The notes beneath the pieces are model-generated. The model saw only the letters and a list, made by a program, of their open reading frames with translations. It searched no databases and was not told the DNA's origin. DNA of 64,000 nt from an uncultured bacterium. GTDB lineage: Bacteria > Patescibacteriota > Patescibacteriia > Magasanikbacterales > GWA2-37-8. Below, piece by piece: positions 1 through 64,000 of this stretch. The stretch spans positions 3,183 through 67,182 of the forward strand of contig CALCZC010000016.1 in the NCBI GenBank assembly GCA_937903605.1, in the 5' to 3' direction. Made by a program: the position numbers and the translations under genes. Numbering within the stretch: the first letter of the stretch is position 1; the number at the start of each line of letters is the position of its first letter.

Positions 1-279
1 TAGAATGATCGATGATAAAACGGTCTGGAGATGGAATGTATTGTGCAGAAGGGCCATCATAGAATGGCAGCGGTGCATTCTGAATTACGACCGGGACGGG
101 ATGACCATTCATGTTGAAGCAATAGTATGAGTGCCTTGATCCTCCATCCCAATATGATTGTAGGTTCATAGGGTTGTCTGAGATTTCCACACGGATTTTG
201 TTGCCGTTATAATCGATGAGAGATGCGAATTTAGTGAAAATGGGTTGAGATTTATCGAGATAAATTGTCATTCTACTAC
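1..279 (-). CDS. hypothetical protein, partial (runs off window start); ATG at 277-279 preceded by GGAGG
   Basis: Reverse-complement translation from 279 is open to position 1 with no stop; SD GGAGGTAG sits 5 nt upstream. Confidence 0.45.
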
Positions 280-552
280 CTCCATTTTATTTTTATATTT
301 GTTGTAAAAAGATTTGATGGTGAGATGAGATCTCTTGAGGTATTCTTTGATTTGATCCTCTAAATCTCCACCTCTACCAACGCAACGATTATGATTAATA
401 CACCACAAAGAATCCCATGAGGTATTGTTGTCTAAATAAAAAGACAGAAATAGTCTATTATTAATTCCCTTGGCGTTGCACACTTGACAGGACCAAGGAT
501 ATTTTTCGACATAAACTCGATATCTTTGCCCGCCTAATTTTATAGTTTTCAT
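268..552 (-). CDS. small Cys/His-rich protein (CxxC ... CINHNRC), possibly HNH-like nuclease or Zn-binding
   Basis: Start trimmed to MKTIKLGG because AGGAGG lies 7 nt upstream; Cys/His motif spacing is only weakly HNH-like. Confidence 0.45.
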   Translation of the reverse strand: MKTIKLGGQRYRVYVEKYPWSCQVCNAKGINNRLFLSFYLDNNTSWDSLWCINHNRCVGRGGDLEDQIKEYLKRSHLTIKSFYNKYKNKMEVVE

Positions 553-723
553 GTTACTCAACCTCCTTTCTCGATAAATAAACGTCATGACCTTTATTAA
601 TGGCGTTAAGTATAAACTTTTGAGCATCCACAAAATTAGACACCTTAGATGTTTCGCCAGAATATGAATCGGTTATTTCAATCACCTTATTAGATTTAAC
701 AGCGTCGATATTTAACATAATTA

Positions 724-1095
724 TCACTCCTTTTTGTCAAAATTAAAAAGACAGTCTAACGTTGTGCCAGGGCGGATGTTGCATAACTCGATAGTATAGT
801 TGTAATACTCGTGTATAGCGATGCCATGCTTATGAAGGATGGCCTTAGCGTGGTCTTCATCTTTGGCCAGTACACAGAGATTATCTAAACCATCGCCACG
901 TTCCATGTCGGACACACGGCTAAATTGGTATAACTCCCACTGTGAGATGTTTCTGACGACTTCCATGTCTGTTTGAGTATCGACATTTAATGGCTTATAA
1001 TTGACGCCGAAATACTTAGCAAATTTCTCGGCATATTCTTCTTGGCTAAACAAATGAAATGAACCATCTGGGCATAAAACTGAATATACTTGCAT
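724..1095 (-). CDS. hypothetical early protein
   Basis: ORF with AGGAGG SD when start is trimmed to MQVYSV; lies in a co-directional packed operon. Confidence 0.5.
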   Translation of the reverse strand: MQVYSVLCPDGSFHLFSQEEYAEKFAKYFGVNYKPLNVDTQTDMEVVRNISQWELYQFSRVSDMERGDGLDNLCVLAKDEDHAKAILHKHGIAIHEYYNYTIELCNIRPGTTLDCLFNFDKKE

Positions 1096-1096
1096 T

Positions 1097-1321
1097 TTAA
1101 ATGGCCTCCTTTTTCGTTGAATAACGAGCCGTATTTTTAATGAACTCATCGAGATCGTCTTCGTCTACGATATCGAAATCCGATAAACATGGGTCTATCG
1201 GAACGATTTCGAAGATATCCATGGCCTTTAGAAACTGATGGGCTACGTCTAACTCGACGCGAACGGTATAATAGCCTATAGACTTCATGACCATGTAATA
1301 AATCCATATCCTTCCGTTCAT
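1097..1321 (-). CDS. hypothetical acidic small protein
   Basis: ORF with AGGAGG SD; stop/start abuts neighbouring genes. Confidence 0.5.
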   Translation of the reverse strand: MNGRIWIYYMVMKSIGYYTVRVELDVAHQFLKAMDIFEIVPIDPCLSDFDIVDEDDLDEFIKNTARYSTKKEAI

Positions 1322-1323
1322 AA

Positions 1324-1596
1324 TTACTCCTCCTTTAAAACGAGATTAAAAATGCGAGCATCGTCTGCCGGCTCGATATAGTCGAGACCACGATATCCGT
1401 CAACGGCTGAAGATATATTATGAAATAAGCCTGCATATAGTTGAAGAGATATGTCGTCTATATTTTTAGATAATATTATCGATTCAGTCTTTTCGAGAAT
1501 ACGCTCTATGTGCCATCGAGATAAATTTATAGATGATAAATCGGGAAACAAGTCCTTAACCACATGGCACTCTTTACGGTTTAATTCGATATTCAT
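1324..1596 (-). CDS. hypothetical protein
   Basis: ORF with AAGGAGGA SD. Confidence 0.5.
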   Translation of the reverse strand: MNIELNRKECHVVKDLFPDLSSINLSRWHIERILEKTESIILSKNIDDISLQLYAGLFHNISSAVDGYRGLDYIEPADDARIFNLVLKEE

Positions 1597-1598
1597 GG

Positions 1599-1886
1599 CT
1601 ATTCCTCCTTTAAGTATTCGGCTCTTTCTTGGAGCCAGTAATATTGTTCTTCTGATAACGGCCCGTCTTTTGGGACGTTAAAAGTGTTATTATAGAACCA
1701 ATAATGAGCACTTATATAATATGCGTCTTTACCCCTTACCTTCAAAATGCGATAGTCTGGACGGTCATACTCTCCATGACGAAGTGTATAGTTGCCGCCC
1801 TGTTGATAACGGATGATGTTATTTTTGTCTTTAAAAGATGTAAAGCCAGCATCTCTTAGAAGTTGCTGGAGATATTGTTTTTTCAT
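1599..1886 (-). CDS. hypothetical protein (start trimmed to MKKQYL)
   Basis: AAGGAGGG SD lies 6 nt before the ATG at 1886; a terminator hairpin sits just upstream. Confidence 0.5.
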   Translation of the reverse strand: MKKQYLQQLLRDAGFTSFKDKNNIIRYQQGGNYTLRHGEYDRPDYRILKVRGKDAYYISAHYWFYNNTFNVPKDGPLSEEQYYWLQERAEYLKEE

Positions 1887-1897
1887 AAATGCCCTCC

Positions 1898-1937
1898 TTA
1901 AAATTAAAAACCGCCACCACATTATTGTGATGACGGT
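1898..1937 (-). terminator. rho-independent terminator (11-bp stem with 2 G-U pairs, loop AAUAAU, U-run)
   Basis: Minus strand reads ACCGUCAUCAC-aauaau-GUGGUGGCGGU followed by UUUUUAAUUUU. Confidence 0.55.
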
Positions 1938-2076
1938 CTATGTTATTTTATAGCCTTAATCGCAGCGGCTAAATAGTCAGCAAAATTAGACGGTGCAGAT
2001 TTAACCGTCTTGACCTTGGTGGGTTTAGGTCTATAAGGCTGGTCAATTGCCTTAATGACCTGGGATATGGGTTTAA

Positions 2077-2298
2077 TCATTCTTCGACCTTTATAACCCG
2101 AATCTCTTTCGAGAAAGGGTTGAAGTCAGCCTTTATAAAGGCAGTCTGATTGATAAGACGTTTGGCCATAGAAAGAATGGTCCTGTCTGTCGATTTTAAT
2201 GACATGGCACAGCCAGGGTCAGTCATGTCGTGCCACTGCTCGATTATGAAAGAGTCTTTTGATACATAAGTAATTTCGGCCTTGATGTTGATTAACAT
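2077..2298 (-). CDS. hypothetical protein
   Basis: ORF with AGGAGGCAAT SD. Confidence 0.5.
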   Translation of the reverse strand: MLINIKAEITYVSKDSFIIEQWHDMTDPGCAMSLKSTDRTILSMAKRLINQTAFIKADFNPFSKEIRVIKVEE

Positions 2299-2318
2299 AA
2301 TTGCCTCCTAATTGCCTC

Positions 2319-2603
2319 CTAGAATTTTATCGGAACGTTATATTTGCAGTTGTCGCGGTGGCACGACGATAGGAGTCCCATCGGAAAGCACATTCCGCAG
2401 GGTTTGTCGCGTTCGGGCGCGATATACTGTTTTACACCGGCCCTGTCGTTGTAGAATACATGGTATGTATTCCACTCCGCGTCAAATTCTGTCCCGACAG
2501 TTATGTCAGGAGGGACAATCATTAGCAGACAGTTTTCAATGATACGTGCTTGGTTGCGCGTCTCAAACATTTTTGACAGTTTGATATCGGTTGTAGTCTT
2601 CAT
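2319..2603 (-). CDS. hypothetical protein
   Basis: ORF with AGGAGG SD. Confidence 0.5.
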   Translation of the reverse strand: MKTTTDIKLSKMFETRNQARIIENCLLMIVPPDITVGTEFDAEWNTYHVFYNDRAGVKQYIAPERDKPCGMCFPMGLLSSCHRDNCKYNVPIKF

Positions 2604-2642
2604 AATTACCTCCTAAGTTTAAAGACATTTCGGTCTATTGGA

Positions 2643-2897
2643 TTAATTGTTTTTAACGAGTCTAACAAGTCCCACAGCGCGAGGGCCATATCCAAGGTCG
2701 GGGAACATGTTATTTAATCTGCACGGTGATGTCCTGACGGTCAGGTCTCCGTTGGTTTTGATTTTAGTCTCAAGGATCAAACGAGCCAGAAGTGTCTCGT
2801 CTAATCCTAACTTGTGGACTGATACATAATCGCCCGTCTGATATGCAGTCCATAACATATTAAAAGCGTTATTCAGTTTGCGTCCAGCGTCTGTCAT
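2643..2897 (-). CDS. hypothetical protein (start trimmed to MTDAGRK)
   Basis: AGGAGGC SD before the ATG at 2897; the upstream part of the track ORF overlaps a terminator hairpin. Confidence 0.45.
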   Translation of the reverse strand: MTDAGRKLNNAFNMLWTAYQTGDYVSVHKLGLDETLLARLILETKIKTNGDLTVRTSPCRLNNMFPDLGYGPRAVGLVRLVKNN

Positions 2898-2919
2898 AAA
2901 ATGCCTCCTATTTATTTTT

Positions 2920-2959
2920 GATATTAAAATGACCGCCACTACATTTCTGTAATGACGGT
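2920..2959 (-). terminator. rho-independent terminator, paralog of 1898-1937 with compensatory stem changes
   Basis: Minus strand reads ACCGUCAUUAC-agaaau-GUAGUGGCGGU then CAUUUUAAUAU; CAC/GUG is replaced by UAC/GUA so pairing is kept. Confidence 0.55.
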
Positions 2960-3074
2960 CTCAAAAGAAAATATAAATCGGTATTTTATCTGTCTGTATC
3001 AATTGCCGATATACCAAAAGATACACGATACACTATTGTATCAACAATCGGATATGCAATTCATAGGTTGCCAG

Positions 3075-3165
3075 CCGTCTTCGCATACCGTCTATTACTA
3101 TTCAGGCAGCAAGGCCCGTCTATCGTCTTCGATTGGTCATTCCAATCCGACCAATAGCCGTCTAT
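3075..3165. repeat. CCGTCTAT iteron-like repeats (3 exact copies at 3088, 3116, 3158 plus CCGTCTTC/CGTCTTCG variants) and 7-bp inverted repeat ATTGGTC/GACCAAT
   Basis: Direct reading; the region 2960-3360 has no minus-strand ORF and no SD. Confidence 0.5.
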
Positions 3166-3479
3166 GCTAACCGTCGAGCCACATCTATTGTGGACTTCCC
3201 CATCTATCTTAAAACTGCAATGCAGCAATGATAGAATTATATCGTCTAGTTCCTGTAAGGGCGCAAGCGTATCAACCAGGCGGATTACTCAGCCGTCCAG
3301 CGGATCGTACAAGCTCGACGATACAACACGGAAAATATATCGAGGTCAATCATCGTGAGTTGGTTTAACACGGTGATATATTTTCCGTTCGCTTGCTTGT
3401 GTGTTTTATTTTTTTTTTTACACAAACTTACTTGCAACACAAACTAATACCCATTAGGTATTGTTTGTTTGCTTATTTC

Positions 3480-3745
3480 GCGCCCGTCTCTTATTGGCCC
3501 ATTTTTTCACTGCACCTGAGCTTTATCGCCCTGTTACAAGCCGCTTGTGGTAACCATAGTGGTTAGCACTAAGCGGGTCGTAACCCTCATTGCAACGCCC
3601 CTTATAATCGAGGTAGGCCAGTCGGCCGACTGGCTATATAAAAAAGCTACTGGCCTAATAACTTTGCGTCCCATCCGGCCTTGATGGAACGCCTATTTTA
3701 CGCCGCCCGCCCCGTTACAAGCGGGCCGGCGTGATATTGGTTTTT
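3480..3745. other. GC-rich structured noncoding segment with two GTTACAAGC-containing hairpins and an 18-bp perfect palindrome GCCAGTCGGCCGACTGGC at 3616-3633
   Basis: Local GC is far above the window average; hairpins at 3533-3560 and 3696-3730, the latter followed at a distance by T6. Confidence 0.4.
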
Positions 3746-4056
3746 TAGGCGTCAAATTTGACGCCGTCACGGGCGATATAGCTCGGATCCGTCAGGTAAC
3801 GGATTAACCTCGTCCGTGTTGTCTGTTTTCCGGCTTTGTTTGCCGCTTTAATAGCGGCGTTGTTTTCTGCGATGGAGATTTTCAGCTCGGCCCCTGCTAA
3901 GACCTCGTTAATCTCGAGACCGAAGGCCCGTTTGAAAAAATAACTCATGGAGGGCGCGCCCATTAATACGCCCTCTCTTGCTGCTGATACAGTAATCCCA
4001 GATGTCTTTAATTCTGTGATTAACCCCACGACCCTTGCTAATTCTGCTTTTTTCAT
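3745..4056 (-). CDS. HU/IHF-like histone-like DNA-binding protein, divergent (arm region shortened)
   Basis: N-terminal MKKAELARVVG and C-terminal FG.EI..V....ELKISIAENNAAIKAANKAGK match the HU pattern MNKxELI...GFGxFEV...GEEIEIPA..VPAFKAGKALKDA; GC is about 48 percent versus about 33 percent around it; AAGGTGGA SD. Confidence 0.35.
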   Translation of the reverse strand: MKKAELARVVGLITELKTSGITVSAAREGVLMGAPSMSYFFKRAFGLEINEVLAGAELKISIAENNAAIKAANKAGKQTTRTRLIRYLTDPSYIARDGVKFDA

Positions 4057-4109
4057 ATTGTTTCCACCTTTGCTTTTAATTTCAACGGTTTTGCCCCGCT
4101 GATATCTTA

Positions 4110-4138
4110 ATTATACCATATACCCATTTTATTGTCAA
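4110..4138 (-). promoter_or_regulatory. consensus sigma-A promoter for the HU-like gene: TTGACA-17-TATAAT with TGn
   Basis: Minus strand reads TTGACAataaaatgggtatatggTATAAT. Confidence 0.55.
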
Positions 4139-4582
4139 GTTATTTTTTTAATCATGAAACATATTGATTTTATTGCCATTTTCGGCATATTTTATTAATC
4201 AATTTTAAGTTTTTTTTTAAATATCTTTAAAAATTTAACACGATTTATTGACAACAAATAAATTTTATTGCAATTCAATTAATACTTTACATGATTAATA
4301 AATAAATAATTTATGATCCTGATATTATAATCCAGGCGCGGCATATCACAATATAATATATTAGCGTTATTGGAGATTGCAGTAGAATGAGCGTGTTTCA
4401 GACAGGGGAGTTTGTAATAGGCTGATTTTGCAGGGCAAGACGGGGGCTTAACAGTTCATCTTTACACGTGGCCCTCTTTTTCGAACCACCCTATCCGATA
4501 ATATTCCTTGCATATGCCCACACTTTCATTATCTCCCTACAGCCATAAACGTTTTGCCACATTTATCGCAATAACACATCTA

Positions 4583-4658
4583 TAAAAGTGCATGAAATGA
4601 TGCAGTGTTATTGTCTATAAATTATACTCAAAATATAAAAGTGCATGAAATCATGCAC
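4583..4658. repeat. two copies of ATAAAAGTGCATGAAAT(G/C)ATGCA 52 bp apart; second copy is a perfect 8+8 palindrome GTGCATGA-aa-TCATGCAC
   Basis: Direct reading; operator-like. Confidence 0.5.
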
Positions 4659-4675
4659 ATGTATATATAGTATAT

Positions 4676-4733
4676 GTTGCAAATTGCAACATCGACATTG
4701 CAAAATGCAACATAATACAGTTACATAATGTAA
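4676..4733. repeat. cluster of short palindromes GTTGCAAaTTGCAAC, TTGCAaaaTGCAA, TTACATaATGTAA
   Basis: Direct reading. Confidence 0.5.
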
Positions 4734-4778
4734 CGCAGAATCTTCTAAATTATCTAAACTCTTAAAATATGCATGTGG

Positions 4779-4851
4779 TAATTATCGTTTATCTTACCGA
4801 AACATTAATAAAGCGCAGCGTATTAATGTTGAGGTATAGTAAACGATAATT
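4779..4851. repeat. 73-bp nested inverted repeat: outer 12-bp arms AATTATCGTTTA/TAAACGATAATT enclosing inner 10-bp arms AACATTAATA/TATTAATGTT with symmetric 9-nt internal spacers
   Basis: Direct reading; no flanking T-run, so it is not a simple terminator. Confidence 0.55.
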
Positions 4852-4860
4852 GGGGTCGAT

Positions 4861-5110
4861 ATAGGGAGGTTATGGAAGATAGGCAACGCCATAGGTAAAT
4901 GGCAGGAAATAGCGTTATAATAGCGTTAATAAGGCCATAAATAAGGTAATGTAAGTATATTGAATAGTAACTGAATAGGAAGTGTATAGGTAAAAGAAAA
5001 GATGCTTAGAAATAGAAAATAGCCCTGTAAGGAGCGTAACAGAGCTATCTTCTTAGGAGGCAATCACCGTAAACAACAACCGAGAGGAAAGATGAATCTT
5101 AGGAGAAAAC
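4861..5110 (+). repeat. purine-rich tract (plus strand) with about 12 ATAGG/ATAAGG/ATAGCG motifs, several spaced about 11 bp; includes tandem ATAGCGTTA x2
   Basis: Direct reading; no ORF of 60 aa or more on either strand. Confidence 0.4.
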
Positions 5111-5191
5111 TAGATCTTCATCGAATCAATTCTAATCATAACATATAAAATTAGATATGTCAACAGTGATTAAAAAATAGACAAAGTTATT

Positions 5192-5443
5192 TTATTCTCC
5201 ATTGCTATTAATATAGATTACTTTTATCTCTTCGCAGGATATAATTAGCTCTCCGCCTTTGCCATCTATAAATATTCCTAAACCTGGACTAAGAGTTTCG
5301 CAGAATTTAAAATGCCATGTATCGTAGCCATCGTTATATAATAATGAATGATGATCGTTGACAGAATCAAGTTCTTCTTCTGTCTTTGCTGCTATAAAAG
5401 TTTGGATTCTATCTATTGTAACTGATAATTGATCTTTAGTCAT
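5192..5443 (-). CDS. hypothetical protein
   Basis: ORF with AAGGAG SD. Confidence 0.5.
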   Translation of the reverse strand: MTKDQLSVTIDRIQTFIAAKTEEELDSVNDHHSLLYNDGYDTWHFKFCETLSPGLGIFIDGKGGELIISCEEIKVIYINSNGE

Positions 5444-5445
5444 AA

Positions 5446-6012
5446 TTACTCCTTCATCAATGTAATGGTTTTGGGCTGTGGTTGGCTGGGAATAAACCTT
5501 ATATTTATCTCAGACACCGTGCGAGTATATCTTTCGGATGGAAGAGAATCAAACAAAATAACCCAACTTGTGTTATCCCTATTTAATTCCATGCTCGCCA
5601 TCATCTCGACAATACCTTCTCTTAAATTATTTGCCGCCTCAATAGCAGCATCTTCTTGAAGTCTATTGATAAGTTCGAACTCACGTAAAACCATATTCTC
5701 AAAACTTCCAATTTTCTGAAATATACTGCCCCGAGTAGAAAATAATTGAATAACTCCTAAAACTGTTTCATCTCTTTTATACCCAGTATAGGCATACTTC
5801 TTACTATTATCTGGACACTTATACTCCCAATTATAATATTTAGGTATAGAATCGGATTCCATTTCATTTTCTTCAATCTCCAGATACTTACAGATATAGA
5901 GATGATAGCAATATGGGTTAAAGGCAAGGAATATATCCATATAATTCAATTTGGAGTAAATAGTTTGAAAAAACATATTCGCGTTCGTTTTAATCTTTTC
6001 TTTAAAATCCAT
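5446..6012 (-). CDS. hypothetical protein (188 aa)
   Basis: ORF with AAGGAG SD. Confidence 0.5.
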   Translation of the reverse strand: MDFKEKIKTNANMFFQTIYSKLNYMDIFLAFNPYCYHLYICKYLEIEENEMESDSIPKYYNWEYKCPDNSKKYAYTGYKRDETVLGVIQLFSTRGSIFQKIGSFENMVLREFELINRLQEDAAIEAANNLREGIVEMMASMELNRDNTSWVILFDSLPSERYTRTVSEINIRFIPSQPQPKTITLMKE

Positions 6013-6029
6013 TTAAAATACTCCTTTAT

Positions 6030-6401
6030 CTATTTCATTTTCTTTCTATTGACATCTAATAACTTCTTTAACCCTGCCTTAGTTAACCCTTGATTTAATA
6101 CATTGCCTGGGAGAGGTGTTGAATAATAGCTGACCCACTCCCCTCTTTCTGAATTATTAACTGATATATGCAAAGATATAAACTCAGGGCTTATATTTAA
6201 AAATACTATATCTGCTATGGACTCGCTATCTCTGAAGTTTTTCGGCAATAACTTTTCGGAATCTTCAACATATTCAAATCTAACTCCTAATTCTTGTAAT
6301 AGTTCGATTCGTTCAAGAACATTAAATAAAAGAATGTTTTCAAGCGTATGCGCTGATTTTCTAAGATGTTGCAGCAATTTAAGCATTTCTATTGTGTGCA
6401 T
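6030..6401 (-). CDS. hypothetical protein
   Basis: ORF in the operon; weak SD. Confidence 0.45.
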   Translation of the reverse strand: MHTIEMLKLLQHLRKSAHTLENILLFNVLERIELLQELGVRFEYVEDSEKLLPKNFRDSESIADIVFLNISPEFISLHISVNNSERGEWVSYYSTPLPGNVLNQGLTKAGLKKLLDVNRKKMK

Positions 6402-6636
6402 TATTTTTCCTTTCGTAATACTTATTTAATTTAAACAGCTTTTTAATTGGTAGTTTGTTAAGATAATTTAGATCGATGTTGTTATTAAAAGATGCTATAT
6501 TCTGTATTAATTCCTGTTTCTTATTGCCTTTTACATTATCGTTGATATATTTAAGTCTTTTAAATGCTGCGTTAAAGTATTCTCTAAACTTGGGGTCTTC
6601 TAAGTTGCTTTTAAGATATTCATCAAAATCAATCAC
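6379..6636 (-). CDS. hypothetical protein, GTG start
   Basis: GGAGGT SD 6 nt before the GTG; overlaps the downstream gene by 23 nt. Confidence 0.4.
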   Translation of the reverse strand: MIDFDEYLKSNLEDPKFREYFNAAFKRLKYINDNVKGNKKQELIQNIASFNNNIDLNYLNKLPIKKLFKLNKYYERKNNAHNRNA

Positions 6637-6638
6637 AA

Positions 6639-6839
6639 TTATACCTCCACATTCTCAGGTGGCTCTATATGCTTTGATGGCATACAATGATCGGGTAATG
6701 GGCATTTTTCCCCAATTCCTTTATGAATATCTATTTGTTCATTAGTTTTTGAACATTTGTGATTAAACTGATATCCAATACTAAAGTAAGCAAATGGACA
6801 ATCTCCACATTTTTCAACTATCATCTCAAGTTTCTTCAT
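6639..6839 (-). CDS. small Cys-rich (CGDC ... C ... C) protein
   Basis: ORF; Cys spacing suggests metal binding. Confidence 0.4.
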   Translation of the reverse strand: MKKLEMIVEKCGDCPFAYFSIGYQFNHKCSKTNEQIDIHKGIGEKCPLPDHCMPSKHIEPPENVEV

Positions 6840-6848
6840 ATTTGCTCC

Positions 6849-7031
6849 TTAAAACTTTTTAATGGCCTCGTTTAATATTTCTTTGTAGTCTTCGTATAGT
6901 GCCTTATATAGTTCCTTCATCATCTTAAGTTCTGCCATTGCCCTTGCCGGCGTTATTGATCTGCCTTCTTTGGCATATATAAACTCTTCTATTTTATCTG
7001 CACATGAATCAAATACCTCAGTTGTTTTCAT
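6849..7031 (-). CDS. hypothetical small helical protein
   Basis: ORF. Confidence 0.4.
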   Translation of the reverse strand: MKTTEVFDSCADKIEEFIYAKEGRSITPARAMAELKMMKELYKALYEDYKEILNEAIKKF

Positions 7032-7033
7032 GT

Positions 7034-7252
7034 TTACTCCTTATCATTTAACCAATTAGTAAACGCTGCTTTAAATTGACATATGCAGTCAGCATATAGA
7101 AAATCATGATTATAATGAGCGTCTTCATTTCTACAATCTTTAATCCCTGCTACAAACATTTCTGGGTTAAAGTGACATGTTTCGCCGTAAGGGATAGACA
7201 TAAATTTATTGCACGCCACCTCACAACAAGCGTCTTTCCAAGTTCTATTCAT
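7034..7252 (-). CDS. Cys-rich small protein
   Basis: ORF with 8 Cys in 72 aa. Confidence 0.4.
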   Translation of the reverse strand: MNRTWKDACCEVACNKFMSIPYGETCHFNPEMFVAGIKDCRNEDAHYNHDFLYADCICQFKAAFTNWLNDKE

Positions 7253-7451
7253 CGTGGGCCTCCTCGGCGATAGGCTCTAACTTATGCAATTTATGAATAC
7301 GATCGCCATAACATCCCGATAATTTATTGCCACACATCGGGCAATAGAGAGTTCCTGGAGAATTAAGATGTTGCCCACCGTAGTCGCTAAATGTTCCGTG
7401 AAATTTAGATTTACATGCTTGACATCTAAAATTGGTCGTATATACTTTCAT
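7245..7451 (-). CDS. zinc-ribbon protein (CxxC ... CxxC)
   Basis: CQAC ... CPMC motifs. Confidence 0.45.
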   Translation of the reverse strand: MKVYTTNFRCQACKSKFHGTFSDYGGQHLNSPGTLYCPMCGNKLSGCYGDRIHKLHKLEPIAEEAHDE

Positions 7452-7828
7452 TTCCCCTCCTCGCTTTCTCTGCGCTGGCCCGCAGAACAGAAACTCAACA
7501 AATCAACTTCGCCAATGGCCGAATATTTAATTTCTTCATCACAGGCGCCGTCGTTCCAAATACAATCTTTGCAATAAACAACCTCCGGCCTCTTTTCCAG
7601 CTCGGCTTTGAGGCGGGAGATTTCATGTTTGTAGTATATTATTTCGTTGTTCAATGCACCGAAAGTTTCGGCAAGTCCAGAATTGGCTTTTTCTAACCGC
7701 TCAATCTCTGCGTCAATCTGCTCTACTGCCTTGGCAACTTTTTCTTGTATTGGCTTTCCGTCATCCACCTCATAATATCCATATAACAAATGTAAATATT
7801 TTTTAATTATCTCAAGGTCTTTGTTCAT
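7448..7828 (-). CDS. coiled-coil protein with C-terminal Cys cluster
   Basis: Heptad-like E/K-rich region; CKDC ... C. Confidence 0.45.
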   Translation of the reverse strand: MNKDLEIIKKYLHLLYGYYEVDDGKPIQEKVAKAVEQIDAEIERLEKANSGLAETFGALNNEIIYYKHEISRLKAELEKRPEVVYCKDCIWNDGACDEEIKYSAIGEVDLLSFCSAGQRRESEEGK

Positions 7829-7903
7829 TTATATAGCTCCTCATATATCCATTTATGCTCGGATAGCTTGGCATTCTCTTTTTATTCTTTTATTATCTTT
7901 GTT

Positions 7904-8398
7904 TTATCGTTTATCCCATGATATATCTAATAAAAAGGCATCGTCCTTGGGCGACAAGGCAATGGTATATCCCTTTTTGATAAGAATATTTAAAAATTCT
8001 TGCATAATTGAACTTTGTTGAGTTTCAGAATGGATAACGACAGAATAGGAATCCCTTCCAACTGAAGCAAGATGTTTAATTTTTTCAGAAATCATCAAAC
8101 AAAGATCTATGACACCCTTTTCGTTTGCCTTAGTTGCGATTTCAAAAGATTCTTTTGCTGATTTGAGGTTTATAAGATAATTTTTCATTATTATTGCCTC
8201 CTTAATATGGTCATATGCACTTACTCTTGCTTCACTAAGTTTTTCCTTTAACCGCTCATTCTCATCTGCCATTGCCTCTGCATTGGCCATAACAACATCC
8301 CAAAGGACAGGAACAAACAAAAGATAGAAATCGCCATCTTCCTGGTCCCAAACTTCCATAGGCTTATTGTCTTTGATTTGTTTAAGATAATCGTTCAT
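7904..8398 (-). CDS. hypothetical coiled-coil protein
   Basis: ORF. Confidence 0.45.
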   Translation of the reverse strand: MNDYLKQIKDNKPMEVWDQEDGDFYLLFVPVLWDVVMANAEAMADENERLKEKLSEARVSAYDHIKEAIIMKNYLINLKSAKESFEIATKANEKGVIDLCLMISEKIKHLASVGRDSYSVVIHSETQQSSIMQEFLNILIKKGYTIALSPKDDAFLLDISWDKR

Positions 8399-8406
8399 AA
8401 TGCTCC

Positions 8407-8697
8407 TTAAATCTTAATCCTACATGAAATATAAGTTACAAATTTAGTTTTAGTATTTTTAAACCTACGAATATCAGATGCCACTGGAATGCCTATATTA
8501 TCTTTTAATAGACATTCTAAGTGCAAAGAAAGAGCCTCTCTTGCCATCCTAATGCCATGAGGCAGGCTAAGGCCATAAGTGAAGATGCCTCCACCATCTG
8601 CTTCAAGGTCAGGAAAGCGAATATAAAACCCTTGCTCCTTTCCTGCTTTGTATTCAGTAAATTCCGCTGGATAGATAAACTGTTTAGTTTTTGCCAT
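8407..8697 (-). CDS. HicB-like / UPF0150 antitoxin-fold protein, with no adjacent HicA
   Basis: YPAEF ... GFYIRFPDL ... AREALSLHLE ... IP matches the HicB N-domain signature; AAGGAGCG SD. Confidence 0.5.
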   Translation of the reverse strand: MAKTKQFIYPAEFTEYKAGKEQGFYIRFPDLEADGGGIFTYGLSLPHGIRMAREALSLHLECLLKDNIGIPVASDIRRFKNTKTKFVTYISCRIKI

Positions 8698-8721
8698 AAG
8701 TAATCACGCTCCTTAATACTA

Positions 8722-8750
8722 ATCTTAACACATCATAAAAAGAATGTCAA
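8722..8750 (-). promoter_or_regulatory. sigma-A promoter TTGACA-17-TAAGAT (TGn) for the leftward early operon
   Basis: Minus strand reads TTCTTGACATTCtttttatgatgTGtTAAGAT. Confidence 0.5.
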
Positions 8751-9217
8751 GAAAATTCTTTTAATATTTTAATAAAGCCGAGACGAATGTAATGAGGCCG
8801 GCTAATGGGCGTAGCAGCGGAATCATTACAGTATGGCTATGCTATTCAAAACACTAATAAACACTATATTGATACTAAAATTAATTAAATGTCAAGAAAT
8901 ATTTATGCTTAATTTTTATACAGTATTTTTAAATAGATTACTGAGGGAAAAGAAAAATAAAAATATCCCCCGACATCCATGAGACGAGCGCGAGCGAGCG
9001 AATGGATGTTAAACATGATCTTACGGATAAACGGTAATGTTATTCTTTTGTGTTTTAAGAGGCATTAGTTTAAAGATTCGATAAAATGCTCATTTAAAAT
9101 ACAAAATCGTTTTTAGATACGTTTCTGATTGTTTTAGAGGCAATATAAATATTATTTCGGATATAAGTATAAGAGATATGATATATGATTATGATTGAGT
9201 TTATTACGTTACATAAT

Positions 9218-9345
9218 AGTTACGTAATAATTAATTATTATTAATTATTTATTTTTATTATTATACGCCATATTATTTATTTATTAATTATAATTATTTA
9301 ATTATTACGTAACTATTTATAACGTAATATTATTATTACGTAACT
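9218..9345. repeat. three copies of the 14-mer ATTATTACGTAACT (one inverted at 9218-9231, two direct at 9301-9314 and 9332-9345), each centred on the palindrome TTACGTAA
   Basis: Direct reading. Confidence 0.55.
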
Positions 9346-9350
9346 GTTAT

Positions 9351-9373
9351 TTATATATATGCGCGCGCGTATC
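9351..9373. repeat. alternating purine-pyrimidine tract TATATATATGCGCGCGCGTAT (potential Z-DNA or cruciform)
   Basis: Direct reading; the (GC)4 run is conspicuous in AT-rich DNA. Confidence 0.4.
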
Positions 9374-9379
9374 TATAGC

Positions 9380-9411
9380 AAAAATAAAAAAATTGGACCT
9401 GGAGTAGGTCC
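9380..9411 (-). terminator. hairpin GGACCT-ggagt-AGGTCC flanked by A/T runs; acts as a minus-strand terminator
   Basis: Minus strand: hairpin followed by AAUUUUUUUAUUUUU. Confidence 0.4.
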
Positions 9412-9427
9412 AAAAAAAATGAAAAAT

Positions 9428-9516
9428 GGACCTAAGACAGGTCACAAGGTCATCATTTTAAGGTCACAAGGTCAAAAAAAATATTAAAATTGGACCTATC
9501 TTAGGTCACAAGGTCC
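9428..9516 (+). promoter_or_regulatory. operator array: three AGGTCA-ca-AGGTCA direct-repeat dyads (9439-9452, 9461-9474, 9503-9516) with inverted GGACCT half-sites at 9428-9433 and 9492-9497
   Basis: Direct reading; located 30-120 bp upstream of the -35 at 9545. Confidence 0.55.
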
Positions 9517-9544
9517 AATTTTTTATAAATTGTTAAAATAGTTC

Positions 9545-9573
9545 TTGACATTCAATTCGTGTTATGTTAATAT
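9545..9573 (+). promoter_or_regulatory. sigma-A promoter TTGACA-17-TAATAT (TGn)
   Basis: TTCTTGACATTCaattcgtgttaTGtTAATAT, then GGAGGAGG SD and the ATG at 9596. Confidence 0.55.
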
Positions 9574-9595
9574 TAAAAATGGAGGAGGCGATATT

Positions 9596-9922
9596 ATGAA
9601 AAAGGAGCGACCATATTTAAGAGCAAGGGTGGATAAACATTTATTTGAGGCATTTCGTAGAAAAATCTATTTAGACAATTGCAGTGCAGCTATGGCTTTA
9701 AATTCTATTTTATCTAACTATTTTGTTTATCATCAAAAATATTTAAAACCAGAAAATTCTTATATTCCCGTTAATATACATCCATCTAATGCATTACAAT
9801 ATAAGAATTTTTATTATAACGACACAGAATATGATCCTGGTGATGGCAACAATTCGTATTTTGATGAGAATGGCAACAACGAGGGAGAAGGAGAACTGGA
9901 AGAGGGAGATAGCAATGATTAA
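9596..9922 (+). CDS. ribbon-helix-helix (CopG/Arc-like) regulator with acidic Asn/Gly/Glu tail
   Basis: PYLRARV strand followed by two helices (DKHLFEAFRRKI, SAAMALNSIL); start set at the ATG after GGAGGAGG rather than the track TTG at 9545. Confidence 0.5.
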   Translation: MKKERPYLRARVDKHLFEAFRRKIYLDNCSAAMALNSILSNYFVYHQKYLKPENSYIPVNIHPSNALQYKNFYYNDTEYDPGDGNNSYFDENGNNEGEGELEEGDSND

Positions 9923-10091
9923 GCCTTTATTAAGCGATGAAATTAAGGACGATCTATTTTTGATCGAAAACTATTCTCGAATAGCAATGAGACCTGTATC
10001 TTTAGATGAAGCCAAGAAAATGGATGAAATGTTTAAAGCATATCAGAGCGATTTAAGAATGAAACTATTTTTAAAGGAGCAAACTAAATGA
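9915..10091 (+). CDS. hypothetical small protein (MIKPLLSDE ...)
   Basis: ATG preceded by GAGGGAGA; overlaps the previous stop. Confidence 0.4.
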   Translation: MIKPLLSDEIKDDLFLIENYSRIAMRPVSLDEAKKMDEMFKAYQSDLRMKLFLKEQTK

Positions 10092-10579
10092 GACCTGAAA
10101 TCAAAAGAATGAATGAAAGATTGGGATATTTCTTACACGAATTAGATTTATGCAACGCCCATATTAATCACGCTGAGGAAGAAATAGATAGACTTAATCG
10201 TGAGTTAGCAGTTGTCCGAGAAAGCAATGATATACTAAGAGAGGCACTTAAAAAATCTGAAGAAGAAAACTCATTTTTAACCCAAACACTTAATACTGAA
10301 AACGATAGATTAGATCAAAACGAAGAATTAGAAAAAGAAAACGCAAAGCTAAGACTTAAAAATAATGCTCTTGAAAATGATATGGCCGATTTGGCATTTA
10401 GACTTAAATGGGCTATAACAGAAAATAAAGACCTTAACTTCAAGATAGAAGAAATGAACAAACTTAAATTAGGCCATTATTACTGCAAGTGTGGCGCTAT
10501 AGCGATATATCATCGTATGATAAATGGCGGAGAATATTATTGTGTTAACTGTTTTAAAAGAGATGTGGTTAAGTTATGA
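10088..10579 (+). CDS. coiled-coil protein with C-terminal zinc ribbon (CKCG ... CVNC)
   Basis: Heptad-rich sequence; AGGAGC SD. Confidence 0.5.
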   Translation: MRPEIKRMNERLGYFLHELDLCNAHINHAEEEIDRLNRELAVVRESNDILREALKKSEEENSFLTQTLNTENDRLDQNEELEKENAKLRLKNNALENDMADLAFRLKWAITENKDLNFKIEEMNKLKLGHYYCKCGAIAIYHRMINGGEYYCVNCFKRDVVKL

Positions 10580-10945
10580 AAATATCTCCTCCGCCGTTTC
10601 CAGAAGTTTGGGGAGTCATATTGGGAACTATCCTGGCGTTAATACATTTAATTTATATTGAATTTGTGAGGTGAACAATTCTGATTGAAACAATACGCAT
10701 AGAGCCAAGCATAAGGTCAGACCGGCCTGGATATACATTTGTAGTCAATGTAGTCAAACAGCCTCATGAGAGAGTGTGTAAAGAGGTTTTAGATGCCGGC
10801 CCATATGGAGGATTGTATCACTGCGAACAAGGGCATACAAATAAAAACACAAACAAACTAATAGATGCAATGATTGAGGCAGCAGAACAACATATTGATG
10901 AATGTAGACTGGCAATAGAGGAGTTAAGAAAGATAAGGTGCAAAA

Positions 10946-11305
10946 ATGAATAGTCTTATATCAATCGTAATAGGTTTTAATATAATGATATCACCAATGC
11001 CAGCACAAGAAACAAAGGAAGTAGAAACAGCAACACATCCAGCTATGTCAATCGAAGAATACATACAACCTATATTAGAGACGACAGGAGAGCTACAATT
11101 AGTCCCAAAGATGGGTTATGATGTTATAGAGTGTCAATCTAATATTGGTTCAGTTGAAATACAATCTCAATCAATAATAGGCGATGGATTTGAAACACAT
11201 CCATGCCCTCAGAACTATCCAGGCTGTATGGTGGTTAGATGGGAAGTAACAGAAGGAAAGATAACAACGATGTGTCACTTTCATAAAATTAAACATGAGA
11301 AATAA
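10946..11305 (+). CDS. hypothetical protein
   Basis: ORF. Confidence 0.45.
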   Translation: MNSLISIVIGFNIMISPMPAQETKEVETATHPAMSIEEYIQPILETTGELQLVPKMGYDVIECQSNIGSVEIQSQSIIGDGFETHPCPQNYPGCMVVRWEVTEGKITTMCHFHKIKHEK

Positions 11306-11314
11306 GGAGTAAAT

Positions 11315-11713
11315 ATGGGAACTAATTTCTATTTATATGTCGATGTATGCGAATGCTGTGGCCGGCCAGACCAGCAAGTGCATATTGGCAAGAGGTCAAT
11401 GGGCTGGACATTTGGTTTACAGGGATTTGCCGGACAGTGGGATTTTAGTGGCATATTTGCAAAGTTTCTTGAAGAGAATAAAATAACATCAATTAAATCC
11501 TGGGCAACATGGAAAAAGATATTTAAGAAGATGCCAAAGAATTGGTATATCGTTGATGAATATGGCAAGAGAGAAGATATAAAAGAGTTTATAAAAGAAG
11601 TGGAAGATTCGTATAAAGATAAGAAACGAAAGAATCATTCAAAGGAATATTACGATGAAAAGACATATTTAGACGATAAAGGTTATAGCATTTCAGAACA
11701 TTATTTTAGTTGA
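11315..11713 (+). CDS. hypothetical protein
   Basis: AAGGAG SD. Confidence 0.5.
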   Translation: MGTNFYLYVDVCECCGRPDQQVHIGKRSMGWTFGLQGFAGQWDFSGIFAKFLEENKITSIKSWATWKKIFKKMPKNWYIVDEYGKREDIKEFIKEVEDSYKDKKRKNHSKEYYDEKTYLDDKGYSISEHYFS

Positions 11714-11725
11714 GAGAAATAAAGA

Positions 11726-11756
11726 AGCGCCGGAGGACCGGCGCTTTATTCTTTTA
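11726..11756. terminator. bidirectional rho-independent terminator AGCGCCGG-agga-CCGGCGCT with T-run (and A-run upstream)
   Basis: 8-bp GC stem between convergent genes. Confidence 0.65.
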
Positions 11757-11759
11757 TAT

Positions 11760-11957
11760 TTATCTATTTTCTTCATCACAAGAACACAAAATAAAGTCGT
11801 TTTCTGTCCCACAATAGTATTCACATTTTAAACAGGCATCTCCAACATGTTTTAGAATGCCATCCATATTAAATGTTTGATATGGGCATATAGTTTGTAA
11901 TGGTTCTTTGAGCAAATTACTTTTAGTAAAACCTCGACGGAAGCGGAGCATTTTCAT
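11760..11957 (-). CDS. Cys-rich small protein
   Basis: ORF. Confidence 0.4.
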   Translation of the reverse strand: MKMLRFRRGFTKSNLLKEPLQTICPYQTFNMDGILKHVGDACLKCEYYCGTENDFILCSCDEENR

Positions 11958-11959
11958 TT

Positions 11960-12241
11960 TTATCTCCTATATTTATCTCTCACATAAATATATGTTTCTG
12001 GATGATATATTTGTAAATGTGTTAAAACATCAAAAGCATTAATTGGCTTATTGCACATGCGACACCTAACAAACTCATTGTTATCTAACATCTTCATTCG
12101 AACTGCATGTGCATCTCTACATGATTGAGAACAGAACTTGGCATCTTTACGTCTACCAATAAATACATCTCTGCATTCTTCCCATTGGCATATTAGTTCT
12201 ATTGGTTTTCTTTTAGCCGATCCGCTGCCTACGCCGCCCAT
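11960..12241 (-). CDS. zinc-finger protein (multiple CxxC)
   Basis: CQWEEC ... CSQSC ... CRMC. Confidence 0.45.
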   Translation of the reverse strand: MGGVGSGSAKRKPIELICQWEECRDVFIGRRKDAKFCSQSCRDAHAVRMKMLDNNEFVRCRMCNKPINAFDVLTHLQIYHPETYIYVRDKYRR

Positions 12242-12760
12242 TTAAATCTCCTTTGGATTAATAGATACTATTACTTTATTCGCTTGTATTGCTCGTTTAA
12301 CTGCATCTGCCGTACCACCTGTTTTATCTCCATTATAAACTGCCAATAAGACATCACAACGATTAATCATATATTGATTCCTATCTTGCATACAGCCATT
12401 AGAATAGGGTTTATTTGATACATGGACTATCTCATCTACTTTAGATAAAATATAAGCATATCTTTGACGGTCTACGTCGCACCAACGTGAATCTTGATTA
12501 AGACAAGGAACTGCTGCTATAAGTTTCATATTGTGGCAGGATTTCATTTCTATTATAGCTTCTGCAAATATTGTATCAACTCCAAGTGCCATGCCAGAAA
12601 TACATTCGATTCGCGTATCCGTTGGGTGGTGTTCATTCTCCCACCATATACGTACAATATCATGCATTATTATCTGTTTTAAAACAGTATATTTATGATG
12701 ATTTAAATCATATCCCCAGAGTTTATCAGGTCGATGGCCAGTGACTGATATTGAAATCAT
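12242..12760 (-). CDS. SLOG-superfamily protein of the YpsA/DUF1273 family
   Basis: Motifs ITGHRP..L, ISGMALGVD, AEAI, KLIAAVP, RNQYMINRCDVLLAVYNG..GGT match the Bacillus YpsA-family pattern. Confidence 0.5.
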   Translation of the reverse strand: MISISVTGHRPDKLWGYDLNHHKYTVLKQIIMHDIVRIWWENEHHPTDTRIECISGMALGVDTIFAEAIIEMKSCHNMKLIAAVPCLNQDSRWCDVDRQRYAYILSKVDEIVHVSNKPYSNGCMQDRNQYMINRCDVLLAVYNGDKTGGTADAVKRAIQANKVIVSINPKEI

Positions 12761-13002
12761 TCTCCCTCCTCGTTACTATCATTGCGTTCGTCTGCCTCGT
12801 TGCAACGTCCATCTTCGGCAATCGATATTTCATATGGAAATCCACATTTATTAATTATATTCCAAGAGCATTTTTTATTGTAACAAAACATTACTCTTCT
12901 TCTCCCATCACATCCATCTCTACTTGTGCAAAATCAATTAGTATTCCATCTTCCGCCCATGGAATAGGATATTCTATAAAAGGTAATGTAATTTGTATTG
13001 TT

Positions 13003-13464
13003 TTAATTAATTTCATTGACAATTCTTGCTGCTTGTTCTTTTGTTATATTTAAATACTGACAGGCCGTATATTTAATTGGAATATCGAATGTTAATGTTT
13101 CTCCATCAACTCTAAACATTTGGACATAGAATATATCAGGCTCTGGTTTGTTCATATAAACCATTATATATTTATTCTCTGCGATATGTTCAATTTTATG
13201 ACGATAGTGGCCGGCTGCATCATTAGAATAAATATGCCATGGTGATTTTGAATTTCTTAGTTTTATCTTGCCCTCGTTTGCTATAGTCATGATATAAAAC
13301 TTATTCATTTCCTCTCCTTCTGCCGCATGTGCTACTTCAACATATTTAATGAAGAAATAGATACATAATAAAATAATACATAGGGTTATAAATATTGTTA
13401 TGGCCTCTCGCATTTTTTCTTTTTTAGTTATGCGTTTGATGTAAATCTGCTCATATGGTTTCAT
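13003..13464 (-). CDS. membrane-anchored hypothetical protein (N-terminal TM helix)
   Basis: Hydrophobic segment ITIFITLCIILLCIYFFI. Confidence 0.45.
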   Translation of the reverse strand: MKPYEQIYIKRITKKEKMREAITIFITLCIILLCIYFFIKYVEVAHAAEGEEMNKFYIMTIANEGKIKLRNSKSPWHIYSNDAAGHYRHKIEHIAENKYIMVYMNKPEPDIFYVQMFRVDGETLTFDIPIKYTACQYLNITKEQAARIVNEIN

Positions 13465-13679
13465 TCTTTCCTCAACCTATCCTTCATATTGCTGTTTTTA
13501 TAACAATATCCATGAATAACGTCATTCACTTTATAAACTTCTTCCCTGGTCATTTCAATATCATCGGCGCATACGGAACAATAAACTGTTTCTGATTTAG
13601 ACTGAACTAACTTTTCTTTTTTAGATTTGCAAATGGGGCATGTATACTCAAATATGGGCATAAACCATCTCCTGTTCAT
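13461..13679 (-). CDS. zinc-ribbon protein
   Basis: CPIC ... CSVC. Confidence 0.45.
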   Translation of the reverse strand: MNRRWFMPIFEYTCPICKSKKEKLVQSKSETVYCSVCADDIEMTREEVYKVNDVIHGYCYKNSNMKDRLRKE

Positions 13680-13911
13680 CTAATTTGGCAAGTGTAAAGC
13701 GAAACATTTCTACATTATTAACTATAACACGTTCTAACCACATTTTCTGAGGTCTTGCCCATATGCGAGGCTCAGACATATCAGCACGGCGATATAGCAC
13801 CATTGACTCGTTTGTTTCTGAATGCGTGGCGAAACCCATAACTTCGTAGTAACAACCCTTGTAGTGTTTGTATATTTGTCCAGTTTTAATAATAGGAAGT
13901 TCAAGTTCCAT
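13648..13911 (-). CDS. DUF1653-like protein
   Basis: IYKHYKGCYYEV ... ATHSETNESMVLYR ... WARP matches the DUF1653 signature. Confidence 0.45.
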   Translation of the reverse strand: MELELPIIKTGQIYKHYKGCYYEVMGFATHSETNESMVLYRRADMSEPRIWARPQKMWLERVIVNNVEMFRFTLAKLDEQEMVYAHI

Positions 13912-13921
13912 AATGCCTCCG

Positions 13922-14287
13922 TTAAAATTCTTCAGTGGTATTAAAAACTATTGCGATCTCACTTGGTCTTTTATAAATAGTTTCAATCCAGAATTTATTT
14001 AATTGATTATGTTCAACGCTATTGCGTATTATGCGTTTTGTATTGCTGATGATATAGTCTTTAGTATCTGCACAGTATTCAGCTTGCCAGCCGCCATCAA
14101 ATATCTTTTTAAGTTTATCAATCCAGTGGTCAACTGTCGCGTCTAATGTATCAATATGTTTCACTTCAAATGTTTCATAGCGAGTAAGATTAGTTATGCG
14201 ATTATCATTATCTTTGAGCCATTGGTTGCATTCAATTTGGTTATTAAACACTGCATAAGGAACGCCTTCAAGAGTAAGTAATATCAT
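13922..14287 (-). CDS. hypothetical protein
   Basis: ORF. Confidence 0.45.
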   Translation of the reverse strand: MILLTLEGVPYAVFNNQIECNQWLKDNDNRITNLTRYETFEVKHIDTLDATVDHWIDKLKKIFDGGWQAEYCADTKDYIISNTKRIIRNSVEHNQLNKFWIETIYKRPSEIAIVFNTTEEF

Positions 14288-14544
14288 TTCATCAACTCTC
14301 TTTCAGTAATCCAATATACCATTCCATCTTTTTTTTTTTCTTTTCTTTTTTCGATATATTCTCGTGCTGCTTTTCTTGTTTTAAATGCATGATCTAATTT
14401 GCCGTGATTGCCACTTAAAAATAGAAAATCTTCTTCCTTCATTATAAGATATATTTTCATTTTAGAAAAGCACCTCGTATTCATTAATATAAAATATAAT
14501 TGGTGATTCTTTAATAAATATCTCTGCAGTTTCTTTCGTAGCAC
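14284..14544 (-). CDS. hypothetical basic protein
   Basis: ORF; start uncertain. Confidence 0.35.
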   Translation of the reverse strand: MLRKKLQRYLLKNHQLYFILMNTRCFSKMKIYLIMKEEDFLFLSGNHGKLDHAFKTRKAAREYIEKRKEKKKDGMVYWITERELMK

Positions 14545-14592
14545 AAACCGCTAATATGTCCTGCCAAATATTTGTAACAATCCATACTTTAT

Positions 14593-14838
14593 TCATTTCA
14601 TCACCGCCACTATAGGATCTATTGTTGCATAAATCGATAAGCCGGCCATCTTACATTCAGGACATTCATAATCTTCCCAGAAGTGTTTATCTGGCGTATG
14701 CGGATTTGTTTTAACTACTATCCTGTATAAACATCCACAATGACTACAGGCCGTTTCTATATGCCCAAGTTTAGATTTGCCAAGATAATTATTTATTGTC
14801 TTCATCACGCACCACCGTCTCTTTGGACGCTTGGTCAT
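14593..14838 (-). CDS. zinc-binding small protein (CSHCGC ... CPEC)
   Basis: ORF. Confidence 0.4.
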   Translation of the reverse strand: MTKRPKRRWCVMKTINNYLGKSKLGHIETACSHCGCLYRIVVKTNPHTPDKHFWEDYECPECKMAGLSIYATIDPIVAVMK

Positions 14839-15259
14839 AGAATATCTTGGCCTTGTCTGCGAAGTATTTAGCTATTGGCATCCAGAAAGTAATTATTGTT
14901 GCCTGTTCTATTGGAAGAGAAATGTCCTGCAACGAATCGATTAATATAATTAGCGTTGCCATAGGTCTATCCATAACAGGAACATCAAGCAAGTGAATAG
15001 TTTCTAACGATTTGATATGTTCCGCGCGGCGCAATGCAAACATTTGATATGCTTGGGTGGCAACACATAAATCTGATATTGCCTTTAACTCATTATAGAA
15101 TTCCATAAAATTATAGGTTTTGCTGTTGCTTCTGTAATTATCGGGGAAGTCTATTATCTTATTAAGAAATGTTTCTGTTAGTGCCATATAATCAGGCATG
15201 GGCCTATTATCTTCTTGGGGCTGGATGACTTCTAACGGGTAACTCTGTTTCTTTTCCAT
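14789..15259 (-). CDS. hypothetical protein
   Basis: AAGGAG SD; driven by the promoter at 15288-15316. Confidence 0.5.
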   Translation of the reverse strand: MEKKQSYPLEVIQPQEDNRPMPDYMALTETFLNKIIDFPDNYRSNSKTYNFMEFYNELKAISDLCVATQAYQMFALRRAEHIKSLETIHLLDVPVMDRPMATLIILIDSLQDISLPIEQATIITFWMPIAKYFADKAKIFYDQASKETVVRDEDNK

Positions 15260-15287
15260 ATCTGCTCCTTTTTATATTCTTAATCTC

Positions 15288-15316
15288 ATTTTAACATATA
15301 CTATTTTGAATGTCAA
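15288..15316 (-). promoter_or_regulatory. sigma-A promoter TTGACA-17-TAAAAT (TGn)
   Basis: Minus strand reads TTCTTGACATTCaaaatagtataTGtTAAAAT. Confidence 0.5.
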
Positions 15317-15401
15317 GAACTATTTTTAACTTTCTGGAAATAAAAAATAGGCCCACTAGGAGAGCCTATTAGTCGGGCATTTACTCGGACATTATGTCCT
15401 A

Positions 15402-15563
15402 TTAGTTTTTATGCAGAAATTCCATGATAAGCATACGAGTGAGGGTGCCAACGCCAACGCCTTTATCATCTGCTATCTTCTCGAATTTAGCATAATCTTC
15501 GTTCTTCAGTTTAGTAGAGAACTGTTTATCTACTTTCAGAAGAGGGTCGATTTTCTTATTCAT
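15402..15563 (-). CDS. ribbon-helix-helix (CopG/Arc-like) small regulator
   Basis: Start trimmed to MNKKID because the track ORF overlaps the tRNA; FSTKL strand plus two helices (NEDYAKFEKIADDKG, VGTLTRMLIMEFL). Confidence 0.45.
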   Translation of the reverse strand: MNKKIDPLLKVDKQFSTKLKNEDYAKFEKIADDKGVGVGTLTRMLIMEFLHKN

Positions 15564-15590
15564 ATCACACCACCTTTTGTTTTGTTTTAA

Positions 15591-15664
15591 TCCGAATTGC
15601 CCGACTTGAACGGGCGGCCTCCTGGACCCAAACCAGGCGCTCTGGCCAACTGAGCTAAATTCGG
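15591..15664 (-). tRNA. tRNA-Pro (anticodon UGG), 74 nt, no encoded CCA
   Basis: Cloverleaf folded by hand: acceptor CCGAATT/AATTCGG, D-stem GCTC/GAGC, anticodon stem CCTGG/CCAGG with loop TTTGGGT, T-stem GCCCG/CGGGC with loop TTCAAGT, discriminator A. Confidence 0.85.
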
Positions 15665-15689
15665 GCAATAGGTCCAATAAATATCTGCA

Positions 15690-16000
15690 AACATTTATCA
15701 GTAAATATTTATAAGTTTGCGAAGGAGGGCAAACAAATTATAAATAACCCTATTTTAAGTTTGGTCGAGGGGCCAAGACGACTACTCTTGGCTTCTAACA
15801 AGAGCTACTTGTTCGCATTCACATGTCTTTATGCTACTCCTCGATTTTTAAAGCAAGCGCGGCTGGAATCGGACCAACATTGGAGGAACCAAAACCGTCC
15901 CATCAAACTTATGAAAATCGTTTTAAGTGACTTTCTGTTGATTTCGCACTTCATCCAGACTGCGGTTGGACTCCATAGGATTCTCTCGTCTTACATTCTG
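15690..16000 (-). ncRNA. candidate TnpB omega-RNA (reRNA) region: 3' end of tnpB plus downstream right-end region; guide expected just 5' of the tRNA
   Basis: Positional inference from the known IS200/IS605 TnpB architecture; boundaries not determined. Confidence 0.3.
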
Positions 16001-17125
16001 TCCATGCGCGTTAATTCCCGTAGAACTTACGGTATAGTAATCCCTTATATTCTTTGAAGCATTCCAATCCCTGTTATCAATGTTTCCGCACTTCTCACAG
16101 TTATAAACTCGTTCATTCATTCCCAAAGTTTCTTTTACATTTCCACATTTATTGCATGTTTTAGAGGACGGATAGAAGCGTGGAACTTGAGCTAAAAGGA
16201 TTGAATTCCATTCAGTTTTATAACTGAGCTGTCTCCCGATTTCCGATAGGGAACTGTCGGCTAATGCTTGGGCTAACTTATGGTTCTGCATCATATTCTT
16301 TAAAGATAAATCTTCCATCATTATTACGCTTGGTTTGGTTTTCACTAAGCTCGTAGTGATTTTATGAAGATTATCCTTACGGGTATTGGATATTTTATAA
16401 TGAAGTTTTGCTACCCGTTTCCTTGATTGTTCTCGGCGGTTACTCCCCTTCTGCCTACGACTTAACTCTCGTTGAAAGCGTTTAAGTTTACGAAGATAAT
16501 ACTTCAATACCTTCGGATTATTAAAGATTTCATTATTGGAAGTATGAATTAGATTAGTAATTCCGAGGTCTATTCCGATGATTTCTCCTGTGGTTTGTTG
16601 TTCTGGGATTTCAAACTCAAAAGAAGTTGATATAAACCAATGCCCTGCTTTCTCTGAGATAACCACTGACTTTATTGGAAGGTTCGGAATGTAATCTTTT
16701 TCCTTTAAACGAATCCATCCAAGACGAGGAAGTTTAATCCTGCCCGATTCGATATGAAAACTTCCGTCAAGGTAGAATGAATTGGAACTTTTATGTTTGG
16801 ATTTGAACCTTGGAAATCCGGCTTTAATGCCTTTCTTCAAATCGCGGAAGAAGTTTTTGAATGCTCTGTCTACATTTCTTATCGCTTGCTGTGGAGCGCA
16901 TTTACTAACTTCATACATCCACGGAAATTCAGTTGCCTTCAATTCATTTAATATTTTATGCTGTTCAATGGGTGAGATTGATTTCTTTTCGGATTCATAA
17001 AGTTTAATTCGCTCATTCAATGCCCAGTTATAAGTAAATCGTGCCGTGCCCGAATGCTTTTTCAGTAACGTTTTTTGTTTATTATTCGGTTTCAATTCAA
17101 CCTTATAACTTTTGGATATCTTCAT
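15923..17125 (-). CDS. tnpB: TnpB (IS605 OrfB-family RNA-guided nuclease), catalytic triad apparently intact
   Basis: N-terminal KVELKPNNKQKTLL ... ARFTYNWAL; RuvC-I IGIDLGITN; RuvC-II MEDLS; zinc finger CNKCGN ... CEKCGN; RuvC-III NRDWNASKNI. Confidence 0.85.
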   Translation of the reverse strand: MKISKSYKVELKPNNKQKTLLKKHSGTARFTYNWALNERIKLYESEKKSISPIEQHKILNELKATEFPWMYEVSKCAPQQAIRNVDRAFKNFFRDLKKGIKAGFPRFKSKHKSSNSFYLDGSFHIESGRIKLPRLGWIRLKEKDYIPNLPIKSVVISEKAGHWFISTSFEFEIPEQQTTGEIIGIDLGITNLIHTSNNEIFNNPKVLKYYLRKLKRFQRELSRRQKGSNRREQSRKRVAKLHYKISNTRKDNLHKITTSLVKTKPSVIMMEDLSLKNMMQNHKLAQALADSSLSEIGRQLSYKTEWNSILLAQVPRFYPSSKTCNKCGNVKETLGMNERVYNCEKCGNIDNRDWNASKNIRDYYTVSSTGINAHGQNVRRENPMESNRSLDEVRNQQKVT

Positions 17126-17198
17126 TTGCTTCTCCTGTTTTAGTAATTATTCATAACTTTTCATAAGATTTAGGTCAACTGTTGACAACCCTCTGTTC

Positions 17199-17236
17199 TA
17201 CCTTTGAACTACGCGCCTGTAGAATAAAATATTGCA
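17199..17236 (-). other. tRNA-like 5' half (acceptor, D-arm and anticodon stem-loop with GUC-type anticodon) truncated after position 38 where the IS left-end hairpin begins
   Basis: Minus strand reads AGGCGCG-TA-GTTC-AAAGGTA-GAAC-A-GAGGG-TTGTCAA, then CAGTTGACC of the IS hairpin; no matching 3' half found. Confidence 0.35.
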
Positions 17237-17491
17237 TATATAGCCCTGTATGAATAGCGCCTCAAACTTATTATCAGGATAAAGTTTTCTCAAGGATTTT
17301 GAATAAAATTAATCTTTACAAATTTAATCTTTAATCAACAACTTTTAAGTCTTAAAACTTTATCTTTGACCGTTATTCTTTAAACTTTAATGAGCATTTT
17401 ACTGATGCCCAACAGTGCTTCAATGCAGTGGAGCATACGCTGCCCCGTGCGAATAAGTGTTGCCGTTCTCATATATGCAATATTTTATTAT

Positions 17492-18112
17492 TTAGATTTC
17501 AATAAACGTTTTAGCGTTGCTTTCGGACAAAACAAAGTCTATCTCTGATTCAAACTTCGATATTTCTTCATCCAATTTCTGTATTTGTGCTTTAACATTA
17601 ATAGGATCGAATATTTCATAGCAATTCATCTTGCGGTATAAACCAATAAATTCATCAAGACTTGTGGATTTTTTATCCGTTCCAACTCCCTGGGCCTGTA
17701 ATACTCTCTCTAGTGATTCTTCTACTTTCTTATTTGCATCTTTTGCCAATTTATCGGTATTAATAAGCTGCGCCGCCAATATATCTCTTAACATCTTTTT
17801 ATCTGCCATATTTTTCTTTTTTTCTATGCAAGCAGATACAGATAGATTTTCTCCATTGAAGTTTATTATAGTATTTGTGTTAGATAGTATAATTGCTGTT
17901 TTTATCTTATGCCATCTGTTAATTAAGGCATTTATGCTATCAAGAGCCGCTTTCGTGTCAGAGCCAAACTGATTCTTATTCTGATTATTATAGGTTTTAT
18001 CTCCATCGTTTCTGGCTATTGATACAAATGCTGTTGAATTAATGGTATCGTGAATACGCTTTGATATTGTTTTTAATTCTGATAGGCCACGAGTTATTGT
18101 AATCTTTTCCAT
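17492..18112 (-). CDS. hypothetical protein (206 aa)
   Basis: AAGGAG SD; promoter at 18155-18183. Confidence 0.5.
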   Translation of the reverse strand: MEKITITRGLSELKTISKRIHDTINSTAFVSIARNDGDKTYNNQNKNQFGSDTKAALDSINALINRWHKIKTAIILSNTNTIINFNGENLSVSACIEKKKNMADKKMLRDILAAQLINTDKLAKDANKKVEESLERVLQAQGVGTDKKSTSLDEFIGLYRKMNCYEIFDPINVKAQIQKLDEEISKFESEIDFVLSESNAKTFIEI

Positions 18113-18154
18113 TTCGATTGCTCCTTTTTATTTTTTGTTACCTCTCATATTCTA

Positions 18155-18183
18155 ATTTTACTATGCCATTAATTAAATGTCAA
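18155..18183 (-). promoter_or_regulatory. sigma-A promoter TTGACA-17-TAAAAT
   Basis: Minus strand reads TTCTTGACATTtaattaatggcatagTAAAAT. Confidence 0.5.
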
Positions 18184-18451
18184 GAACTATTTTAAAATTA
18201 TTTTATAACTATATGTATAATTTTTATACAGCAAAATATGGCTCTGAAGAATGGCCATGGTGGCCTATTTTAAAAACACCAACAATAATAATGAGAGTAT
18301 ACCCCCCCTTACTCTATCTCTATATATATCTTAACTTGTATATATGTTTATATTATATAGATAGATAGTTATTAAAAATAGTATATGTTAAATTATTAGC
18401 TTAATTTTAACATGTATATAGAAAATATTTTTTAATATTTTTAAAAAGTTC

Positions 18452-18480
18452 TTGACATTCATTTTGTAATATGTTAAGAT
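18452..18480 (+). promoter_or_regulatory. sigma-A promoter TTGACA-17-TAAGAT (TGn); same 60-bp promoter/leader family as 9545
   Basis: TTCTTGACATTCattttgtaataTGtTAAGAT, then GGAGGCG and an ATG. Confidence 0.55.
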
Positions 18481-18501
18481 AACATTATGGAGGCGATAAA
18501 T

Positions 18502-18681
18502 ATGAAACAGAAAGCATTAGCGGCAATACAGGCATATAAGATTATGGATGCTAAGGCATCAGCAATGGCATCACAGATGTCTAATTCTGATCCGTTATAT
18601 ATGGCGGCAGATTATGCTGGCATGGTAGTTAATGTTTATGTTTACATGTTTATTAATTGGATAGAAAACAAATTAAAGTAA
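18502..18681 (+). CDS. hypothetical small protein (MKQKALAA ...)
   Basis: Start after the GGAGGCG SD. Confidence 0.4.
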   Translation: MKQKALAAIQAYKIMDAKASAMASQMSNSDPLYMAADYAGMVVNVYVYMFINWIENKLK

Positions 18682-18697
18682 AAGGAGCGGATATCTT

Positions 18698-18931
18698 TTG
18701 AGTAAAGTTTCGGCAGAGTTAATTACTGGTTTATTTAAAGAGAAGTTGGACATCGACACAAGCAATCTTAAGCAGACTTATATTGCTCCTCGTCCTATTG
18801 TTTGCAAAGAATGTAATCTTAAATTTCAATCTATTGATGTTGCATGCTTTGACTACAACCCTGATAGAGTATTAGTCCACTGTCCTCAGTGCAAAACACA
18901 AAATCTAATTCTTAAAAGGAAAATGTTATAA
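18698..18931 (+). CDS. zinc-ribbon protein (CKEC ... CPQC)
   Basis: TTG start after AAGGAGCG. Confidence 0.4.
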   Translation: MSKVSAELITGLFKEKLDIDTSNLKQTYIAPRPIVCKECNLKFQSIDVACFDYNPDRVLVHCPQCKTQNLILKRKML

Positions 18932-19998
18932 TGGCATCATCTCTTGATATTTCGTTAGGTAGAATTAAAAAAGAGCTTCCAACTCTATGGCCTGGACAAA
19001 TGCCGGCAACAATAGATGAGTTTTTATATTCGTCTAAAATCCCTAACACTACGCAAATAGATTATGAAAAGACCTTTAGGGATTTATATATCTTCCTTCG
19101 TAATGTTAAAAAGCGTAATGAGGCAGATATTATCGTATGGTTATTTGTTCGCGAAAAGATGTTTGATATATATCAACAGCATGGCGATAATCCAAGAGAT
19201 TTTAACACTGCAATTAAGCGCTCATTTGGTTACGACCGTTCAAGGCCAGATGAAGATTGGGCAGGACAGACTGGCAGAGAGGCAATAAAAGATAGACTTG
19301 ACCGCCAAGAAGATAATATTATTAAGATGCAGAATATTGATAAACATGCGCCAAAAGTTGATAAACAATTAAGCGACCTTCGCGAGATACCAAAAGAAGA
19401 CCTTGATAAAATACTTTGCCTTGAACCAGATACTGAGGCAATAATAAAAGATCCAGAAACATTTGAGTATGTAAGAGAACGCGATTATTATTTTAAACGC
19501 AAAAACGAATATCGTGATGCTTACAATTTGAATAGTAGCGCAGACGCTCCGTTGCTTAATGAAGTCGTTATGCGCGAAATACAATTATCTAGATTCGATG
19601 AATACATGGCCAAAAACCATAATAGATTCGTTGGTGACGCAAGAGATCGAGTATTTGAGGGATTATGTAAGGCGCAGAAATCTTTGGGCATATCAAGAGA
19701 GCAGCGTATCGAGGCAGAAGGCGTTGCAAAAGATACGATAGCAGATTTGGCAGATACATTTGAGGCTTATATACAGGAACACCATATCGATCTATCAAAT
19801 CTATTTGCTCTTGAGGAAATCGAAGTATTATTGCAGAAATATGACCGTGGTGAATTTAGAGGAACCAAAGAATTATCAGAACATTCTTTTAAATATCTGA
19901 CTAAGGGAACTACTGTCGAAGAAGCAAGAAAGATATTGGAAGAGAATAGGTCATTAATGGATGAATTAGACAAACAGGCAAGTCAAATAAAATTTTAA
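18931..19998 (+). CDS. hypothetical helical protein (355 aa)
   Basis: ORF. Confidence 0.5.
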   Translation: MASSLDISLGRIKKELPTLWPGQMPATIDEFLYSSKIPNTTQIDYEKTFRDLYIFLRNVKKRNEADIIVWLFVREKMFDIYQQHGDNPRDFNTAIKRSFGYDRSRPDEDWAGQTGREAIKDRLDRQEDNIIKMQNIDKHAPKVDKQLSDLREIPKEDLDKILCLEPDTEAIIKDPETFEYVRERDYYFKRKNEYRDAYNLNSSADAPLLNEVVMREIQLSRFDEYMAKNHNRFVGDARDRVFEGLCKAQKSLGISREQRIEAEGVAKDTIADLADTFEAYIQEHHIDLSNLFALEEIEVLLQKYDRGEFRGTKELSEHSFKYLTKGTTVEEARKILEENRSLMDELDKQASQIKF

Positions 19999-20009
19999 AG
20001 GAGCAATAA

Positions 20010-20231
20010 ATGGAACTTGAAGCAGTTATATCTGAACAATCATATAGTTATCAGCCACCATATAAAAAATATATTATAAATTTTGATTCAGTAAAAACAA
20101 TCGAGGATGTGAAAATACTTCTAGCAGCAATGAATTTGTCATTTCATGTTTATCGTTGTGATGAGAAGAAAACAGATATGGAGAGATTTATTAATTCAAA
20201 CCAACATTTGTTTATAGAGGCAAAGGAGTAG
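20010..20231 (+). CDS. small protein, paralog of 20405-20620
   Basis: Shared PYKKYxIN...KTxEDVK...LFIExKE. Confidence 0.45.
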   Translation: MELEAVISEQSYSYQPPYKKYIINFDSVKTIEDVKILLAAMNLSFHVYRCDEKKTDMERFINSNQHLFIEAKE

Positions 20232-20234
20232 TTA

Positions 20235-20395
20235 TGGCCAAGAAAATATTATGTGAAGATTGCACGGTTGATATTACCAATGAAAACAAGTATAACGTTA
20301 AACGATTGGGCATTAAAGATTATGTGTGTCAGAAATGTTACACTAAGAAGTTAGATAAGATAAAGAAACAGGAATTAAAGAAAAGAGCAATGTAA
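20235..20395 (+). CDS. 53-aa zinc-ribbon protein (CEDC ... CQKC), not in the ORF track
   Basis: ATG after AAGGAGTAG; lies between two paralogous genes. Confidence 0.35.
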
Positions 20396-20404
20396 GGAGC
20401 GATT

Positions 20405-20620
20405 ATGGAAAAAGAAGAATATGGACAAGCTATAGACCAAACTGCGATAGTTCATTTGCCATATAAAAAATATAAAATTAATATTGAAAACATAAAGACG
20501 GTTGAAGACGTTAAAATGGTCTTTAGAATAATGGATATATCCTTATTTACATACGCAAATACTGATATGATGAAAGAAATAGATTTACATAAAGACCTAT
20601 TTATAGAAATAAAGGAGTAA
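20405..20620 (+). CDS. small protein, paralog of 20010-20231
   Basis: As above; AAGGAGCG SD. Confidence 0.45.
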   Translation: MEKEEYGQAIDQTAIVHLPYKKYKINIENIKTVEDVKMVFRIMDISLFTYANTDMMKEIDLHKDLFIEIKE

Positions 20621-20729
20621 TTATGAAAGAAAATATTGGTTTTATTAAATAAGATACAAGTTATATAATTAAACCTATAATACCAATTCCCATTAAAATA
20701 ATAAAAATAAAAGAAAAGGGGCAAAAATA

Positions 20730-21851
20730 ATGTTTAAGGCAGAGGTTAAAACAGGTGAATTTTCAAGGCAGTTGAAAAGATGTTCGGAAATAGTTCCTTC
20801 TTCAGTAGCGTCTCCTATATTACAGAATGTAAAGGTATCATTTAATAAAGACAGTTTAAAACTATTTGCTACTGATATGGAAGCATTTGTTGATATATCA
20901 GTTGCGATGATAGGCGATAATGATGTTCAGTATTCTGCGTTGTTCAATGTTAATTTATTGTGCCAGATAATGAACGCGATCCAGGCGCCTAAAACGGAAA
21001 TATGTTTTGATTCAGAAACTGTAACGCTTTATCTCTCAACCCCTAGGCAGAATTATGAAATAAGAGGGTTTAAAGCAGAAGACTTCCCAACTATTCCGGC
21101 TGTAAATGGCAACGCAGTGCTTGAAGAAACTGAATATGACGTAGACGCATTTCAGCGCATGATTAACGCAACTGCATGGGCGCTTCCCAAAAAAGAACAT
21201 ATTGAATATTGCTGGTTCTATTTTAGAGGCAGCGAAGGCGCATTAACTTGTTATACAACTTGCCGTGAAGCGATATCTAAATATGCAATTAACAATGGCT
21301 GGAGTGGAGAAGATGTTGAGTTTATTCTTCCCCCGAAGATGTTGCTTAAGATTGCAAAATATAAAGCCCATGAAAAGAATATTACGATTTCTGTATTTAG
21401 CGATTATACTTGCTTGCGTTTTGATAATGCAACATATATAATAAGAACATCGGCATCATCATTCCTTCCTTTCGATAGCATAATGGAACAGCAGATGGCG
21501 ACTACAAACATCGCAACTGTTTCATCAGTATTAATAAACGCAGATGTTAAGTCGATATTGCCGTTAACTGGAAATGGAGAGTTTTGCTGGATAGAACTTG
21601 AAAGCGATGGCGATGATAAGCTCGTAATGAAGGCAACATCAATGTCACAGAGTCATGGTTCGATAAGAACTGCGGCCAAAGTAAATGGCGAATTAAAAGG
21701 CAAATACTCAGATACAAAATTAAAATCAGCTCTTGAGAGTATGTCGGCAAATGAAGTCAAACTTAAACAGGGTCCAGTTGCGCTGATAATGGAAGCAGAT
21801 TATGGCGATGGCGCAGAGAGTGCTACGAATATGATAGGAATTAAAAAATAA
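20730..21851 (+). CDS. dnaN: DNA polymerase III beta sliding clamp homolog
   Basis: 373 aa; N-terminal pattern L..L..V..I.....ILQNV.V..N.D.L.L.ATD.E.. resembles the beta clamp. Confidence 0.55.
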   Translation: MFKAEVKTGEFSRQLKRCSEIVPSSVASPILQNVKVSFNKDSLKLFATDMEAFVDISVAMIGDNDVQYSALFNVNLLCQIMNAIQAPKTEICFDSETVTLYLSTPRQNYEIRGFKAEDFPTIPAVNGNAVLEETEYDVDAFQRMINATAWALPKKEHIEYCWFYFRGSEGALTCYTTCREAISKYAINNGWSGEDVEFILPPKMLLKIAKYKAHEKNITISVFSDYTCLRFDNATYIIRTSASSFLPFDSIMEQQMATTNIATVSSVLINADVKSILPLTGNGEFCWIELESDGDDKLVMKATSMSQSHGSIRTAAKVNGELKGKYSDTKLKSALESMSANEVKLKQGPVALIMEADYGDGAESATNMIGIKK

Positions 21852-21865
21852 TAGGAGAGTGGAAT

Positions 21866-22204
21866 ATGAGTTTAGACCAAACAAAAAAGGCAATCGGAAA
21901 TCACAAAAACAAAAATTTGGCGTTGGGCAAGACAGATGTAAGCGATTTTATTAATATGGGACCAGAAGGCAAAACTCTTGTTTTTAAAATACAAGATGGA
22001 CCTATTAAAGAATATGGATTAAATGGGTGCCAAGTCTCCGATATTATCGAGATCGCCACAGATATAATTCGCCAGCTTAATGAATTATATCCTTGTCGCG
22101 AAAATGCTATAACTATAACAAAATTGGAAGAAGCATTAATGTGGCAAGAAAAAAGAACTCAAGATAGAATAATTCGAAATGTTGAAGGCAAAAATATAGA
22201 ATAA
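21866..22204 (+). CDS. hypothetical protein; position is compatible with a small terminase subunit
   Basis: Position only. Confidence 0.4.
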   Translation: MSLDQTKKAIGNHKNKNLALGKTDVSDFINMGPEGKTLVFKIQDGPIKEYGLNGCQVSDIIEIATDIIRQLNELYPCRENAITITKLEEALMWQEKRTQDRIIRNVEGKNIE

Positions 22205-22218
22205 AATAGGATGTGAAT

Positions 22219-22238
22219 GGCGGGGCTTAGTCCCCGCC
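22219..22238 (+). other. GC hairpin GGCGGGG-cttagt-CCCCGCC inside the SD-to-AUG spacer of the terminase gene
   Basis: AGGA at 22207-22210; the hairpin ends 4 nt before the ATG at 22243. Confidence 0.45.
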
Positions 22239-22242
22239 TATA

Positions 22243-24021
22243 ATGGCAATACTTAGTCAATTTAAAAATCATGCAGTTAAAATAGATTGGAATACTAAGA
22301 AGCGATATTTGAAGATGATATGGTTCTTCAGAACATATCCTCATATCGCCGCTCGTATGCTTTTAGGGCTTAGATTGGCCCCTCATCAACGAATTGCTAT
22401 TAATACGGCATGGCAGACGCCAAGATGTATATGGCAATTCTCTCGTGGTATGGCGAAGACCTTTACTGAGTCAACCATGATTACCCTTTTAGAAATGTTA
22501 TATCCTTCGTATAAAATACAATCAACTGCTGGCGGTTCATTTAAACAGACCGAACAGACTTTTGATTATATTGAGTCTATCGTTAAAAGCGAAGTGTTAG
22601 GGCAGAGCGAAAAACATTATGCCAGAAAATTATTGCCAAAACAGGATAGAGTTATAACTAAACAGCCTTCTAATTGGTCGATGAAGATGGCCAAGGGAAT
22701 AAGCAGGGGTTTAGCGATCAAGGGAGGTAATAGAGGTTTCCGTGCTAACACGCTAACTGTCGGCGAAGCGAATGATATTGAACGCGAAACGATGGATAAG
22801 GTGCTTAGACCGTTCCTAAACGTCTTGTATGACCCAATGAATTTTGATAGACGCACTAAGTTTTGTCCTGTGCCTGGATTTAGAGACAGAAGAAAAGAAA
22901 AGAACTTCTTGCTATTGTCTGGAACTATTTCCTATGATTTCACATATTATTTTCAGTTAATAAAAGAATATCAGCAACGAATGCTCGATGGAGATTCGGA
23001 ATATGCTGTTATCTTTTTTGATTTTGAAGACAGTTATATTGGCGAACAGAGTATCGATCCAAATGTTCCGCCAGTTGTCCATAAGGTTTATTATGGAATG
23101 GATTTGGGAGAAATACTCGCGCCATTAAAAGAAGAGAATGTAAGTTATGAGCATTGGCTTGCAGAACAGAAAAATATCCCTGTTGCATCTGAAGGCAAGT
23201 TCTATCCGCCGGCGCTCGTTTATGATAGCTATAAACTAAAGAATGGTAATGACTCCATGGCATGCCTTAAATTTGAATCACAAGGCATATGCTTCATGGG
23301 AATTGACCCATTCTATGGAAGCGCTAAAGGCCAGAAGACTCAAAATAAGAACGCAGAGTTTGGCTTAACTATTTTGGAGTTAATGGAAGACCATGCTCAG
23401 TTAGTGCATTGCATAGGCGTAAGGAATATAGATTATAGCGGCGCAACACAGATTATCCTTGATTATATGAAGAAGTTTTCAAGGATACATTTAATTGGAA
23501 TGGACGCTCGTGGTGGCGGTATCCCTATAAGAGATAACTTAAGGTCTGGCAAGTTTGGAAACATCCCTATTATAGATCCAACTGACCCAGATAATGCGCC
23601 ATTTCTTGAACAGAATAATTGCTCTCCTTATTTGGATTGCTTGAGGCTTGTATCGCCCACTGATGAGTTTAATACAATGCATAATGAATCATTAAAAAAT
23701 ATGTTGCAGATGAGAAATATAATTATTCCATTTACAACACACGGCCATTTCGATTATGATAGAGATAACCGCATTCCGCAATATGAAAAAAGACCGGAAG
23801 CAGATATAGATAAATTATATCGTGATTTACATGTATTAAAGACGCAGTTAACATCTGTCGAGACGGAAGCGACAAGTAATTATCTTAAATTCTTTGTTCG
23901 CTCTGGGCAGAAAGATAGATATTCATCTTTCGTATATGCGGCTGCAATGTATTGGACCTGGAGACTAAATCATTTAAATATTACATCGCGTACTAATGTC
24001 CCAGGCGCGGCGTGGAGATAA
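22243..24021 (+). CDS. terminase large subunit
   Basis: 592 aa; ATPase-like N-half (SRGMAKT, VIFFDFED) and a C-terminal RNase-H-like nuclease region (MGIDPFYGSAKG); lies upstream of the portal. Confidence 0.65.
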   Translation: MAILSQFKNHAVKIDWNTKKRYLKMIWFFRTYPHIAARMLLGLRLAPHQRIAINTAWQTPRCIWQFSRGMAKTFTESTMITLLEMLYPSYKIQSTAGGSFKQTEQTFDYIESIVKSEVLGQSEKHYARKLLPKQDRVITKQPSNWSMKMAKGISRGLAIKGGNRGFRANTLTVGEANDIERETMDKVLRPFLNVLYDPMNFDRRTKFCPVPGFRDRRKEKNFLLLSGTISYDFTYYFQLIKEYQQRMLDGDSEYAVIFFDFEDSYIGEQSIDPNVPPVVHKVYYGMDLGEILAPLKEENVSYEHWLAEQKNIPVASEGKFYPPALVYDSYKLKNGNDSMACLKFESQGICFMGIDPFYGSAKGQKTQNKNAEFGLTILELMEDHAQLVHCIGVRNIDYSGATQIILDYMKKFSRIHLIGMDARGGGIPIRDNLRSGKFGNIPIIDPTDPDNAPFLEQNNCSPYLDCLRLVSPTDEFNTMHNESLKNMLQMRNIIIPFTTHGHFDYDRDNRIPQYEKRPEADIDKLYRDLHVLKTQLTSVETEATSNYLKFFVRSGQKDRYSSFVYAAAMYWTWRLNHLNITSRTNVPGAAWR

Positions 24022-24045
24022 AATGAAAATAAATTTAAAAAACAG

Positions 24046-24074
24046 TTGACATCCTATTTATTTATGATTAGAAT
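24046..24074 (+). promoter_or_regulatory. sigma-A promoter TTGACA-17-TAGAAT upstream of the portal gene
   Basis: Direct reading. Confidence 0.45.
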
Positions 24075-24128
24075 ATAAATAGGATAATGCTGTATTTTTG
24101 TACACTTAATTTTGGATTGGAGGACTAC

Positions 24129-25973
24129 GTGGCTAGTAAAACCGTTAGTATTAAATCGGTAACGCCTAAAGGCGACATAGAGACTGTCATTGGTCGCATG
24201 ACTGATATTGAAGTCACTCCGTCCATTAACTACTTAAATACACTAGATGATTTTAATTGTTCTATTACACAAGGAACATTTTCTGAACCTATAATCAGAA
24301 ACTGCATATTGCTCTCTAATAAATTATATCTTATGGGTGGCGTTTCATCTACTGTTATTGATTTACAAGTTACAATGGCAAATACGATAATGGAAATTGA
24401 AACTGATAATGAAGAACTCAATAAGATAATGGCTCATATTATGGATTGGGTTAATTATAATAATCCAAGAACTATGATGGGCCGTAGACAATTGCATGAA
24501 GAAATGTTTTTAGGATTGCTCCTTGATGGTAATGTGTTTCCATATGAATATTGGGAAACGAGGAAAATAAAAGGCAAATCCTATTTCTTGCCGATGGGAA
24601 TTATGCCTCTTAATCCGCTTTCAATTTCGATCAAACCCACTAAAGATTTAATGGGCGAGATAGTTACATATAGAAACGGATATAATAATTATTTAGGCAA
24701 TTCAAATATCAATAAAAGTTCAGAAGGCGAACAGATTATACGCAAGATGAATATGCACAGAATAACTCGCCGTGGCAGACAGTATTTTTTTTGGGGAGTC
24801 CCCTTTTTAACGAGAGCATTTCCCGCGCTTGCTGCTAAAGAAAGATTGAAACAATTAGATGAATTTACAACTCAAGGATTAATTTCTTTGATAACGATAT
24901 TTTCGCTTTATGATGATAAAGCTGGCACTGTAGCTGATTCACAAGTAGTAAACGCATTTGCGAATATGTTAGATGGTCGTCCTGGACAGGCAAGGTATTT
25001 AACTTGGGGCGGTCAGGTGAAGATGATACAGGCTGGCCCTAATGGAGAGATACTTAAGTATGATGAAAAGTATCATAGCAAAGATAAGGACATAGCAGAG
25101 GCATTGGGTTGCCCTATGTTTTTGGTTAATGGTCAGCTTCAAGGCGGCACTAATGGCGCTGATTATTCGGTTAAGCCGTTTAAGACTAATCTTGAAGACT
25201 GCCAGAATAATATAGGTGACTGGTGGAAGTATTTAACTTATAAGATCGCAGAGTTAAACAATCTTGAAGTTAATATGGTTGAATATAGATTCTCCGCCGT
25301 TAACCTTGATAACGATGCAGTATTAATTAGTAAAATTGATAATATGCGCGACCGCGGATTGCTTTCAGATACAAGTGCTGCTCTTAAACTTGGAGTAAGT
25401 TCCAAATTGGAACAGGCTCTTGTAAGTAAAGAAAGAAAAGAACAGGAAGATAACGAAGATTATAAATTTGGAACTCCGCCTCCTGTGCCGTTCCAAGGCC
25501 CAACTGCTGCCGGGAATCCAACACAGACAACCAAGAATGGTGGCAATGGCAGACCTAAAGCAACTGAACCAACGCAGACAAAAGATAAAGTACAGAAGCA
25601 GAATGAAAGCCAGAAACGTAAAGTTGACGTTAAAGCTAACTTAATGGAAATATCTACTGATTTAGTAGAAGCAATGCTTAATAATATTTCGCAGAGTGAC
25701 GATGTGCAGAAGAAATTGGAATTTCCATTAATAACTGCTTGCCAAGTGGCTAATTTATTTTGTTCTAAAATATCTGACGAGATTGATTCTCCTAAAGAGT
25801 TTTTTGAAGTAGCAATGGCAAAATGCAATGAGTTCTCGATTGATATACAACAAGATATAATCGCAGGATCTGTTTCTAAAGATAAAGTAAACAATATGAC
25901 CTCTGCGCTTGTTGATGATTTATATACTAAATACTTGGCCAAATTAATAGGCCATACCGTGGAGGTCAAATAA
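24129..25973 (+). CDS. portal protein (GTG start after GGAGGA)
   Basis: Size and position after the terminase; the track ATG at 24087 lies within 12 nt of the -10 box and has no SD. Confidence 0.55.
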   Translation: MASKTVSIKSVTPKGDIETVIGRMTDIEVTPSINYLNTLDDFNCSITQGTFSEPIIRNCILLSNKLYLMGGVSSTVIDLQVTMANTIMEIETDNEELNKIMAHIMDWVNYNNPRTMMGRRQLHEEMFLGLLLDGNVFPYEYWETRKIKGKSYFLPMGIMPLNPLSISIKPTKDLMGEIVTYRNGYNNYLGNSNINKSSEGEQIIRKMNMHRITRRGRQYFFWGVPFLTRAFPALAAKERLKQLDEFTTQGLISLITIFSLYDDKAGTVADSQVVNAFANMLDGRPGQARYLTWGGQVKMIQAGPNGEILKYDEKYHSKDKDIAEALGCPMFLVNGQLQGGTNGADYSVKPFKTNLEDCQNNIGDWWKYLTYKIAELNNLEVNMVEYRFSAVNLDNDAVLISKIDNMRDRGLLSDTSAALKLGVSSKLEQALVSKERKEQEDNEDYKFGTPPPVPFQGPTAAGNPTQTTKNGGNGRPKATEPTQTKDKVQKQNESQKRKVDVKANLMEISTDLVEAMLNNISQSDDVQKKLEFPLITACQVANLFCSKISDEIDSPKEFFEVAMAKCNEFSIDIQQDIIAGSVSKDKVNNMTSALVDDLYTKYLAKLIGHTVEVK

Positions 25974-26131
25974 TGCCGGCGATTGTTAAAACTAAAGAAG
26001 ACGAAAAGAAATGGCAAGAGGCCAAAGATAGCATTATAAAACAGTATCCAGATAGAAAATTAGAAACATTGTATCCATTGATTATGGATTTATTTATGAA
26101 GATGACAAAAAAGGACAAGGAGAAGAAGTAA
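25973..26131 (+). CDS. hypothetical 52-aa protein, TAATG-coupled on both sides
   Basis: ATGA start overlaps the portal stop; its own stop overlaps the next ATG. Confidence 0.3.
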   Translation: MPAIVKTKEDEKKWQEAKDSIIKQYPDRKLETLYPLIMDLFMKMTKKDKEKK

Positions 26132-27021
26132 TGAAGATAGATTTCGAAAATTATGAAATAACTGTTGCAGACGGCCTTGGCGTCATATATGCATCTGAGG
26201 ATATTAAGGCTAAATGCAAAGAATGGCTTAAAGGCAAATGCAAAGATAAAGCCAAACGGATGATTGAAGAAAAAAATGCTGAAGTCCCGAAGGATATTTT
26301 AGACCATATGTCGGCACTTAAAGATGAAGATTGGGATGAAATGAGCAAGGCTAATATCTTTATGTTTAAGCCTTATGATGAAACCGAAATGCAATCTATG
26401 GATGAAATGATGGAACAAGTTAGCTGGGGCTTTAATCCTGTTGTTGGCGCATTTACGGTTGGTCATTCGTTACTTAAATTTGGAGACAAGAATCTTAATC
26501 AAGACATTATCCCTGTTGATAAAGCCGACTATTATACAAAAGCAGTGTGTGGCCAAGCTTGCACTTGGGAACACGAGATGGATATATTGATCGGTGCTGT
26601 TATGAATGCAACGACACATTATCCTTCTGGAACACTTTTGATGAATACAAGGTTTTGGGAAGCAAGGCCCGAATCGGCTGGATTTGTAGAAGAAGTTAGA
26701 AAAAGATATGCAAATAAAGATTTGAAATTTAGTTTTGAAGTTATGACGGCAAAGGTGGCTTGCTCTAGTTGTGGAAATGAATATCCCGCAAGAGTCGCTG
26801 GAAAAACAGACCATTATTGTTCATGCTTGAAGTCTCGTTTCGAGGCTGGGTCACAAGTAGGAAGAATTATGGTGGATTTTATTCCAATCGGTGAAGGCGT
26901 TGTAAGCACTCCCGCATTTAGTGGAAGCAAAGCATTAATCGCGGCCAATAAGACAGAAGTTGCGCGTTTAGCGCAAGCAGTTAACGAACTGAATAACTTA
27001 CTTAAATCTAAAATAAGATAA
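26131..27021 (+). CDS. head morphogenesis protein (function unclear; contains CxxC ... CxC)
   Basis: Position between portal and scaffold. Confidence 0.4.
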   Translation: MKIDFENYEITVADGLGVIYASEDIKAKCKEWLKGKCKDKAKRMIEEKNAEVPKDILDHMSALKDEDWDEMSKANIFMFKPYDETEMQSMDEMMEQVSWGFNPVVGAFTVGHSLLKFGDKNLNQDIIPVDKADYYTKAVCGQACTWEHEMDILIGAVMNATTHYPSGTLLMNTRFWEARPESAGFVEEVRKRYANKDLKFSFEVMTAKVACSSCGNEYPARVAGKTDHYCSCLKSRFEAGSQVGRIMVDFIPIGEGVVSTPAFSGSKALIAANKTEVARLAQAVNELNNLLKSKIR

Positions 27022-27030
27022 GGTGATACA

Positions 27031-27621
27031 ATGGAAAACTTCGAAGAAATATTAGCTAAAATAGCAGAGAATACGAAGATGCTTGAAGGCAAAGTCGTCA
27101 TTGACCCCGTTGTTTTTGACGAACTTAAAGCTAGCAACGCAAAATCGATTGAAACTGTTACTGCTGCTAATGCAGAAATCGAAAAGTTGAAATCAGAACT
27201 TGAAACTGTGTCTGCTAAATGCGAAACATTCGAAACCGAAAAAGTTATAAGCGAATGCGTTGCATATGTAGAGAAAACGGAAAAAGAACTGGTTGAGGCT
27301 GCGGCTAAAGCAGAGGCAGAAAAGAATCGTAGAAAAGAAGAACTGACTAAGGCCGGCATTGCCGATGAAAAAATAATCGAAACGGCACTTACCGTTGACG
27401 AAAAAAGTTTTCAGGCAATTATCGCATCTGCTGTTAATGCAGTAGAAGTCGCCAAAGCGGCTGCGATTAAAGAGAAACAGGAAGAAATTAAAAAAGAGCA
27501 GGAAGCTATGGGCAAAACCGTGGCCAGTGCTGACGGAATAAGCGAAATGAATTTAGACAACAAACCGTTCTCTGAAAGACTCAGGACGGTTGTTAAAAAA
27601 ACCTATACTACTAAAAAGTAA
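27031..27621 (+). CDS. scaffolding protein
   Basis: Acidic, A/E/K-rich coiled coil, immediately upstream of the capsid genes. Confidence 0.55.
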   Translation: MENFEEILAKIAENTKMLEGKVVIDPVVFDELKASNAKSIETVTAANAEIEKLKSELETVSAKCETFETEKVISECVAYVEKTEKELVEAAAKAEAEKNRRKEELTKAGIADEKIIETALTVDEKSFQAIIASAVNAVEVAKAAAIKEKQEEIKKEQEAMGKTVASADGISEMNLDNKPFSERLRTVVKKTYTTKK

Positions 27622-27642
27622 ATGAAAGTGAGTGAGAAGTAA
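27622..27642 (+). other. 6-codon upstream mini-ORF MKVSEK whose TAA overlaps the next ATG (TAATG)
   Basis: atg aaa gtg agt gag aag taa tg. Confidence 0.4.
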
Positions 27643-28082
27643 TGAGACTTTTAAACGAACCTAAAAATGAAAAAAGCGTTATAGCAGCTGGTGCTATGAT
27701 TTCTGGCGACTTTGTATATATCGACTCCAATGGCAAAGCCGCTCGCCCTACTGATGCAACGACCGCTGCAAAATCTACTTTTGTAGCCGTAAAGAATCCT
27801 GAATATTCGTGCCAGTATGCTGGTTTTTCGAATGTTATCTCCGCTGGCGACTATGTTCGCTTAGTAAATGGTTGCAAAGTTGAATTTAGCACCCCGAATC
27901 TTAACCTTGCAGATAACTTCGCATCGGCAACCAAAGGCGATTACCTTGGCATTACCAATTCCGGTAAAGTTGCTGCTGTTGACTCTTCGGCTGTTAATAC
28001 TACTACTTTCCTTCGTTTCGAATCGTTTGTTGGCGATACCAACTCTGGTATTCTGACTGCATTCGTAGACTACATGATATAA
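27642..28082 (+). CDS. capsid-associated protein (possible decoration or minor capsid protein)
   Basis: Position between scaffold and major capsid protein; beta-rich composition. Confidence 0.4.
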   Translation: MRLLNEPKNEKSVIAAGAMISGDFVYIDSNGKAARPTDATTAAKSTFVAVKNPEYSCQYAGFSNVISAGDYVRLVNGCKVEFSTPNLNLADNFASATKGDYLGITNSGKVAAVDSSAVNTTTFLRFESFVGDTNSGILTAFVDYMI

Positions 28083-28093
28083 TGAATTAATTA

Positions 28094-28114
28094 ATGAAAG
28101 TGAGTGAAATATAA
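28094..28114 (+). other. second 6-codon mini-ORF MKVSEI, TAATG-coupled to the major capsid gene
   Basis: atg aaa gtg agt gaa ata taa tg; 16-nt identity with the copy at 27622. Confidence 0.4.
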
Positions 28115-29034
28115 TGAGAACCAATTACTTAACCAAAAGCGAAATCGCTAACGTAGAAAAAGTTATGGCGTCCCTTAAAAACGTCGTTAAAGACGCAGAT
28201 ACCGCTTCGTATGACGAACTGGTAAAAGCCGGCACGTTTGTAGTTAATGACTATATCGCAGAGAACCCCTCGCTGCTCGACCTTAGCTCGTTACTGTTTA
28301 ATCCTGGTCAGGTCAATGGCGACGTTCTTGATGTCGAAATCGGACATGGCGGCGTAGCGTACATGCATGCGATTGGTTCGCAGGCTGTACTGTCTCAGGC
28401 TTACATCGAAAGAGTTTCGACGAAAATGAACCGTTTTTCGTTCGCAAGCAAAATCGATGTTAACGCAGTTCGCACTCAGAATGTTGTAAAACTTCTGGAA
28501 GACGCTGCTGAAATCAGATTCAAACTTGGTCTGAAGAAATTCAGATACATATGGGACCTCGTAAAAGCTACGATAACCACTGGCGACCCGATATACATTT
28601 CGGCTGCTACCGTTAACAAAACTAACCTCGACTCGATAATGAACACTATGATGGACACTTCGGGTTCGGTTAAAGCGATAATCGGTCGCGAATCGCTTGT
28701 TACCCAGATAATGGGCTTCAGCGGATGGTCGGAAGTCACCCTGCGCGAAATCGAAACCGGCGTATTCGGTCAGTATCGTGGCGCTCGTCTCGTTGGTATC
28801 AAGAACTATGAAACCACCATCGTTGACGCAGCTGGCACCAAATTCGATACGGCTCAGATCCCTGCTGACCAGCTTATACTGCTCGGCGAAAAATGCGGTT
28901 ACGACGGCGAGAACCCCGTTCAGACGCTTGCTGGCACTGACGTTCTCCTCGGCGCAGAAGTAAAAAATACCTTCTTCGATTACGCTGCTATCATAGTAGA
29001 CGAAAAGAAGATAGGCGTTTACAACATCGCTTAA
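28114..29034 (+). CDS. major capsid protein
   Basis: 306 aa, follows the scaffold, strong terminator downstream. Confidence 0.55.
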   Translation: MRTNYLTKSEIANVEKVMASLKNVVKDADTASYDELVKAGTFVVNDYIAENPSLLDLSSLLFNPGQVNGDVLDVEIGHGGVAYMHAIGSQAVLSQAYIERVSTKMNRFSFASKIDVNAVRTQNVVKLLEDAAEIRFKLGLKKFRYIWDLVKATITTGDPIYISAATVNKTNLDSIMNTMMDTSGSVKAIIGRESLVTQIMGFSGWSEVTLREIETGVFGQYRGARLVGIKNYETTIVDAAGTKFDTAQIPADQLILLGEKCGYDGENPVQTLAGTDVLLGAEVKNTFFDYAAIIVDEKKIGVYNIA

Positions 29035-29069
29035 TTAACCTAACATAACGGACTCTATATCCGTAAAAC

Positions 29070-29105
29070 GGCTCACAGACATATTTCTGTGGGCTGTTTT
29101 TATTT
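29070..29105 (+). terminator. rho-independent terminator after the capsid gene
   Basis: GGCUCACAGA-cauauuu-UCUGUGGGCU (with G-U pairs) followed by GUUUUUAUUU. Confidence 0.55.
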
Positions 29106-29114
29106 AGAATTATC

Positions 29115-29143
29115 TTGACATTTATTAAATTGTTTGATAGGAT
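29115..29143 (+). promoter_or_regulatory. sigma-A promoter TTGACA-17-TAGGAT (TGn)
   Basis: Direct reading. Confidence 0.45.
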
Positions 29144-29183
29144 TGTATATGATAAAACAATTCACTTAAAGGAGTGTATCAAA

Positions 29184-29660
29184 ATGAGAGCATGGTCAGA
29201 TAGAAACCCCCATATAACTAAAGCACAGAAAAAATGGTATTTGTTTAATCCGGCGGCGGCAGAGCATGATATGATAGGTTTTGATAAGTTAGACGGACAG
29301 GGCAGTATAACTCTTGTGCCTGGCGATCTTATCGAACTAACTGAAATCGAGGTCGCGGCTAATATGCACCGTTCGATTATGAGAGATGGCACAGTAACTG
29401 TTATAGACGAGAAGAAGCTTAAACAGATGATGAATCCGACCTATAATGATGTTGCGGAAAATGTAGACTTCTCTGATGATAGTAATTTAGAAGCGCTTTT
29501 AATGTTAGACGATGTAGATTTTCTTAATAAAGTGGCTAATATTAAAAAGAAAACATTTCTCCGTAGAATCTATCAGATGATACAGGATGATAAATATAAA
29601 AAACTCTATAGTACGATTAAGCGCGTTAAGCAGTATGTGGATGAAGCGAAGGTGAGATAA
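29184..29660 (+). CDS. hypothetical protein (start trimmed to MRAWSD after AAAGGAGTG)
   Basis: ORF with SD. Confidence 0.45.
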   Translation: MRAWSDRNPHITKAQKKWYLFNPAAAEHDMIGFDKLDGQGSITLVPGDLIELTEIEVAANMHRSIMRDGTVTVIDEKKLKQMMNPTYNDVAENVDFSDDSNLEALLMLDDVDFLNKVANIKKKTFLRRIYQMIQDDKYKKLYSTIKRVKQYVDEAKVR

Positions 29661-29661
29661 C

Positions 29662-29844
29662 ATGGCTGGAGAATGGATTAAGGACGATAAATTCGTAAAA
29701 GAGAAATATGATACTACATCTAATACCAATAAACATTTTAAACAGATGTTTCCGACTTATGAATCGTTTTGTGAAAGTGTTCATCCCGCATTAAAGAAAC
29801 AGGAATCAGCGCCAGCAAATAAAGAGGGTGGAGATAAACAGTAG
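29662..29844 (+). CDS. hypothetical small protein
   Basis: ORF. Confidence 0.3.
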   Translation: MAGEWIKDDKFVKEKYDTTSNTNKHFKQMFPTYESFCESVHPALKKQESAPANKEGGDKQ

Positions 29845-29892
29845 ATAAATTAATGGACATAAATGAGTAATGAGTAATAAAGTGAGTATAAA

Positions 29893-31038
29893 ATGTTAAG
29901 AAGTTATAAAACAGAGATAAAGCCGTCAACAGAACAAAGAGAGAAAATAAATCGAACAATTGGAACGTGTCGATTCATTTATAACTTCTTTATAAAACAT
30001 AATAAAGAGCAATATCTTCAAACAAAGAAATTTGTTACCGGATATGATTTCTCAAAATATCTCAATAACGAGTTCATTCCTAACAATCCAGACTTTAAGT
30101 GGATAAAGGAAGTAAGTTCAAAAGCAGTAAAGCAATCGATAATGAATGCAGAACAGTCGTTTAAAAACTTCTTTAAAACGAAAAAAGGATTCCCTAAATT
30201 TAAAAAGAAACATAACTCGATAGTTAAAGTTTATCTTCCTAAAAATAGTGATACTGATTTGTTAGTTGAACGTCATAGAGTTAAAGTTCCAACGTTCGGA
30301 TGGATAAATTTAAAAGAAAAAGGATACATTCCAGTTGATAAGTTAGTTAAAAGTTGTCGTATCGAAAAGAAAGCGAATCGTTACTTCATCTCTGTACTTG
30401 TCGAAACGGGAGTTGAAATCAATTCCTCAAGCAATTCACTGAAGGGCATTGGAATCGATTTAGGGTTGAAAACCTTCGTAACTGTAAGTAATGGAGAAAC
30501 TTTTCCAAATATAAATAAAACAAGAGAAGTTAAAAAATTAGAAAGGAGAATAAAGTCGGATCAAAGGAAATTATCAAGGAAATTGAAAAATAAAAAGAAA
30601 GGAGAGTCTACTAAGAATATAGATAAGCAAAGGTTAAGATTACAGATAGCACATCAGAAACTTACGAACAAGAGACATGATTACTTGAATAAAGTTGTCA
30701 GGTCACTGGCGATAACCAAGCCAGCATTTATAACAATCGAAGATTTGAATGTAAGTGGTATGATGAAAAATAGGCATTTATCTCGCAGTATTGCATCCAT
30801 GAATTTCAGTAGATTTCGTAATCTATTAACCCAAAGGAGTAAAGTTAATTCTTTTGAGTTACGAATAGCAGATAGATTCTTCCCTTCCAGCAAGAAATGT
30901 TGTCAGTGTGGCAATATAAAGAAGGCATTAAGTTTGGCAGAAAGAATTTATGTCTGTGAAATTTGTGGAAACGAAATTGATAGGGATTTAAATGCTGCAA
31001 AGAATCTTGAAAAATTAGAAGTTTATCGAGTCGCGTAG
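29893..31038 (+). CDS. tnpB: TnpB (IS605 OrfB-family RNA-guided nuclease), second copy; about one-third identical to the first; catalytic residues present
   Basis: KTEIKPSTEQREKINRTIGTCRFIYN; IGIDLGLKTF; IEDLNVSGM; CCQCGN ... CEICGN; DRDLNAAKNL. Confidence 0.85.
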   Translation: MLRSYKTEIKPSTEQREKINRTIGTCRFIYNFFIKHNKEQYLQTKKFVTGYDFSKYLNNEFIPNNPDFKWIKEVSSKAVKQSIMNAEQSFKNFFKTKKGFPKFKKKHNSIVKVYLPKNSDTDLLVERHRVKVPTFGWINLKEKGYIPVDKLVKSCRIEKKANRYFISVLVETGVEINSSSNSLKGIGIDLGLKTFVTVSNGETFPNINKTREVKKLERRIKSDQRKLSRKLKNKKKGESTKNIDKQRLRLQIAHQKLTNKRHDYLNKVVRSLAITKPAFITIEDLNVSGMMKNRHLSRSIASMNFSRFRNLLTQRSKVNSFELRIADRFFPSSKKCCQCGNIKKALSLAERIYVCEICGNEIDRDLNAAKNLEKLEVYRVA

Positions 31039-31196
31039 CGATAAGATAAGAATACGGTGGGCTACATCGGAATTTAAGTCTGTGGACTGTTAAAAACCGT
31101 AGTAGATGGAAGCGATTCTTTCGAGGCGGAACAGAATGAAGCAGAAAACAATCTTAATATATTCATTAGTGTCTATATTTTAAGTAGCAGATAATA
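30950..31196 (+). ncRNA. candidate omega-RNA region of the second TnpB
   Basis: Positional inference; 158 nt of noncoding DNA lie between the tnpB stop and the next gene. Confidence 0.3.
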
Positions 31197-32423
31197 GTGG
31201 AGCAACAGACGAAAAGAAAAACTAAAGTATTATATGTAGGCGATTATAACCGCCCTACGGGATTTGGAGAAGTAAGCAAGAACCTATTACATCGTTGGAT
31301 GAATGATGACGAATTTGAATTTACAGTATTAGCATGTAATTATAATGGGCAGTCACCTGTTTATCCGGCACATTTCCCTGTTTATGCTTGCCATAGCGAT
31401 TATGCATTAAATGAGATAGCGCATGTATTTGATATAGTACAGCCAGATATTCTTATTACACTTAATGACGGCTATGTAATGCCGAGTTACGTGCGACAGC
31501 TCGGAGCTCGCCTTAATAACTGTTGGTGGATTGGATATGTTGTCTTTGATGGCACTCCTATTGCAAGATGGAGAGAGGCGCTTAAGCATATTGACTTAGT
31601 AGTATTTCCGACAGAATGGCAAGCGCAGGAAATGGCTAAAGTTATGCCTGATTTTAAGTGCGCCGTAGTAAGTCATGGCGTTAATTTAGATGTTTACAAA
31701 CCCGTGGAAAAGACCGGGATTAAACAATATAAAATGGCAGCACTTGGCGAAAAGAATGCAGACGCTTTTATATTTGGCATGATAGCGAAGAACTTTGAAC
31801 GCAAGAGATATCCAGAATTAATACAGGCTTTCGCTATATTCAAGTATAAGAGTGGCATTGAATTTAAGCGCAATCCAATGCTGATGTTGTATCAGACAAC
31901 GGAGCGTGGAGAATTTAACCTTGAAAACCTTGCTAAAATAGCAGGATGTAAAGATGGAGATGTTGCGATTATAACGGCTCCAGATAATCAAGGATTAACA
32001 GACAATGAAATGAATTTACTCTATAATTCGTTTGATGTTAACTGCCTTATCTCGATTGGCGAAGGATTTGGGTTGCCTACAATTAATGCGGCGGCTTGTG
32101 GCAAGTTAACAATGGCCATGAATAACTCAGTTCAGCCGTCACTTGCTAAATACTTTCCTATGTATTTAGTCCCTTGTGATAATCAATCTCCTGTGTGGTT
32201 CGGAAAAGATATGGAACAGATTCGTTTTATTCCAGATTGCAAGAAACTTGCACAGGCAATGTGCGAAGTATATGTTAAGATGAACGAACCTGGCTTCGCT
32301 GAACAGATTGCTAAAGAGGCAATGACAAGTGCTAAAGAATTTACTTGGGATATTATGGCAGATGATTTCATGTCATTGGTGAAGCCTTATGTTGGACAAT
32401 CCAAGAAGGCCCAGGTGATTTAA
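31197..32423 (+). CDS. GT4-family (GT-B) glycosyltransferase
   Basis: GEGFGLPTINAAACGK motif; GTG start. Confidence 0.55.
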   Translation: MEQQTKRKTKVLYVGDYNRPTGFGEVSKNLLHRWMNDDEFEFTVLACNYNGQSPVYPAHFPVYACHSDYALNEIAHVFDIVQPDILITLNDGYVMPSYVRQLGARLNNCWWIGYVVFDGTPIARWREALKHIDLVVFPTEWQAQEMAKVMPDFKCAVVSHGVNLDVYKPVEKTGIKQYKMAALGEKNADAFIFGMIAKNFERKRYPELIQAFAIFKYKSGIEFKRNPMLMLYQTTERGEFNLENLAKIAGCKDGDVAIITAPDNQGLTDNEMNLLYNSFDVNCLISIGEGFGLPTINAAACGKLTMAMNNSVQPSLAKYFPMYLVPCDNQSPVWFGKDMEQIRFIPDCKKLAQAMCEVYVKMNEPGFAEQIAKEAMTSAKEFTWDIMADDFMSLVKPYVGQSKKAQVI

Positions 32424-33529
32424 TGAATATACTTTGGATTTATGGACTCACTGAAAGCTCTGGATATGCAAGAAACTCAAGAGAGTTTATCAAGGCGCTC
32501 AATGCAAATGGCGTTACTACTAAGTTCTTAAGCCTTGGGCATAGCAAATACCCAGAGAAAGCAATAATGGGTAAATGGGAAGCGGAAACTGGTTATTCAT
32601 ATGATTTAGTAGTACAGAATTGTGTTCCTCCTGCGTTTAAAAAGTTCGGTAATAAAAAGAATATCTTAATGACCGTGGCAGAAACTGATAGCGTTTCTCA
32701 AGAATGGGTTAAATGCTGCAATACTGCGGATGAAGTATGGACTATGAGTTATTATAGTCAGGCAGCGTTTATTCATTCGGGAGTTACTGTTCCTGTAAGA
32801 GTCGTATTGATGCCGATTGATATTCAGGCGATACAAAGCGCCGGTCGTATTAAAAGCCCAGAGATAGCAGAGCAGCTTAATAAATTTAGAGCAAAATGTA
32901 GCTTTATTTTCATGGCAAATTCAGAATGGACTCCGCGCAAGGGATGGGACATCTTATTGCATTCTTTTTGTAAAGTATTCGCTCCATACGAAGACATCGG
33001 ATTAATGATTAAAACATGTTGTTTCTCTGGCGTTGAAACATCGCAATCTATGGCAAGATTAGTTAAACAGATTAAAGAGCAGTATGACGCGAAATGTCCT
33101 GTATTCATAATAAATGATGTTATGGATATTGAAGACGTATGGACGCTATATAAGTTCGCTGATGCGTTTGTATTGCCATCTCGTGGCGAGGGATGTGGTA
33201 TTCCATTTTTAGAAGCAATGTCCATGGGGTTGCCAACGGTAATGCCCTCTCACGGGGGTCAAGTGGACTATGCTAATGATATGCTTTGCACAAGGGTTAA
33301 GTCATATTTAAGGCCGGCCCATAGATTCCCTCATAATCCTAACTATGACGAAACAATGTTATGGATCGAGACGGACCAAAATGAGCTTTCAGATAAACTA
33401 ATGAGCGTTATAATGAATCATAATAAAGAAAGAAATGAGCTTGGCAGAGGTCAGTTCATAGAGACGTTTTCTTATGATGGAACTGCAATAAAAGATTTTA
33501 TCAAAATAGCGGAAGTGGTGATTAAATGA
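32423..33529 (+). CDS. GT4-family glycosyltransferase
   Basis: SRGEGCGIPFLEAMSMGLPTV (EX7E motif). Confidence 0.6.
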   Translation: MNILWIYGLTESSGYARNSREFIKALNANGVTTKFLSLGHSKYPEKAIMGKWEAETGYSYDLVVQNCVPPAFKKFGNKKNILMTVAETDSVSQEWVKCCNTADEVWTMSYYSQAAFIHSGVTVPVRVVLMPIDIQAIQSAGRIKSPEIAEQLNKFRAKCSFIFMANSEWTPRKGWDILLHSFCKVFAPYEDIGLMIKTCCFSGVETSQSMARLVKQIKEQYDAKCPVFIINDVMDIEDVWTLYKFADAFVLPSRGEGCGIPFLEAMSMGLPTVMPSHGGQVDYANDMLCTRVKSYLRPAHRFPHNPNYDETMLWIETDQNELSDKLMSVIMNHNKERNELGRGQFIETFSYDGTAIKDFIKIAEVVIK

Positions 33530-34674
33530 AATATATAATTTATGGAAATATTTATTCAGCAACATCGTTTTCAAATGTAATTCTTCATATGGCATACTAT
33601 TTAAGAAAATCTGGCAATGAGGTAGTTTTAAAATCAACCGAATTACTAAATGAACCTGAAGAGACGCTAATTGCTAAATATATGTCTCATATGCCCGATT
33701 CAAATGATTTATTAAAGAACTGCCTGTACAAAGACCAAAATGATTTTGATGTTGCTATATATTTCTTGGTCGATCCATTAGTCCATGCTCCAAATAAATC
33801 TATACGGGCCAAGAAACATATTTTCTATACTGTTTGGTCACATAATAACTATCCGATTAAATGGGCAGAAGCATTAAATCAGTATGATGAAGTATGGACT
33901 CCATCTCATGCTAATTCTGATGCCATTGTTAAAACTGGCAAGTGCAATAAACCTATTATTGTAATGCCACATGGATACGAACCATTGGTGTTTAATAATT
34001 TAGATAGGCATAAAAATAAGACATTTAAAATAGGCATGTGTAACTCTATATGCAACTTCAAGGGCGCTGATGTAGCCCTTGAGGCGTTTATGGAGTCATT
34101 CGATTATGGGGATGATGTTGAATTATGGCTTCAATCTACTGTGTCAGTAAGAAATAATCATGGTGATAAACATGGGCAATATTATAAAGAATACATTGAT
34201 ATACTGAATAAATATCCTGATAAGCAATTAAAAACATTCTATTATCAGAAAGACTGCAATATATCTGAAATGGCAGATTTTTATAGGTCATGTGATTTGA
34301 TATTATCTCCTCATCGTGGCGATGGATTTGGGCTTGTAGGGCTTGAAGCAATGGCATGTGGGGTTCCCGTTGTAATATCAAATTATCATGGGCCAAAAGA
34401 TTATATATCAGAGGCATATCCATATTGGTTGTGTGGCTCAATGGATTGGGTTAATCATTTTAGCAATAAACCGCATTGGCCTGATGGTGGCGATAAAGAA
34501 GAGATATACATGTTTTTCAATCCCGATAAAGAACATTTAAAAAAGATTCTATTGTCAGCTTATAGTGATTGGCAACATGATATAACATTGGAATGCAAAC
34601 AGTATTTTAAAGGACAATCATGGCAGAGCATAGTAGACTTTGTAGAGAGGTTGTGTAATGGAAAAAGTATTTAA
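33526..34674 (+). CDS. GT4-family glycosyltransferase
   Basis: HRGDGFGLVGLEAMACGVPVVISN. Confidence 0.6.
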   Translation: MKYIIYGNIYSATSFSNVILHMAYYLRKSGNEVVLKSTELLNEPEETLIAKYMSHMPDSNDLLKNCLYKDQNDFDVAIYFLVDPLVHAPNKSIRAKKHIFYTVWSHNNYPIKWAEALNQYDEVWTPSHANSDAIVKTGKCNKPIIVMPHGYEPLVFNNLDRHKNKTFKIGMCNSICNFKGADVALEAFMESFDYGDDVELWLQSTVSVRNNHGDKHGQYYKEYIDILNKYPDKQLKTFYYQKDCNISEMADFYRSCDLILSPHRGDGFGLVGLEAMACGVPVVISNYHGPKDYISEAYPYWLCGSMDWVNHFSNKPHWPDGGDKEEIYMFFNPDKEHLKKILLSAYSDWQHDITLECKQYFKGQSWQSIVDFVERLCNGKSI

Positions 34675-35290
34675 TGATATATTTTTGTATAAAGGATGGC
34701 AGGGGGAGGGGACAATTTCTGGCCCTGGCTCTACAATCGAAGCAACCAAAAATATTCGAAGATTCTTATCTAACCTTGGACAGATAAATATTATTGATTG
34801 TCCTTGTGGGGATTTTAATTGGATGAAGTTAGTGGCTGAAAAATTTAATAACTATTATGGCATAGATATTGTAAAGGATATTATCAATAATAACAATAAG
34901 AGATATTCAAAAGATAATATTTACTTTATACATGGAAGCCTTGATAATTATGATTTTTCGACCATTAATGCTGAATATATGCTAATACGAGACTGCCTAG
35001 TACATATGTCGCTTCAAGACATTATATCTGTCTTTAAAAATATTATAAAAAGTAATGCTAAAAAAATAATGATAACGCATTTTAATGATAATAGATTATT
35101 TAAAGACATTAATACTGGCGAATGGCGTCCTATAAATTTTTGTATGCCTCCATTTAATTTTCCGTCTCCACATTATTTACTTAACGAAGAGTGCAAGGAG
35201 TGCAATGGCATATTCGCAGACAAATCCATTGGAGTATGGGATATGCAAGTAATTAAAGATTTTATTGCAAAATATGATAAAATAAAGTAA
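34658..35290 (+). CDS. class I SAM-dependent methyltransferase-like protein
   Basis: IIDCPCGDFNWM (motif I-like) and YGIDIV (motif II-like). Confidence 0.45.
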   Translation: MEKVFNDIFLYKGWQGEGTISGPGSTIEATKNIRRFLSNLGQINIIDCPCGDFNWMKLVAEKFNNYYGIDIVKDIINNNNKRYSKDNIYFIHGSLDNYDFSTINAEYMLIRDCLVHMSLQDIISVFKNIIKSNAKKIMITHFNDNRLFKDINTGEWRPINFCMPPFNFPSPHYLLNEECKECNGIFADKSIGVWDMQVIKDFIAKYDKIK

Positions 35291-35313
35291 AATACATATG
35301 GAAGGTGATTTAA

Positions 35314-35883
35314 GTGAAAATATCAGTAATTACTTTTAAGGATAATATTTTAGACATTCTTGACGCTAGACGTCAATTTAAATATGACCATATCGAAGTT
35401 TATGCTCCCGCAGAAAAAGAACGCGCGTTTCGCAAACAGGCCAAAGGATCAGACGTAAGAATTAAGTTCTTGCATGAGCTGATGTATGGCAATGATATTC
35501 TGGTCTTTATTGGCTGCACAACTGATTTTATACAGAACAATATTACCAAAGGCAAAGAAGTATTAATGACCAACGATAAGGTTATTGCAGTTGGTGCGAA
35601 AGAAGTGCTTGGACCTTATATGATTGGTGGCGTATCTTATTTTAAATTTAAGCCTCTTCAGATTCTTACTAAGCCGATAGAGGTAAAGTCTGAGATAAAA
35701 ATTGAGCCAGTTAAGATAGAGATTCCTATTGAAGTTTCTATTGAAAAAATAGTTGAAGTTGGGCCTATTAAGGCTATTGTCGAAGAGCCTAAAAAAGAGG
35801 AAATTGTTATTAAGGCTGAAGCTCCTATTGAACCTCCCGTTGCAGAAGTTAAAAAGATTCTGCCCAAAAGGGGCAGAAGATAA
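35314..35883 (+). CDS. hypothetical protein with a P/E/K/I-rich repetitive tail ending KRGRR
   Basis: ORF; low-complexity (PIEV/KIE)n. Confidence 0.4.
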   Translation: MKISVITFKDNILDILDARRQFKYDHIEVYAPAEKERAFRKQAKGSDVRIKFLHELMYGNDILVFIGCTTDFIQNNITKGKEVLMTNDKVIAVGAKEVLGPYMIGGVSYFKFKPLQILTKPIEVKSEIKIEPVKIEIPIEVSIEKIVEVGPIKAIVEEPKKEEIVIKAEAPIEPPVAEVKKILPKRGRR

Positions 35884-36413
35884 TGAACAAGTTTGATAAG
35901 TATTGTGGTATGCATGCGTGGATTCCTGCGCCAAACTTATCAAATGGATTTCATGGGATTCTCTTTCAATATATTAAAGAATATTATCAAGATAGAAATT
36001 CGTTGCTTATGATTGCAGAGAATGATAATGTAAATAATATATTTGAAAGAGAGTTTCGCAATATTTCGATTAACAATAACTCATATTCGGGAAGTAAGGG
36101 CGAGCAGTTTATCGACTTGAATATAAAATTAAATTGGGAGTCTAAATTTGATTTTGTATTAAGTCAGGCTTTATTAGAACATGTCTGCCGCCCATGTATT
36201 GCTTTAGAGAATATGGTTGATGCGACGAAGATAGGCGGCAAAATAATAATACATACTCAAAATGCCCAGATGGGATATCATGCCGTACCGATTGACTGTT
36301 TAAGGTTTTTTAAAGATTGGTTTGTTGATATGCAAAAATATCTTCCAATTAAGTTAATTGCATGGAACGAATTTGGGCCACATTTGTTTTGCATGTATGA
36401 AAGGATTAATTAA
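35883..36413 (+). CDS. methyltransferase-like (FkbM/class I-like) protein
   Basis: FDFVLSQALLEHV ... GGKIIIHT; weak. Confidence 0.3.
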   Translation: MNKFDKYCGMHAWIPAPNLSNGFHGILFQYIKEYYQDRNSLLMIAENDNVNNIFEREFRNISINNNSYSGSKGEQFIDLNIKLNWESKFDFVLSQALLEHVCRPCIALENMVDATKIGGKIIIHTQNAQMGYHAVPIDCLRFFKDWFVDMQKYLPIKLIAWNEFGPHLFCMYERIN

Positions 36414-37144
36414 TGAACATTGCGGTTATAATGTGTTATTGTGGTAGGAATGAGAGATGGCTCTATCAATCAATATGCTCGTTAAAATCAGAGAAACATA
36501 ATGTTGATGTTTATTTGCATTTAGACGGATGTCAGAGGCCAGTTTCTTTTGTGTTTGCCGATAATATTAAAGTTGTTCAATCGCCATCTCGCTTAGGTTA
36601 CGCGAATGGCATTAATAAATGTGTTCTTGCAATCGCCCAGTCTGGCAAACATTATGATTATATTGCTCGAATGGATGATGATGATGTTAGCGCTGATGAT
36701 AGATTGGATAAACAAGTTGAGTTTTTAGAGCAGAACAAAAATATTGATTTTTGCGGTTGCTTGCTTACTGTTATTGATGATGCAGGAAAAGTAACGGATA
36801 ATACATGGATGGCCCAAGCAAATAATGGAATTGATTGGTCAACTCGTTTTTTAAATGGTGGTTGTTATATTGCCAATGGCACTGTAATGTTCAGATCAAA
36901 AATATTATATGAGGGACACCTTTGGTATAATCCATTGTATCTTGTAATTGAAGATTATGAACTATGGTTTAGATTATTTCGACAGGGTTATAGATACGAT
37001 GTAGTTCCAGAAAGATTGTATTTGTATAGAGTTCACGCTGGACAAGAAACACAAAGGCATTCAGAGCATAATAAGAAAATGGCAATGGCAGATGAGATAC
37101 ATCAGTTTTATGTAAAGAATTGGAGCAAGTTTTTAGTAAAATGA
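36413..37144 (+). CDS. GT2-family (GT-A) glycosyltransferase
   Basis: DxD cluster ARMDDDDVSADD and the EDYELWFRL motif. Confidence 0.55.
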   Translation: MNIAVIMCYCGRNERWLYQSICSLKSEKHNVDVYLHLDGCQRPVSFVFADNIKVVQSPSRLGYANGINKCVLAIAQSGKHYDYIARMDDDDVSADDRLDKQVEFLEQNKNIDFCGCLLTVIDDAGKVTDNTWMAQANNGIDWSTRFLNGGCYIANGTVMFRSKILYEGHLWYNPLYLVIEDYELWFRLFRQGYRYDVVPERLYLYRVHAGQETQRHSEHNKKMAMADEIHQFYVKNWSKFLVK

Positions 37145-38274
37145 GCAAAGAGCAAGAAGAAATAGATATTATAAATAAATTCGTCCAGCGTCATAAGGTC
37201 GAAGGGAATACTCCATTTAGTTATGGGAAGATATTTCATCACTTAGATGTTTTACATGAAATAAAACATCGTCCAGAAGACGTATGTCCCGTAACTCTGG
37301 AATTACATTTGACAAATAAGTGTTCGCATAATTGCTTATTCTGTATGTATAAAAAAGAGATAAGAGAAAGCAATATTTGTTCGGCAGAGATTCCGTTTGA
37401 TATAGCTGAATCTATAATAGACGATGCTGCAAGAATGGGAGTTAAGGCAATTACTTATAGCGGTGGAGGGGAGCCGACATTACACCCTCAGTTTAAAGCT
37501 ATATCTACGATTGGCAGTGACTATTCAATAGACCAGGGGTTAATTACTAATGGAAGTATGCTGCATCACAAAGATATATGTGAACATATTGTAAATAATT
37601 TTAAATGGGTTCGCATATCTGTTGATGCCGGTTCGGATTCAGTATATAAAATATTGCATGGCAACTGTTGTGATTTTAGCAAAACAATAGACGGAATTAA
37701 GCAATTATGCGTTATAAATAACAATAGAATCAAAATAGGCATTTCCTTTTTATTGACATCATTTAATTCTTGTGATATGATTAAATTGTATGATATTTTG
37801 TCTTCCATTGGCGTTGATTACCTACAGATAAAGCCCATGATTATGTCTAAAAATCAAAAAAGCATACATAACAATTATATTACACAGGCAATCGTAGATG
37901 ATATTGAGACGCTAATACAGAAGGCAGAGAAAGACAATAAGATAAAAGTATATGTATTATTCGACCAGTTTAAAAATATTATAGGCAACGAACATACTTT
38001 TGATAAATGCCATGGACATGCGTTATATCCAGTTATATCGGCGATACAGGAAATCTTTGTCTGCTGCATGCATTTACATAATGACTCAATGAAATATGGA
38101 AAAATAACTAAAAATAATTCGTTTTATGATATATGGCGTAGTAAAAAAAGATTCCAGATTGGCGACAACATTGATTTAAGCAAATGCCCAAAATTATGCC
38201 GATTGGCGAAGACAAATAACATTTTAGACATGATAGATAAAACTACTAATTTAGATATTAATTTTTTAAATTAA
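37120..38274 (+). CDS. radical SAM enzyme with C-terminal Cys-rich (SPASM/twitch-like) extension
   Basis: CSHNCLFC (CX3CX2C), SGGGEPTLHP glycine motif; C-terminal CHGH ... CC ... C ... C. Confidence 0.65.
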   Translation: MEQVFSKMSKEQEEIDIINKFVQRHKVEGNTPFSYGKIFHHLDVLHEIKHRPEDVCPVTLELHLTNKCSHNCLFCMYKKEIRESNICSAEIPFDIAESIIDDAARMGVKAITYSGGGEPTLHPQFKAISTIGSDYSIDQGLITNGSMLHHKDICEHIVNNFKWVRISVDAGSDSVYKILHGNCCDFSKTIDGIKQLCVINNNRIKIGISFLLTSFNSCDMIKLYDILSSIGVDYLQIKPMIMSKNQKSIHNNYITQAIVDDIETLIQKAEKDNKIKVYVLFDQFKNIIGNEHTFDKCHGHALYPVISAIQEIFVCCMHLHNDSMKYGKITKNNSFYDIWRSKKRFQIGDNIDLSKCPKLCRLAKTNNILDMIDKTTNLDINFLN

Positions 38275-38283
38275 GGGGGTTAC

Positions 38284-38721
38284 ATGCATTCAGTTACTCA
38301 GACAATAATAGATAAAATAAAGCGTCAGGTTACAGTTGGCACTGATACGGATGCTACTATCGCGCTTAAAATAGGCGATACTTTTGATGATATTTATAAC
38401 GATACTGGCGTTTCTTTATCATTTGTCGATGAAACTGATTATGAGATAACTCCAAGTATAGCCGGCACCGCTAACGGATCGTATCGTTTGGCGATATTCT
38501 ATAAAGTAAAGGCATATTACTTAATTAAGGCCAAGGATGCCGCTACAGCGAAAGCAGTTAGGGTTAAGTCTGGTCGCGATGAGGTTGATACAACTAAGGC
38601 AGTTGGCGGATATGAGAACTCGATTAAAGATAATGCGACTGACTATAAGAAATGTGTTAATAAGATTAATTCGGTGTTAGGCGGAAGACTTGCTGATGTC
38701 AGCGAACAGGATGAGGTATAA
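38284..38721 (+). CDS. head-tail connector or neck protein (hypothetical)
   Basis: Position; GGGTTACATG SD. Confidence 0.4.
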   Translation: MHSVTQTIIDKIKRQVTVGTDTDATIALKIGDTFDDIYNDTGVSLSFVDETDYEITPSIAGTANGSYRLAIFYKVKAYYLIKAKDAATAKAVRVKSGRDEVDTTKAVGGYENSIKDNATDYKKCVNKINSVLGGRLADVSEQDEV

Positions 38722-39257
38722 TGGCTATAGTAGAACCTGAGTTACTAACAGATGATATTATAGAAACATATCAAAGCAATATCACGGCGATCAAGCATCA
38801 ACTTGGAACGCTTGCGGATATTGTATGGAACGAAGAAGAGGTTAAATGTCCTAACTGCTTCTATGATTCTGTTAATAAATCGTCTACTGGCAGATATAGG
38901 CCATCTGGACCTATAGTGTTTACGACAGGCACTTGTCCGTATTGTTCTGGAAAGGGAATGCTGACGAATACTGGCAAACTTAGCATAAAGGGAAATGTAT
39001 TCTATCCTGGCTTATTTACACACGATAGAGAGCCTGAGCCTGGATATGTATTTGATAATCAGAACGCTAATATATCATTTTTAAAAAGCGAATGCTATAT
39101 AAGCGAAGGACAATATAGTGGTAAGCTGGTTTTTGATGTAATGAGATATATGGAGTTTGATTCCCAGAAATGGGTATTGGATGGCATGCCAATGTGGACA
39201 GGCTTAGGCGAAAGATTCGTAATAGAGGCTAAAATAAAAAGAACGAATAAGGTGTAA
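38721..39257 (+). CDS. neck/head completion protein with zinc ribbon (CPNC ... CPYC)
   Basis: Position. Confidence 0.4.
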   Translation: MAIVEPELLTDDIIETYQSNITAIKHQLGTLADIVWNEEEVKCPNCFYDSVNKSSTGRYRPSGPIVFTTGTCPYCSGKGMLTNTGKLSIKGNVFYPGLFTHDREPEPGYVFDNQNANISFLKSECYISEGQYSGKLVFDVMRYMEFDSQKWVLDGMPMWTGLGERFVIEAKIKRTNKV

Positions 39258-39258
39258 T

Positions 39259-40209
39259 ATGGCGGAAGATTTTATTAAATTTGAATCTTTTTTACGAAAA
39301 TTTCAAATGGGAAAGTTCGTTGAATTAGACCTAACTGGACTCAAGAAAGCATTTAATAAGATAAGGGGAGAGCGTGGAAGATTTATCGGCAAGTCTGCCG
39401 CTTTCGCTAAGTTATTAGAGGCTGTCAATGTTGGCAGCGAGTTCGGGATTAAAGATGTTGCATATAAGATTTATGAAGAGTATAAAAAAACTCTTAAAAG
39501 GTCAAGTAATCCAATTGTTGCATCTGTTTTAGAATCGTTGGGCGCGATATGTGAAGAGATGCAGATGAACCCTAAAAAATATTTTAATATAAAGATAGTT
39601 AAAGAAGACCAAATAGAAGTAAGAGCCAGACCGTTTAATATGACATTATTTAATAAGAGCACGATAAAAGATAGACAATCATATTATCGGCCACGCGGTA
39701 TTGTTAGAACTAAATATAAAGACTATGATATAAAGCCGCTATTCATAACAAACCCGATGTATGGCAGAAACTCGTCGCATGTGGGCATGGGCGTTTTGTT
39801 TGAATTTGGCAGGGCCAGCGCTGGCACGATTCGGCCAGGACAAGAAGCGAAGGAAACAATTTATAGAACCAAACCTAAATCAAAAGGCAAAAAACCAGAG
39901 TATCGTAAGAGAAAAATAAAAGGCTCAGAGTCGTTTGCATATTACACTGTACTGCCACAGCAATCAGTTTTAAAAGAAACCAAAAAGGGTTTAGCTTTTG
40001 GTGGACAAAAACGCGCTCTTTTGATTCCTGTTAGTTCAAGGGAATATGTTTTTAGGTCGCAATCTCGCTGGGGAAAAACAAAGGGTATGAATAAGATATA
40101 TGAACAGCAAAACGTCATTCGGGATAAATATGTTAAGGCTTTTATTGAAGCGATAGAAGTATCTTTAAAAAACTTTGGATTTAATAAATTTTCAGTAACA
40201 AGGGCGTAA
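39259..40209 (+). CDS. neck/tail completion protein (hypothetical)
   Basis: Position. Confidence 0.4.
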   Translation: MAEDFIKFESFLRKFQMGKFVELDLTGLKKAFNKIRGERGRFIGKSAAFAKLLEAVNVGSEFGIKDVAYKIYEEYKKTLKRSSNPIVASVLESLGAICEEMQMNPKKYFNIKIVKEDQIEVRARPFNMTLFNKSTIKDRQSYYRPRGIVRTKYKDYDIKPLFITNPMYGRNSSHVGMGVLFEFGRASAGTIRPGQEAKETIYRTKPKSKGKKPEYRKRKIKGSESFAYYTVLPQQSVLKETKKGLAFGGQKRALLIPVSSREYVFRSQSRWGKTKGMNKIYEQQNVIRDKYVKAFIEAIEVSLKNFGFNKFSVTRA

Positions 40210-40211
40210 AT

Positions 40212-40754
40212 ATGGAATTAAGAAGAATGGCAATAATTAATTTATGTTTTGAGGCAAAGCGTATTATTGAATCAGTAATAGGCAGAGATGATTTTACATA
40301 TTTACTTGAAATGCCAGATGATGATAAACAAATAGTATTTCCTGTTGATTATCAAGAAGGACTTAACTATAAGATGCCAGTTTGCGTTGTAGACGCAGAT
40401 TTCTTTGAGATGGAACCAGTTGAAATAGGCGGTTCTTTTTGGGATATAGCGCATGTAACAATAGACATAATATGCGTAACAAAGGCAGAAAGTATGGATA
40501 TTGCTGAAACTATTCTTAAGAATTTAGTAAGCAATCATAATTTTTATGATTTTAATGCAGACGCAGATATACCAGACATCAACGAACCCTTTGACCCAGG
40601 GCTGTTGCCGTCTACGGTATTAACTCAATGGGATGTGACGAGCGAGGAAGATTTTTCTCAATCGACACTGAAACTAACTAATTCTACAGAGCCGAATTAT
40701 GCAAAGCGATATCAAAGTACGCTTGCAGGAACTATTCGGTACATCAGAAACTAA
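40212..40754 (+). CDS. tail completion / head-tail joining protein (hypothetical)
   Basis: Position. Confidence 0.4.
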   Translation: MELRRMAIINLCFEAKRIIESVIGRDDFTYLLEMPDDDKQIVFPVDYQEGLNYKMPVCVVDADFFEMEPVEIGGSFWDIAHVTIDIICVTKAESMDIAETILKNLVSNHNFYDFNADADIPDINEPFDPGLLPSTVLTQWDVTSEEDFSQSTLKLTNSTEPNYAKRYQSTLAGTIRYIRN

Positions 40755-40774
40755 TTTAACAGGACGGTGTTAAA

Positions 40775-42109
40775 ATGAGTGTAACAACCCAAATTCAAGG
40801 CAAGGGTCAAGCGATATTCATGAACAATGATATCCTTAAAAGAGTGCAGAATGTGGACCTTGGTGCAGACTTGGCAGTTGAAAACATAGAAGAACTCGCA
40901 AATGCGGGCTATGTTGAAAAACTTGCCGATCTTCCTAAAGTTTCCGTTTCAATAGAAACTAATGATGTTGGCTCGATGGCAAACTTAGTGCTTCTGAAAA
41001 GCGGCACCCAGCTTCCTTCGACCCCGACTGCTTATGGCGTTAACAGAGGTACGACTGGTATATATGTAGGAACTTATTCGGGCAACGATGTTGTCACGAT
41101 GTTAGACCCTACTTATGACCTCGACCATCAAAAATGCCCTTCGTTTGTATTTAAAATAAGCGAATTTAATAACACTACGCTCGACAGAAGCTGCCACTTA
41201 CAGGGAACTTATCTCGATGCAGTAGAATTTGCATATGAGGTTGGCGGTCTCGCAAAAGAAAACTATCGTTTCTCTGGCGACCATAAAGTATGGTATTTCG
41301 GCACGAAGAAAGATATAGCGCTTGATTTCGCAACTTATTCGGATGCTTCAAATGCAACGACTACGGTTAATATGACTACTTTAGGTCTTACGCTTGAAGC
41401 AGTATTCCTTAATAAAGAAGAAATATATAATGATGCCAAATCATTAGATACTTATTCGATAACTTGGGCTGGCACTACGCTTACGGCTGGCACTGGAACT
41501 CCGTTCCTCTCTGGCGACCGTATCGAAGTGGTTTACAGCTACAATACTGCTCGCGAATTCCCGAAACTGAATACGACTAATACTGGTACTCGCGGTGGTC
41601 TTCGCAGGGGTTGTATCAAAGTGTACGCATGGAAAAATGGCGATACTGGCGATAAAGAAAAATTACTCCGTTGCCAGAGCGTAAGCGGTTCGTTAGATTT
41701 CGGCAGACAGGAAATATACGAACTTGGCACTCAGCGCTACATCGATAAACCAACTACTTATCCGCTGAATGTTAGATTCGACCTTACCTTCAACCAGGCC
41801 GATCTTAAAACGATGGCAATAGCACAGGGTAAGTTCGCATCTGGCGCCTCTCCCAATTGGGAAGATGGAACTCTGACTACTATGGATGTTAAAGACTTCA
41901 TAGATAATTGCGACGTTCAGGTTGAAATCTACAAAGACGCTCATACTGCAACCGCGTCTACCCTCGCTAAAACGATAACTTTTGCTAACTGCAAAATAGT
42001 TACCGAAGGCGACTCGGCGCGTGTTGGCAATACGGCTGGCCAGTGGAGAGCAACCCTTCAGACTGATAACATCGTATGGTCTGGAAGCGGCAATAATCTC
42101 GATAGCTAA
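40775..42109 (+). CDS. major tail protein (siphovirus-type)
   Basis: 444 aa, immediately before the G/GT chaperones and the tape measure; strong terminator after it. Confidence 0.45.
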   Translation: MSVTTQIQGKGQAIFMNNDILKRVQNVDLGADLAVENIEELANAGYVEKLADLPKVSVSIETNDVGSMANLVLLKSGTQLPSTPTAYGVNRGTTGIYVGTYSGNDVVTMLDPTYDLDHQKCPSFVFKISEFNNTTLDRSCHLQGTYLDAVEFAYEVGGLAKENYRFSGDHKVWYFGTKKDIALDFATYSDASNATTTVNMTTLGLTLEAVFLNKEEIYNDAKSLDTYSITWAGTTLTAGTGTPFLSGDRIEVVYSYNTAREFPKLNTTNTGTRGGLRRGCIKVYAWKNGDTGDKEKLLRCQSVSGSLDFGRQEIYELGTQRYIDKPTTYPLNVRFDLTFNQADLKTMAIAQGKFASGASPNWEDGTLTTMDVKDFIDNCDVQVEIYKDAHTATASTLAKTITFANCKIVTEGDSARVGNTAGQWRATLQTDNIVWSGSGNNLDS

Positions 42110-42113
42110 TTGC

Positions 42114-42142
42114 TTGACATTCGTAATTTAATACGATAAAAT
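42114..42142 (+). promoter_or_regulatory. sigma-A promoter TTGACA-17-TAAAAT
   Basis: Direct reading. Confidence 0.45.
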
Positions 42143-42188
42143 GGTAGTGATGGTAGAGTAATTTCTGCTGTCACTATCATTTTTTTTA
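42141..42188 (+). terminator. rho-independent terminator (13-bp stem with G-U pairs followed by T8), overlapping the promoter -10 and start site
   Basis: AUGGUAGUGAUGG ... CUGUCACUAUCAU then UUUUUUUU. Confidence 0.5.
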
Positions 42189-42200
42189 GGAGGATTCCAA

Positions 42201-42878
42201 ATGGAAGAAATTAAGGTAGCACAACAAGAAGCGAAAGACATGGAGCAGATGGCAGAATCGAAGGCAGTATTAACTAATGGCGCTAAAGAGTTTACTTTTG
42301 ATGGCACTAAAGTGTATGTAAGGTTTCCTCGTTTAAAGGAAAAGAATCAGCTTGATAAAGAATATTCGTTAAAATATCTTAAGATGGTTCGCGATAAACA
42401 GTTCCCTACGATGAGAGCATGGAAAAAAGAACTGGAAGTCAATGGCATGTGGACTCCCGAGGATGAAAACGAATTTATCGAAAGCCAGAAGATGTATATG
42501 GAATCATATAAAGAATGGTATTCGTTTCCATACGATCAGAGATTAGATAATCCTGCATTTGATGATGCAGATAAAAATTATACTCAGGCGACGATTAACT
42601 ACATGAAATTATTCACTGAAAGAGAGAGCATGTTCGCTCATACGATTGAGAAGATATTAGAAAATGAACAGATCGTAAAACAAGTTATAATGTGTGTATT
42701 TAAAGATGAAGGATTTAAAGAACCTTTATTCAAAGACGAAAATGACCTTGAAAATTATCCCAATGGCGAGGCAGTAGTATCTCTTGTAAGAGATTGCACT
42801 ACCTTCTGGATGGGAGTTGGTGAGCGTTTTTTAGAGCAATTGCCCGCGAACATATCTGGCAACGCAAGTACGAATTAA
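42201..42878 (+). CDS. tail assembly chaperone (gpG-like)
   Basis: Acidic 225-aa protein upstream of the tape measure; slippery site near its 3' end. Confidence 0.55.
   Translation: MEEIKVAQQEAKDMEQMAESKAVLTNGAKEFTFDGTKVYVRFPRLKEKNQLDKEYSLKYLKMVRDKQFPTMRAWKKELEVNGMWTPEDENEFIESQKMYMESYKEWYSFPYDQRLDNPAFDDADKNYTQATINYMKLFTERESMFAHTIEKILENEQIVKQVIMCVFKDEGFKEPLFKDENDLENYPNGEAVVSLVRDCTTFWMGVGERFLEQLPANISGNASTN
42827..42833 (+). promoter_or_regulatory. -1 programmed ribosomal frameshift heptamer T TTT TTA in the chaperone frame
   Basis: The -1 frame is open from 42824 through 43099; canonical X XXY YYZ site. Confidence 0.55.
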
Positions 42879-43099
42879 CTCGTAAAGACTTAGGCAGTAT
42901 GTTTGATGGGTGTGTCTCAGAATGGGATTTGAATAAAACGCTATTCTTAAGTTGGTGCAAGTTTTACTATGATTTAAGAGAAATGAGTCCTAAAGAAAGG
43001 CCGGCTCCAGATGTAGTCGAGAATGACTATGAATTGGATAGGCACATGGACGATATAATAAATAAACGGAAAGTCGAAGAGTTCAAAGACAAATTCTGA
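42833..43099 (+). CDS. T-extension of the G-T tail chaperone fusion, reached by the -1 frameshift (track ORF 42899-43099 is its ATG-delimited tail)
   Basis: Frame arithmetic: 42899 is 2 mod 3 relative to 42201; the reading frame is open upstream back to the slippery site. Confidence 0.45.
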   Translation, partial: RAIAREHIWQRKYELTRKDLGSMFDGCVSEWDLNKTLFLSWCKFYYDLREMSPKERPAPDVVENDYELDRHMDDIINKRKVEEFKDKF

Positions 43100-43124
43100 G
43101 AAACGAAAGGACGGAAAGGGACAT

Positions 43125-46100
43125 ATGGCATCTCAAGACGCTAATATAAAACTTCTTATAGAATCTCAAGTTAATACGACTAAGGCCATTGCAGATTTAC
43201 AATCATTTGCAAATCAAGCGAAAACAGAGGCCAAAAATCTTAATAAGGTTTTAGAGGCCGCTTTTACTTTGCCAAGTAAAACTGGTCGCGGTGGCGGTAT
43301 ATTTGGAAGCATGCTTCAAAGTATTAAAGAGATGAATAAGAGCGTTAATACTGTATCCACGACTATGCGTGAAAGCATGGGAGAAGTTAAGGGTGCAGTT
43401 GATAGCGTAAAAGATTCTATTATGGCCCTTTCTGATTCTATTAAAGGATTAACTGGAAAGAAGCATAAAGTACAGATTGAGCAAGAGATAGTAACCAAGG
43501 GTGGGACTGTATTAGATGATGCGGTTTCTGATTCTGGCGGTACAACTGGAGGCAAGAAGAAATTACCAGCGAATTTACTTTCAGCCCGTGGAGAAATAAC
43601 TCAAAAAATAAGCAAAGTTAAAAATCCGTCTCGTGCGGCAATAGAATCTATAGTTCGGGGAACTAAATTAAGTACGGGGAAAACTATAGGGGATGCCTTT
43701 AATAAAGAAGTTATTAATAGATTCATAGATAAATTAACCATGGAAACTGCCGCAGAAACATCCATGGGGATTAAAAATTTCTCAGATGATATTCGAAGGT
43801 GGGCTTCTGAAAATAGAAAAGGACTTACCTATCAAAAGATTAGATCGCAATTAGATACGTTGGCTATGTCTGGCGGATATTCATTTGGAAAAACAGATAT
43901 AAGCCCTGCTGTATTAGATAAAATGGCACAGAGGGTTGCGTCAGCGCAAATGGTCCAAATTCCTGACACTGGGGCCAATAAATTCAAGGAAACAATCGCC
44001 TCAAAGGAAGTTTCTAATATATTAAGAACAAGACTTAAAGATGTGCCAACTTCTGGTGTATCTGTAGGTCAGTCCGTTGCGGCAGAAAATATATTGGCAT
44101 CGTTAAGAGGAGTAAAAGGGTCTAAGGGTAGATTTAAAATAAATATTAGCGATTTAGAAAAACTTGGCATAGACTTAACCCAGCTTGATACCTTGCCACA
44201 GTTTAAACAAATGGGCCAGGGCGGGAGGACTCCGCAAGAAATTAAAGAGGAAATAGTTTTAAGATTTACTAGGTCAATTAATAGACAATTAGATACTGTT
44301 GCCAGGAAAATTATTAAAGATTTTGAATCTCAACAGACTGGCGCTCCTAGTGGCCCAGAACTAAAAGGACAATTCTCAAGATTGCCAAAGGGATATCTTG
44401 ACCAAGCCAGATGGAAACAAGGCTCTTTTAAGAGCGGAGACGCTTTTATTTCAGACGCTAAGGCATATATGCAATATGCAATTAAAGACCTTGGCATGTC
44501 CTTAAAAGACGTTTTGTCTACGCTAAAAATGGCTCCTGAAATCCAATCTAAAGGGTCATATGTTAATCCAATGTTTGGAATGATAGGTGCAAAAAGCGAA
44601 CAGGGTAGAATGCTACAAATGTTAGCAGACTACGGCGCTCAGATAACTGGAGCAAAACGCCCCGTAGATGAAATGGGTAAAAGTCTTGGAATTGTTAATG
44701 ATTTAATGAGAAAACAAGGCGAGGCTGTCTTAAGGCTCGGAAGATATTATACTTCGTTCTTCCTTATTACATCTAGTATTCAACAGATGAATGAAATGTG
44801 GCGCCAATCTGTTTTAGTTCAAGAACAGATGCTTGAACTTCAAAAGTTTTTGCCACAAGGCTCGAATGTCGGCGCGTTACGCGGTGGGATATATAATCTC
44901 GCTTCTGACTTTGGTGTTCCTATCGATACTGTTCTTGGTGCATATACTGAATTTGCAAAGCAGGGTAAACAGGCAAACGAGATTATAGAATTAACTCGTG
45001 CGGCCTTACTTGGCGTTAACGTCGCATCTACTGATTTTGGAACTACTGTTACATATCTAACAACTGTTACAAATGTTTGGAAAGATCAATTCTCTGACAC
45101 AACTAGGCTGATTGATAAGCTCGCGATTGTACAGGCGAAATCATCAGCATCTTCTGAAGTTTTAATATCGGCAATGCAGCGTTCTGCTTCAATGGCAAAG
45201 GCGATGGGCGTTAGCATTGACCAATTATTTGGCTATATTGGTGCGGTATCAGAAAAAACGCAATTAAGTGGCGAAGTAATTGGAACCTCTTTAAGAACAA
45301 TTTTTGAGCGCTCTCGCAGAGACAAGACTATAAATATGTTAGAGGCAATACCGGCCATAGGAAAAGCTGGATTGCGAACCCCTATTACTCAAGAATTAGC
45401 ATCCGCCCCGCAAATATTAGAATTGGTCGCGCAGAAATGGGATAAGTTAACAGATGTTCAACAAAGGAATATCGCCTTTCAAATGGCTGGCGGTCGTCAG
45501 ATAAACTCATTTATGGCACTAATGGAGAACATGGGCAGGGCATCTGAATTAACAGCCAACTCCATTGATTCATTAAATTATGCATTTAACGCGAATAACC
45601 TTGAATTAGAAAAGTTTTCTAAATCATTTGAATCGCTAAGAACGAGAACATATGAATTAGCGACCTCAGCCATTTTACCAAGCGTTAAATATCTTAGCAT
45701 GTTTATGAACGCTATGACCTCTGTTATCTCCTTAGGCGGGTCATTTAATAAATTGATAACTGGCATGTCTATGGGAGCTGCTGCGTTTTCTGTGGTATCA
45801 GTATTAGCATCTCGCGGTCTTGGTTTATTTATTAAGGCATTAGCAATAGCGCCTGTTATCGGAACAGCAGTTAGTGCTATAGGCGGAATAATTAAATCAA
45901 TAATAACGCTTAACACAACAGCCCTTATGGCCTCTTCCGGTATGCAATCCATGGCCAGGTCGTGGGGCCAAGTTGCTCGTGGCTTCTCTCAAATTGGTGC
46001 GGCAGGATATGGCCTTGTAGGGGTAAGAAATATCTTAAGCGGATTTGGTGGGTTATTAGGCCCAATAGGGCTTGCTGTTGCGGCAATTGGGACCGGAATC

Positions 46101-49100
46101 GCCGCATGGAATTCAAGTACAGAAAGCACCGCGGAGAAACAACAAGTTCTTAATGAAAAGTTACAGCAAGCTCTTAATTTGCACAAGCAAATAAATAAAG
46201 CGCAAACGGAATCATCTAGGGAAGATATTGCTTATCAAATGAGCAAAGATTTTACTACAGAAGAGTTTTCGCAGAAGAATTTCCCTGCCGAATGGAGCAA
46301 GAAATATAATAGATATATATTCCCATTTTCTAGCGCCGAAGAACTTAAGGCAGTTGGACCAGTGTTACAGGGGGCTAAAGTCTCATCAGTTGAACAAACC
46401 GCTATTTCTGATAAGGCACTTGGGCAGTGGCTTAATGCTTTTATGCCGCAGGTTGAGAAGGCACTTGGCAAAGAATTTATCTCTAAGCCTGATGAATTAG
46501 AAAGATTATTAAAGTTGCTTTATGAATCAACTGGCAAAACTACTGCGGCTTTTGCGGGGAGACAAATATCTGATATATCTCAATATCCTCCTACTCAGTC
46601 AACGCTTAAATATCTTCGTAATGCTCAAAATAGGGGCATAGAAATGCCCTTATCTCCAGCGCAGTATTTATTGTTAAAACAGCAAGACCAAACGTCTCAA
46701 ACATTACAAGAGCTTAATGCGCCTATTATCGAAAAGATATTTAGCTCTAAGTTGCTTTCTAGTGAATTAAATAAGGCATTAGAGTCGGTTAAGCCAATAT
46801 CCTTTAATAAGCTATTTGACGGCAAGGGCATTATTGAAGAAATAAGTAGATATAGATCAGCTTTTGCGACGGAAGAGCCGGCTAAACTTCTTGATGCCGA
46901 ACAGCAAAAACAGGAAATAGAAAAATATAAAAAGAATATAGATGAAGTTACATTCTTAAAGAGAAAGCAATATGAAGAAGAGGCAAAAGCTCAAAGAGAT
47001 AACTTGGCCATAACCAGATCGACTTCAAATGCTCAAATGTCAGAAATGATAGTTGGCCTTAAAGATATTGCAAAATTAAAGAAACAATTACGAGATGAAG
47101 AAATAAAAGCTAAAAATTCTTTTTATGAGGGTGCAACTGGCGAAGAAGATAAATCAGACGAAAAAATTGAAAATATCAAAAAAGAATTAATAGCTGGGCA
47201 AAAGGCTCTTAGTGATATTACTGGCGGAAAATCGCCGACGGATATTGCTAAAGGCTATATGGAGTTTATTAAAAAAACTCTTTCATCGGCCCCTGCGGAA
47301 AGTGTTAAAATATATGAAGATTGGGCTATGAACCAAGTCGAGCTTCTCAAAAACTCGCTTAAGGCATCGGTGTCTGCGGGACAAGTAGATGAGACGATGT
47401 CGCCAGACATTATTAAGAGGAATCTTAATATTCAAATGATGTCTGACCAATTTCAGCAGGAAATAATGGCGACAAGAAAAGCAAGAGAAGATGCTCTTAG
47501 GGCGCAACAGTTAGATATTAAGTATGCTAAAGATGTATATTTATCTGTTGTAAAATATGGAATGGATGTAGATAAAAAAATACAAGAATATGTTTCTCGT
47601 CCAAATCTTAATATCGAGGGCATGAGCAGATGGATTCAGGCATATGACCAAGAAACTAAAAATATGACTGAATTAATGCAGAGCCGTGAGCAAGTATTAA
47701 AAGAGAACCAAGATAAAATATCTGCTCAAGAGGCTGCAAAAGAACGAGCCAAGATACAAGAAATGAAGGGCCAGATTGAGAAACGTACTAGCGCAAGAGG
47801 TCGTATCCCTGGCATAGTATCTTTGGACTCTTCTGATACGGCAGAATTTACTAAATTTGCGCTGGAGCAGGGGAAAATACTCTCTGATAATATAGAAAAG
47901 GGAATATCGCCTAACTTCCTTAATAAATTAAACGACCAAATAGAAAAGGTCCAGTTTAATATAATGGCAAATCAAGCAGAGATAGATGCTATATCTCAGA
48001 AAGGGTTGCCAGAGGCGTCAATAGCTCCGCTAAGAAAAAAGGTTGCATTATTAGAACAAGAGAAAACCCTTTTGAGCGCAAACTTGCAAATAGCAGAAGC
48101 ATATCAATATAGAATGGCTCCCGCTGAAGCCGAGAAACAGGCTCTTGACCTTATAGCACAAAAAGTAGACCTCAAGAGGCAAGAGATGTCGCTTAATGGG
48201 GAGTTGCTTGGCACTGCAAGCTCGTTGCTTAATTATAATATTGCTGAGAAAGAAATACATGTTCTTAAGAATCAACTATTAACAGAGCAAGAGAGAAAAA
48301 ATGCATTGTTATTGCAGGGGAAAAATACTGAGGCCAATAAAATGGACGCAGATATTCAAGCACTGCAAAATTTAATTGGATACTGGGAAAAATATCGGGA
48401 TAGCATATATAATGTTACTCCGGCTATCACTTCTTTTTCTTCTTCATTTTTGCAGTCCTTACAGAATATTCAGCAAGAGACTCAAACAGGAATTTCTTTT
48501 ATAGATAATCTATCTAGTCGTCTTTATGCGTTAGCTGGTCAAGTGTTTAATATAGCAATTAACTTTGTTATATCTAAAACTGGAGATACAGGAGACTTTT
48601 TAGGCGGTATCGTTAACGGAGTGTCTGGTGCAGTTGGAAAAGCGGTTGACTTTACTAAACGAAAATCTGACTTAGAAAAGAATTTTAAAAAGTTAGATAA
48701 CGAAACAAAAAAGGTAATGGCGGGAACATTTCAGTCTGCCGCCCTTGCAAATCTTCAGAATTTCGCTAAATCAATTGGAATAAAAGAGGGAGATTTAGAC
48801 CCCAATGACCCTCGTGTGCAAGCGTATTTAAAACAGATAGAAGATGCTAAAAAAACATTTACAGCCCCCGACCAAAGTGGAGCTAGAGCAGCACAGCGCG
48901 ACCGTGAATCCACTGCCCATTATAATGCCCTTGAGCGCCTTAAAAAAGCAGAAGCTGACTTCCAGAAGCAGCAGCAGATGTCTTCATACTGGGAAGCTAA
49001 AATGCCTGATAAGTATATGCTTAAATATGATGCTGAAACACGCAAATATCAGGCAGAGTTACAGGCGAAACAAGCTGCTTTAGATTCAGAAAGAGCTAAT

Positions 49101-50777
49101 CTTAAACCTGAAGAAGTCAAGAGATATGAAGAAGAAATAGCAGTATTAGATGAAAAAGTTAAACTTCAAGGAAAATATAAACAACAAGCGCAAGAAATTG
49201 CTGCATTTGAAAAGTGGCAGAGTGATAATCGTGTTGGCTTAGAAAGATTAAGAACTGAATTATCTCTCAAAACTGAAATGTATGAGATGGAATATGCGGC
49301 TATTTATAGCCCTTCAAGAGCAGAAGAAAAAGCATATATGGAATGGAAGATAAAAGCCGGATTAACTGAACTTGAGGCGCAAAGAATAGTTACAGTTGAA
49401 GAACAGCGAAGAGTCGCTATGAAGAACGGCATGAACGAAGCAGATGCTATGGCCCTTGCTTTATCAACCGAAGAAGTTCAATTACTCGATATTAAAATAC
49501 AGAAAGAACAAGCATTACTTGGATTAGTTGATAGGCAGTTAGAACTTAAACAGAAACAAAAAATAAATGAGCAAGTTAGAGAAGTACAAGGCATTTTATC
49601 TTCTGGTATATTTGATGCACTGTCGCTTAAATCGCGTAATGAACAGAAGAAGCAGATTGCCGAAATAGCAAAAGAACTCAGCAAGTTAGGCACTGAATCT
49701 GAAACTGCATCATATGGAATTGCACAGGCTGAATCTATGGGAAATATTGACGCTATCAATTCTGCAAGAGATAAATGGAATGAGGTCAATAAACAGATAG
49801 ACGAAGCTCGTAAGAAAATGGATGAAGTTAAAGATTCGACTAATAAATGGAAAGAAGTATTACAGAATATTGGCGATAGCGTTCTTAAGAAATTAGCAGA
49901 TAAATTCGCTGAAATGTTGATAAATAAAACTGGCTTAGGCGATATGCTTGGCATGGTATTTGGTGGAATAGATGGAATCAATACAGGCGGAAAAGGTGTA
50001 AAAGGCCAGGCTCTTCCTGCGGCTGGTTCTGCTCTCGCGGCGTTATCATTAAAATCTCCTCAGCAATCATTAAAGATGGCTCAGGAAATGATGGGTTTAA
50101 TGGTCCCTGGCTCAAGTGGCTCAACGAATTATAATGTGTCGGTTGCTGGCGGAGCAGGAAATCCTCTTGGTGCATTACTTGGTGGGGGACTTAAGTTTGG
50201 TGGAGCCGGAACATCTGCGCTTGGTGGCGGATTCGCTGGAAGCAAACTTGGCGCTAACGCTGGATTCGGGAAGACAGCAGCATCAACTGCCGCTAAATAT
50301 GGCACAGCGCAATATCTTACTTCCGCGATGTTGGGTTATGCAATCGGGTCGTCAACGAGTAATAGAGCAGTTGGTGTGCTTGGTGGCGCAGCAGCTGGCT
50401 TCTTAACTGGAGGTCCGGTGGGGGCGATATTAGGAGCTATTGGTGGGTTATTCGGCAGAAAGAAAGGCGGAGACGAGGCGCCACCGCCGCCGCCTCCCCC
50501 GAGAGAATTTTATCCGCTATTTGCTAACACAAATGCGCTGGACAGAAATACAAGCGCCCTAATGCGCCTATCTGATGGGGTTTTCGGGGCGCCGTCCGTT
50601 TTCGAAGTCAACAAACTTCAAGCAGAAAGAAATATGACAGCCCCTGTTTTTAATATTACTATTAATGCCGCGAGCAACTCTCCGAAAGCCATCGCCTCAG
50701 AGGTTAATGCCGCAGTTAGCAATGCGTATCAATCATCAATGGGGAAAATGTCAACTTCAACATCTAATTGGGGTTAA
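43125..50777 (+). CDS. tail tape measure protein, 2550 aa
   Basis: Very long, mostly helical and coiled-coil protein with a Gly-rich C-terminal segment and a PPPPPPP run; located after the G/GT chaperones. Confidence 0.8.
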   Translation: MASQDANIKLLIESQVNTTKAIADLQSFANQAKTEAKNLNKVLEAAFTLPSKTGRGGGIFGSMLQSIKEMNKSVNTVSTTMRESMGEVKGAVDSVKDSIMALSDSIKGLTGKKHKVQIEQEIVTKGGTVLDDAVSDSGGTTGGKKKLPANLLSARGEITQKISKVKNPSRAAIESIVRGTKLSTGKTIGDAFNKEVINRFIDKLTMETAAETSMGIKNFSDDIRRWASENRKGLTYQKIRSQLDTLAMSGGYSFGKTDISPAVLDKMAQRVASAQMVQIPDTGANKFKETIASKEVSNILRTRLKDVPTSGVSVGQSVAAENILASLRGVKGSKGRFKINISDLEKLGIDLTQLDTLPQFKQMGQGGRTPQEIKEEIVLRFTRSINRQLDTVARKIIKDFESQQTGAPSGPELKGQFSRLPKGYLDQARWKQGSFKSGDAFISDAKAYMQYAIKDLGMSLKDVLSTLKMAPEIQSKGSYVNPMFGMIGAKSEQGRMLQMLADYGAQITGAKRPVDEMGKSLGIVNDLMRKQGEAVLRLGRYYTSFFLITSSIQQMNEMWRQSVLVQEQMLELQKFLPQGSNVGALRGGIYNLASDFGVPIDTVLGAYTEFAKQGKQANEIIELTRAALLGVNVASTDFGTTVTYLTTVTNVWKDQFSDTTRLIDKLAIVQAKSSASSEVLISAMQRSASMAKAMGVSIDQLFGYIGAVSEKTQLSGEVIGTSLRTIFERSRRDKTINMLEAIPAIGKAGLRTPITQELASAPQILELVAQKWDKLTDVQQRNIAFQMAGGRQINSFMALMENMGRASELTANSIDSLNYAFNANNLELEKFSKSFESLRTRTYELATSAILPSVKYLSMFMNAMTSVISLGGSFNKLITGMSMGAAAFSVVSVLASRGLGLFIKALAIAPVIGTAVSAIGGIIKSIITLNTTALMASSGMQSMARSWGQVARGFSQIGAAGYGLVGVRNILSGFGGLLGPIGLAVAAIGTGIAAWNSSTESTAEKQQVLNEKLQQALNLHKQINKAQTESSREDIAYQMSKDFTTEEFSQKNFPAEWSKKYNRYIFPFSSAEELKAVGPVLQGAKVSSVEQTAISDKALGQWLNAFMPQVEKALGKEFISKPDELERLLKLLYESTGKTTAAFAGRQISDISQYPPTQSTLKYLRNAQNRGIEMPLSPAQYLLLKQQDQTSQTLQELNAPIIEKIFSSKLLSSELNKALESVKPISFNKLFDGKGIIEEISRYRSAFATEEPAKLLDAEQQKQEIEKYKKNIDEVTFLKRKQYEEEAKAQRDNLAITRSTSNAQMSEMIVGLKDIAKLKKQLRDEEIKAKNSFYEGATGEEDKSDEKIENIKKELIAGQKALSDITGGKSPTDIAKGYMEFIKKTLSSAPAESVKIYEDWAMNQVELLKNSLKASVSAGQVDETMSPDIIKRNLNIQMMSDQFQQEIMATRKAREDALRAQQLDIKYAKDVYLSVVKYGMDVDKKIQEYVSRPNLNIEGMSRWIQAYDQETKNMTELMQSREQVLKENQDKISAQEAAKERAKIQEMKGQIEKRTSARGRIPGIVSLDSSDTAEFTKFALEQGKILSDNIEKGISPNFLNKLNDQIEKVQFNIMANQAEIDAISQKGLPEASIAPLRKKVALLEQEKTLLSANLQIAEAYQYRMAPAEAEKQALDLIAQKVDLKRQEMSLNGELLGTASSLLNYNIAEKEIHVLKNQLLTEQERKNALLLQGKNTEANKMDADIQALQNLIGYWEKYRDSIYNVTPAITSFSSSFLQSLQNIQQETQTGISFIDNLSSRLYALAGQVFNIAINFVISKTGDTGDFLGGIVNGVSGAVGKAVDFTKRKSDLEKNFKKLDNETKKVMAGTFQSAALANLQNFAKSIGIKEGDLDPNDPRVQAYLKQIEDAKKTFTAPDQSGARAAQRDRESTAHYNALERLKKAEADFQKQQQMSSYWEAKMPDKYMLKYDAETRKYQAELQAKQAALDSERANLKPEEVKRYEEEIAVLDEKVKLQGKYKQQAQEIAAFEKWQSDNRVGLERLRTELSLKTEMYEMEYAAIYSPSRAEEKAYMEWKIKAGLTELEAQRIVTVEEQRRVAMKNGMNEADAMALALSTEEVQLLDIKIQKEQALLGLVDRQLELKQKQKINEQVREVQGILSSGIFDALSLKSRNEQKKQIAEIAKELSKLGTESETASYGIAQAESMGNIDAINSARDKWNEVNKQIDEARKKMDEVKDSTNKWKEVLQNIGDSVLKKLADKFAEMLINKTGLGDMLGMVFGGIDGINTGGKGVKGQALPAAGSALAALSLKSPQQSLKMAQEMMGLMVPGSSGSTNYNVSVAGGAGNPLGALLGGGLKFGGAGTSALGGGFAGSKLGANAGFGKTAASTAAKYGTAQYLTSAMLGYAIGSSTSNRAVGVLGGAAAGFLTGGPVGAILGAIGGLFGRKKGGDEAPPPPPPPREFYPLFANTNALDRNTSALMRLSDGVFGAPSVFEVNKLQAERNMTAPVFNITINAASNSPKAIASEVNAAVSNAYQSSMGKMSTSTSNWG

Positions 50778-50792
50778 AATAAAAAATAATGT

Positions 50793-50820
50793 TTGATATT
50801 TTATTTCCGTATGTTATAAT
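50793..50820 (+). promoter_or_regulatory. sigma-A promoter TTGATA-16-TATAAT (TGn)
   Basis: Direct reading. Confidence 0.4.
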
Positions 50821-50826
50821 ATAAAT

Positions 50827-51222
50827 ATGCGAGCAAAATATAAAATTGATGACACACAATTGGCACTTGGGCCTTCAAATATAAATGAAACCTTGCCTCA
50901 AGATGGAGAATTTAAACCATCTAGGGGCAAGGCAATTTTATTTCCAGGAGTTTATTTTAATGGCACTCGTGTTGCAAATAGAGAACAGCAATGGGTTTGG
51001 GATTTACTTATAGAGGATACAGACACATATGATGCTCTTGTTGCAATTGACCATGCCGGCGATGATATTAAATTAGAAACAAAATATGGCGAACACATTT
51101 CAACGTGGCAAACATATTCAGGTCAAGTGTCAGATTGTTTGTTTGAATTACACGAAGGCATGGTATTTAAAGGAAATAAGCGTGGTTATAGATGCACATT
51201 AATAGTAAATTGTCATAGTTAA
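50827..51222 (+). CDS. distal tail component (hypothetical)
   Basis: Position after the tape measure. Confidence 0.45.
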   Translation: MRAKYKIDDTQLALGPSNINETLPQDGEFKPSRGKAILFPGVYFNGTRVANREQQWVWDLLIEDTDTYDALVAIDHAGDDIKLETKYGEHISTWQTYSGQVSDCLFELHEGMVFKGNKRGYRCTLIVNCHS

Positions 51223-51233
51223 AGGATTTATTT

Positions 51234-51617
51234 ATGCCGTATGTATGGAGTTTCGTTGATGGTTCAACTCAATATGTTTTGCCTTATGGCCCTAAGACAG
51301 TAGATTATATTATTGTTTCTGGCGCTATGCGTAAAAGATATAACATAACTAAAGTGCCTCTGACTGGCAAAACACCTGATGTTTTAACACACATAGAAGA
51401 TTATCCAATTTATACTTTATATTGGCCTTTAGTTACATCAGCTTTATTTGCTAAACTGTCTCCACTGCCTATGCATAAAACAATAGTGTTTACTGATGGT
51501 GTTGAGAATGTTCAATTTAATATTCAAATAAACGGCAAAGCATTTAATAATTTAAAGACGATAAATAATGGCGAAGTGATAAGGTCGGCGGCAATAACAT
51601 TTAGATTGGTGGCGTAA
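51234..51617 (+). CDS. distal tail component (hypothetical)
   Basis: Position. Confidence 0.45.
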   Translation: MPYVWSFVDGSTQYVLPYGPKTVDYIIVSGAMRKRYNITKVPLTGKTPDVLTHIEDYPIYTLYWPLVTSALFAKLSPLPMHKTIVFTDGVENVQFNIQINGKAFNNLKTINNGEVIRSAAITFRLVA

Positions 51618-51618
51618 A

Positions 51619-54600
51619 ATGCAAACAAAAAATGATTCAACAATAAATAGTGTTCTATCTTTAAATGATGTTAGTTATGCAAAAACTGCTCGTCCCGCCG
51701 AATATATAGAAGTATTTGAGGGAAGCATTTATGAATGGCAAGCTGATACAGTTAATGCTACTTGGAATAGAATAGATTGCTCTATTCTTAATTTAAACTT
51801 TCAGCAAGGACAATCTAAAACAGTCTCGGCTCAGGTTTCTATTGAATTATTTAGAAATTCTGGTGGACAGTTAGAGTATAATTATGATACGGGCATTTAT
51901 ACATCAACGACAGGATTGCACTTATCAAAAGGATATTTAATTCGCGCATACACAGGCTATTGTGAGAATGAAGCGCCATATACAGAGCATGTTAAGTTAA
52001 GATTTACAGGAATCATTGAAAGCATTTTACCGAATGATGATGGGATAATAGAAGTCAATGGCGTTGATTTCTCTGTTATATTTATGAATGCTCTTAATTA
52101 TAACTATCCAGATATTAATTCATATAGAGATTTACCATGGGAAATAACCAGTGCTCAATTAGCAGCAGATATTGATGATTCGGCTATTTCTTTTAATGTT
52201 TTAAACAATAGCGGATCAATCACATTAGGAGCAAAAATTAAAATTGATTCAGAAATTATGTTAGTCCTTGATGTCAGCGTTGCGGGAGAGATAACAACAT
52301 TAACAGTGCAAAGACTTTCTGGAGTATCTATGCATCTGCGGGATACATATTTATATACTGGAGACGAATTTCTTGTAATGCCTGACGATGTTTATAATAA
52401 TGGGTTATTAAACAAATATGTTCCCGCTTATGATAACTGGAGACTTGATTATGCACTGCGAGATTTATGTATTAAATCAAAATTTCCGCTTGGATTATTT
52501 TCTATAGCGTATAATGATTCTTCGACGATAAGACTTGGAAGGTCAGATAAATACCCATATATGCAGTCAAAATCTATATTCGAAAAAATGGCGCAATCTA
52601 GTGCCATATCTGTTCCTATATTTGATAATGAAAAATATGATAAAACTTCCTCTATTAGCTATACATCAGTCGTTGAAAGAAAAGTATATGCAGGAATAGA
52701 CGAAGAGCTATTGAATGGGGCCAAATTTAAATTAGAATTTGGACAATCATTATGGGATTGCATATTATCTCTCGTTGATGGGTTCGGGTTCAAGGTTTTT
52801 TTTAATGAAAGCGGAGTTTTAGTAATTAAATCAATTAGGCAATACGAATGGCTGGCTCCTTATAATATATCTGAAAATGCAGTTGAAATTATAGAAAATC
52901 ATGTTTGGTCTTGGGAAGCCTGGGACATCGCCTCTCATCCGAGCAAAAGATATACTTTCTTGCTTACTTCTGCAAATATTCCTACGGTTGCTAATATAAG
53001 AAACTTAAAAGTAAGATTTATCTCTAATTCTGAGGATACCGATAGCGCATATATTCAACTAAGGAAAAATAATTCTGGAACTTGGCAAGATGTTGGGCTT
53101 CCAATTCTTATTCCAGCTTTAAAAAAATATCAATATTATGAGTCAGAAATATATAGAGCCGCAACTTCAGATACTATTTTTATAGAGGGAGAATATGGAA
53201 TAGAGATGGTATCATCTCCATCTGAGGCTCCATATTTCAACGGATTGATGTATTTAGACACTAATGATGAAGTAATATGTTTTGAGTGTGATTCTACAAC
53301 AAACGCGATAATTTCTTCAGCAGTTAATTCGGCGGCAGAGGTTAGAAATCAAATGACGGTCATTGGGCTTCCTGAAAGTCCACAGCCTATAATATCAAAA
53401 TCAGTTGACACATCTTCTATATATGGTGGCAAGAATATTATAAAAGGAGGATGGACAGGAAAAGATTCTTTTGTTTCCTCCGACCATCCTTTTATGGACG
53501 GAAGATATGATAAATATGAGCTATTTAAAGGGACCGATGGACTTGGGGTTAGGGTTTACTCTTTAAAGGCCAATTGGAATTTAATTCACATTGCTTTTAA
53601 ACCACAAACAACTCCAATTGGGGAGACGATTTGGGTTACAAATTCAACAGGAACGGAGGTAATATGTGGAGAACATATTATTACTGATAATGATTTAACA
53701 TCATTTGGGGTATGGTTAAAAATTCCTAAAACATATAATGAATCTATGGTGAGAATATATTCTTCTATAGATTTATATGTTTCAGAGATTGAATGTTTTG
53801 AGAGCGACCCATCTTTTAACTTTGTTGGACATTTAAAAGAAACAATCGTTATAAAAAAGAATATATCTGATAAGGCAACCTCAGACTGGATATCTCTTAC
53901 ACAATTAGAGATGCATAGGCGCAATGTTAAACAATTTCAGATATCCAGTTTGAGTAATCCATATATAGAAATTGGAGACTGTATTGTTGTTTCTGCTCCA
54001 GAGGTGGGCCTATTTAATGATACTCGCGTATGGGTGACTGGCATTGGAAGTGAAATAAGTAGAGTAGGGGCAATAGATAATTTAACAGTTGTTGCTCTGC
54101 CTCCGATGCAATCATACATAAAACCGCCAGACCCAACGCCTAGGTTTTTAACCAATAGCGCCCACGGTTTTTCAATATCCAGAAAGTCTGTAGAGACAAA
54201 TCAGGAAATAGGAAGCGCAACGGAGTTCGAAGAACACGGAGATATAAAAACAGCGTATAATTTAGACGCCTCGCAGACTAATATTTCCGTTTTTTGCCAA
54301 GACGAATTTAGTATTTCTCCCGGTCAATTGGTCCAAATAGATTCAGAGTTTATGCTTGTGTCGCATGCAATAATAGATTATGATGTTAATATTGGGAACT
54401 GGTATGGAGCATTAACAGTTATTCGTGGAAGCAATTATACAATAGCATCGACCCATGTTGAAGCATCCCTTGTAATTGCAAATAAAGTATGTACCGGGTT
54501 TCAGCCTCCAAATGAATATTTAACCTTTAATTTTGCGTTAACAAGGCCACAAAAGGTTCAAATAGTGGTTGGGATATTACACCGCAATCATACTTTAGCC

Positions 54601-56214
54601 TATGTTATGGAAGAAAAGATATTAGATGCTGGTGTTTATAAAAGAGAGAATGGCATCCGATGGGATGGAGGCATTAATTTCGCTAAAGTATGGCCAGAGA
54701 GTGTTAATAAGATATATCTTATGCCAAATGATAGTTTTAATTATATGTATAATAGAATGTTTCATATTGGGGCAACGGCCTCTTGGGAAGACCCTAAATT
54801 TAACTATTATCTTTGGAATTTCGACCAAGATATTACTGCCAATTATCCAAATGCTGGAAGCGCAAGTGCTACATCAGCTGGATGGTCAAAAACTCCTAGC
54901 CAATATGATGCCTCTTTAATAATTAAGCCCGTACTTAATGGATTTTCTGGAAGCATAAGTATCGTTAAAACAGAAAAAAAGACTATATCAATTAAAACAA
55001 TATGTCCAACGTATAAATTAAAATGGCAAAGCCCAATCCCTTTAGATAACCACAAATCCTCTTTTCAGCCAGTTTCGATTCCAATTAAAATATCGAAAGA
55101 TGGGGCTGATGAATATATTAATGATGCAGTATATTTTGACGCATATGTTTGTGGAGAAGATGGTAGTAATATTAATTTTATGAATGCCAGCAATCCTGGA
55201 CCCGAAACCGCTAGGAGATGGGTATCTCCTATTGGATTAAATCAAATAATACAATGGGATTTTACAGATAGTCAGGGTAAAATGGTAAAAACGGCAGCTA
55301 GTCCTGGCTATAAATATAAAGCACAAATATTAAATGTTTTTGATATATACGGGGAAGGCGTAGAGGTAATAAAAGATAATATTATAAATTTAATAGATGG
55401 AAGAATAAAAACGGCTTCAAATTCATATGTATTGTCTTATTCTAGCCCAAGCGATTCTCCGTCTAATTCTTGGTCAGTTATATCTCATGGATATGGGGCA
55501 TATAGTGAAACAAAACACCAGAATAAGGCTCAAGGACCATGGAAAATTCAGCTTACCCCATGGACTTTCTGCAGTCCATTATATTCTCAAAACAGAATAC
55601 ATCATGTATTCAGTGCTATATCAAAATATTCATTTACTAAATTTATATTTTATAAAAACGTTGCTGTATCCAATCCATTATGGTCTAAAAGCAACTTATT
55701 AACTGCTCCGGCATCCTTAAGGAATACTTTATCCCAAGCGATAAAGATTGATTTTTCGCAAGAATATTATTACTTTAGATTATTCTTTTTGTCAGAATAT
55801 TTAGCAAATCATATGGCGCCGTCGGGAGTTACTGTTTCTCAGATCTGGAACCCATACATATTTATAGAATATAGAGATAATACTTCTAAGAGAGAATGTA
55901 AAATAAAATATTTTCCAATATCTTTTTCAAATATAAGGAATACATGGACTTCTTCTTCTTATATTTTTAATGTAAATAATGATTTTTTAGATATTGACAT
56001 TATACAGGCAATAGGAGTAGAATTTAGATGTTTAGATTCATCTTGCCCACAAGTATTGCTTAACACATATGTAGACAATAGAATGAATGGTTCGATTGAA
56101 GAATATTTATCAATAGATAAATTTGAATTTGGCAAGGGAAACGTAATTCTCCCTGATTATCAAGACTCTAATGGAGACCCAAGAAGTAGTGGCACTTTTT
56201 ATTTTATGGACTAA
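51619..56214 (+). CDS. large tail tip/baseplate structural protein, 1531 aa
   Basis: Size and position; S/T/N-rich beta-type composition. Confidence 0.55.
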   Translation: MQTKNDSTINSVLSLNDVSYAKTARPAEYIEVFEGSIYEWQADTVNATWNRIDCSILNLNFQQGQSKTVSAQVSIELFRNSGGQLEYNYDTGIYTSTTGLHLSKGYLIRAYTGYCENEAPYTEHVKLRFTGIIESILPNDDGIIEVNGVDFSVIFMNALNYNYPDINSYRDLPWEITSAQLAADIDDSAISFNVLNNSGSITLGAKIKIDSEIMLVLDVSVAGEITTLTVQRLSGVSMHLRDTYLYTGDEFLVMPDDVYNNGLLNKYVPAYDNWRLDYALRDLCIKSKFPLGLFSIAYNDSSTIRLGRSDKYPYMQSKSIFEKMAQSSAISVPIFDNEKYDKTSSISYTSVVERKVYAGIDEELLNGAKFKLEFGQSLWDCILSLVDGFGFKVFFNESGVLVIKSIRQYEWLAPYNISENAVEIIENHVWSWEAWDIASHPSKRYTFLLTSANIPTVANIRNLKVRFISNSEDTDSAYIQLRKNNSGTWQDVGLPILIPALKKYQYYESEIYRAATSDTIFIEGEYGIEMVSSPSEAPYFNGLMYLDTNDEVICFECDSTTNAIISSAVNSAAEVRNQMTVIGLPESPQPIISKSVDTSSIYGGKNIIKGGWTGKDSFVSSDHPFMDGRYDKYELFKGTDGLGVRVYSLKANWNLIHIAFKPQTTPIGETIWVTNSTGTEVICGEHIITDNDLTSFGVWLKIPKTYNESMVRIYSSIDLYVSEIECFESDPSFNFVGHLKETIVIKKNISDKATSDWISLTQLEMHRRNVKQFQISSLSNPYIEIGDCIVVSAPEVGLFNDTRVWVTGIGSEISRVGAIDNLTVVALPPMQSYIKPPDPTPRFLTNSAHGFSISRKSVETNQEIGSATEFEEHGDIKTAYNLDASQTNISVFCQDEFSISPGQLVQIDSEFMLVSHAIIDYDVNIGNWYGALTVIRGSNYTIASTHVEASLVIANKVCTGFQPPNEYLTFNFALTRPQKVQIVVGILHRNHTLAYVMEEKILDAGVYKRENGIRWDGGINFAKVWPESVNKIYLMPNDSFNYMYNRMFHIGATASWEDPKFNYYLWNFDQDITANYPNAGSASATSAGWSKTPSQYDASLIIKPVLNGFSGSISIVKTEKKTISIKTICPTYKLKWQSPIPLDNHKSSFQPVSIPIKISKDGADEYINDAVYFDAYVCGEDGSNINFMNASNPGPETARRWVSPIGLNQIIQWDFTDSQGKMVKTAASPGYKYKAQILNVFDIYGEGVEVIKDNIINLIDGRIKTASNSYVLSYSSPSDSPSNSWSVISHGYGAYSETKHQNKAQGPWKIQLTPWTFCSPLYSQNRIHHVFSAISKYSFTKFIFYKNVAVSNPLWSKSNLLTAPASLRNTLSQAIKIDFSQEYYYFRLFFLSEYLANHMAPSGVTVSQIWNPYIFIEYRDNTSKRECKIKYFPISFSNIRNTWTSSSYIFNVNNDFLDIDIIQAIGVEFRCLDSSCPQVLLNTYVDNRMNGSIEEYLSIDKFEFGKGNVILPDYQDSNGDPRSSGTFYFMD

Positions 56215-56222
56215 GGAGATTT

Positions 56223-59200
56223 ATGGATACAAGAAATCTATATACAAGCCTACCAGAGAAAATTAATCGTCAAATTGAAAAGAAAACACAGACGAATAAT
56301 ATTAACATAACTTCTGTAGAAAGTGTTGCTAATGATGGAGTAATACCATTATATCTTTCTGAGTTAAGCGCCCCCTTCGATTCTAAAATACCTCCCGCTA
56401 CCCCTGAAATAAGATGGCAAACATATTATGAAGGCGGATACCCTGTAGTTCGGGTGGAAATTATATTTTCTGGCAGAGATAAATTAGGGCATGAGATGAA
56501 TGTGCCTGTGATGGCAGATATATATCGAGATAAGAATAATGATGGCGTCTTCGAAGATGATGAATATATAAATTCTTTGGATTTAAAAATTTCAAATATA
56601 TTTATAGACCGAGATGTTCCCAAGGACTCAATTATCCGGTATAAAATATTATTAAAAGCTGGGAATAAACAGCAAACATGGAGTGAACCAGTTATCGTAT
56701 CTACTAGCGATAATATAATTCCCGCAATCCCCGCAGTTGGAGTTGACCCTGATTCTGGATTAGATAATATAGTTGTATTAACAGACAATTTAAATTCTAT
56801 TACAAATGGGGACAATTGTAATGCTGTTTTAAAAATAAAACAACATAATGACGACGATTTTAAATTATTTGAAATACGATACAGAGTCGTGGGACAAAGC
56901 AAATGGGAAAAGCATGTAGATATACTATCCGGCGCAGCAGAACAAGATGGCTACTATTATGTTGGCCTTAAGAATTTAATTCGTGGGCAATTCTATGAGA
57001 TACAAGTAAGAGCGCAACGTAATTCTGGGTCGGCATCTGATTGGTCAGCATCGATTCAATTCCGTGCCGGCGATTATATCGGACCGCAGAAGCCAGAGAA
57101 CGTATATGCAATAAATGTAAGCACCGATGTAGCGCTTGGCCTTCAAGTATGTTGGAGTGCTCCTGCGGCTACTGGCAATACTGGTATTAAATATTATCGG
57201 GTTTATAGATGGGAATATGACAATACAACATCTCTTTATGTCGATGGTACGAAAACTCTTATAGGAAATTTTGATACATCTTCATTCCCATATATGACTA
57301 CATGGGGGCATATAGACGAGACAGTAGTGGAAGGAAGATATTACGCATATGAAGTATCTGCAATATCTGACGATACAGATAGCAATCCATCATCTGCTGT
57401 TTGGACTTATCCCGATTTAGTCGCATATATCTCTGATAGTCCTATTTTAACTACATCATTTGTTAATAGAGATAATAATTTCCCTATATTGATTGACTGG
57501 ACTGGTTATGCCGGAGGATATCATGGAACATATATTGCTTTCCGTGAATTAGATAGGGATAAGAGAACTTTATTTCGTAAAGATTTTAAATCATCAGTTC
57601 AATCGTATACGTTAACTCTTCAAGACTTCGCCGAAGAGGATGCCAGAGACTTTATGGATATCGATCCTATGCTTGGGCTTAATCCTGGCGATGTTAATTA
57701 TTCTATTGAAGTTGGAGCGGTTTATAATGCTACATATGCAGGAACAAGGCGCACTCGTGCTGGCAAAGATACGATATTGCTTAATCCTAAACCAGCAAAT
57801 GTTCAGAATTTTGAAGCTACATATGACGCTCTTCGCCATCAGATAGACTTTAAGTGGACTAAAAATGCAGATGCATTTCTTACTGGCTATGAAATAAAAT
57901 CGATAACAGAGGCAAACTATCTTTTACTTTTAGCCACTACTGGAGAAACGGAAGAGGATAATTTAATAAGAAGAACCATATGGACAAATGGCGAAACATT
58001 AGCAAATACGACTGTATTGAATAAAAACATAATTAACTGGACATGGCAAATGCCAATAGGCGTTACTCCAAGCCCAGAAGCACCGAGTGCTTATTATTTC
58101 TTAATTAAAGCAGTTGGCGATTTCTTCATTGATTATAAATATCGTAGTGCAGAATTAGAAAAGATTATCTACTCAAAAGAATCTGATACTGCAACTACAA
58201 CGGTATTACAGAAACTTCCCGCGCCTACAGTTGATACGGTCTCATATACCTCTGCTGTTTTAGATGGCAAAGTAATGAGAATGAACTGGACTATAACTTT
58301 AACTGAAGCACAGAAAAGACAATTTAAAGAGTTCTGGCTTTATATGTCAACTACTGCGACAGATGTTGATAGTTTCAACCCAACATATCGTGTTTGGCGT
58401 GGCGCTGATTTAACTACAGTATTAGAGAAAGACCATTTAGGCAATGCTCTTAATTATGCAACTACTTATTATTTTAGAGTAGTGGCAGTTGACCAGTATG
58501 ATAACCCTGGCAATTTATCAGAAAGATTTACTAACTATCCTGCTGGGTCGCTATCTGTTTTACCACAGTGTCGTATAACTGGCGCAACTGTTATTAGAAG
58601 CGTTCCTGTTGAGCTTAACAGCCAAAGCGAAACTCCATTCCACGATAGCACATTAGTTGATGTTTATAACACGCGCTCAATGCAATTCGAGATACCAGTA
58701 TCATTTACGAAGAACATGTATGTTGACCGCATCAGATGGTATGTGTCAACGAGTGGTGGAGCGTATACGCTCGTTACTGAAACATTCTTCGATAAAGAGA
58801 AGGTTAATCAAGCTGTTACAATATCAGCTGGTTTTAAACAATCATATTCGTTCTCTACAGATAAGACATTATTCCAAGTTAAGGCAGTACAATATCGTCC
58901 TGATGGCGCAGAGGGAAGTTTAGTTGCCACAACGGCATCAAGATATTCTAAGATTGATACTTTGCCGCCAGCCATTGATATACAGAAAGTTTTATATCAT
59001 GTAGATGGCACTAATGCTATCAACAAGAATGGATATATAAACAAAAAGATAACTGATAGTGGAATTGATATATATTTTAGATCTTATGAAAAAGAAAGCA
59101 ATTCTGGTATTCAGAAAACAGAATATACAGTTGATGGCGCGACTTGGACATCTTGTATATCTCCGCTTAATATAACAAATGTAATGCTGGGCGCAGATAC

Positions 59201-62200
59201 CGCGAATGGGTTATATCGTGACTTTGAAATTAAATTAAGAGCATATGATAATGCAGACAATGTTATCGAACAGATTATTAAGTTTAAAAAAGATACAATT
59301 GGTCCTTCGGCAAGCGATTTGCCTACATCTTTGACATGGGCATTTGGTCGTGATGTTAAATTATCATGGACTAACCCAACTGTAAGCAACCGAAACCTTT
59401 ATGATGGATTGAAGTTGTTTATAGGCGGAATTTTAGAAGACGCTCAGGAATACACTTTAGATAGCAATCCGTTTATATTTAGACCAGCTTTAGAGCCAGA
59501 AGAAGATTCAGTTGAATTATATCTCGCTGCATTTGATATAGCAGATAACTATACATATTTAGATGAGAATGGCGCTGTTCAAAGCGGTCCATATAAAATA
59601 ACACTTGTTAATTATCCGCCGGCTGCTCCTGCAAACTTAACCGTAGAACAGGCAATTAGTGGCGTTAAAGCCAAATGGGACGCTGTAACAACTGATACTA
59701 ATGATGGCGCAGAGGAAGTAGAGAAATATCAAGTCTCTTATGGCCTTGGCGAAACAGAGGGTGGAGTTTCGGTATGGAATGATGCTGGATATTTCTATTC
59801 TACTGAGGCGTCTATTACTTTATCATCTTCTGATATGGCTTTATGTGCCGCAAATACTAACTTATATTTATTTGTTAAAGTAAGAGCATATGACTATTGG
59901 GGATTAGATGGTGCATATTGTTCTGCGAATGGCGCTCGTCCTCGCGAGATCACTGCTGTTGATATGGAAGGCAATATATTTGACTTTGAAGTATCTTTTG
60001 GTGGCGGAGCAACAATGACGGGCGGAGGCAGTTCTCCTGCTAATGCTTATGACTTAGTTGATGCCGACTATGATAATGCAAGATATGTTCGCATTAATAA
60101 TACATCTGCTTATAATGGCTATGTTCAGATAGATTTTAAAAAGGCAGAATGGCTTCCTGAGATTAAAATTAAATTAAAATATGGTATTCCAGTTAATTTC
60201 TTTATTGAATATCAAGAAAAAACTGCTGGTACTGTGTCATGGGGACATTACTTAGTCCCTACAAGTGGTCATACTTTTAATACAGTGGGCAGTATTACAA
60301 AAACTGCAACGAAACCATCAGTTAGTGATGAAAAGTATTTTAGCCACAATGAAGTCGGGCCTGGCGAAGAATATAATGCATTATTTACAAGATTAAACTT
60401 TGCAAGTGATACGAGAGCATTGTTTGTTCAAGGCATTAGAGTCTATTTTGTAACAGAAGGAAATATTGATGTAGTCGAAGTTCAGCCGATCATAGAAAGT
60501 ATTGCAAACATATTTTATGGCTCCGAGATTAATTTAGATAAGTTAGTTTCTATAAGAAGCAATGCAGACAGCATTAACTATATATATCTTACAAAATTGG
60601 GCCTAACAATATATGGGAATAATGGGTCTGGTGTATCTGAGCAAAAAGTTACGATTGGATATCTTGACACGAATATATATGGAGCTTGGCTTAGAGACAG
60701 GGTATATATTGGCGGAAGCTCTTACAGTAATGCTCCGATTCAGATTGTAGGAGCGTCTGCTTCTATTAATCTCGGAGGGCTATATGCGACCCCAAGTCAG
60801 TCTTATATTAGTGGGGCCAATGGCAGTTTCTCTACGGGCAATGGTCTATCCACTAATTATCTATCTGCAACTGCATCTGGATCTACAATGGGGCCAACCG
60901 ACAGTCAAGTGTCTTCTACATCCGCTGGAACAGAAATAAAACAAAAAGTTAGCGTTGATACAACAAAAGGGTGGTCGCAATATAATAATTATTATATCCA
61001 ATTTGGAGTCGGATTAACATATGGGGCCGAGGTTCGCGCTCAATTGGGAAGGCTCGCTGCTAACGTTTATGGGTCATGGTTAACCAATGGCGTATATATT
61101 GGGGGAACATCTTATGCCAATTGCGAGTTAAGATTAACTGCGTCTACACTTGAAATGGGGTATATTTCCGCCGACGTCTATAATATGACACTAACTTCTT
61201 CTGCGTTATCTGTTGGCAGAACAGGAAGTTATTATAATGCTAAATTTGAATCAGCAGCTATATCGTTAGGATATCATATAAATGGATATGCGATTATCGT
61301 TGGGGCTTCCGAAATTAAAATGAAGCTTCCCTCTGAAACAACATATAATCTATCTATTACATCTGGACAGATAGGACTTGGATATACGGGTGGGTATTAT
61401 AATACTAAAATAACAGGCGGAGCAATATCAATAGGGCATCTTAGTGGCGGAACAAATTATGCCTTAACTATGGATTATTCCGTTGCAGAAGCAAATAGAT
61501 ATTTTAGTATTAAGGGCATGACACTTGTAGAATTTTTCCGTGTTGGAAGAGTAACATATGGCGCATATACTAGAGATATAACTTGGACAAACAGAATGCA
61601 TCTTGGAAAAGATTATACTACGGCTATGACTGACCCTGGGTTAGTAGACTCAACTTTATCTATAAAAATATATGATACAGATAATCTTTTCGGGATTGGC
61701 ATTTGCGGTAGCGCAATATCTGGTGGAAGTGCCATTCGAATAAATACAACATGCCCTGGGATGGAGATAGATACTGGCTCTTATCAATCAATAACTGCCG
61801 ACAGCAGTTATGCTGGCGGGACAATACATGGCGTAAATACAAATGCAAATGGATTTGGCGTTTATGGCTCTCATACCACGAATACTGGTGTTCGCGGCGT
61901 TAGTACAAGTGGATATGGCGTTTGGGGAGAATCCACATCTAATCATGGCATATGCGGGGAGACGGACAAAACTGATTCAAACTTAATAGCCGGAGTTTGT
62001 GGCAAGGCCACAAGTGCAATTGGCGTTTATGGAGAGACAACGACAAAATATGGAGTATTGGGAAACGCAACAACGGGCTATGGCGTGAAAGGAGAAAGCA
62101 CCTCAAGCTATGGAGTTTATGGTTATAGTGCGAATGCCACTGGCACCTATGGAGAAGGAAAGCTATATGGTGTATATGGGTATAGCTCTACTGCAATTGG

Positions 62201-62633
62201 AGTCCTTTGTGGGTCTGGGGGGGAAACATCTTTTCGCAGTTTGAAGGGTGCAGAGTTTAATTCGACTATACTTTCTGCGAGTATAGGGGCTAGCACCGGA
62301 ACGGCCCTTATTCTCGATGGAAGCGGATATATTCGAACCCTTTCTTCTTCAATTAGATACAAAACAGATGTTATAGATATTCCTATTAAATATTCAGTCG
62401 ATAGCCTACATCCCGTTGAATTTACTTTAAAAGAAACTGGACAAAGAAATATTGGTTTGATCGCAGAAGAAGTAGAACAAATTTATCCTGAAATCGTATC
62501 ATATCTTAATGGAAGAGTCGAATCAGTTAAATATACAGATATAATCCCGATCTTAATTAAAGAAATTCAAGTTTTAAAAAAATCTTTAAACGAACTTAAG
62601 ATTAAAGTTGACAGTTTGACCAAAACAGAGTAA
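56223..62633 (+). CDS. tail fiber/spike protein, 2136 aa, with Gly-rich YGV repeats and a C-terminal peptidase-S74 intramolecular chaperone domain
   Basis: C-terminal LSSSIRYKTDV ... GLIAEEVEQIYPEIV matches the endosialidase-type intramolecular chaperone auto-cleavage domain; FN3-like segments; repeated GVYGxS motifs. Confidence 0.7.
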   Translation: MDTRNLYTSLPEKINRQIEKKTQTNNINITSVESVANDGVIPLYLSELSAPFDSKIPPATPEIRWQTYYEGGYPVVRVEIIFSGRDKLGHEMNVPVMADIYRDKNNDGVFEDDEYINSLDLKISNIFIDRDVPKDSIIRYKILLKAGNKQQTWSEPVIVSTSDNIIPAIPAVGVDPDSGLDNIVVLTDNLNSITNGDNCNAVLKIKQHNDDDFKLFEIRYRVVGQSKWEKHVDILSGAAEQDGYYYVGLKNLIRGQFYEIQVRAQRNSGSASDWSASIQFRAGDYIGPQKPENVYAINVSTDVALGLQVCWSAPAATGNTGIKYYRVYRWEYDNTTSLYVDGTKTLIGNFDTSSFPYMTTWGHIDETVVEGRYYAYEVSAISDDTDSNPSSAVWTYPDLVAYISDSPILTTSFVNRDNNFPILIDWTGYAGGYHGTYIAFRELDRDKRTLFRKDFKSSVQSYTLTLQDFAEEDARDFMDIDPMLGLNPGDVNYSIEVGAVYNATYAGTRRTRAGKDTILLNPKPANVQNFEATYDALRHQIDFKWTKNADAFLTGYEIKSITEANYLLLLATTGETEEDNLIRRTIWTNGETLANTTVLNKNIINWTWQMPIGVTPSPEAPSAYYFLIKAVGDFFIDYKYRSAELEKIIYSKESDTATTTVLQKLPAPTVDTVSYTSAVLDGKVMRMNWTITLTEAQKRQFKEFWLYMSTTATDVDSFNPTYRVWRGADLTTVLEKDHLGNALNYATTYYFRVVAVDQYDNPGNLSERFTNYPAGSLSVLPQCRITGATVIRSVPVELNSQSETPFHDSTLVDVYNTRSMQFEIPVSFTKNMYVDRIRWYVSTSGGAYTLVTETFFDKEKVNQAVTISAGFKQSYSFSTDKTLFQVKAVQYRPDGAEGSLVATTASRYSKIDTLPPAIDIQKVLYHVDGTNAINKNGYINKKITDSGIDIYFRSYEKESNSGIQKTEYTVDGATWTSCISPLNITNVMLGADTANGLYRDFEIKLRAYDNADNVIEQIIKFKKDTIGPSASDLPTSLTWAFGRDVKLSWTNPTVSNRNLYDGLKLFIGGILEDAQEYTLDSNPFIFRPALEPEEDSVELYLAAFDIADNYTYLDENGAVQSGPYKITLVNYPPAAPANLTVEQAISGVKAKWDAVTTDTNDGAEEVEKYQVSYGLGETEGGVSVWNDAGYFYSTEASITLSSSDMALCAANTNLYLFVKVRAYDYWGLDGAYCSANGARPREITAVDMEGNIFDFEVSFGGGATMTGGGSSPANAYDLVDADYDNARYVRINNTSAYNGYVQIDFKKAEWLPEIKIKLKYGIPVNFFIEYQEKTAGTVSWGHYLVPTSGHTFNTVGSITKTATKPSVSDEKYFSHNEVGPGEEYNALFTRLNFASDTRALFVQGIRVYFVTEGNIDVVEVQPIIESIANIFYGSEINLDKLVSIRSNADSINYIYLTKLGLTIYGNNGSGVSEQKVTIGYLDTNIYGAWLRDRVYIGGSSYSNAPIQIVGASASINLGGLYATPSQSYISGANGSFSTGNGLSTNYLSATASGSTMGPTDSQVSSTSAGTEIKQKVSVDTTKGWSQYNNYYIQFGVGLTYGAEVRAQLGRLAANVYGSWLTNGVYIGGTSYANCELRLTASTLEMGYISADVYNMTLTSSALSVGRTGSYYNAKFESAAISLGYHINGYAIIVGASEIKMKLPSETTYNLSITSGQIGLGYTGGYYNTKITGGAISIGHLSGGTNYALTMDYSVAEANRYFSIKGMTLVEFFRVGRVTYGAYTRDITWTNRMHLGKDYTTAMTDPGLVDSTLSIKIYDTDNLFGIGICGSAISGGSAIRINTTCPGMEIDTGSYQSITADSSYAGGTIHGVNTNANGFGVYGSHTTNTGVRGVSTSGYGVWGESTSNHGICGETDKTDSNLIAGVCGKATSAIGVYGETTTKYGVLGNATTGYGVKGESTSSYGVYGYSANATGTYGEGKLYGVYGYSSTAIGVLCGSGGETSFRSLKGAEFNSTILSASIGASTGTALILDGSGYIRTLSSSIRYKTDVIDIPIKYSVDSLHPVEFTLKETGQRNIGLIAEEVEQIYPEIVSYLNGRVESVKYTDIIPILIKEIQVLKKSLNELKIKVDSLTKTE

Positions 62634-62670
62634 AATAAAGTTAGTATAATAATATTATAAGGAGTTTAAA

Positions 62671-62949
62671 ATGGATATAATTACTTACAAATGTGACGAA
62701 TGCAAATCTTTAAATCAGACTGAAGTTTATAGACAAAATCCTAAAAATTTTGATGATATAAAAGTTGAAGTTAATGGAATACAGACTGCGTCTCAAGGCG
62801 TTATTCGCTTATATCATAATTTTAAAGTTTGCAAAGAATGCCAAGCCAAAGAAACTAACTTTAAAAAATCTCTTGAAGCACTAATAGCGCCTTTAAAACA
62901 AAATCAAACCGATATGGCCGCAGAACAGAGCGCAATAATTAATTCATAA
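62671..62949 (+). CDS. zinc-ribbon small protein (CDEC ... CKEC)
   Basis: AAGGAG SD. Confidence 0.4.
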   Translation: MDIITYKCDECKSLNQTEVYRQNPKNFDDIKVEVNGIQTASQGVIRLYHNFKVCKECQAKETNFKKSLEALIAPLKQNQTDMAAEQSAIINS

Positions 62950-62967
62950 TAAATAGGAGTGAGCGAA

Positions 62968-63240
62968 ATGAACGGGAACAATATTGAAAAAGTAAAAGAA
63001 ATAATTAAAGAGACGACATCGTTTATTAATAACATTACTTTAGAAGAAGGTAAGGCTCCCGATAAAGGAGCTATTGTGTTTAAGTTTGATGGCGGCAAAA
63101 TGCTTTCCCCTATTATTATTGGCTCTGCTGATTTACTTAAATCAAAACAAGCACTTGATTTTATAATTAAAAATATAGAAATGGAACGAGACCTTGGCGC
63201 AATGCCAGAAGATGTTAGAAATAGTTTGATGCAAAAATAA
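62968..63240 (+). CDS. hypothetical small protein (start at the ATG after AGGAGTG)
   Basis: ORF. Confidence 0.4.
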   Translation: MNGNNIEKVKEIIKETTSFINNITLEEGKAPDKGAIVFKFDGGKMLSPIIIGSADLLKSKQALDFIIKNIEMERDLGAMPEDVRNSLMQK

Positions 63241-63261
63241 TTATAAAAGGCGGTTGGCAAG

Positions 63262-63975
63262 ATGGCAGAACCTAATTTAATATCTGCGTTGTTTCCTGCT
63301 TCTACAGATATATTTCCTAAGCAGAACAACTCGTACAAATATGGCGGGCTAACACTTGCCGCCGACATAACCATTGATGCAGTATCAATAGGAATAGTCT
63401 TGCCGACGGGTAAGACTATTTCTGATATTGAATATCCATGTTGGATGAGCATTGACGAAGAAATAATATGGGTAGAAACTGTTGCTGATGTTGGCGGAGT
63501 AATAACGCTTCAATCGTGTCAACGAGGGCGAGGCGATTCAATCGCTACAGATCATATAACTGGCGCTTATGTAAGACAACCATTTATTTCTGGTCATTAT
63601 AAACTATTATCAAATGCAATAACAGCAATAGAAAACTCAGTCGCAGAAGGTTATGCTTCGGTTGTCGAAGTCGCAATTGACTCTGATCCATTCGTTTATT
63701 CTTATTCAGGTCGCTTATCATCAATTTATAATATAGCCTTATCAATTACTAATTCAGGCAGCGCAGATATTTTGAATAGAGGATATACAATAAGCCATTA
63801 TTCTGGCAGAACACCAAGTTATTATGAAGGTTTTACTTTTGAAACAAATCCAGGTAGTATAAGTGCATCATTAGAAAACTTTGTAGCAGGAAATAATTAT
63901 TTTGATATAAGAGTAACTGGCGCTAATGCCGGCAGTATGAGTATTAGCTTTAAGGGAGAAGGTGCAAGTAAGTAA
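63262..63975 (+). CDS. hypothetical tail-associated protein
   Basis: ORF. Confidence 0.45.
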   Translation: MAEPNLISALFPASTDIFPKQNNSYKYGGLTLAADITIDAVSIGIVLPTGKTISDIEYPCWMSIDEEIIWVETVADVGGVITLQSCQRGRGDSIATDHITGAYVRQPFISGHYKLLSNAITAIENSVAEGYASVVEVAIDSDPFVYSYSGRLSSIYNIALSITNSGSADILNRGYTISHYSGRTPSYYEGFTFETNPGSISASLENFVAGNNYFDIRVTGANAGSMSISFKGEGASK

Positions 63976-63977
63976 TG

Positions 63978-64000
63978 AAAAAGTTTATAATTAGTTTAAT
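63978..64000 (+). CDS. start of a further gene (MKKFII ...), partial at the window end
   Basis: ATG after GGAGAAGGTG; truncated. Confidence 0.3.

Follow-up and report, generated by a model that had tools for sequence, protein, structure and literature searches.

The product of a gene located downstream of the putative capsid gene and upstream of the tail genes in an uncultured phage belongs to the radical SAM superfamily, as judged from its motifs and predicted fold. Its position raises the question of whether the enzyme modifies a virion protein or a sugar. An earlier note on this DNA had offered both readings: a thioether or C–C crosslink in a virion protein, or an unusual sugar-tailoring step such as C-methylation or epimerisation. 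We analysed a 64,000-nucleotide stretch, here called the window, from a genome that measures about 117 kb; the GC content is about 36%. The conservation of the surrounding genes and the sugar-related neighbourhoods of homologues argue fairly strongly that the substrate is a sugar. It is probable that the gene belongs to a phage glycan cassette in which an enzyme with a twitch-type auxiliary cluster modifies a sugar, and that the product is a methylated glycan, likely carried by virion proteins.

The radical SAM gene closes a glycan cassette between head and tail genes

The open reading frame is present on the + strand at 37120–38274 and was listed with a TTG start codon at 37120. The true start is probably the ATG at 37141, because this codon overlaps the stop of the upstream gene as ATGA, the 377-residue product that begins there is 100% identical to a public database protein (P0001), and the starts of aligned homologues coincide with it. 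The overlap couples the gene translationally to the upstream glycosyltransferase gene of the GT2 family, and the gap to the next gene downstream is 9 nucleotides. The radical SAM gene is the last of a cassette that comprises three GT-B glycosyltransferases, two methyltransferases, one lineage-specific protein, and the GT2 enzyme. The features of the region, all on the + strand, are as follows.

28114–29034, +: putative major capsid protein, assigned by position only; upstream boundary of the cassette region
31197–32423, +: GT-B glycosyltransferase, 408 residues, first gene of the cassette (PHROG 2170, 6e-30; Pfam Glycos_transf_1, 1.1e-6)
32423–33529, +: GT4/GT-B glycosyltransferase, 368 residues (Pfam Glyco_trans_1_4, 5.2e-13; orthologue in L004)
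33526–34674, +: GT4/GT-B glycosyltransferase, 382 residues (Pfam Glycos_transf_1, 2.3e-13, and GT4-conflict, 1.9e-11; orthologue in L004)
34658–35290, +: SAM-dependent methyltransferase, 210 residues (Pfam Methyltransf_25, 1.1e-6)
35314–35883, +: lineage-specific cassette protein, 189 residues, with an alpha/beta N-terminal half, a tail rich in E, P, K, I, and V, and a basic C-terminus (KRGRR)
35883–36413, +: small methyltransferase-like protein, 176 residues, core member of the cassette (sub-cutoff Pfam methyltransferase matches; orthologues in L004, L018, and L019)
36413–37144, +: GT2-family glycosyltransferase (Pfam Glycos_transf_2, 8.5e-11)
37141–38274, +: radical SAM/twitch-domain enzyme
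38284–42109, +: downstream virion genes (145, 178, 316, 180, and 444 residues), with synteny conserved in L001 and L004

The putative capsid gene comes after those of 592- and 628-residue proteins in terminase and portal positions, and the tape-measure gene follows the downstream virion genes at 43125. The putative capsid protein has weak similarity to the capsid-position protein of Clostridium phage Amboise; similarly weak resemblance of the capsid-position protein extends to Bacillus and Clostridium phages, which together with the GC content hints at a Firmicutes host. The PHROGs collection contained no match for the radical SAM protein or for most of the structural proteins, and a megablast search of positions 32000–40500 against deposited phages returned no match.

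Genes from 31197 to 42109 are densely packed on one strand, with head genes on one side and tail genes on the other, and the position of the enzyme in the late operon is thereby borne out. The first strong terminator-like hairpin of this unit is at 42139–42182, and the scan detected no strong terminator separating the cassette from the tail genes. In that promoter and terminator scan such signals were not enriched relative to shuffled sequence, and we relied solely on the lack of a strong terminator within the cassette.

The same cassette is present in four relatives, in which the radical SAM protein is 55% (L001), 42% (L004), 70% (L018), and 60% (L019) identical to that of the window and the GT2 gene lies directly upstream. 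Samples that hold the phage or a relative are SRR32367555 and ERR7850085, together with IMG 3300009689 and 3300010356. The cassettes of L001 and L004 additionally carry a gene for an NDP-sugar epimerase/dehydratase. A Pfam scan of the window cassette detected no gene for an aminotransferase, an SDR, or sugar activation.

The enzyme combines a radical SAM core with a twitch domain

The predicted functional elements of the enzyme, all on the + strand, are listed below.

37321–37344, +: CX3CX2C motif (C61, C65, C68), predicted ligands of the SAM-cleaving [4Fe-4S] cluster
37462–37473, +: GGGE motif (SAM-binding 'GGE', G108–E111), invariant in both sets of homologues
37993–38271, +: C-terminal twitch (truncated SPASM) domain, approximately residues 285–377, with four invariant cysteines and a match to BtrN
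38008, 38062, 38185, and 38197, +: codons of the invariant C-terminal cysteines C290, C308, C349, and C353, respectively

The Pfam Radical_SAM model (PF04055) matched the protein with an E-value of 6.6e-15 and a score of 56.1 bits, where the cutoff is 29.5. C61, C65, and C68 are invariant in an alignment of 45 homologues, as are GGGEP at 108–112 and R158/S160. A second alignment, of the query and 79 viral homologues, retained CX3CX2C in 78 of its 80 sequences, the two exceptions being gaps, and GGGE was kept throughout. The GGE motif has been defined for the sugar enzyme DesII (PMC11434129). The AF2 model of the whole protein (pLDDT 93.4, pTM 0.92) has alternating beta and alpha core elements. 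Together, the CX3CX2C, GGE, and ribose motifs, the Pfam score, and the modelled core fold identify the product as a radical SAM superfamily enzyme, as the earlier note had recognised from the CX3CX2C motif.

None of the NCBIfam equivalog cutoffs was reached by the protein. The scores were 60.9 against a cutoff of 180 for viperin, 56 against 325 for MoaA, 36.3 against 349 for the anaerobic sulfatase maturase (anSME), and 70.8 against 380 for the tungsten-cofactor maturase. The function of QueE was rejected by the same comparison.

The C-terminal domain is a twitch domain, that is, a truncated SPASM domain, according to its conserved cysteines and its modelled structure. The SPASM domain is characterised by the seven-cysteine motif CX9-15GX4C ... 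CX2CX5CX3C ... C. Within the C-terminal region of the enzyme only C290, C308, C349, and C353 are invariant in the 45 and the 79 homologues. The invariant cysteines of the whole family are limited to the seven predicted cluster ligands, which distant homologues also retain. Position 309 is a cysteine in the clade of the query, but is occupied by His, Pro, Met, or Gln in other family members. The Pfam SPASM model (PF13186) covered only profile positions 15–52 of 67 and scored 18.3 bits with the whole protein and 20.3 bits with the isolated C-terminal stretch, below the gathering score of 21.5. The number of conserved cysteines and the partial, sub-cutoff match rule out a full SPASM domain with two auxiliary clusters. 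The cysteine-rich region that the earlier note had described as SPASM-like is therefore real, but it is the truncated form.

When a profile of the C-terminal domain was compared with the PDB, the only significant match was the twitch domain of BtrN (E-value 2e-4). The AF2 model contains a beta-hairpin (304–306/318–321) followed by helices. Since four invariant cysteines suffice for one cluster, the domain should hold a single, fully cysteine-ligated auxiliary [4Fe-4S] cluster. A twitch domain by definition binds one auxiliary cluster; the four-cysteine auxiliary cluster of BtrN accompanies a two-electron oxidation, and the auxiliary cluster of MoaA has three cysteine ligands (PMC9012708). The earlier note had regarded a lack of ligands for a second Fe-S cluster as evidence against its assignment, and the four cysteines provide a candidate site.

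Homologues are surrounded by sugar genes

Representative clusters (50% identity) matching the radical SAM protein at E<=1e-30 number at least 199, so the observation is far above chance; roughly 2,500 homologues match at E<=1e-10. Relatives are encoded on 163 IMG/VR contigs and many phage radical SAM proteins are present in BFVD; the earlier opinion that such chemistry would be uncommon in phages was overstated. The surroundings of homologues contain genes for glycosyltransferases, NDP-sugar dehydratases and epimerases, aminotransferases, heptose synthesis, and split transketolases. Searches with the cassette proteins (phmmer, 80 viral loci) made no connections beyond close relatives, and a census of Pfam families in the neighbourhoods was used instead. 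Within three genes of the radical SAM gene in 22 diverse viral loci, the census counted GT2 (10), Transket_pyr (7), E1_dh (6), Epimerase (5), and UDP-glucose dehydrogenase (3), along with methyltransferases. The 25 families listed near homologues in these loci included none of RiPP type.

Cellular homologues adjoin genes for DegT aminotransferases, sugar C-methyltransferases, GT9, HldE/GmhA-like proteins, WcbI, and a CMP-sugar synthetase. Some homologues also have radical SAM methyltransferases of the B12-dependent (class B) and HemN-like (class C) types nearby, encoded by genes of their own. A cyanophage homologue lies within a cluster of heptose, glycosyltransferase, and methyltransferase genes outside the structural module, and one homologue (L005, 38% identical) has no glycosyltransferase neighbours. 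Literature searches retrieved no characterised member of the family and no relevant combination of radical SAM, heptose, and transketolase genes.

Proposed role in the synthesis of a virion glycan

Because the radical SAM gene is the last member of a conserved glycan cassette, modification of a sugar is preferred to crosslinking of a virion protein. The suggestion of unusual sugar tailoring is thus upheld by the glycosyltransferase and methyltransferase cassette and by the neighbourhoods of phage and cellular homologues, but the two reactions named as examples fit poorly. C-methylation by the enzyme itself is unlikely, as the Pfam scan detected no B12-binding and no HemN-type (HemN_C) domain. 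Epimerases of the NeoN/HygY type rely on an additional conserved cysteine that gives the substrate radical a hydrogen atom back, and such a cysteine is absent from the enzyme, in which the invariant cysteines are the seven cluster ligands only.

Based on the predicted clusters and the composition of the cassette, a mechanism can be outlined. The reduced cluster would cleave SAM to generate a 5'-deoxyadenosyl radical, which would take a hydrogen atom from a carbinol carbon of the sugar. The candidate substrate is an NDP-sugar supplied by the host or a sugar that the neighbouring GT2 enzyme has transferred beforehand. The substrate radical would be oxidised to a keto-sugar, with the auxiliary cluster as the electron acceptor, in a dehydrogenation of the BtrN/DesII type. 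We put forward this C–H oxidation as a tentative assignment of the reaction. The keto-sugar may remain as such or undergo further processing. The cassette, presumably expressed together with the head and tail genes, would then synthesise an unusual oligosaccharide bearing methyl groups, for which virion proteins, as the particle is assembled, are the most likely acceptor. The chance that virion proteins are the acceptor appears about even, given the position of the cassette between the putative capsid and tail genes. A virion target is further supported by the lack of a strong terminator at the end of the cassette and by the same capsid-to-tail placement in podovirus MW202801.1. That the virion glycan contains a sugar made by radical SAM chemistry, whether keto, deoxy, or otherwise rearranged, is a possibility that we advance with some doubt.

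The cassette may instead act during infection to remodel a surface polysaccharide or lipid-linked glycan of the host (of the LPS, capsule, or teichoic-acid type); to this reading we assign a minor share of probability. The radical SAM enzyme would still tailor a sugar, and such a role has been proposed for the glycan islands of cyanophages and pelagiphages; regions of the pelagimyophage 'host recognition cluster' differ by radical SAM cassettes (PMC7029224). The capsule- and LPS-type clusters around cellular homologues, with their GT9, WcbI, and HldE/GmhA-like genes, point in the same direction, as do the location of the cyanophage homologue and the lipid-linked or sugar acceptors usually used by the GT4 and GT2 families. 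However, the cassette of the window is embedded on the same strand between capsid and connector/tail genes, as it is in the unrelated podovirus, and the Pfam scan found in it no flippase, polymerase, or undecaprenyl-phosphate transferase. Furthermore, surface remodelling late in lytic growth would bring no obvious benefit.

It is unlikely that the glycosyltransferases decorate modified bases of the phage DNA and that the radical SAM enzyme tailors a DNA-linked sugar or a base substituent. Thymidine hypermodification pathways are known to include radical SAM enzymes, and a 32%-identical homologue (P0014) on a phage contig adjoins a terminase gene and a TET-associated glycosyltransferase of the DNA type (Pfam TAGT, 1.4e-35). 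The glycosyltransferases of the window are, however, of the GT4 and GT2 types, and their cassette is in the late structural module, away from replication and nucleotide genes. Among the scanned proteins of the 64-kb window, there was no TAGT, TET/JBP, hydroxymethylase, or base kinase, and the Pfam scan of the early-region reading frames in the window detected no DNA-modification enzymes.

A peptide or protein maturase, which would install a thioether or C–C crosslink or else epimerise or oxidise a residue in a virion protein or small peptide, is still less probable. Many RiPP maturases are SPASM/twitch enzymes, the fold and profile matches include SuiB, SkfB, CteB, and anSME, and the gene adjoins virion genes. 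The enzyme, however, has only one auxiliary-cluster site and lacks an RRE/PqqD domain: residues 1–60 have no Pfam match even at E<=10, and in the AF2 model the N-terminus, about 55 residues long, forms three short helices without a beta-sheet. Every RiPP-maturase model of NCBIfam scored far below cutoff, those for sactipeptides, SkfB, PqqE, and mycofactocin included. The upstream overlap and the 9-nucleotide downstream gap leave no room for an adjacent small precursor gene, and the most frequent neighbours of homologues are sugar genes rather than protease, transporter, or precursor families.

The reading frame at 35314–35883, which the earlier note had offered as a precursor, encodes a 189-residue protein that has no conserved cysteines and whose N-terminal half is globular and conserved. 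In comparison with three phage orthologues, its acidic, proline-rich tail is poorly conserved, and there is no conserved cysteine-rich or repeat core of a RiPP precursor. A homologue search with this protein returned only itself, and its single-sequence AF2 model is unreliable (pLDDT 44.7). A structure prediction followed by a fold search had been recommended as a check of the crosslink; in Foldseek, the sugar enzyme DesII ranked first, which, together with the missing RRE, counts against the crosslink.

MoaA-, viperin-, or QueE-like chemistry on a free nucleotide (a chain terminator or cofactor), unrelated to the cassette, is very improbable: in NCBIfam and PDB searches the core domain resembled those of viperin, MoaA, and the tungsten-cofactor maturase, but the scores are far below the curated cutoffs, the sequence similarity to viperin, for which we know of no auxiliary cluster, is confined to the radical SAM core, MoaA has three auxiliary ligands instead of four invariant cysteines, and the conserved operon partners are glycosyltransferases.

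If the preferred role in sugar modification on the virion is correct, it would represent the first case of virion glycosylation that depends on a radical SAM enzyme and would extend virion glycosylation in structural operons beyond simple sets of glycosyltransferases and methyltransferases. It would also provide the first biochemical handle on a large uncharacterised family of twitch-domain radical SAM enzymes common to phages, DPANN archaea, and bacterial capsule clusters, and reveal a widespread, unstudied anaerobic route to unusual sugars. Because the glycans of virions influence immune recognition and perhaps host range, their chemistry is relevant to phage therapy. With its compact size of 377 residues, the enzyme is also a candidate for radical chemistry new to carbohydrates. 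Should the proposal be wrong, the protein is one more unassigned phage radical SAM protein.

Comparison with known enzymes and systems

The best whole-protein match in the Foldseek search was DesII (PDB 8HZV; E-value 7e-15, TMq 0.65–0.67), and BlsE also ranked high. All fold matches had 12–18% identity, and the RiPP enzymes SuiB, SkfB, and CteB scored only about 10–1000-fold worse than DesII, so the fold search alone is not decisive. DesII shares the layout of N-terminal helices, radical SAM core, and C-terminal beta-hairpin with helices, but it has a single cluster and its C-terminal domain is devoid of cysteine ligands (PMC11434129). It acts on a TDP-sugar, as TDP-4-amino-4,6-dideoxy-D-glucose deaminase and TDP-quinovose dehydrogenase. 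DesII is about 100 residues longer than the enzyme of the window, the two are 12–14% identical, and the PDB sequence match is restricted to the core. DesII is paired with the aminotransferase DesI, and some cellular homologues of the window enzyme adjoin DegT-type aminotransferases. A DesI/DesII-like pair cannot operate here, because the cassette has no aminotransferase, SDR, or sugar-activating gene. With this low identity, the extra auxiliary-cluster site, and no aminotransferase in the cassette, the enzyme is not a member of the DesII family, and the resemblance is one of fold and layout only.

BtrN (2-deoxy-scyllo-inosamine dehydrogenase, PDB 4M7T), the founding twitch-domain radical SAM enzyme, likewise has one auxiliary cluster site with four cysteines and acts on a carbohydrate-like substrate. 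C290 and C308 align with its first two twitch cysteines (C169 and C187, counted from the chain coordinates), with a spacing of 18 residues. The profile matches to BtrN are separate and weak, with an E-value of 1.2e-10 for core positions 35–131 besides that of the twitch domain, and do not form a full-length alignment; BtrN is absent from the top 50 Foldseek matches. In contrast to the window enzyme, BtrN has about 250 residues and neither the helical extension at the N-terminus nor the long helices at the C-terminus, its second cysteine pair is CX2C instead of CX3C, and it belongs to an aminoglycoside pathway rather than a phage glycosyltransferase cassette.

The SPASM-domain RiPP maturases and anSME (SuiB, CteB, PqqE, anSMEcpe) belong to the same branch of the superfamily, with fold matches of TMq 0.54–0.61 and a profile alignment that spans the core plus the first half of the SPASM region. 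They differ in having two auxiliary clusters and the seven-cysteine motif, and most contain an RRE or another means of peptide recognition.

Among phages, Freeman et al. (Cell Host Microbe, 2023, cited in PMC12801897) are said to have described mycobacteriophages with glycosyltransferase and methyltransferase genes among the structural genes, the products of which are considered to decorate capsid and tail proteins. We know of no radical SAM enzyme described in these virion glycosylation cassettes. The phage of the window is unrelated to them, and glycosylation of its virion is a prediction.

The podovirus MW202801.1 (Podoviridae sp. ctQWt234) differs in its 40-kb genome, in the presence of genes for a PhyH dioxygenase and a NodB deacetylase, and in having only two glycosyltransferases. 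Its radical SAM protein, annotated solely as a 'putative Fe-S oxidoreductase', is a homologous twitch enzyme with 27.5% identity over 90% of the query. The gene order is the major capsid gene, one hypothetical gene, the radical SAM gene, GT2, PhyH, a methyltransferase, NodB, a further glycosyltransferase, and tail genes, so that here too the radical SAM gene and its glycan partners are placed between capsid and tail.

Radical SAM core and C-terminal cysteine domain

The gene under study, rSAM, lies in a 384-residue frame of the ORF list that runs on the + strand from a TTG at 37120 to the stop codon at 38274. The ATG at 37141 overlaps the stop codon of the upstream gene as ATGA, and its 377-residue product is identical to the database protein P0001 of public assemblies (116,903-bp contig) and has the same start residue as the aligned homologues. 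The protein matches the Pfam family Radical_SAM with an E-value of 6.6e-15 and 56.1 bits (cutoff 29.5). Its CX3CX2C motif is CSHNCLFC (residues 61–68, nucleotides 37321–37344). Across 45 aligned homologues with identities down to 22%, the invariant residues are C61, C65 and C68 of the motif, G108-G109-G110, P112, N137, R158, S160, the C-terminal C290, C308, C349 and C353, and K30, P50 and N359; E111 is nearly so. The seven cysteines are also retained in 79 of 79 homologues from viral contigs wherever the region is present. Because of this retention and the Pfam match, the radical SAM enzyme with a C-terminal cysteine region recognized in the earlier note is real, far beyond chance.

The same note described the cysteine region as SPASM-like. 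The region stands, but a full SPASM domain does not. No cysteines beyond the seven are conserved in the family alignment, and the four at the C-terminus can, judging from the sequence, ligate one [4Fe-4S] cluster, whereas a complete SPASM domain has two. The Pfam SPASM profile is matched only at positions 15–52 of 67, and the score is just under the gathering threshold of 21.5 (18.3 bits when the whole protein is scored, 20.3 bits when the C-terminal stretch is taken alone). Assignment as a full SPASM enzyme was therefore rejected. A profile of the last 116 residues of 18 family members, searched against solved structures, gave one significant match, BtrN (E 2e-4). C290 and C308 pair with the first two cysteines of the BtrN twitch domain, with a spacing of 18 residues in both proteins. 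The auxiliary cluster of BtrN has four cysteine ligands, and the enzyme oxidizes an aminocyclitol by two electrons (PMC9012708). On this evidence, the place of rSAM within the radical SAM superfamily is the twitch branch, in which a truncated SPASM domain holds one auxiliary cluster.

Residue 309 (38065–38067), next to the cluster ligand C308, is a cysteine in this clade and mostly a histidine in distant homologues (cysteine in 20 and histidine in 19 of the 45 sequences of the family alignment; histidine in 58 of 80 of the viral set). The residue may serve as an alternative fifth ligand or as a proton or hydrogen-atom relay.

Genomic setting

rSAM closes a tightly packed row of eight genes, most of which overlap:

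31197–32423, +, GT-B glycosyltransferase
32423–33529, +, GT4 glycosyltransferase
33526–34674, +, GT4 glycosyltransferase
34658–35290, +, methyltransferase
35314–35883, +, lineage-specific 189-residue protein
35883–36413, +, methyltransferase-like protein
36413–37144, +, GT2 glycosyltransferase
37141–38274, +, rSAM

The genes 5' of this cassette are ordered as one would expect of terminase, portal, scaffold and capsid genes, and the 306-residue product of 28114–29034 is weakly similar to the capsid-position protein of Clostridium phage Amboise. Five virion genes begin 9 nt past rSAM and are followed by a terminator-like hairpin with a 20-bp stem (42139–42182), the tape-measure gene and large tail proteins. 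The tape-measure protein (43125–50777) is unusually long, with 2,550 residues. A tail-fibre-like protein of 2,136 residues (56223–62633, +) carries an fn3 repeat and, at its C-terminus, a Peptidase_S74 intramolecular chaperone domain. The early minus-strand region encodes a YpsA/SLOG-family protein (12242–12760, −; Pfam 3.5e-21).

Two genes of the TnpB type are present, each with HTH_OrfB_IS605, OrfB_IS605 and a Cas12f1-like TNB zinc ribbon, and no TnpA was seen:

29893–31038, +, TnpB-type gene, 381 residues
15923–17125, −, TnpB-type gene, 400 residues

The plus-strand copy has been inserted just 5' of the cassette, separating it from the head genes. The minus-strand copy is about 260 bp from tRNA-Pro (15591–15664, −).

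Four phage contigs with rSAM identities of 70%, 60%, 55% and 42% carry orthologues of the three GT-B enzymes, the small methyltransferase-like protein, the GT2-like protein and rSAM, with the same cassette order and the same following tail genes. None of the four, L001 included, has the TnpB gene at that position. L001 and L004 additionally encode an NDP-sugar epimerase/dehydratase.

Predicted structure

The AlphaFold2 model of rSAM is confident (pLDDT 93.4, pTM 0.92). It contains three short N-terminal helices, a core of alternating beta and alpha elements and, at the C-terminus, a beta-hairpin (304–306, 318–321) that leads into helices. In a Foldseek search of the PDB, the top rank was the TDP-sugar deaminase/dehydrogenase DesII (E 7e-15, TMq 0.63–0.67), a sugar enzyme, which, combined with the lack of a peptide-binding RRE domain, is an outcome that the earlier note had named as refuting its peptide reading. 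SuiB, BlsE (cytosylglucuronate decarboxylase), viperin, SkfB, CteB, MoaA and anSME ranked below. All these matches, DesII included, share 12–18% identity with rSAM. DesII has the same layout of N-terminal helices, radical SAM core, and C-terminal beta-hairpin with two helices, but one cluster only (PMC11434129). By analogy, rSAM may work in a BtrN- or DesII-like manner while not belonging to the DesII family and probably not to that of BtrN.

Homologues and their neighbours

The family comprises 11,620 representative clusters at E<=1e-3, 2,494 at E<=1e-10 and 199 at E<=1e-30, and relatives are encoded on 163 IMG/VR viral contigs. We found no curated model or paper describing it, and deposited phage genomes already carry such genes under generic annotation only. 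Three genes on each side of the rSAM homologue were collected at 22 loci (14 sequence clusters), and all 130 proteins were scanned against Pfam.

Most frequent Pfam families among proteins encoded next to rSAM homologues
Glycos_transf_2: 10
Transket_pyr: 7
DXP_synthase_N: 7
E1_dh: 6
Epimerase: 5
GDP_Man_Dehyd: 4
further Radical_SAM: 4
UDP-glucose dehydrogenase: 3

The census also included methyltransferases and NTP transferases, and none of the 25 families listed in it is a peptide-maturation family.

Cellular and archaeal homologues have sugar-gene surroundings like those of the viral loci. A marine contig encodes a DegT aminotransferase, a sugar C-methyltransferase, GT9, a split transketolase and PEP mutase near the homologue. 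The contig of a homologue named by its source as Pseudodesulfovibrio sp. carries HldE-like, GmhA-like, MBOAT, transketolase, DegT and acetyltransferase genes; another homologue is surrounded by HldE-like, carbamoyltransferase, WcbI and transketolase genes. Contigs encoding a homologue that its source names as Candidatus Pacearchaeota archaeon carry GT4, a B12-dependent radical SAM enzyme and an epimerase, and a 35%-identical homologue adjoins SDRs, a CMP-sugar synthetase and a glycosyltransferase. Split transketolase/E1-type ThDP enzymes are repeatedly adjacent (L009, L010, L012, L103), and a transketolase domain is fused to some family members (P0027, P0041). HldE/GmhA-like heptose genes and further SPASM radical SAM genes are often alongside, and these groupings resemble a sugar pathway that is as yet uncharacterised. 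In the deposited, annotated genome of Synechococcus phage SynMITS9220M01, the homologue is found amid heptose kinase, isomerase and epimerase, glycosyltransferase and methyltransferase genes.

The likewise deposited and annotated 40-kb podovirus MW202801.1 (5595–11655) encodes, in order, the major capsid protein, a hypothetical protein, a homologous twitch radical SAM enzyme, GT2, a PhyH dioxygenase, a methyltransferase, a NodB-like deacetylase, a glycosyltransferase and a tail protein. It provides, in an unrelated phage, a second and independent case of a glycan cassette that follows a capsid gene.

There are two exceptions. A 38%-identical homologue (L005, 5381–6679) has membrane-protein neighbours instead of glycosyltransferases. 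This protein and P0009–P0013, the closest relatives outside the cassettes (35–38% identity, about 430 residues), have an N-terminal extension of about 55 residues, helix-turn-helix in appearance. The other, a 32%-identical protein of 458 residues with an N-terminal extension (phage contig L102, SRR27456519_685006, region 341–2645), is encoded directly 5' of genes for a large terminase and a TET-associated glycosyltransferase (TAGT in Pfam, 1.4e-35).

Proposed function

The operon structure here and the recurrent association elsewhere tie rSAM to glycan synthesis. Of the two roles offered in the earlier note, sugar tailoring agrees with the glycosyltransferase/methyltransferase operon and the sugar-gene neighbours of homologues. 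For the other, peptide modification, no Pfam family is matched by residues 1–60 even at an E-value limit of 10; a PqqD/RRE peptide-recognition domain is therefore absent. The upstream overlap and the 9-nt downstream gap leave too little space beside rSAM for a small ORF that could encode a precursor. Given also the neighbour census, a RiPP maturase was rejected. The proposed precursor, 35314–35883, did not prove precursor-like: its 193–210-residue orthologues align over a conserved N-terminal half, with a variable tail rich in E, P, K, I and V and a basic C-terminus, and share no conserved cysteine or repeat core. The N-terminal half is predicted to be alpha/beta, the tail is of low complexity, and the C-terminus has a conserved (K/G)RG(R/K)(R/K). 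No family match and no homologue outside close relatives was found; a homologue search with the protein and a single-sequence model were uninformative.

Based on the closest characterised analogues, the most likely mechanism can be proposed. The first cluster would cleave SAM, a hydrogen atom would be abstracted from a hydroxyl-bearing sugar carbon, and the auxiliary cluster would take up an electron, yielding a keto-sugar. Keto-sugars are used by aminotransferases, C-methyltransferases and ThDP enzymes, and such a product would fit these frequent partners of the family. We nevertheless consider oxidation only a tentative assignment, because such partners are absent from the window and the transketolases near homologues could merely supply heptose precursors. 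DesII/AprD4-like dehydration or deamination and BlsE-like decarboxylation are possible alternatives. NeoN/HygY-type epimerisation is unlikely since the required extra conserved cysteine is absent, as is methylation by rSAM, which requires a B12 or HemN-type domain that the protein lacks.

We regard rSAM as a probable carbohydrate-acting twitch enzyme that belongs to the glycan cassette of a phage and to a large family. As acceptors of the finished glycan we favour virion proteins, because the cassette is packed together with tail genes and, in two unrelated phages, comes directly after the capsid gene. The host envelope and DNA are alternatives; for the latter, the L102 locus is a hint of a possible DNA-sugar hypermodification role in part of the family. 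That the virion bears an unusual sugar made by radical chemistry is plausible and, if true, the interesting part. Such glycosylation would be analogous to that of mycobacteriophage virions, reportedly described by Freeman et al. 2023.
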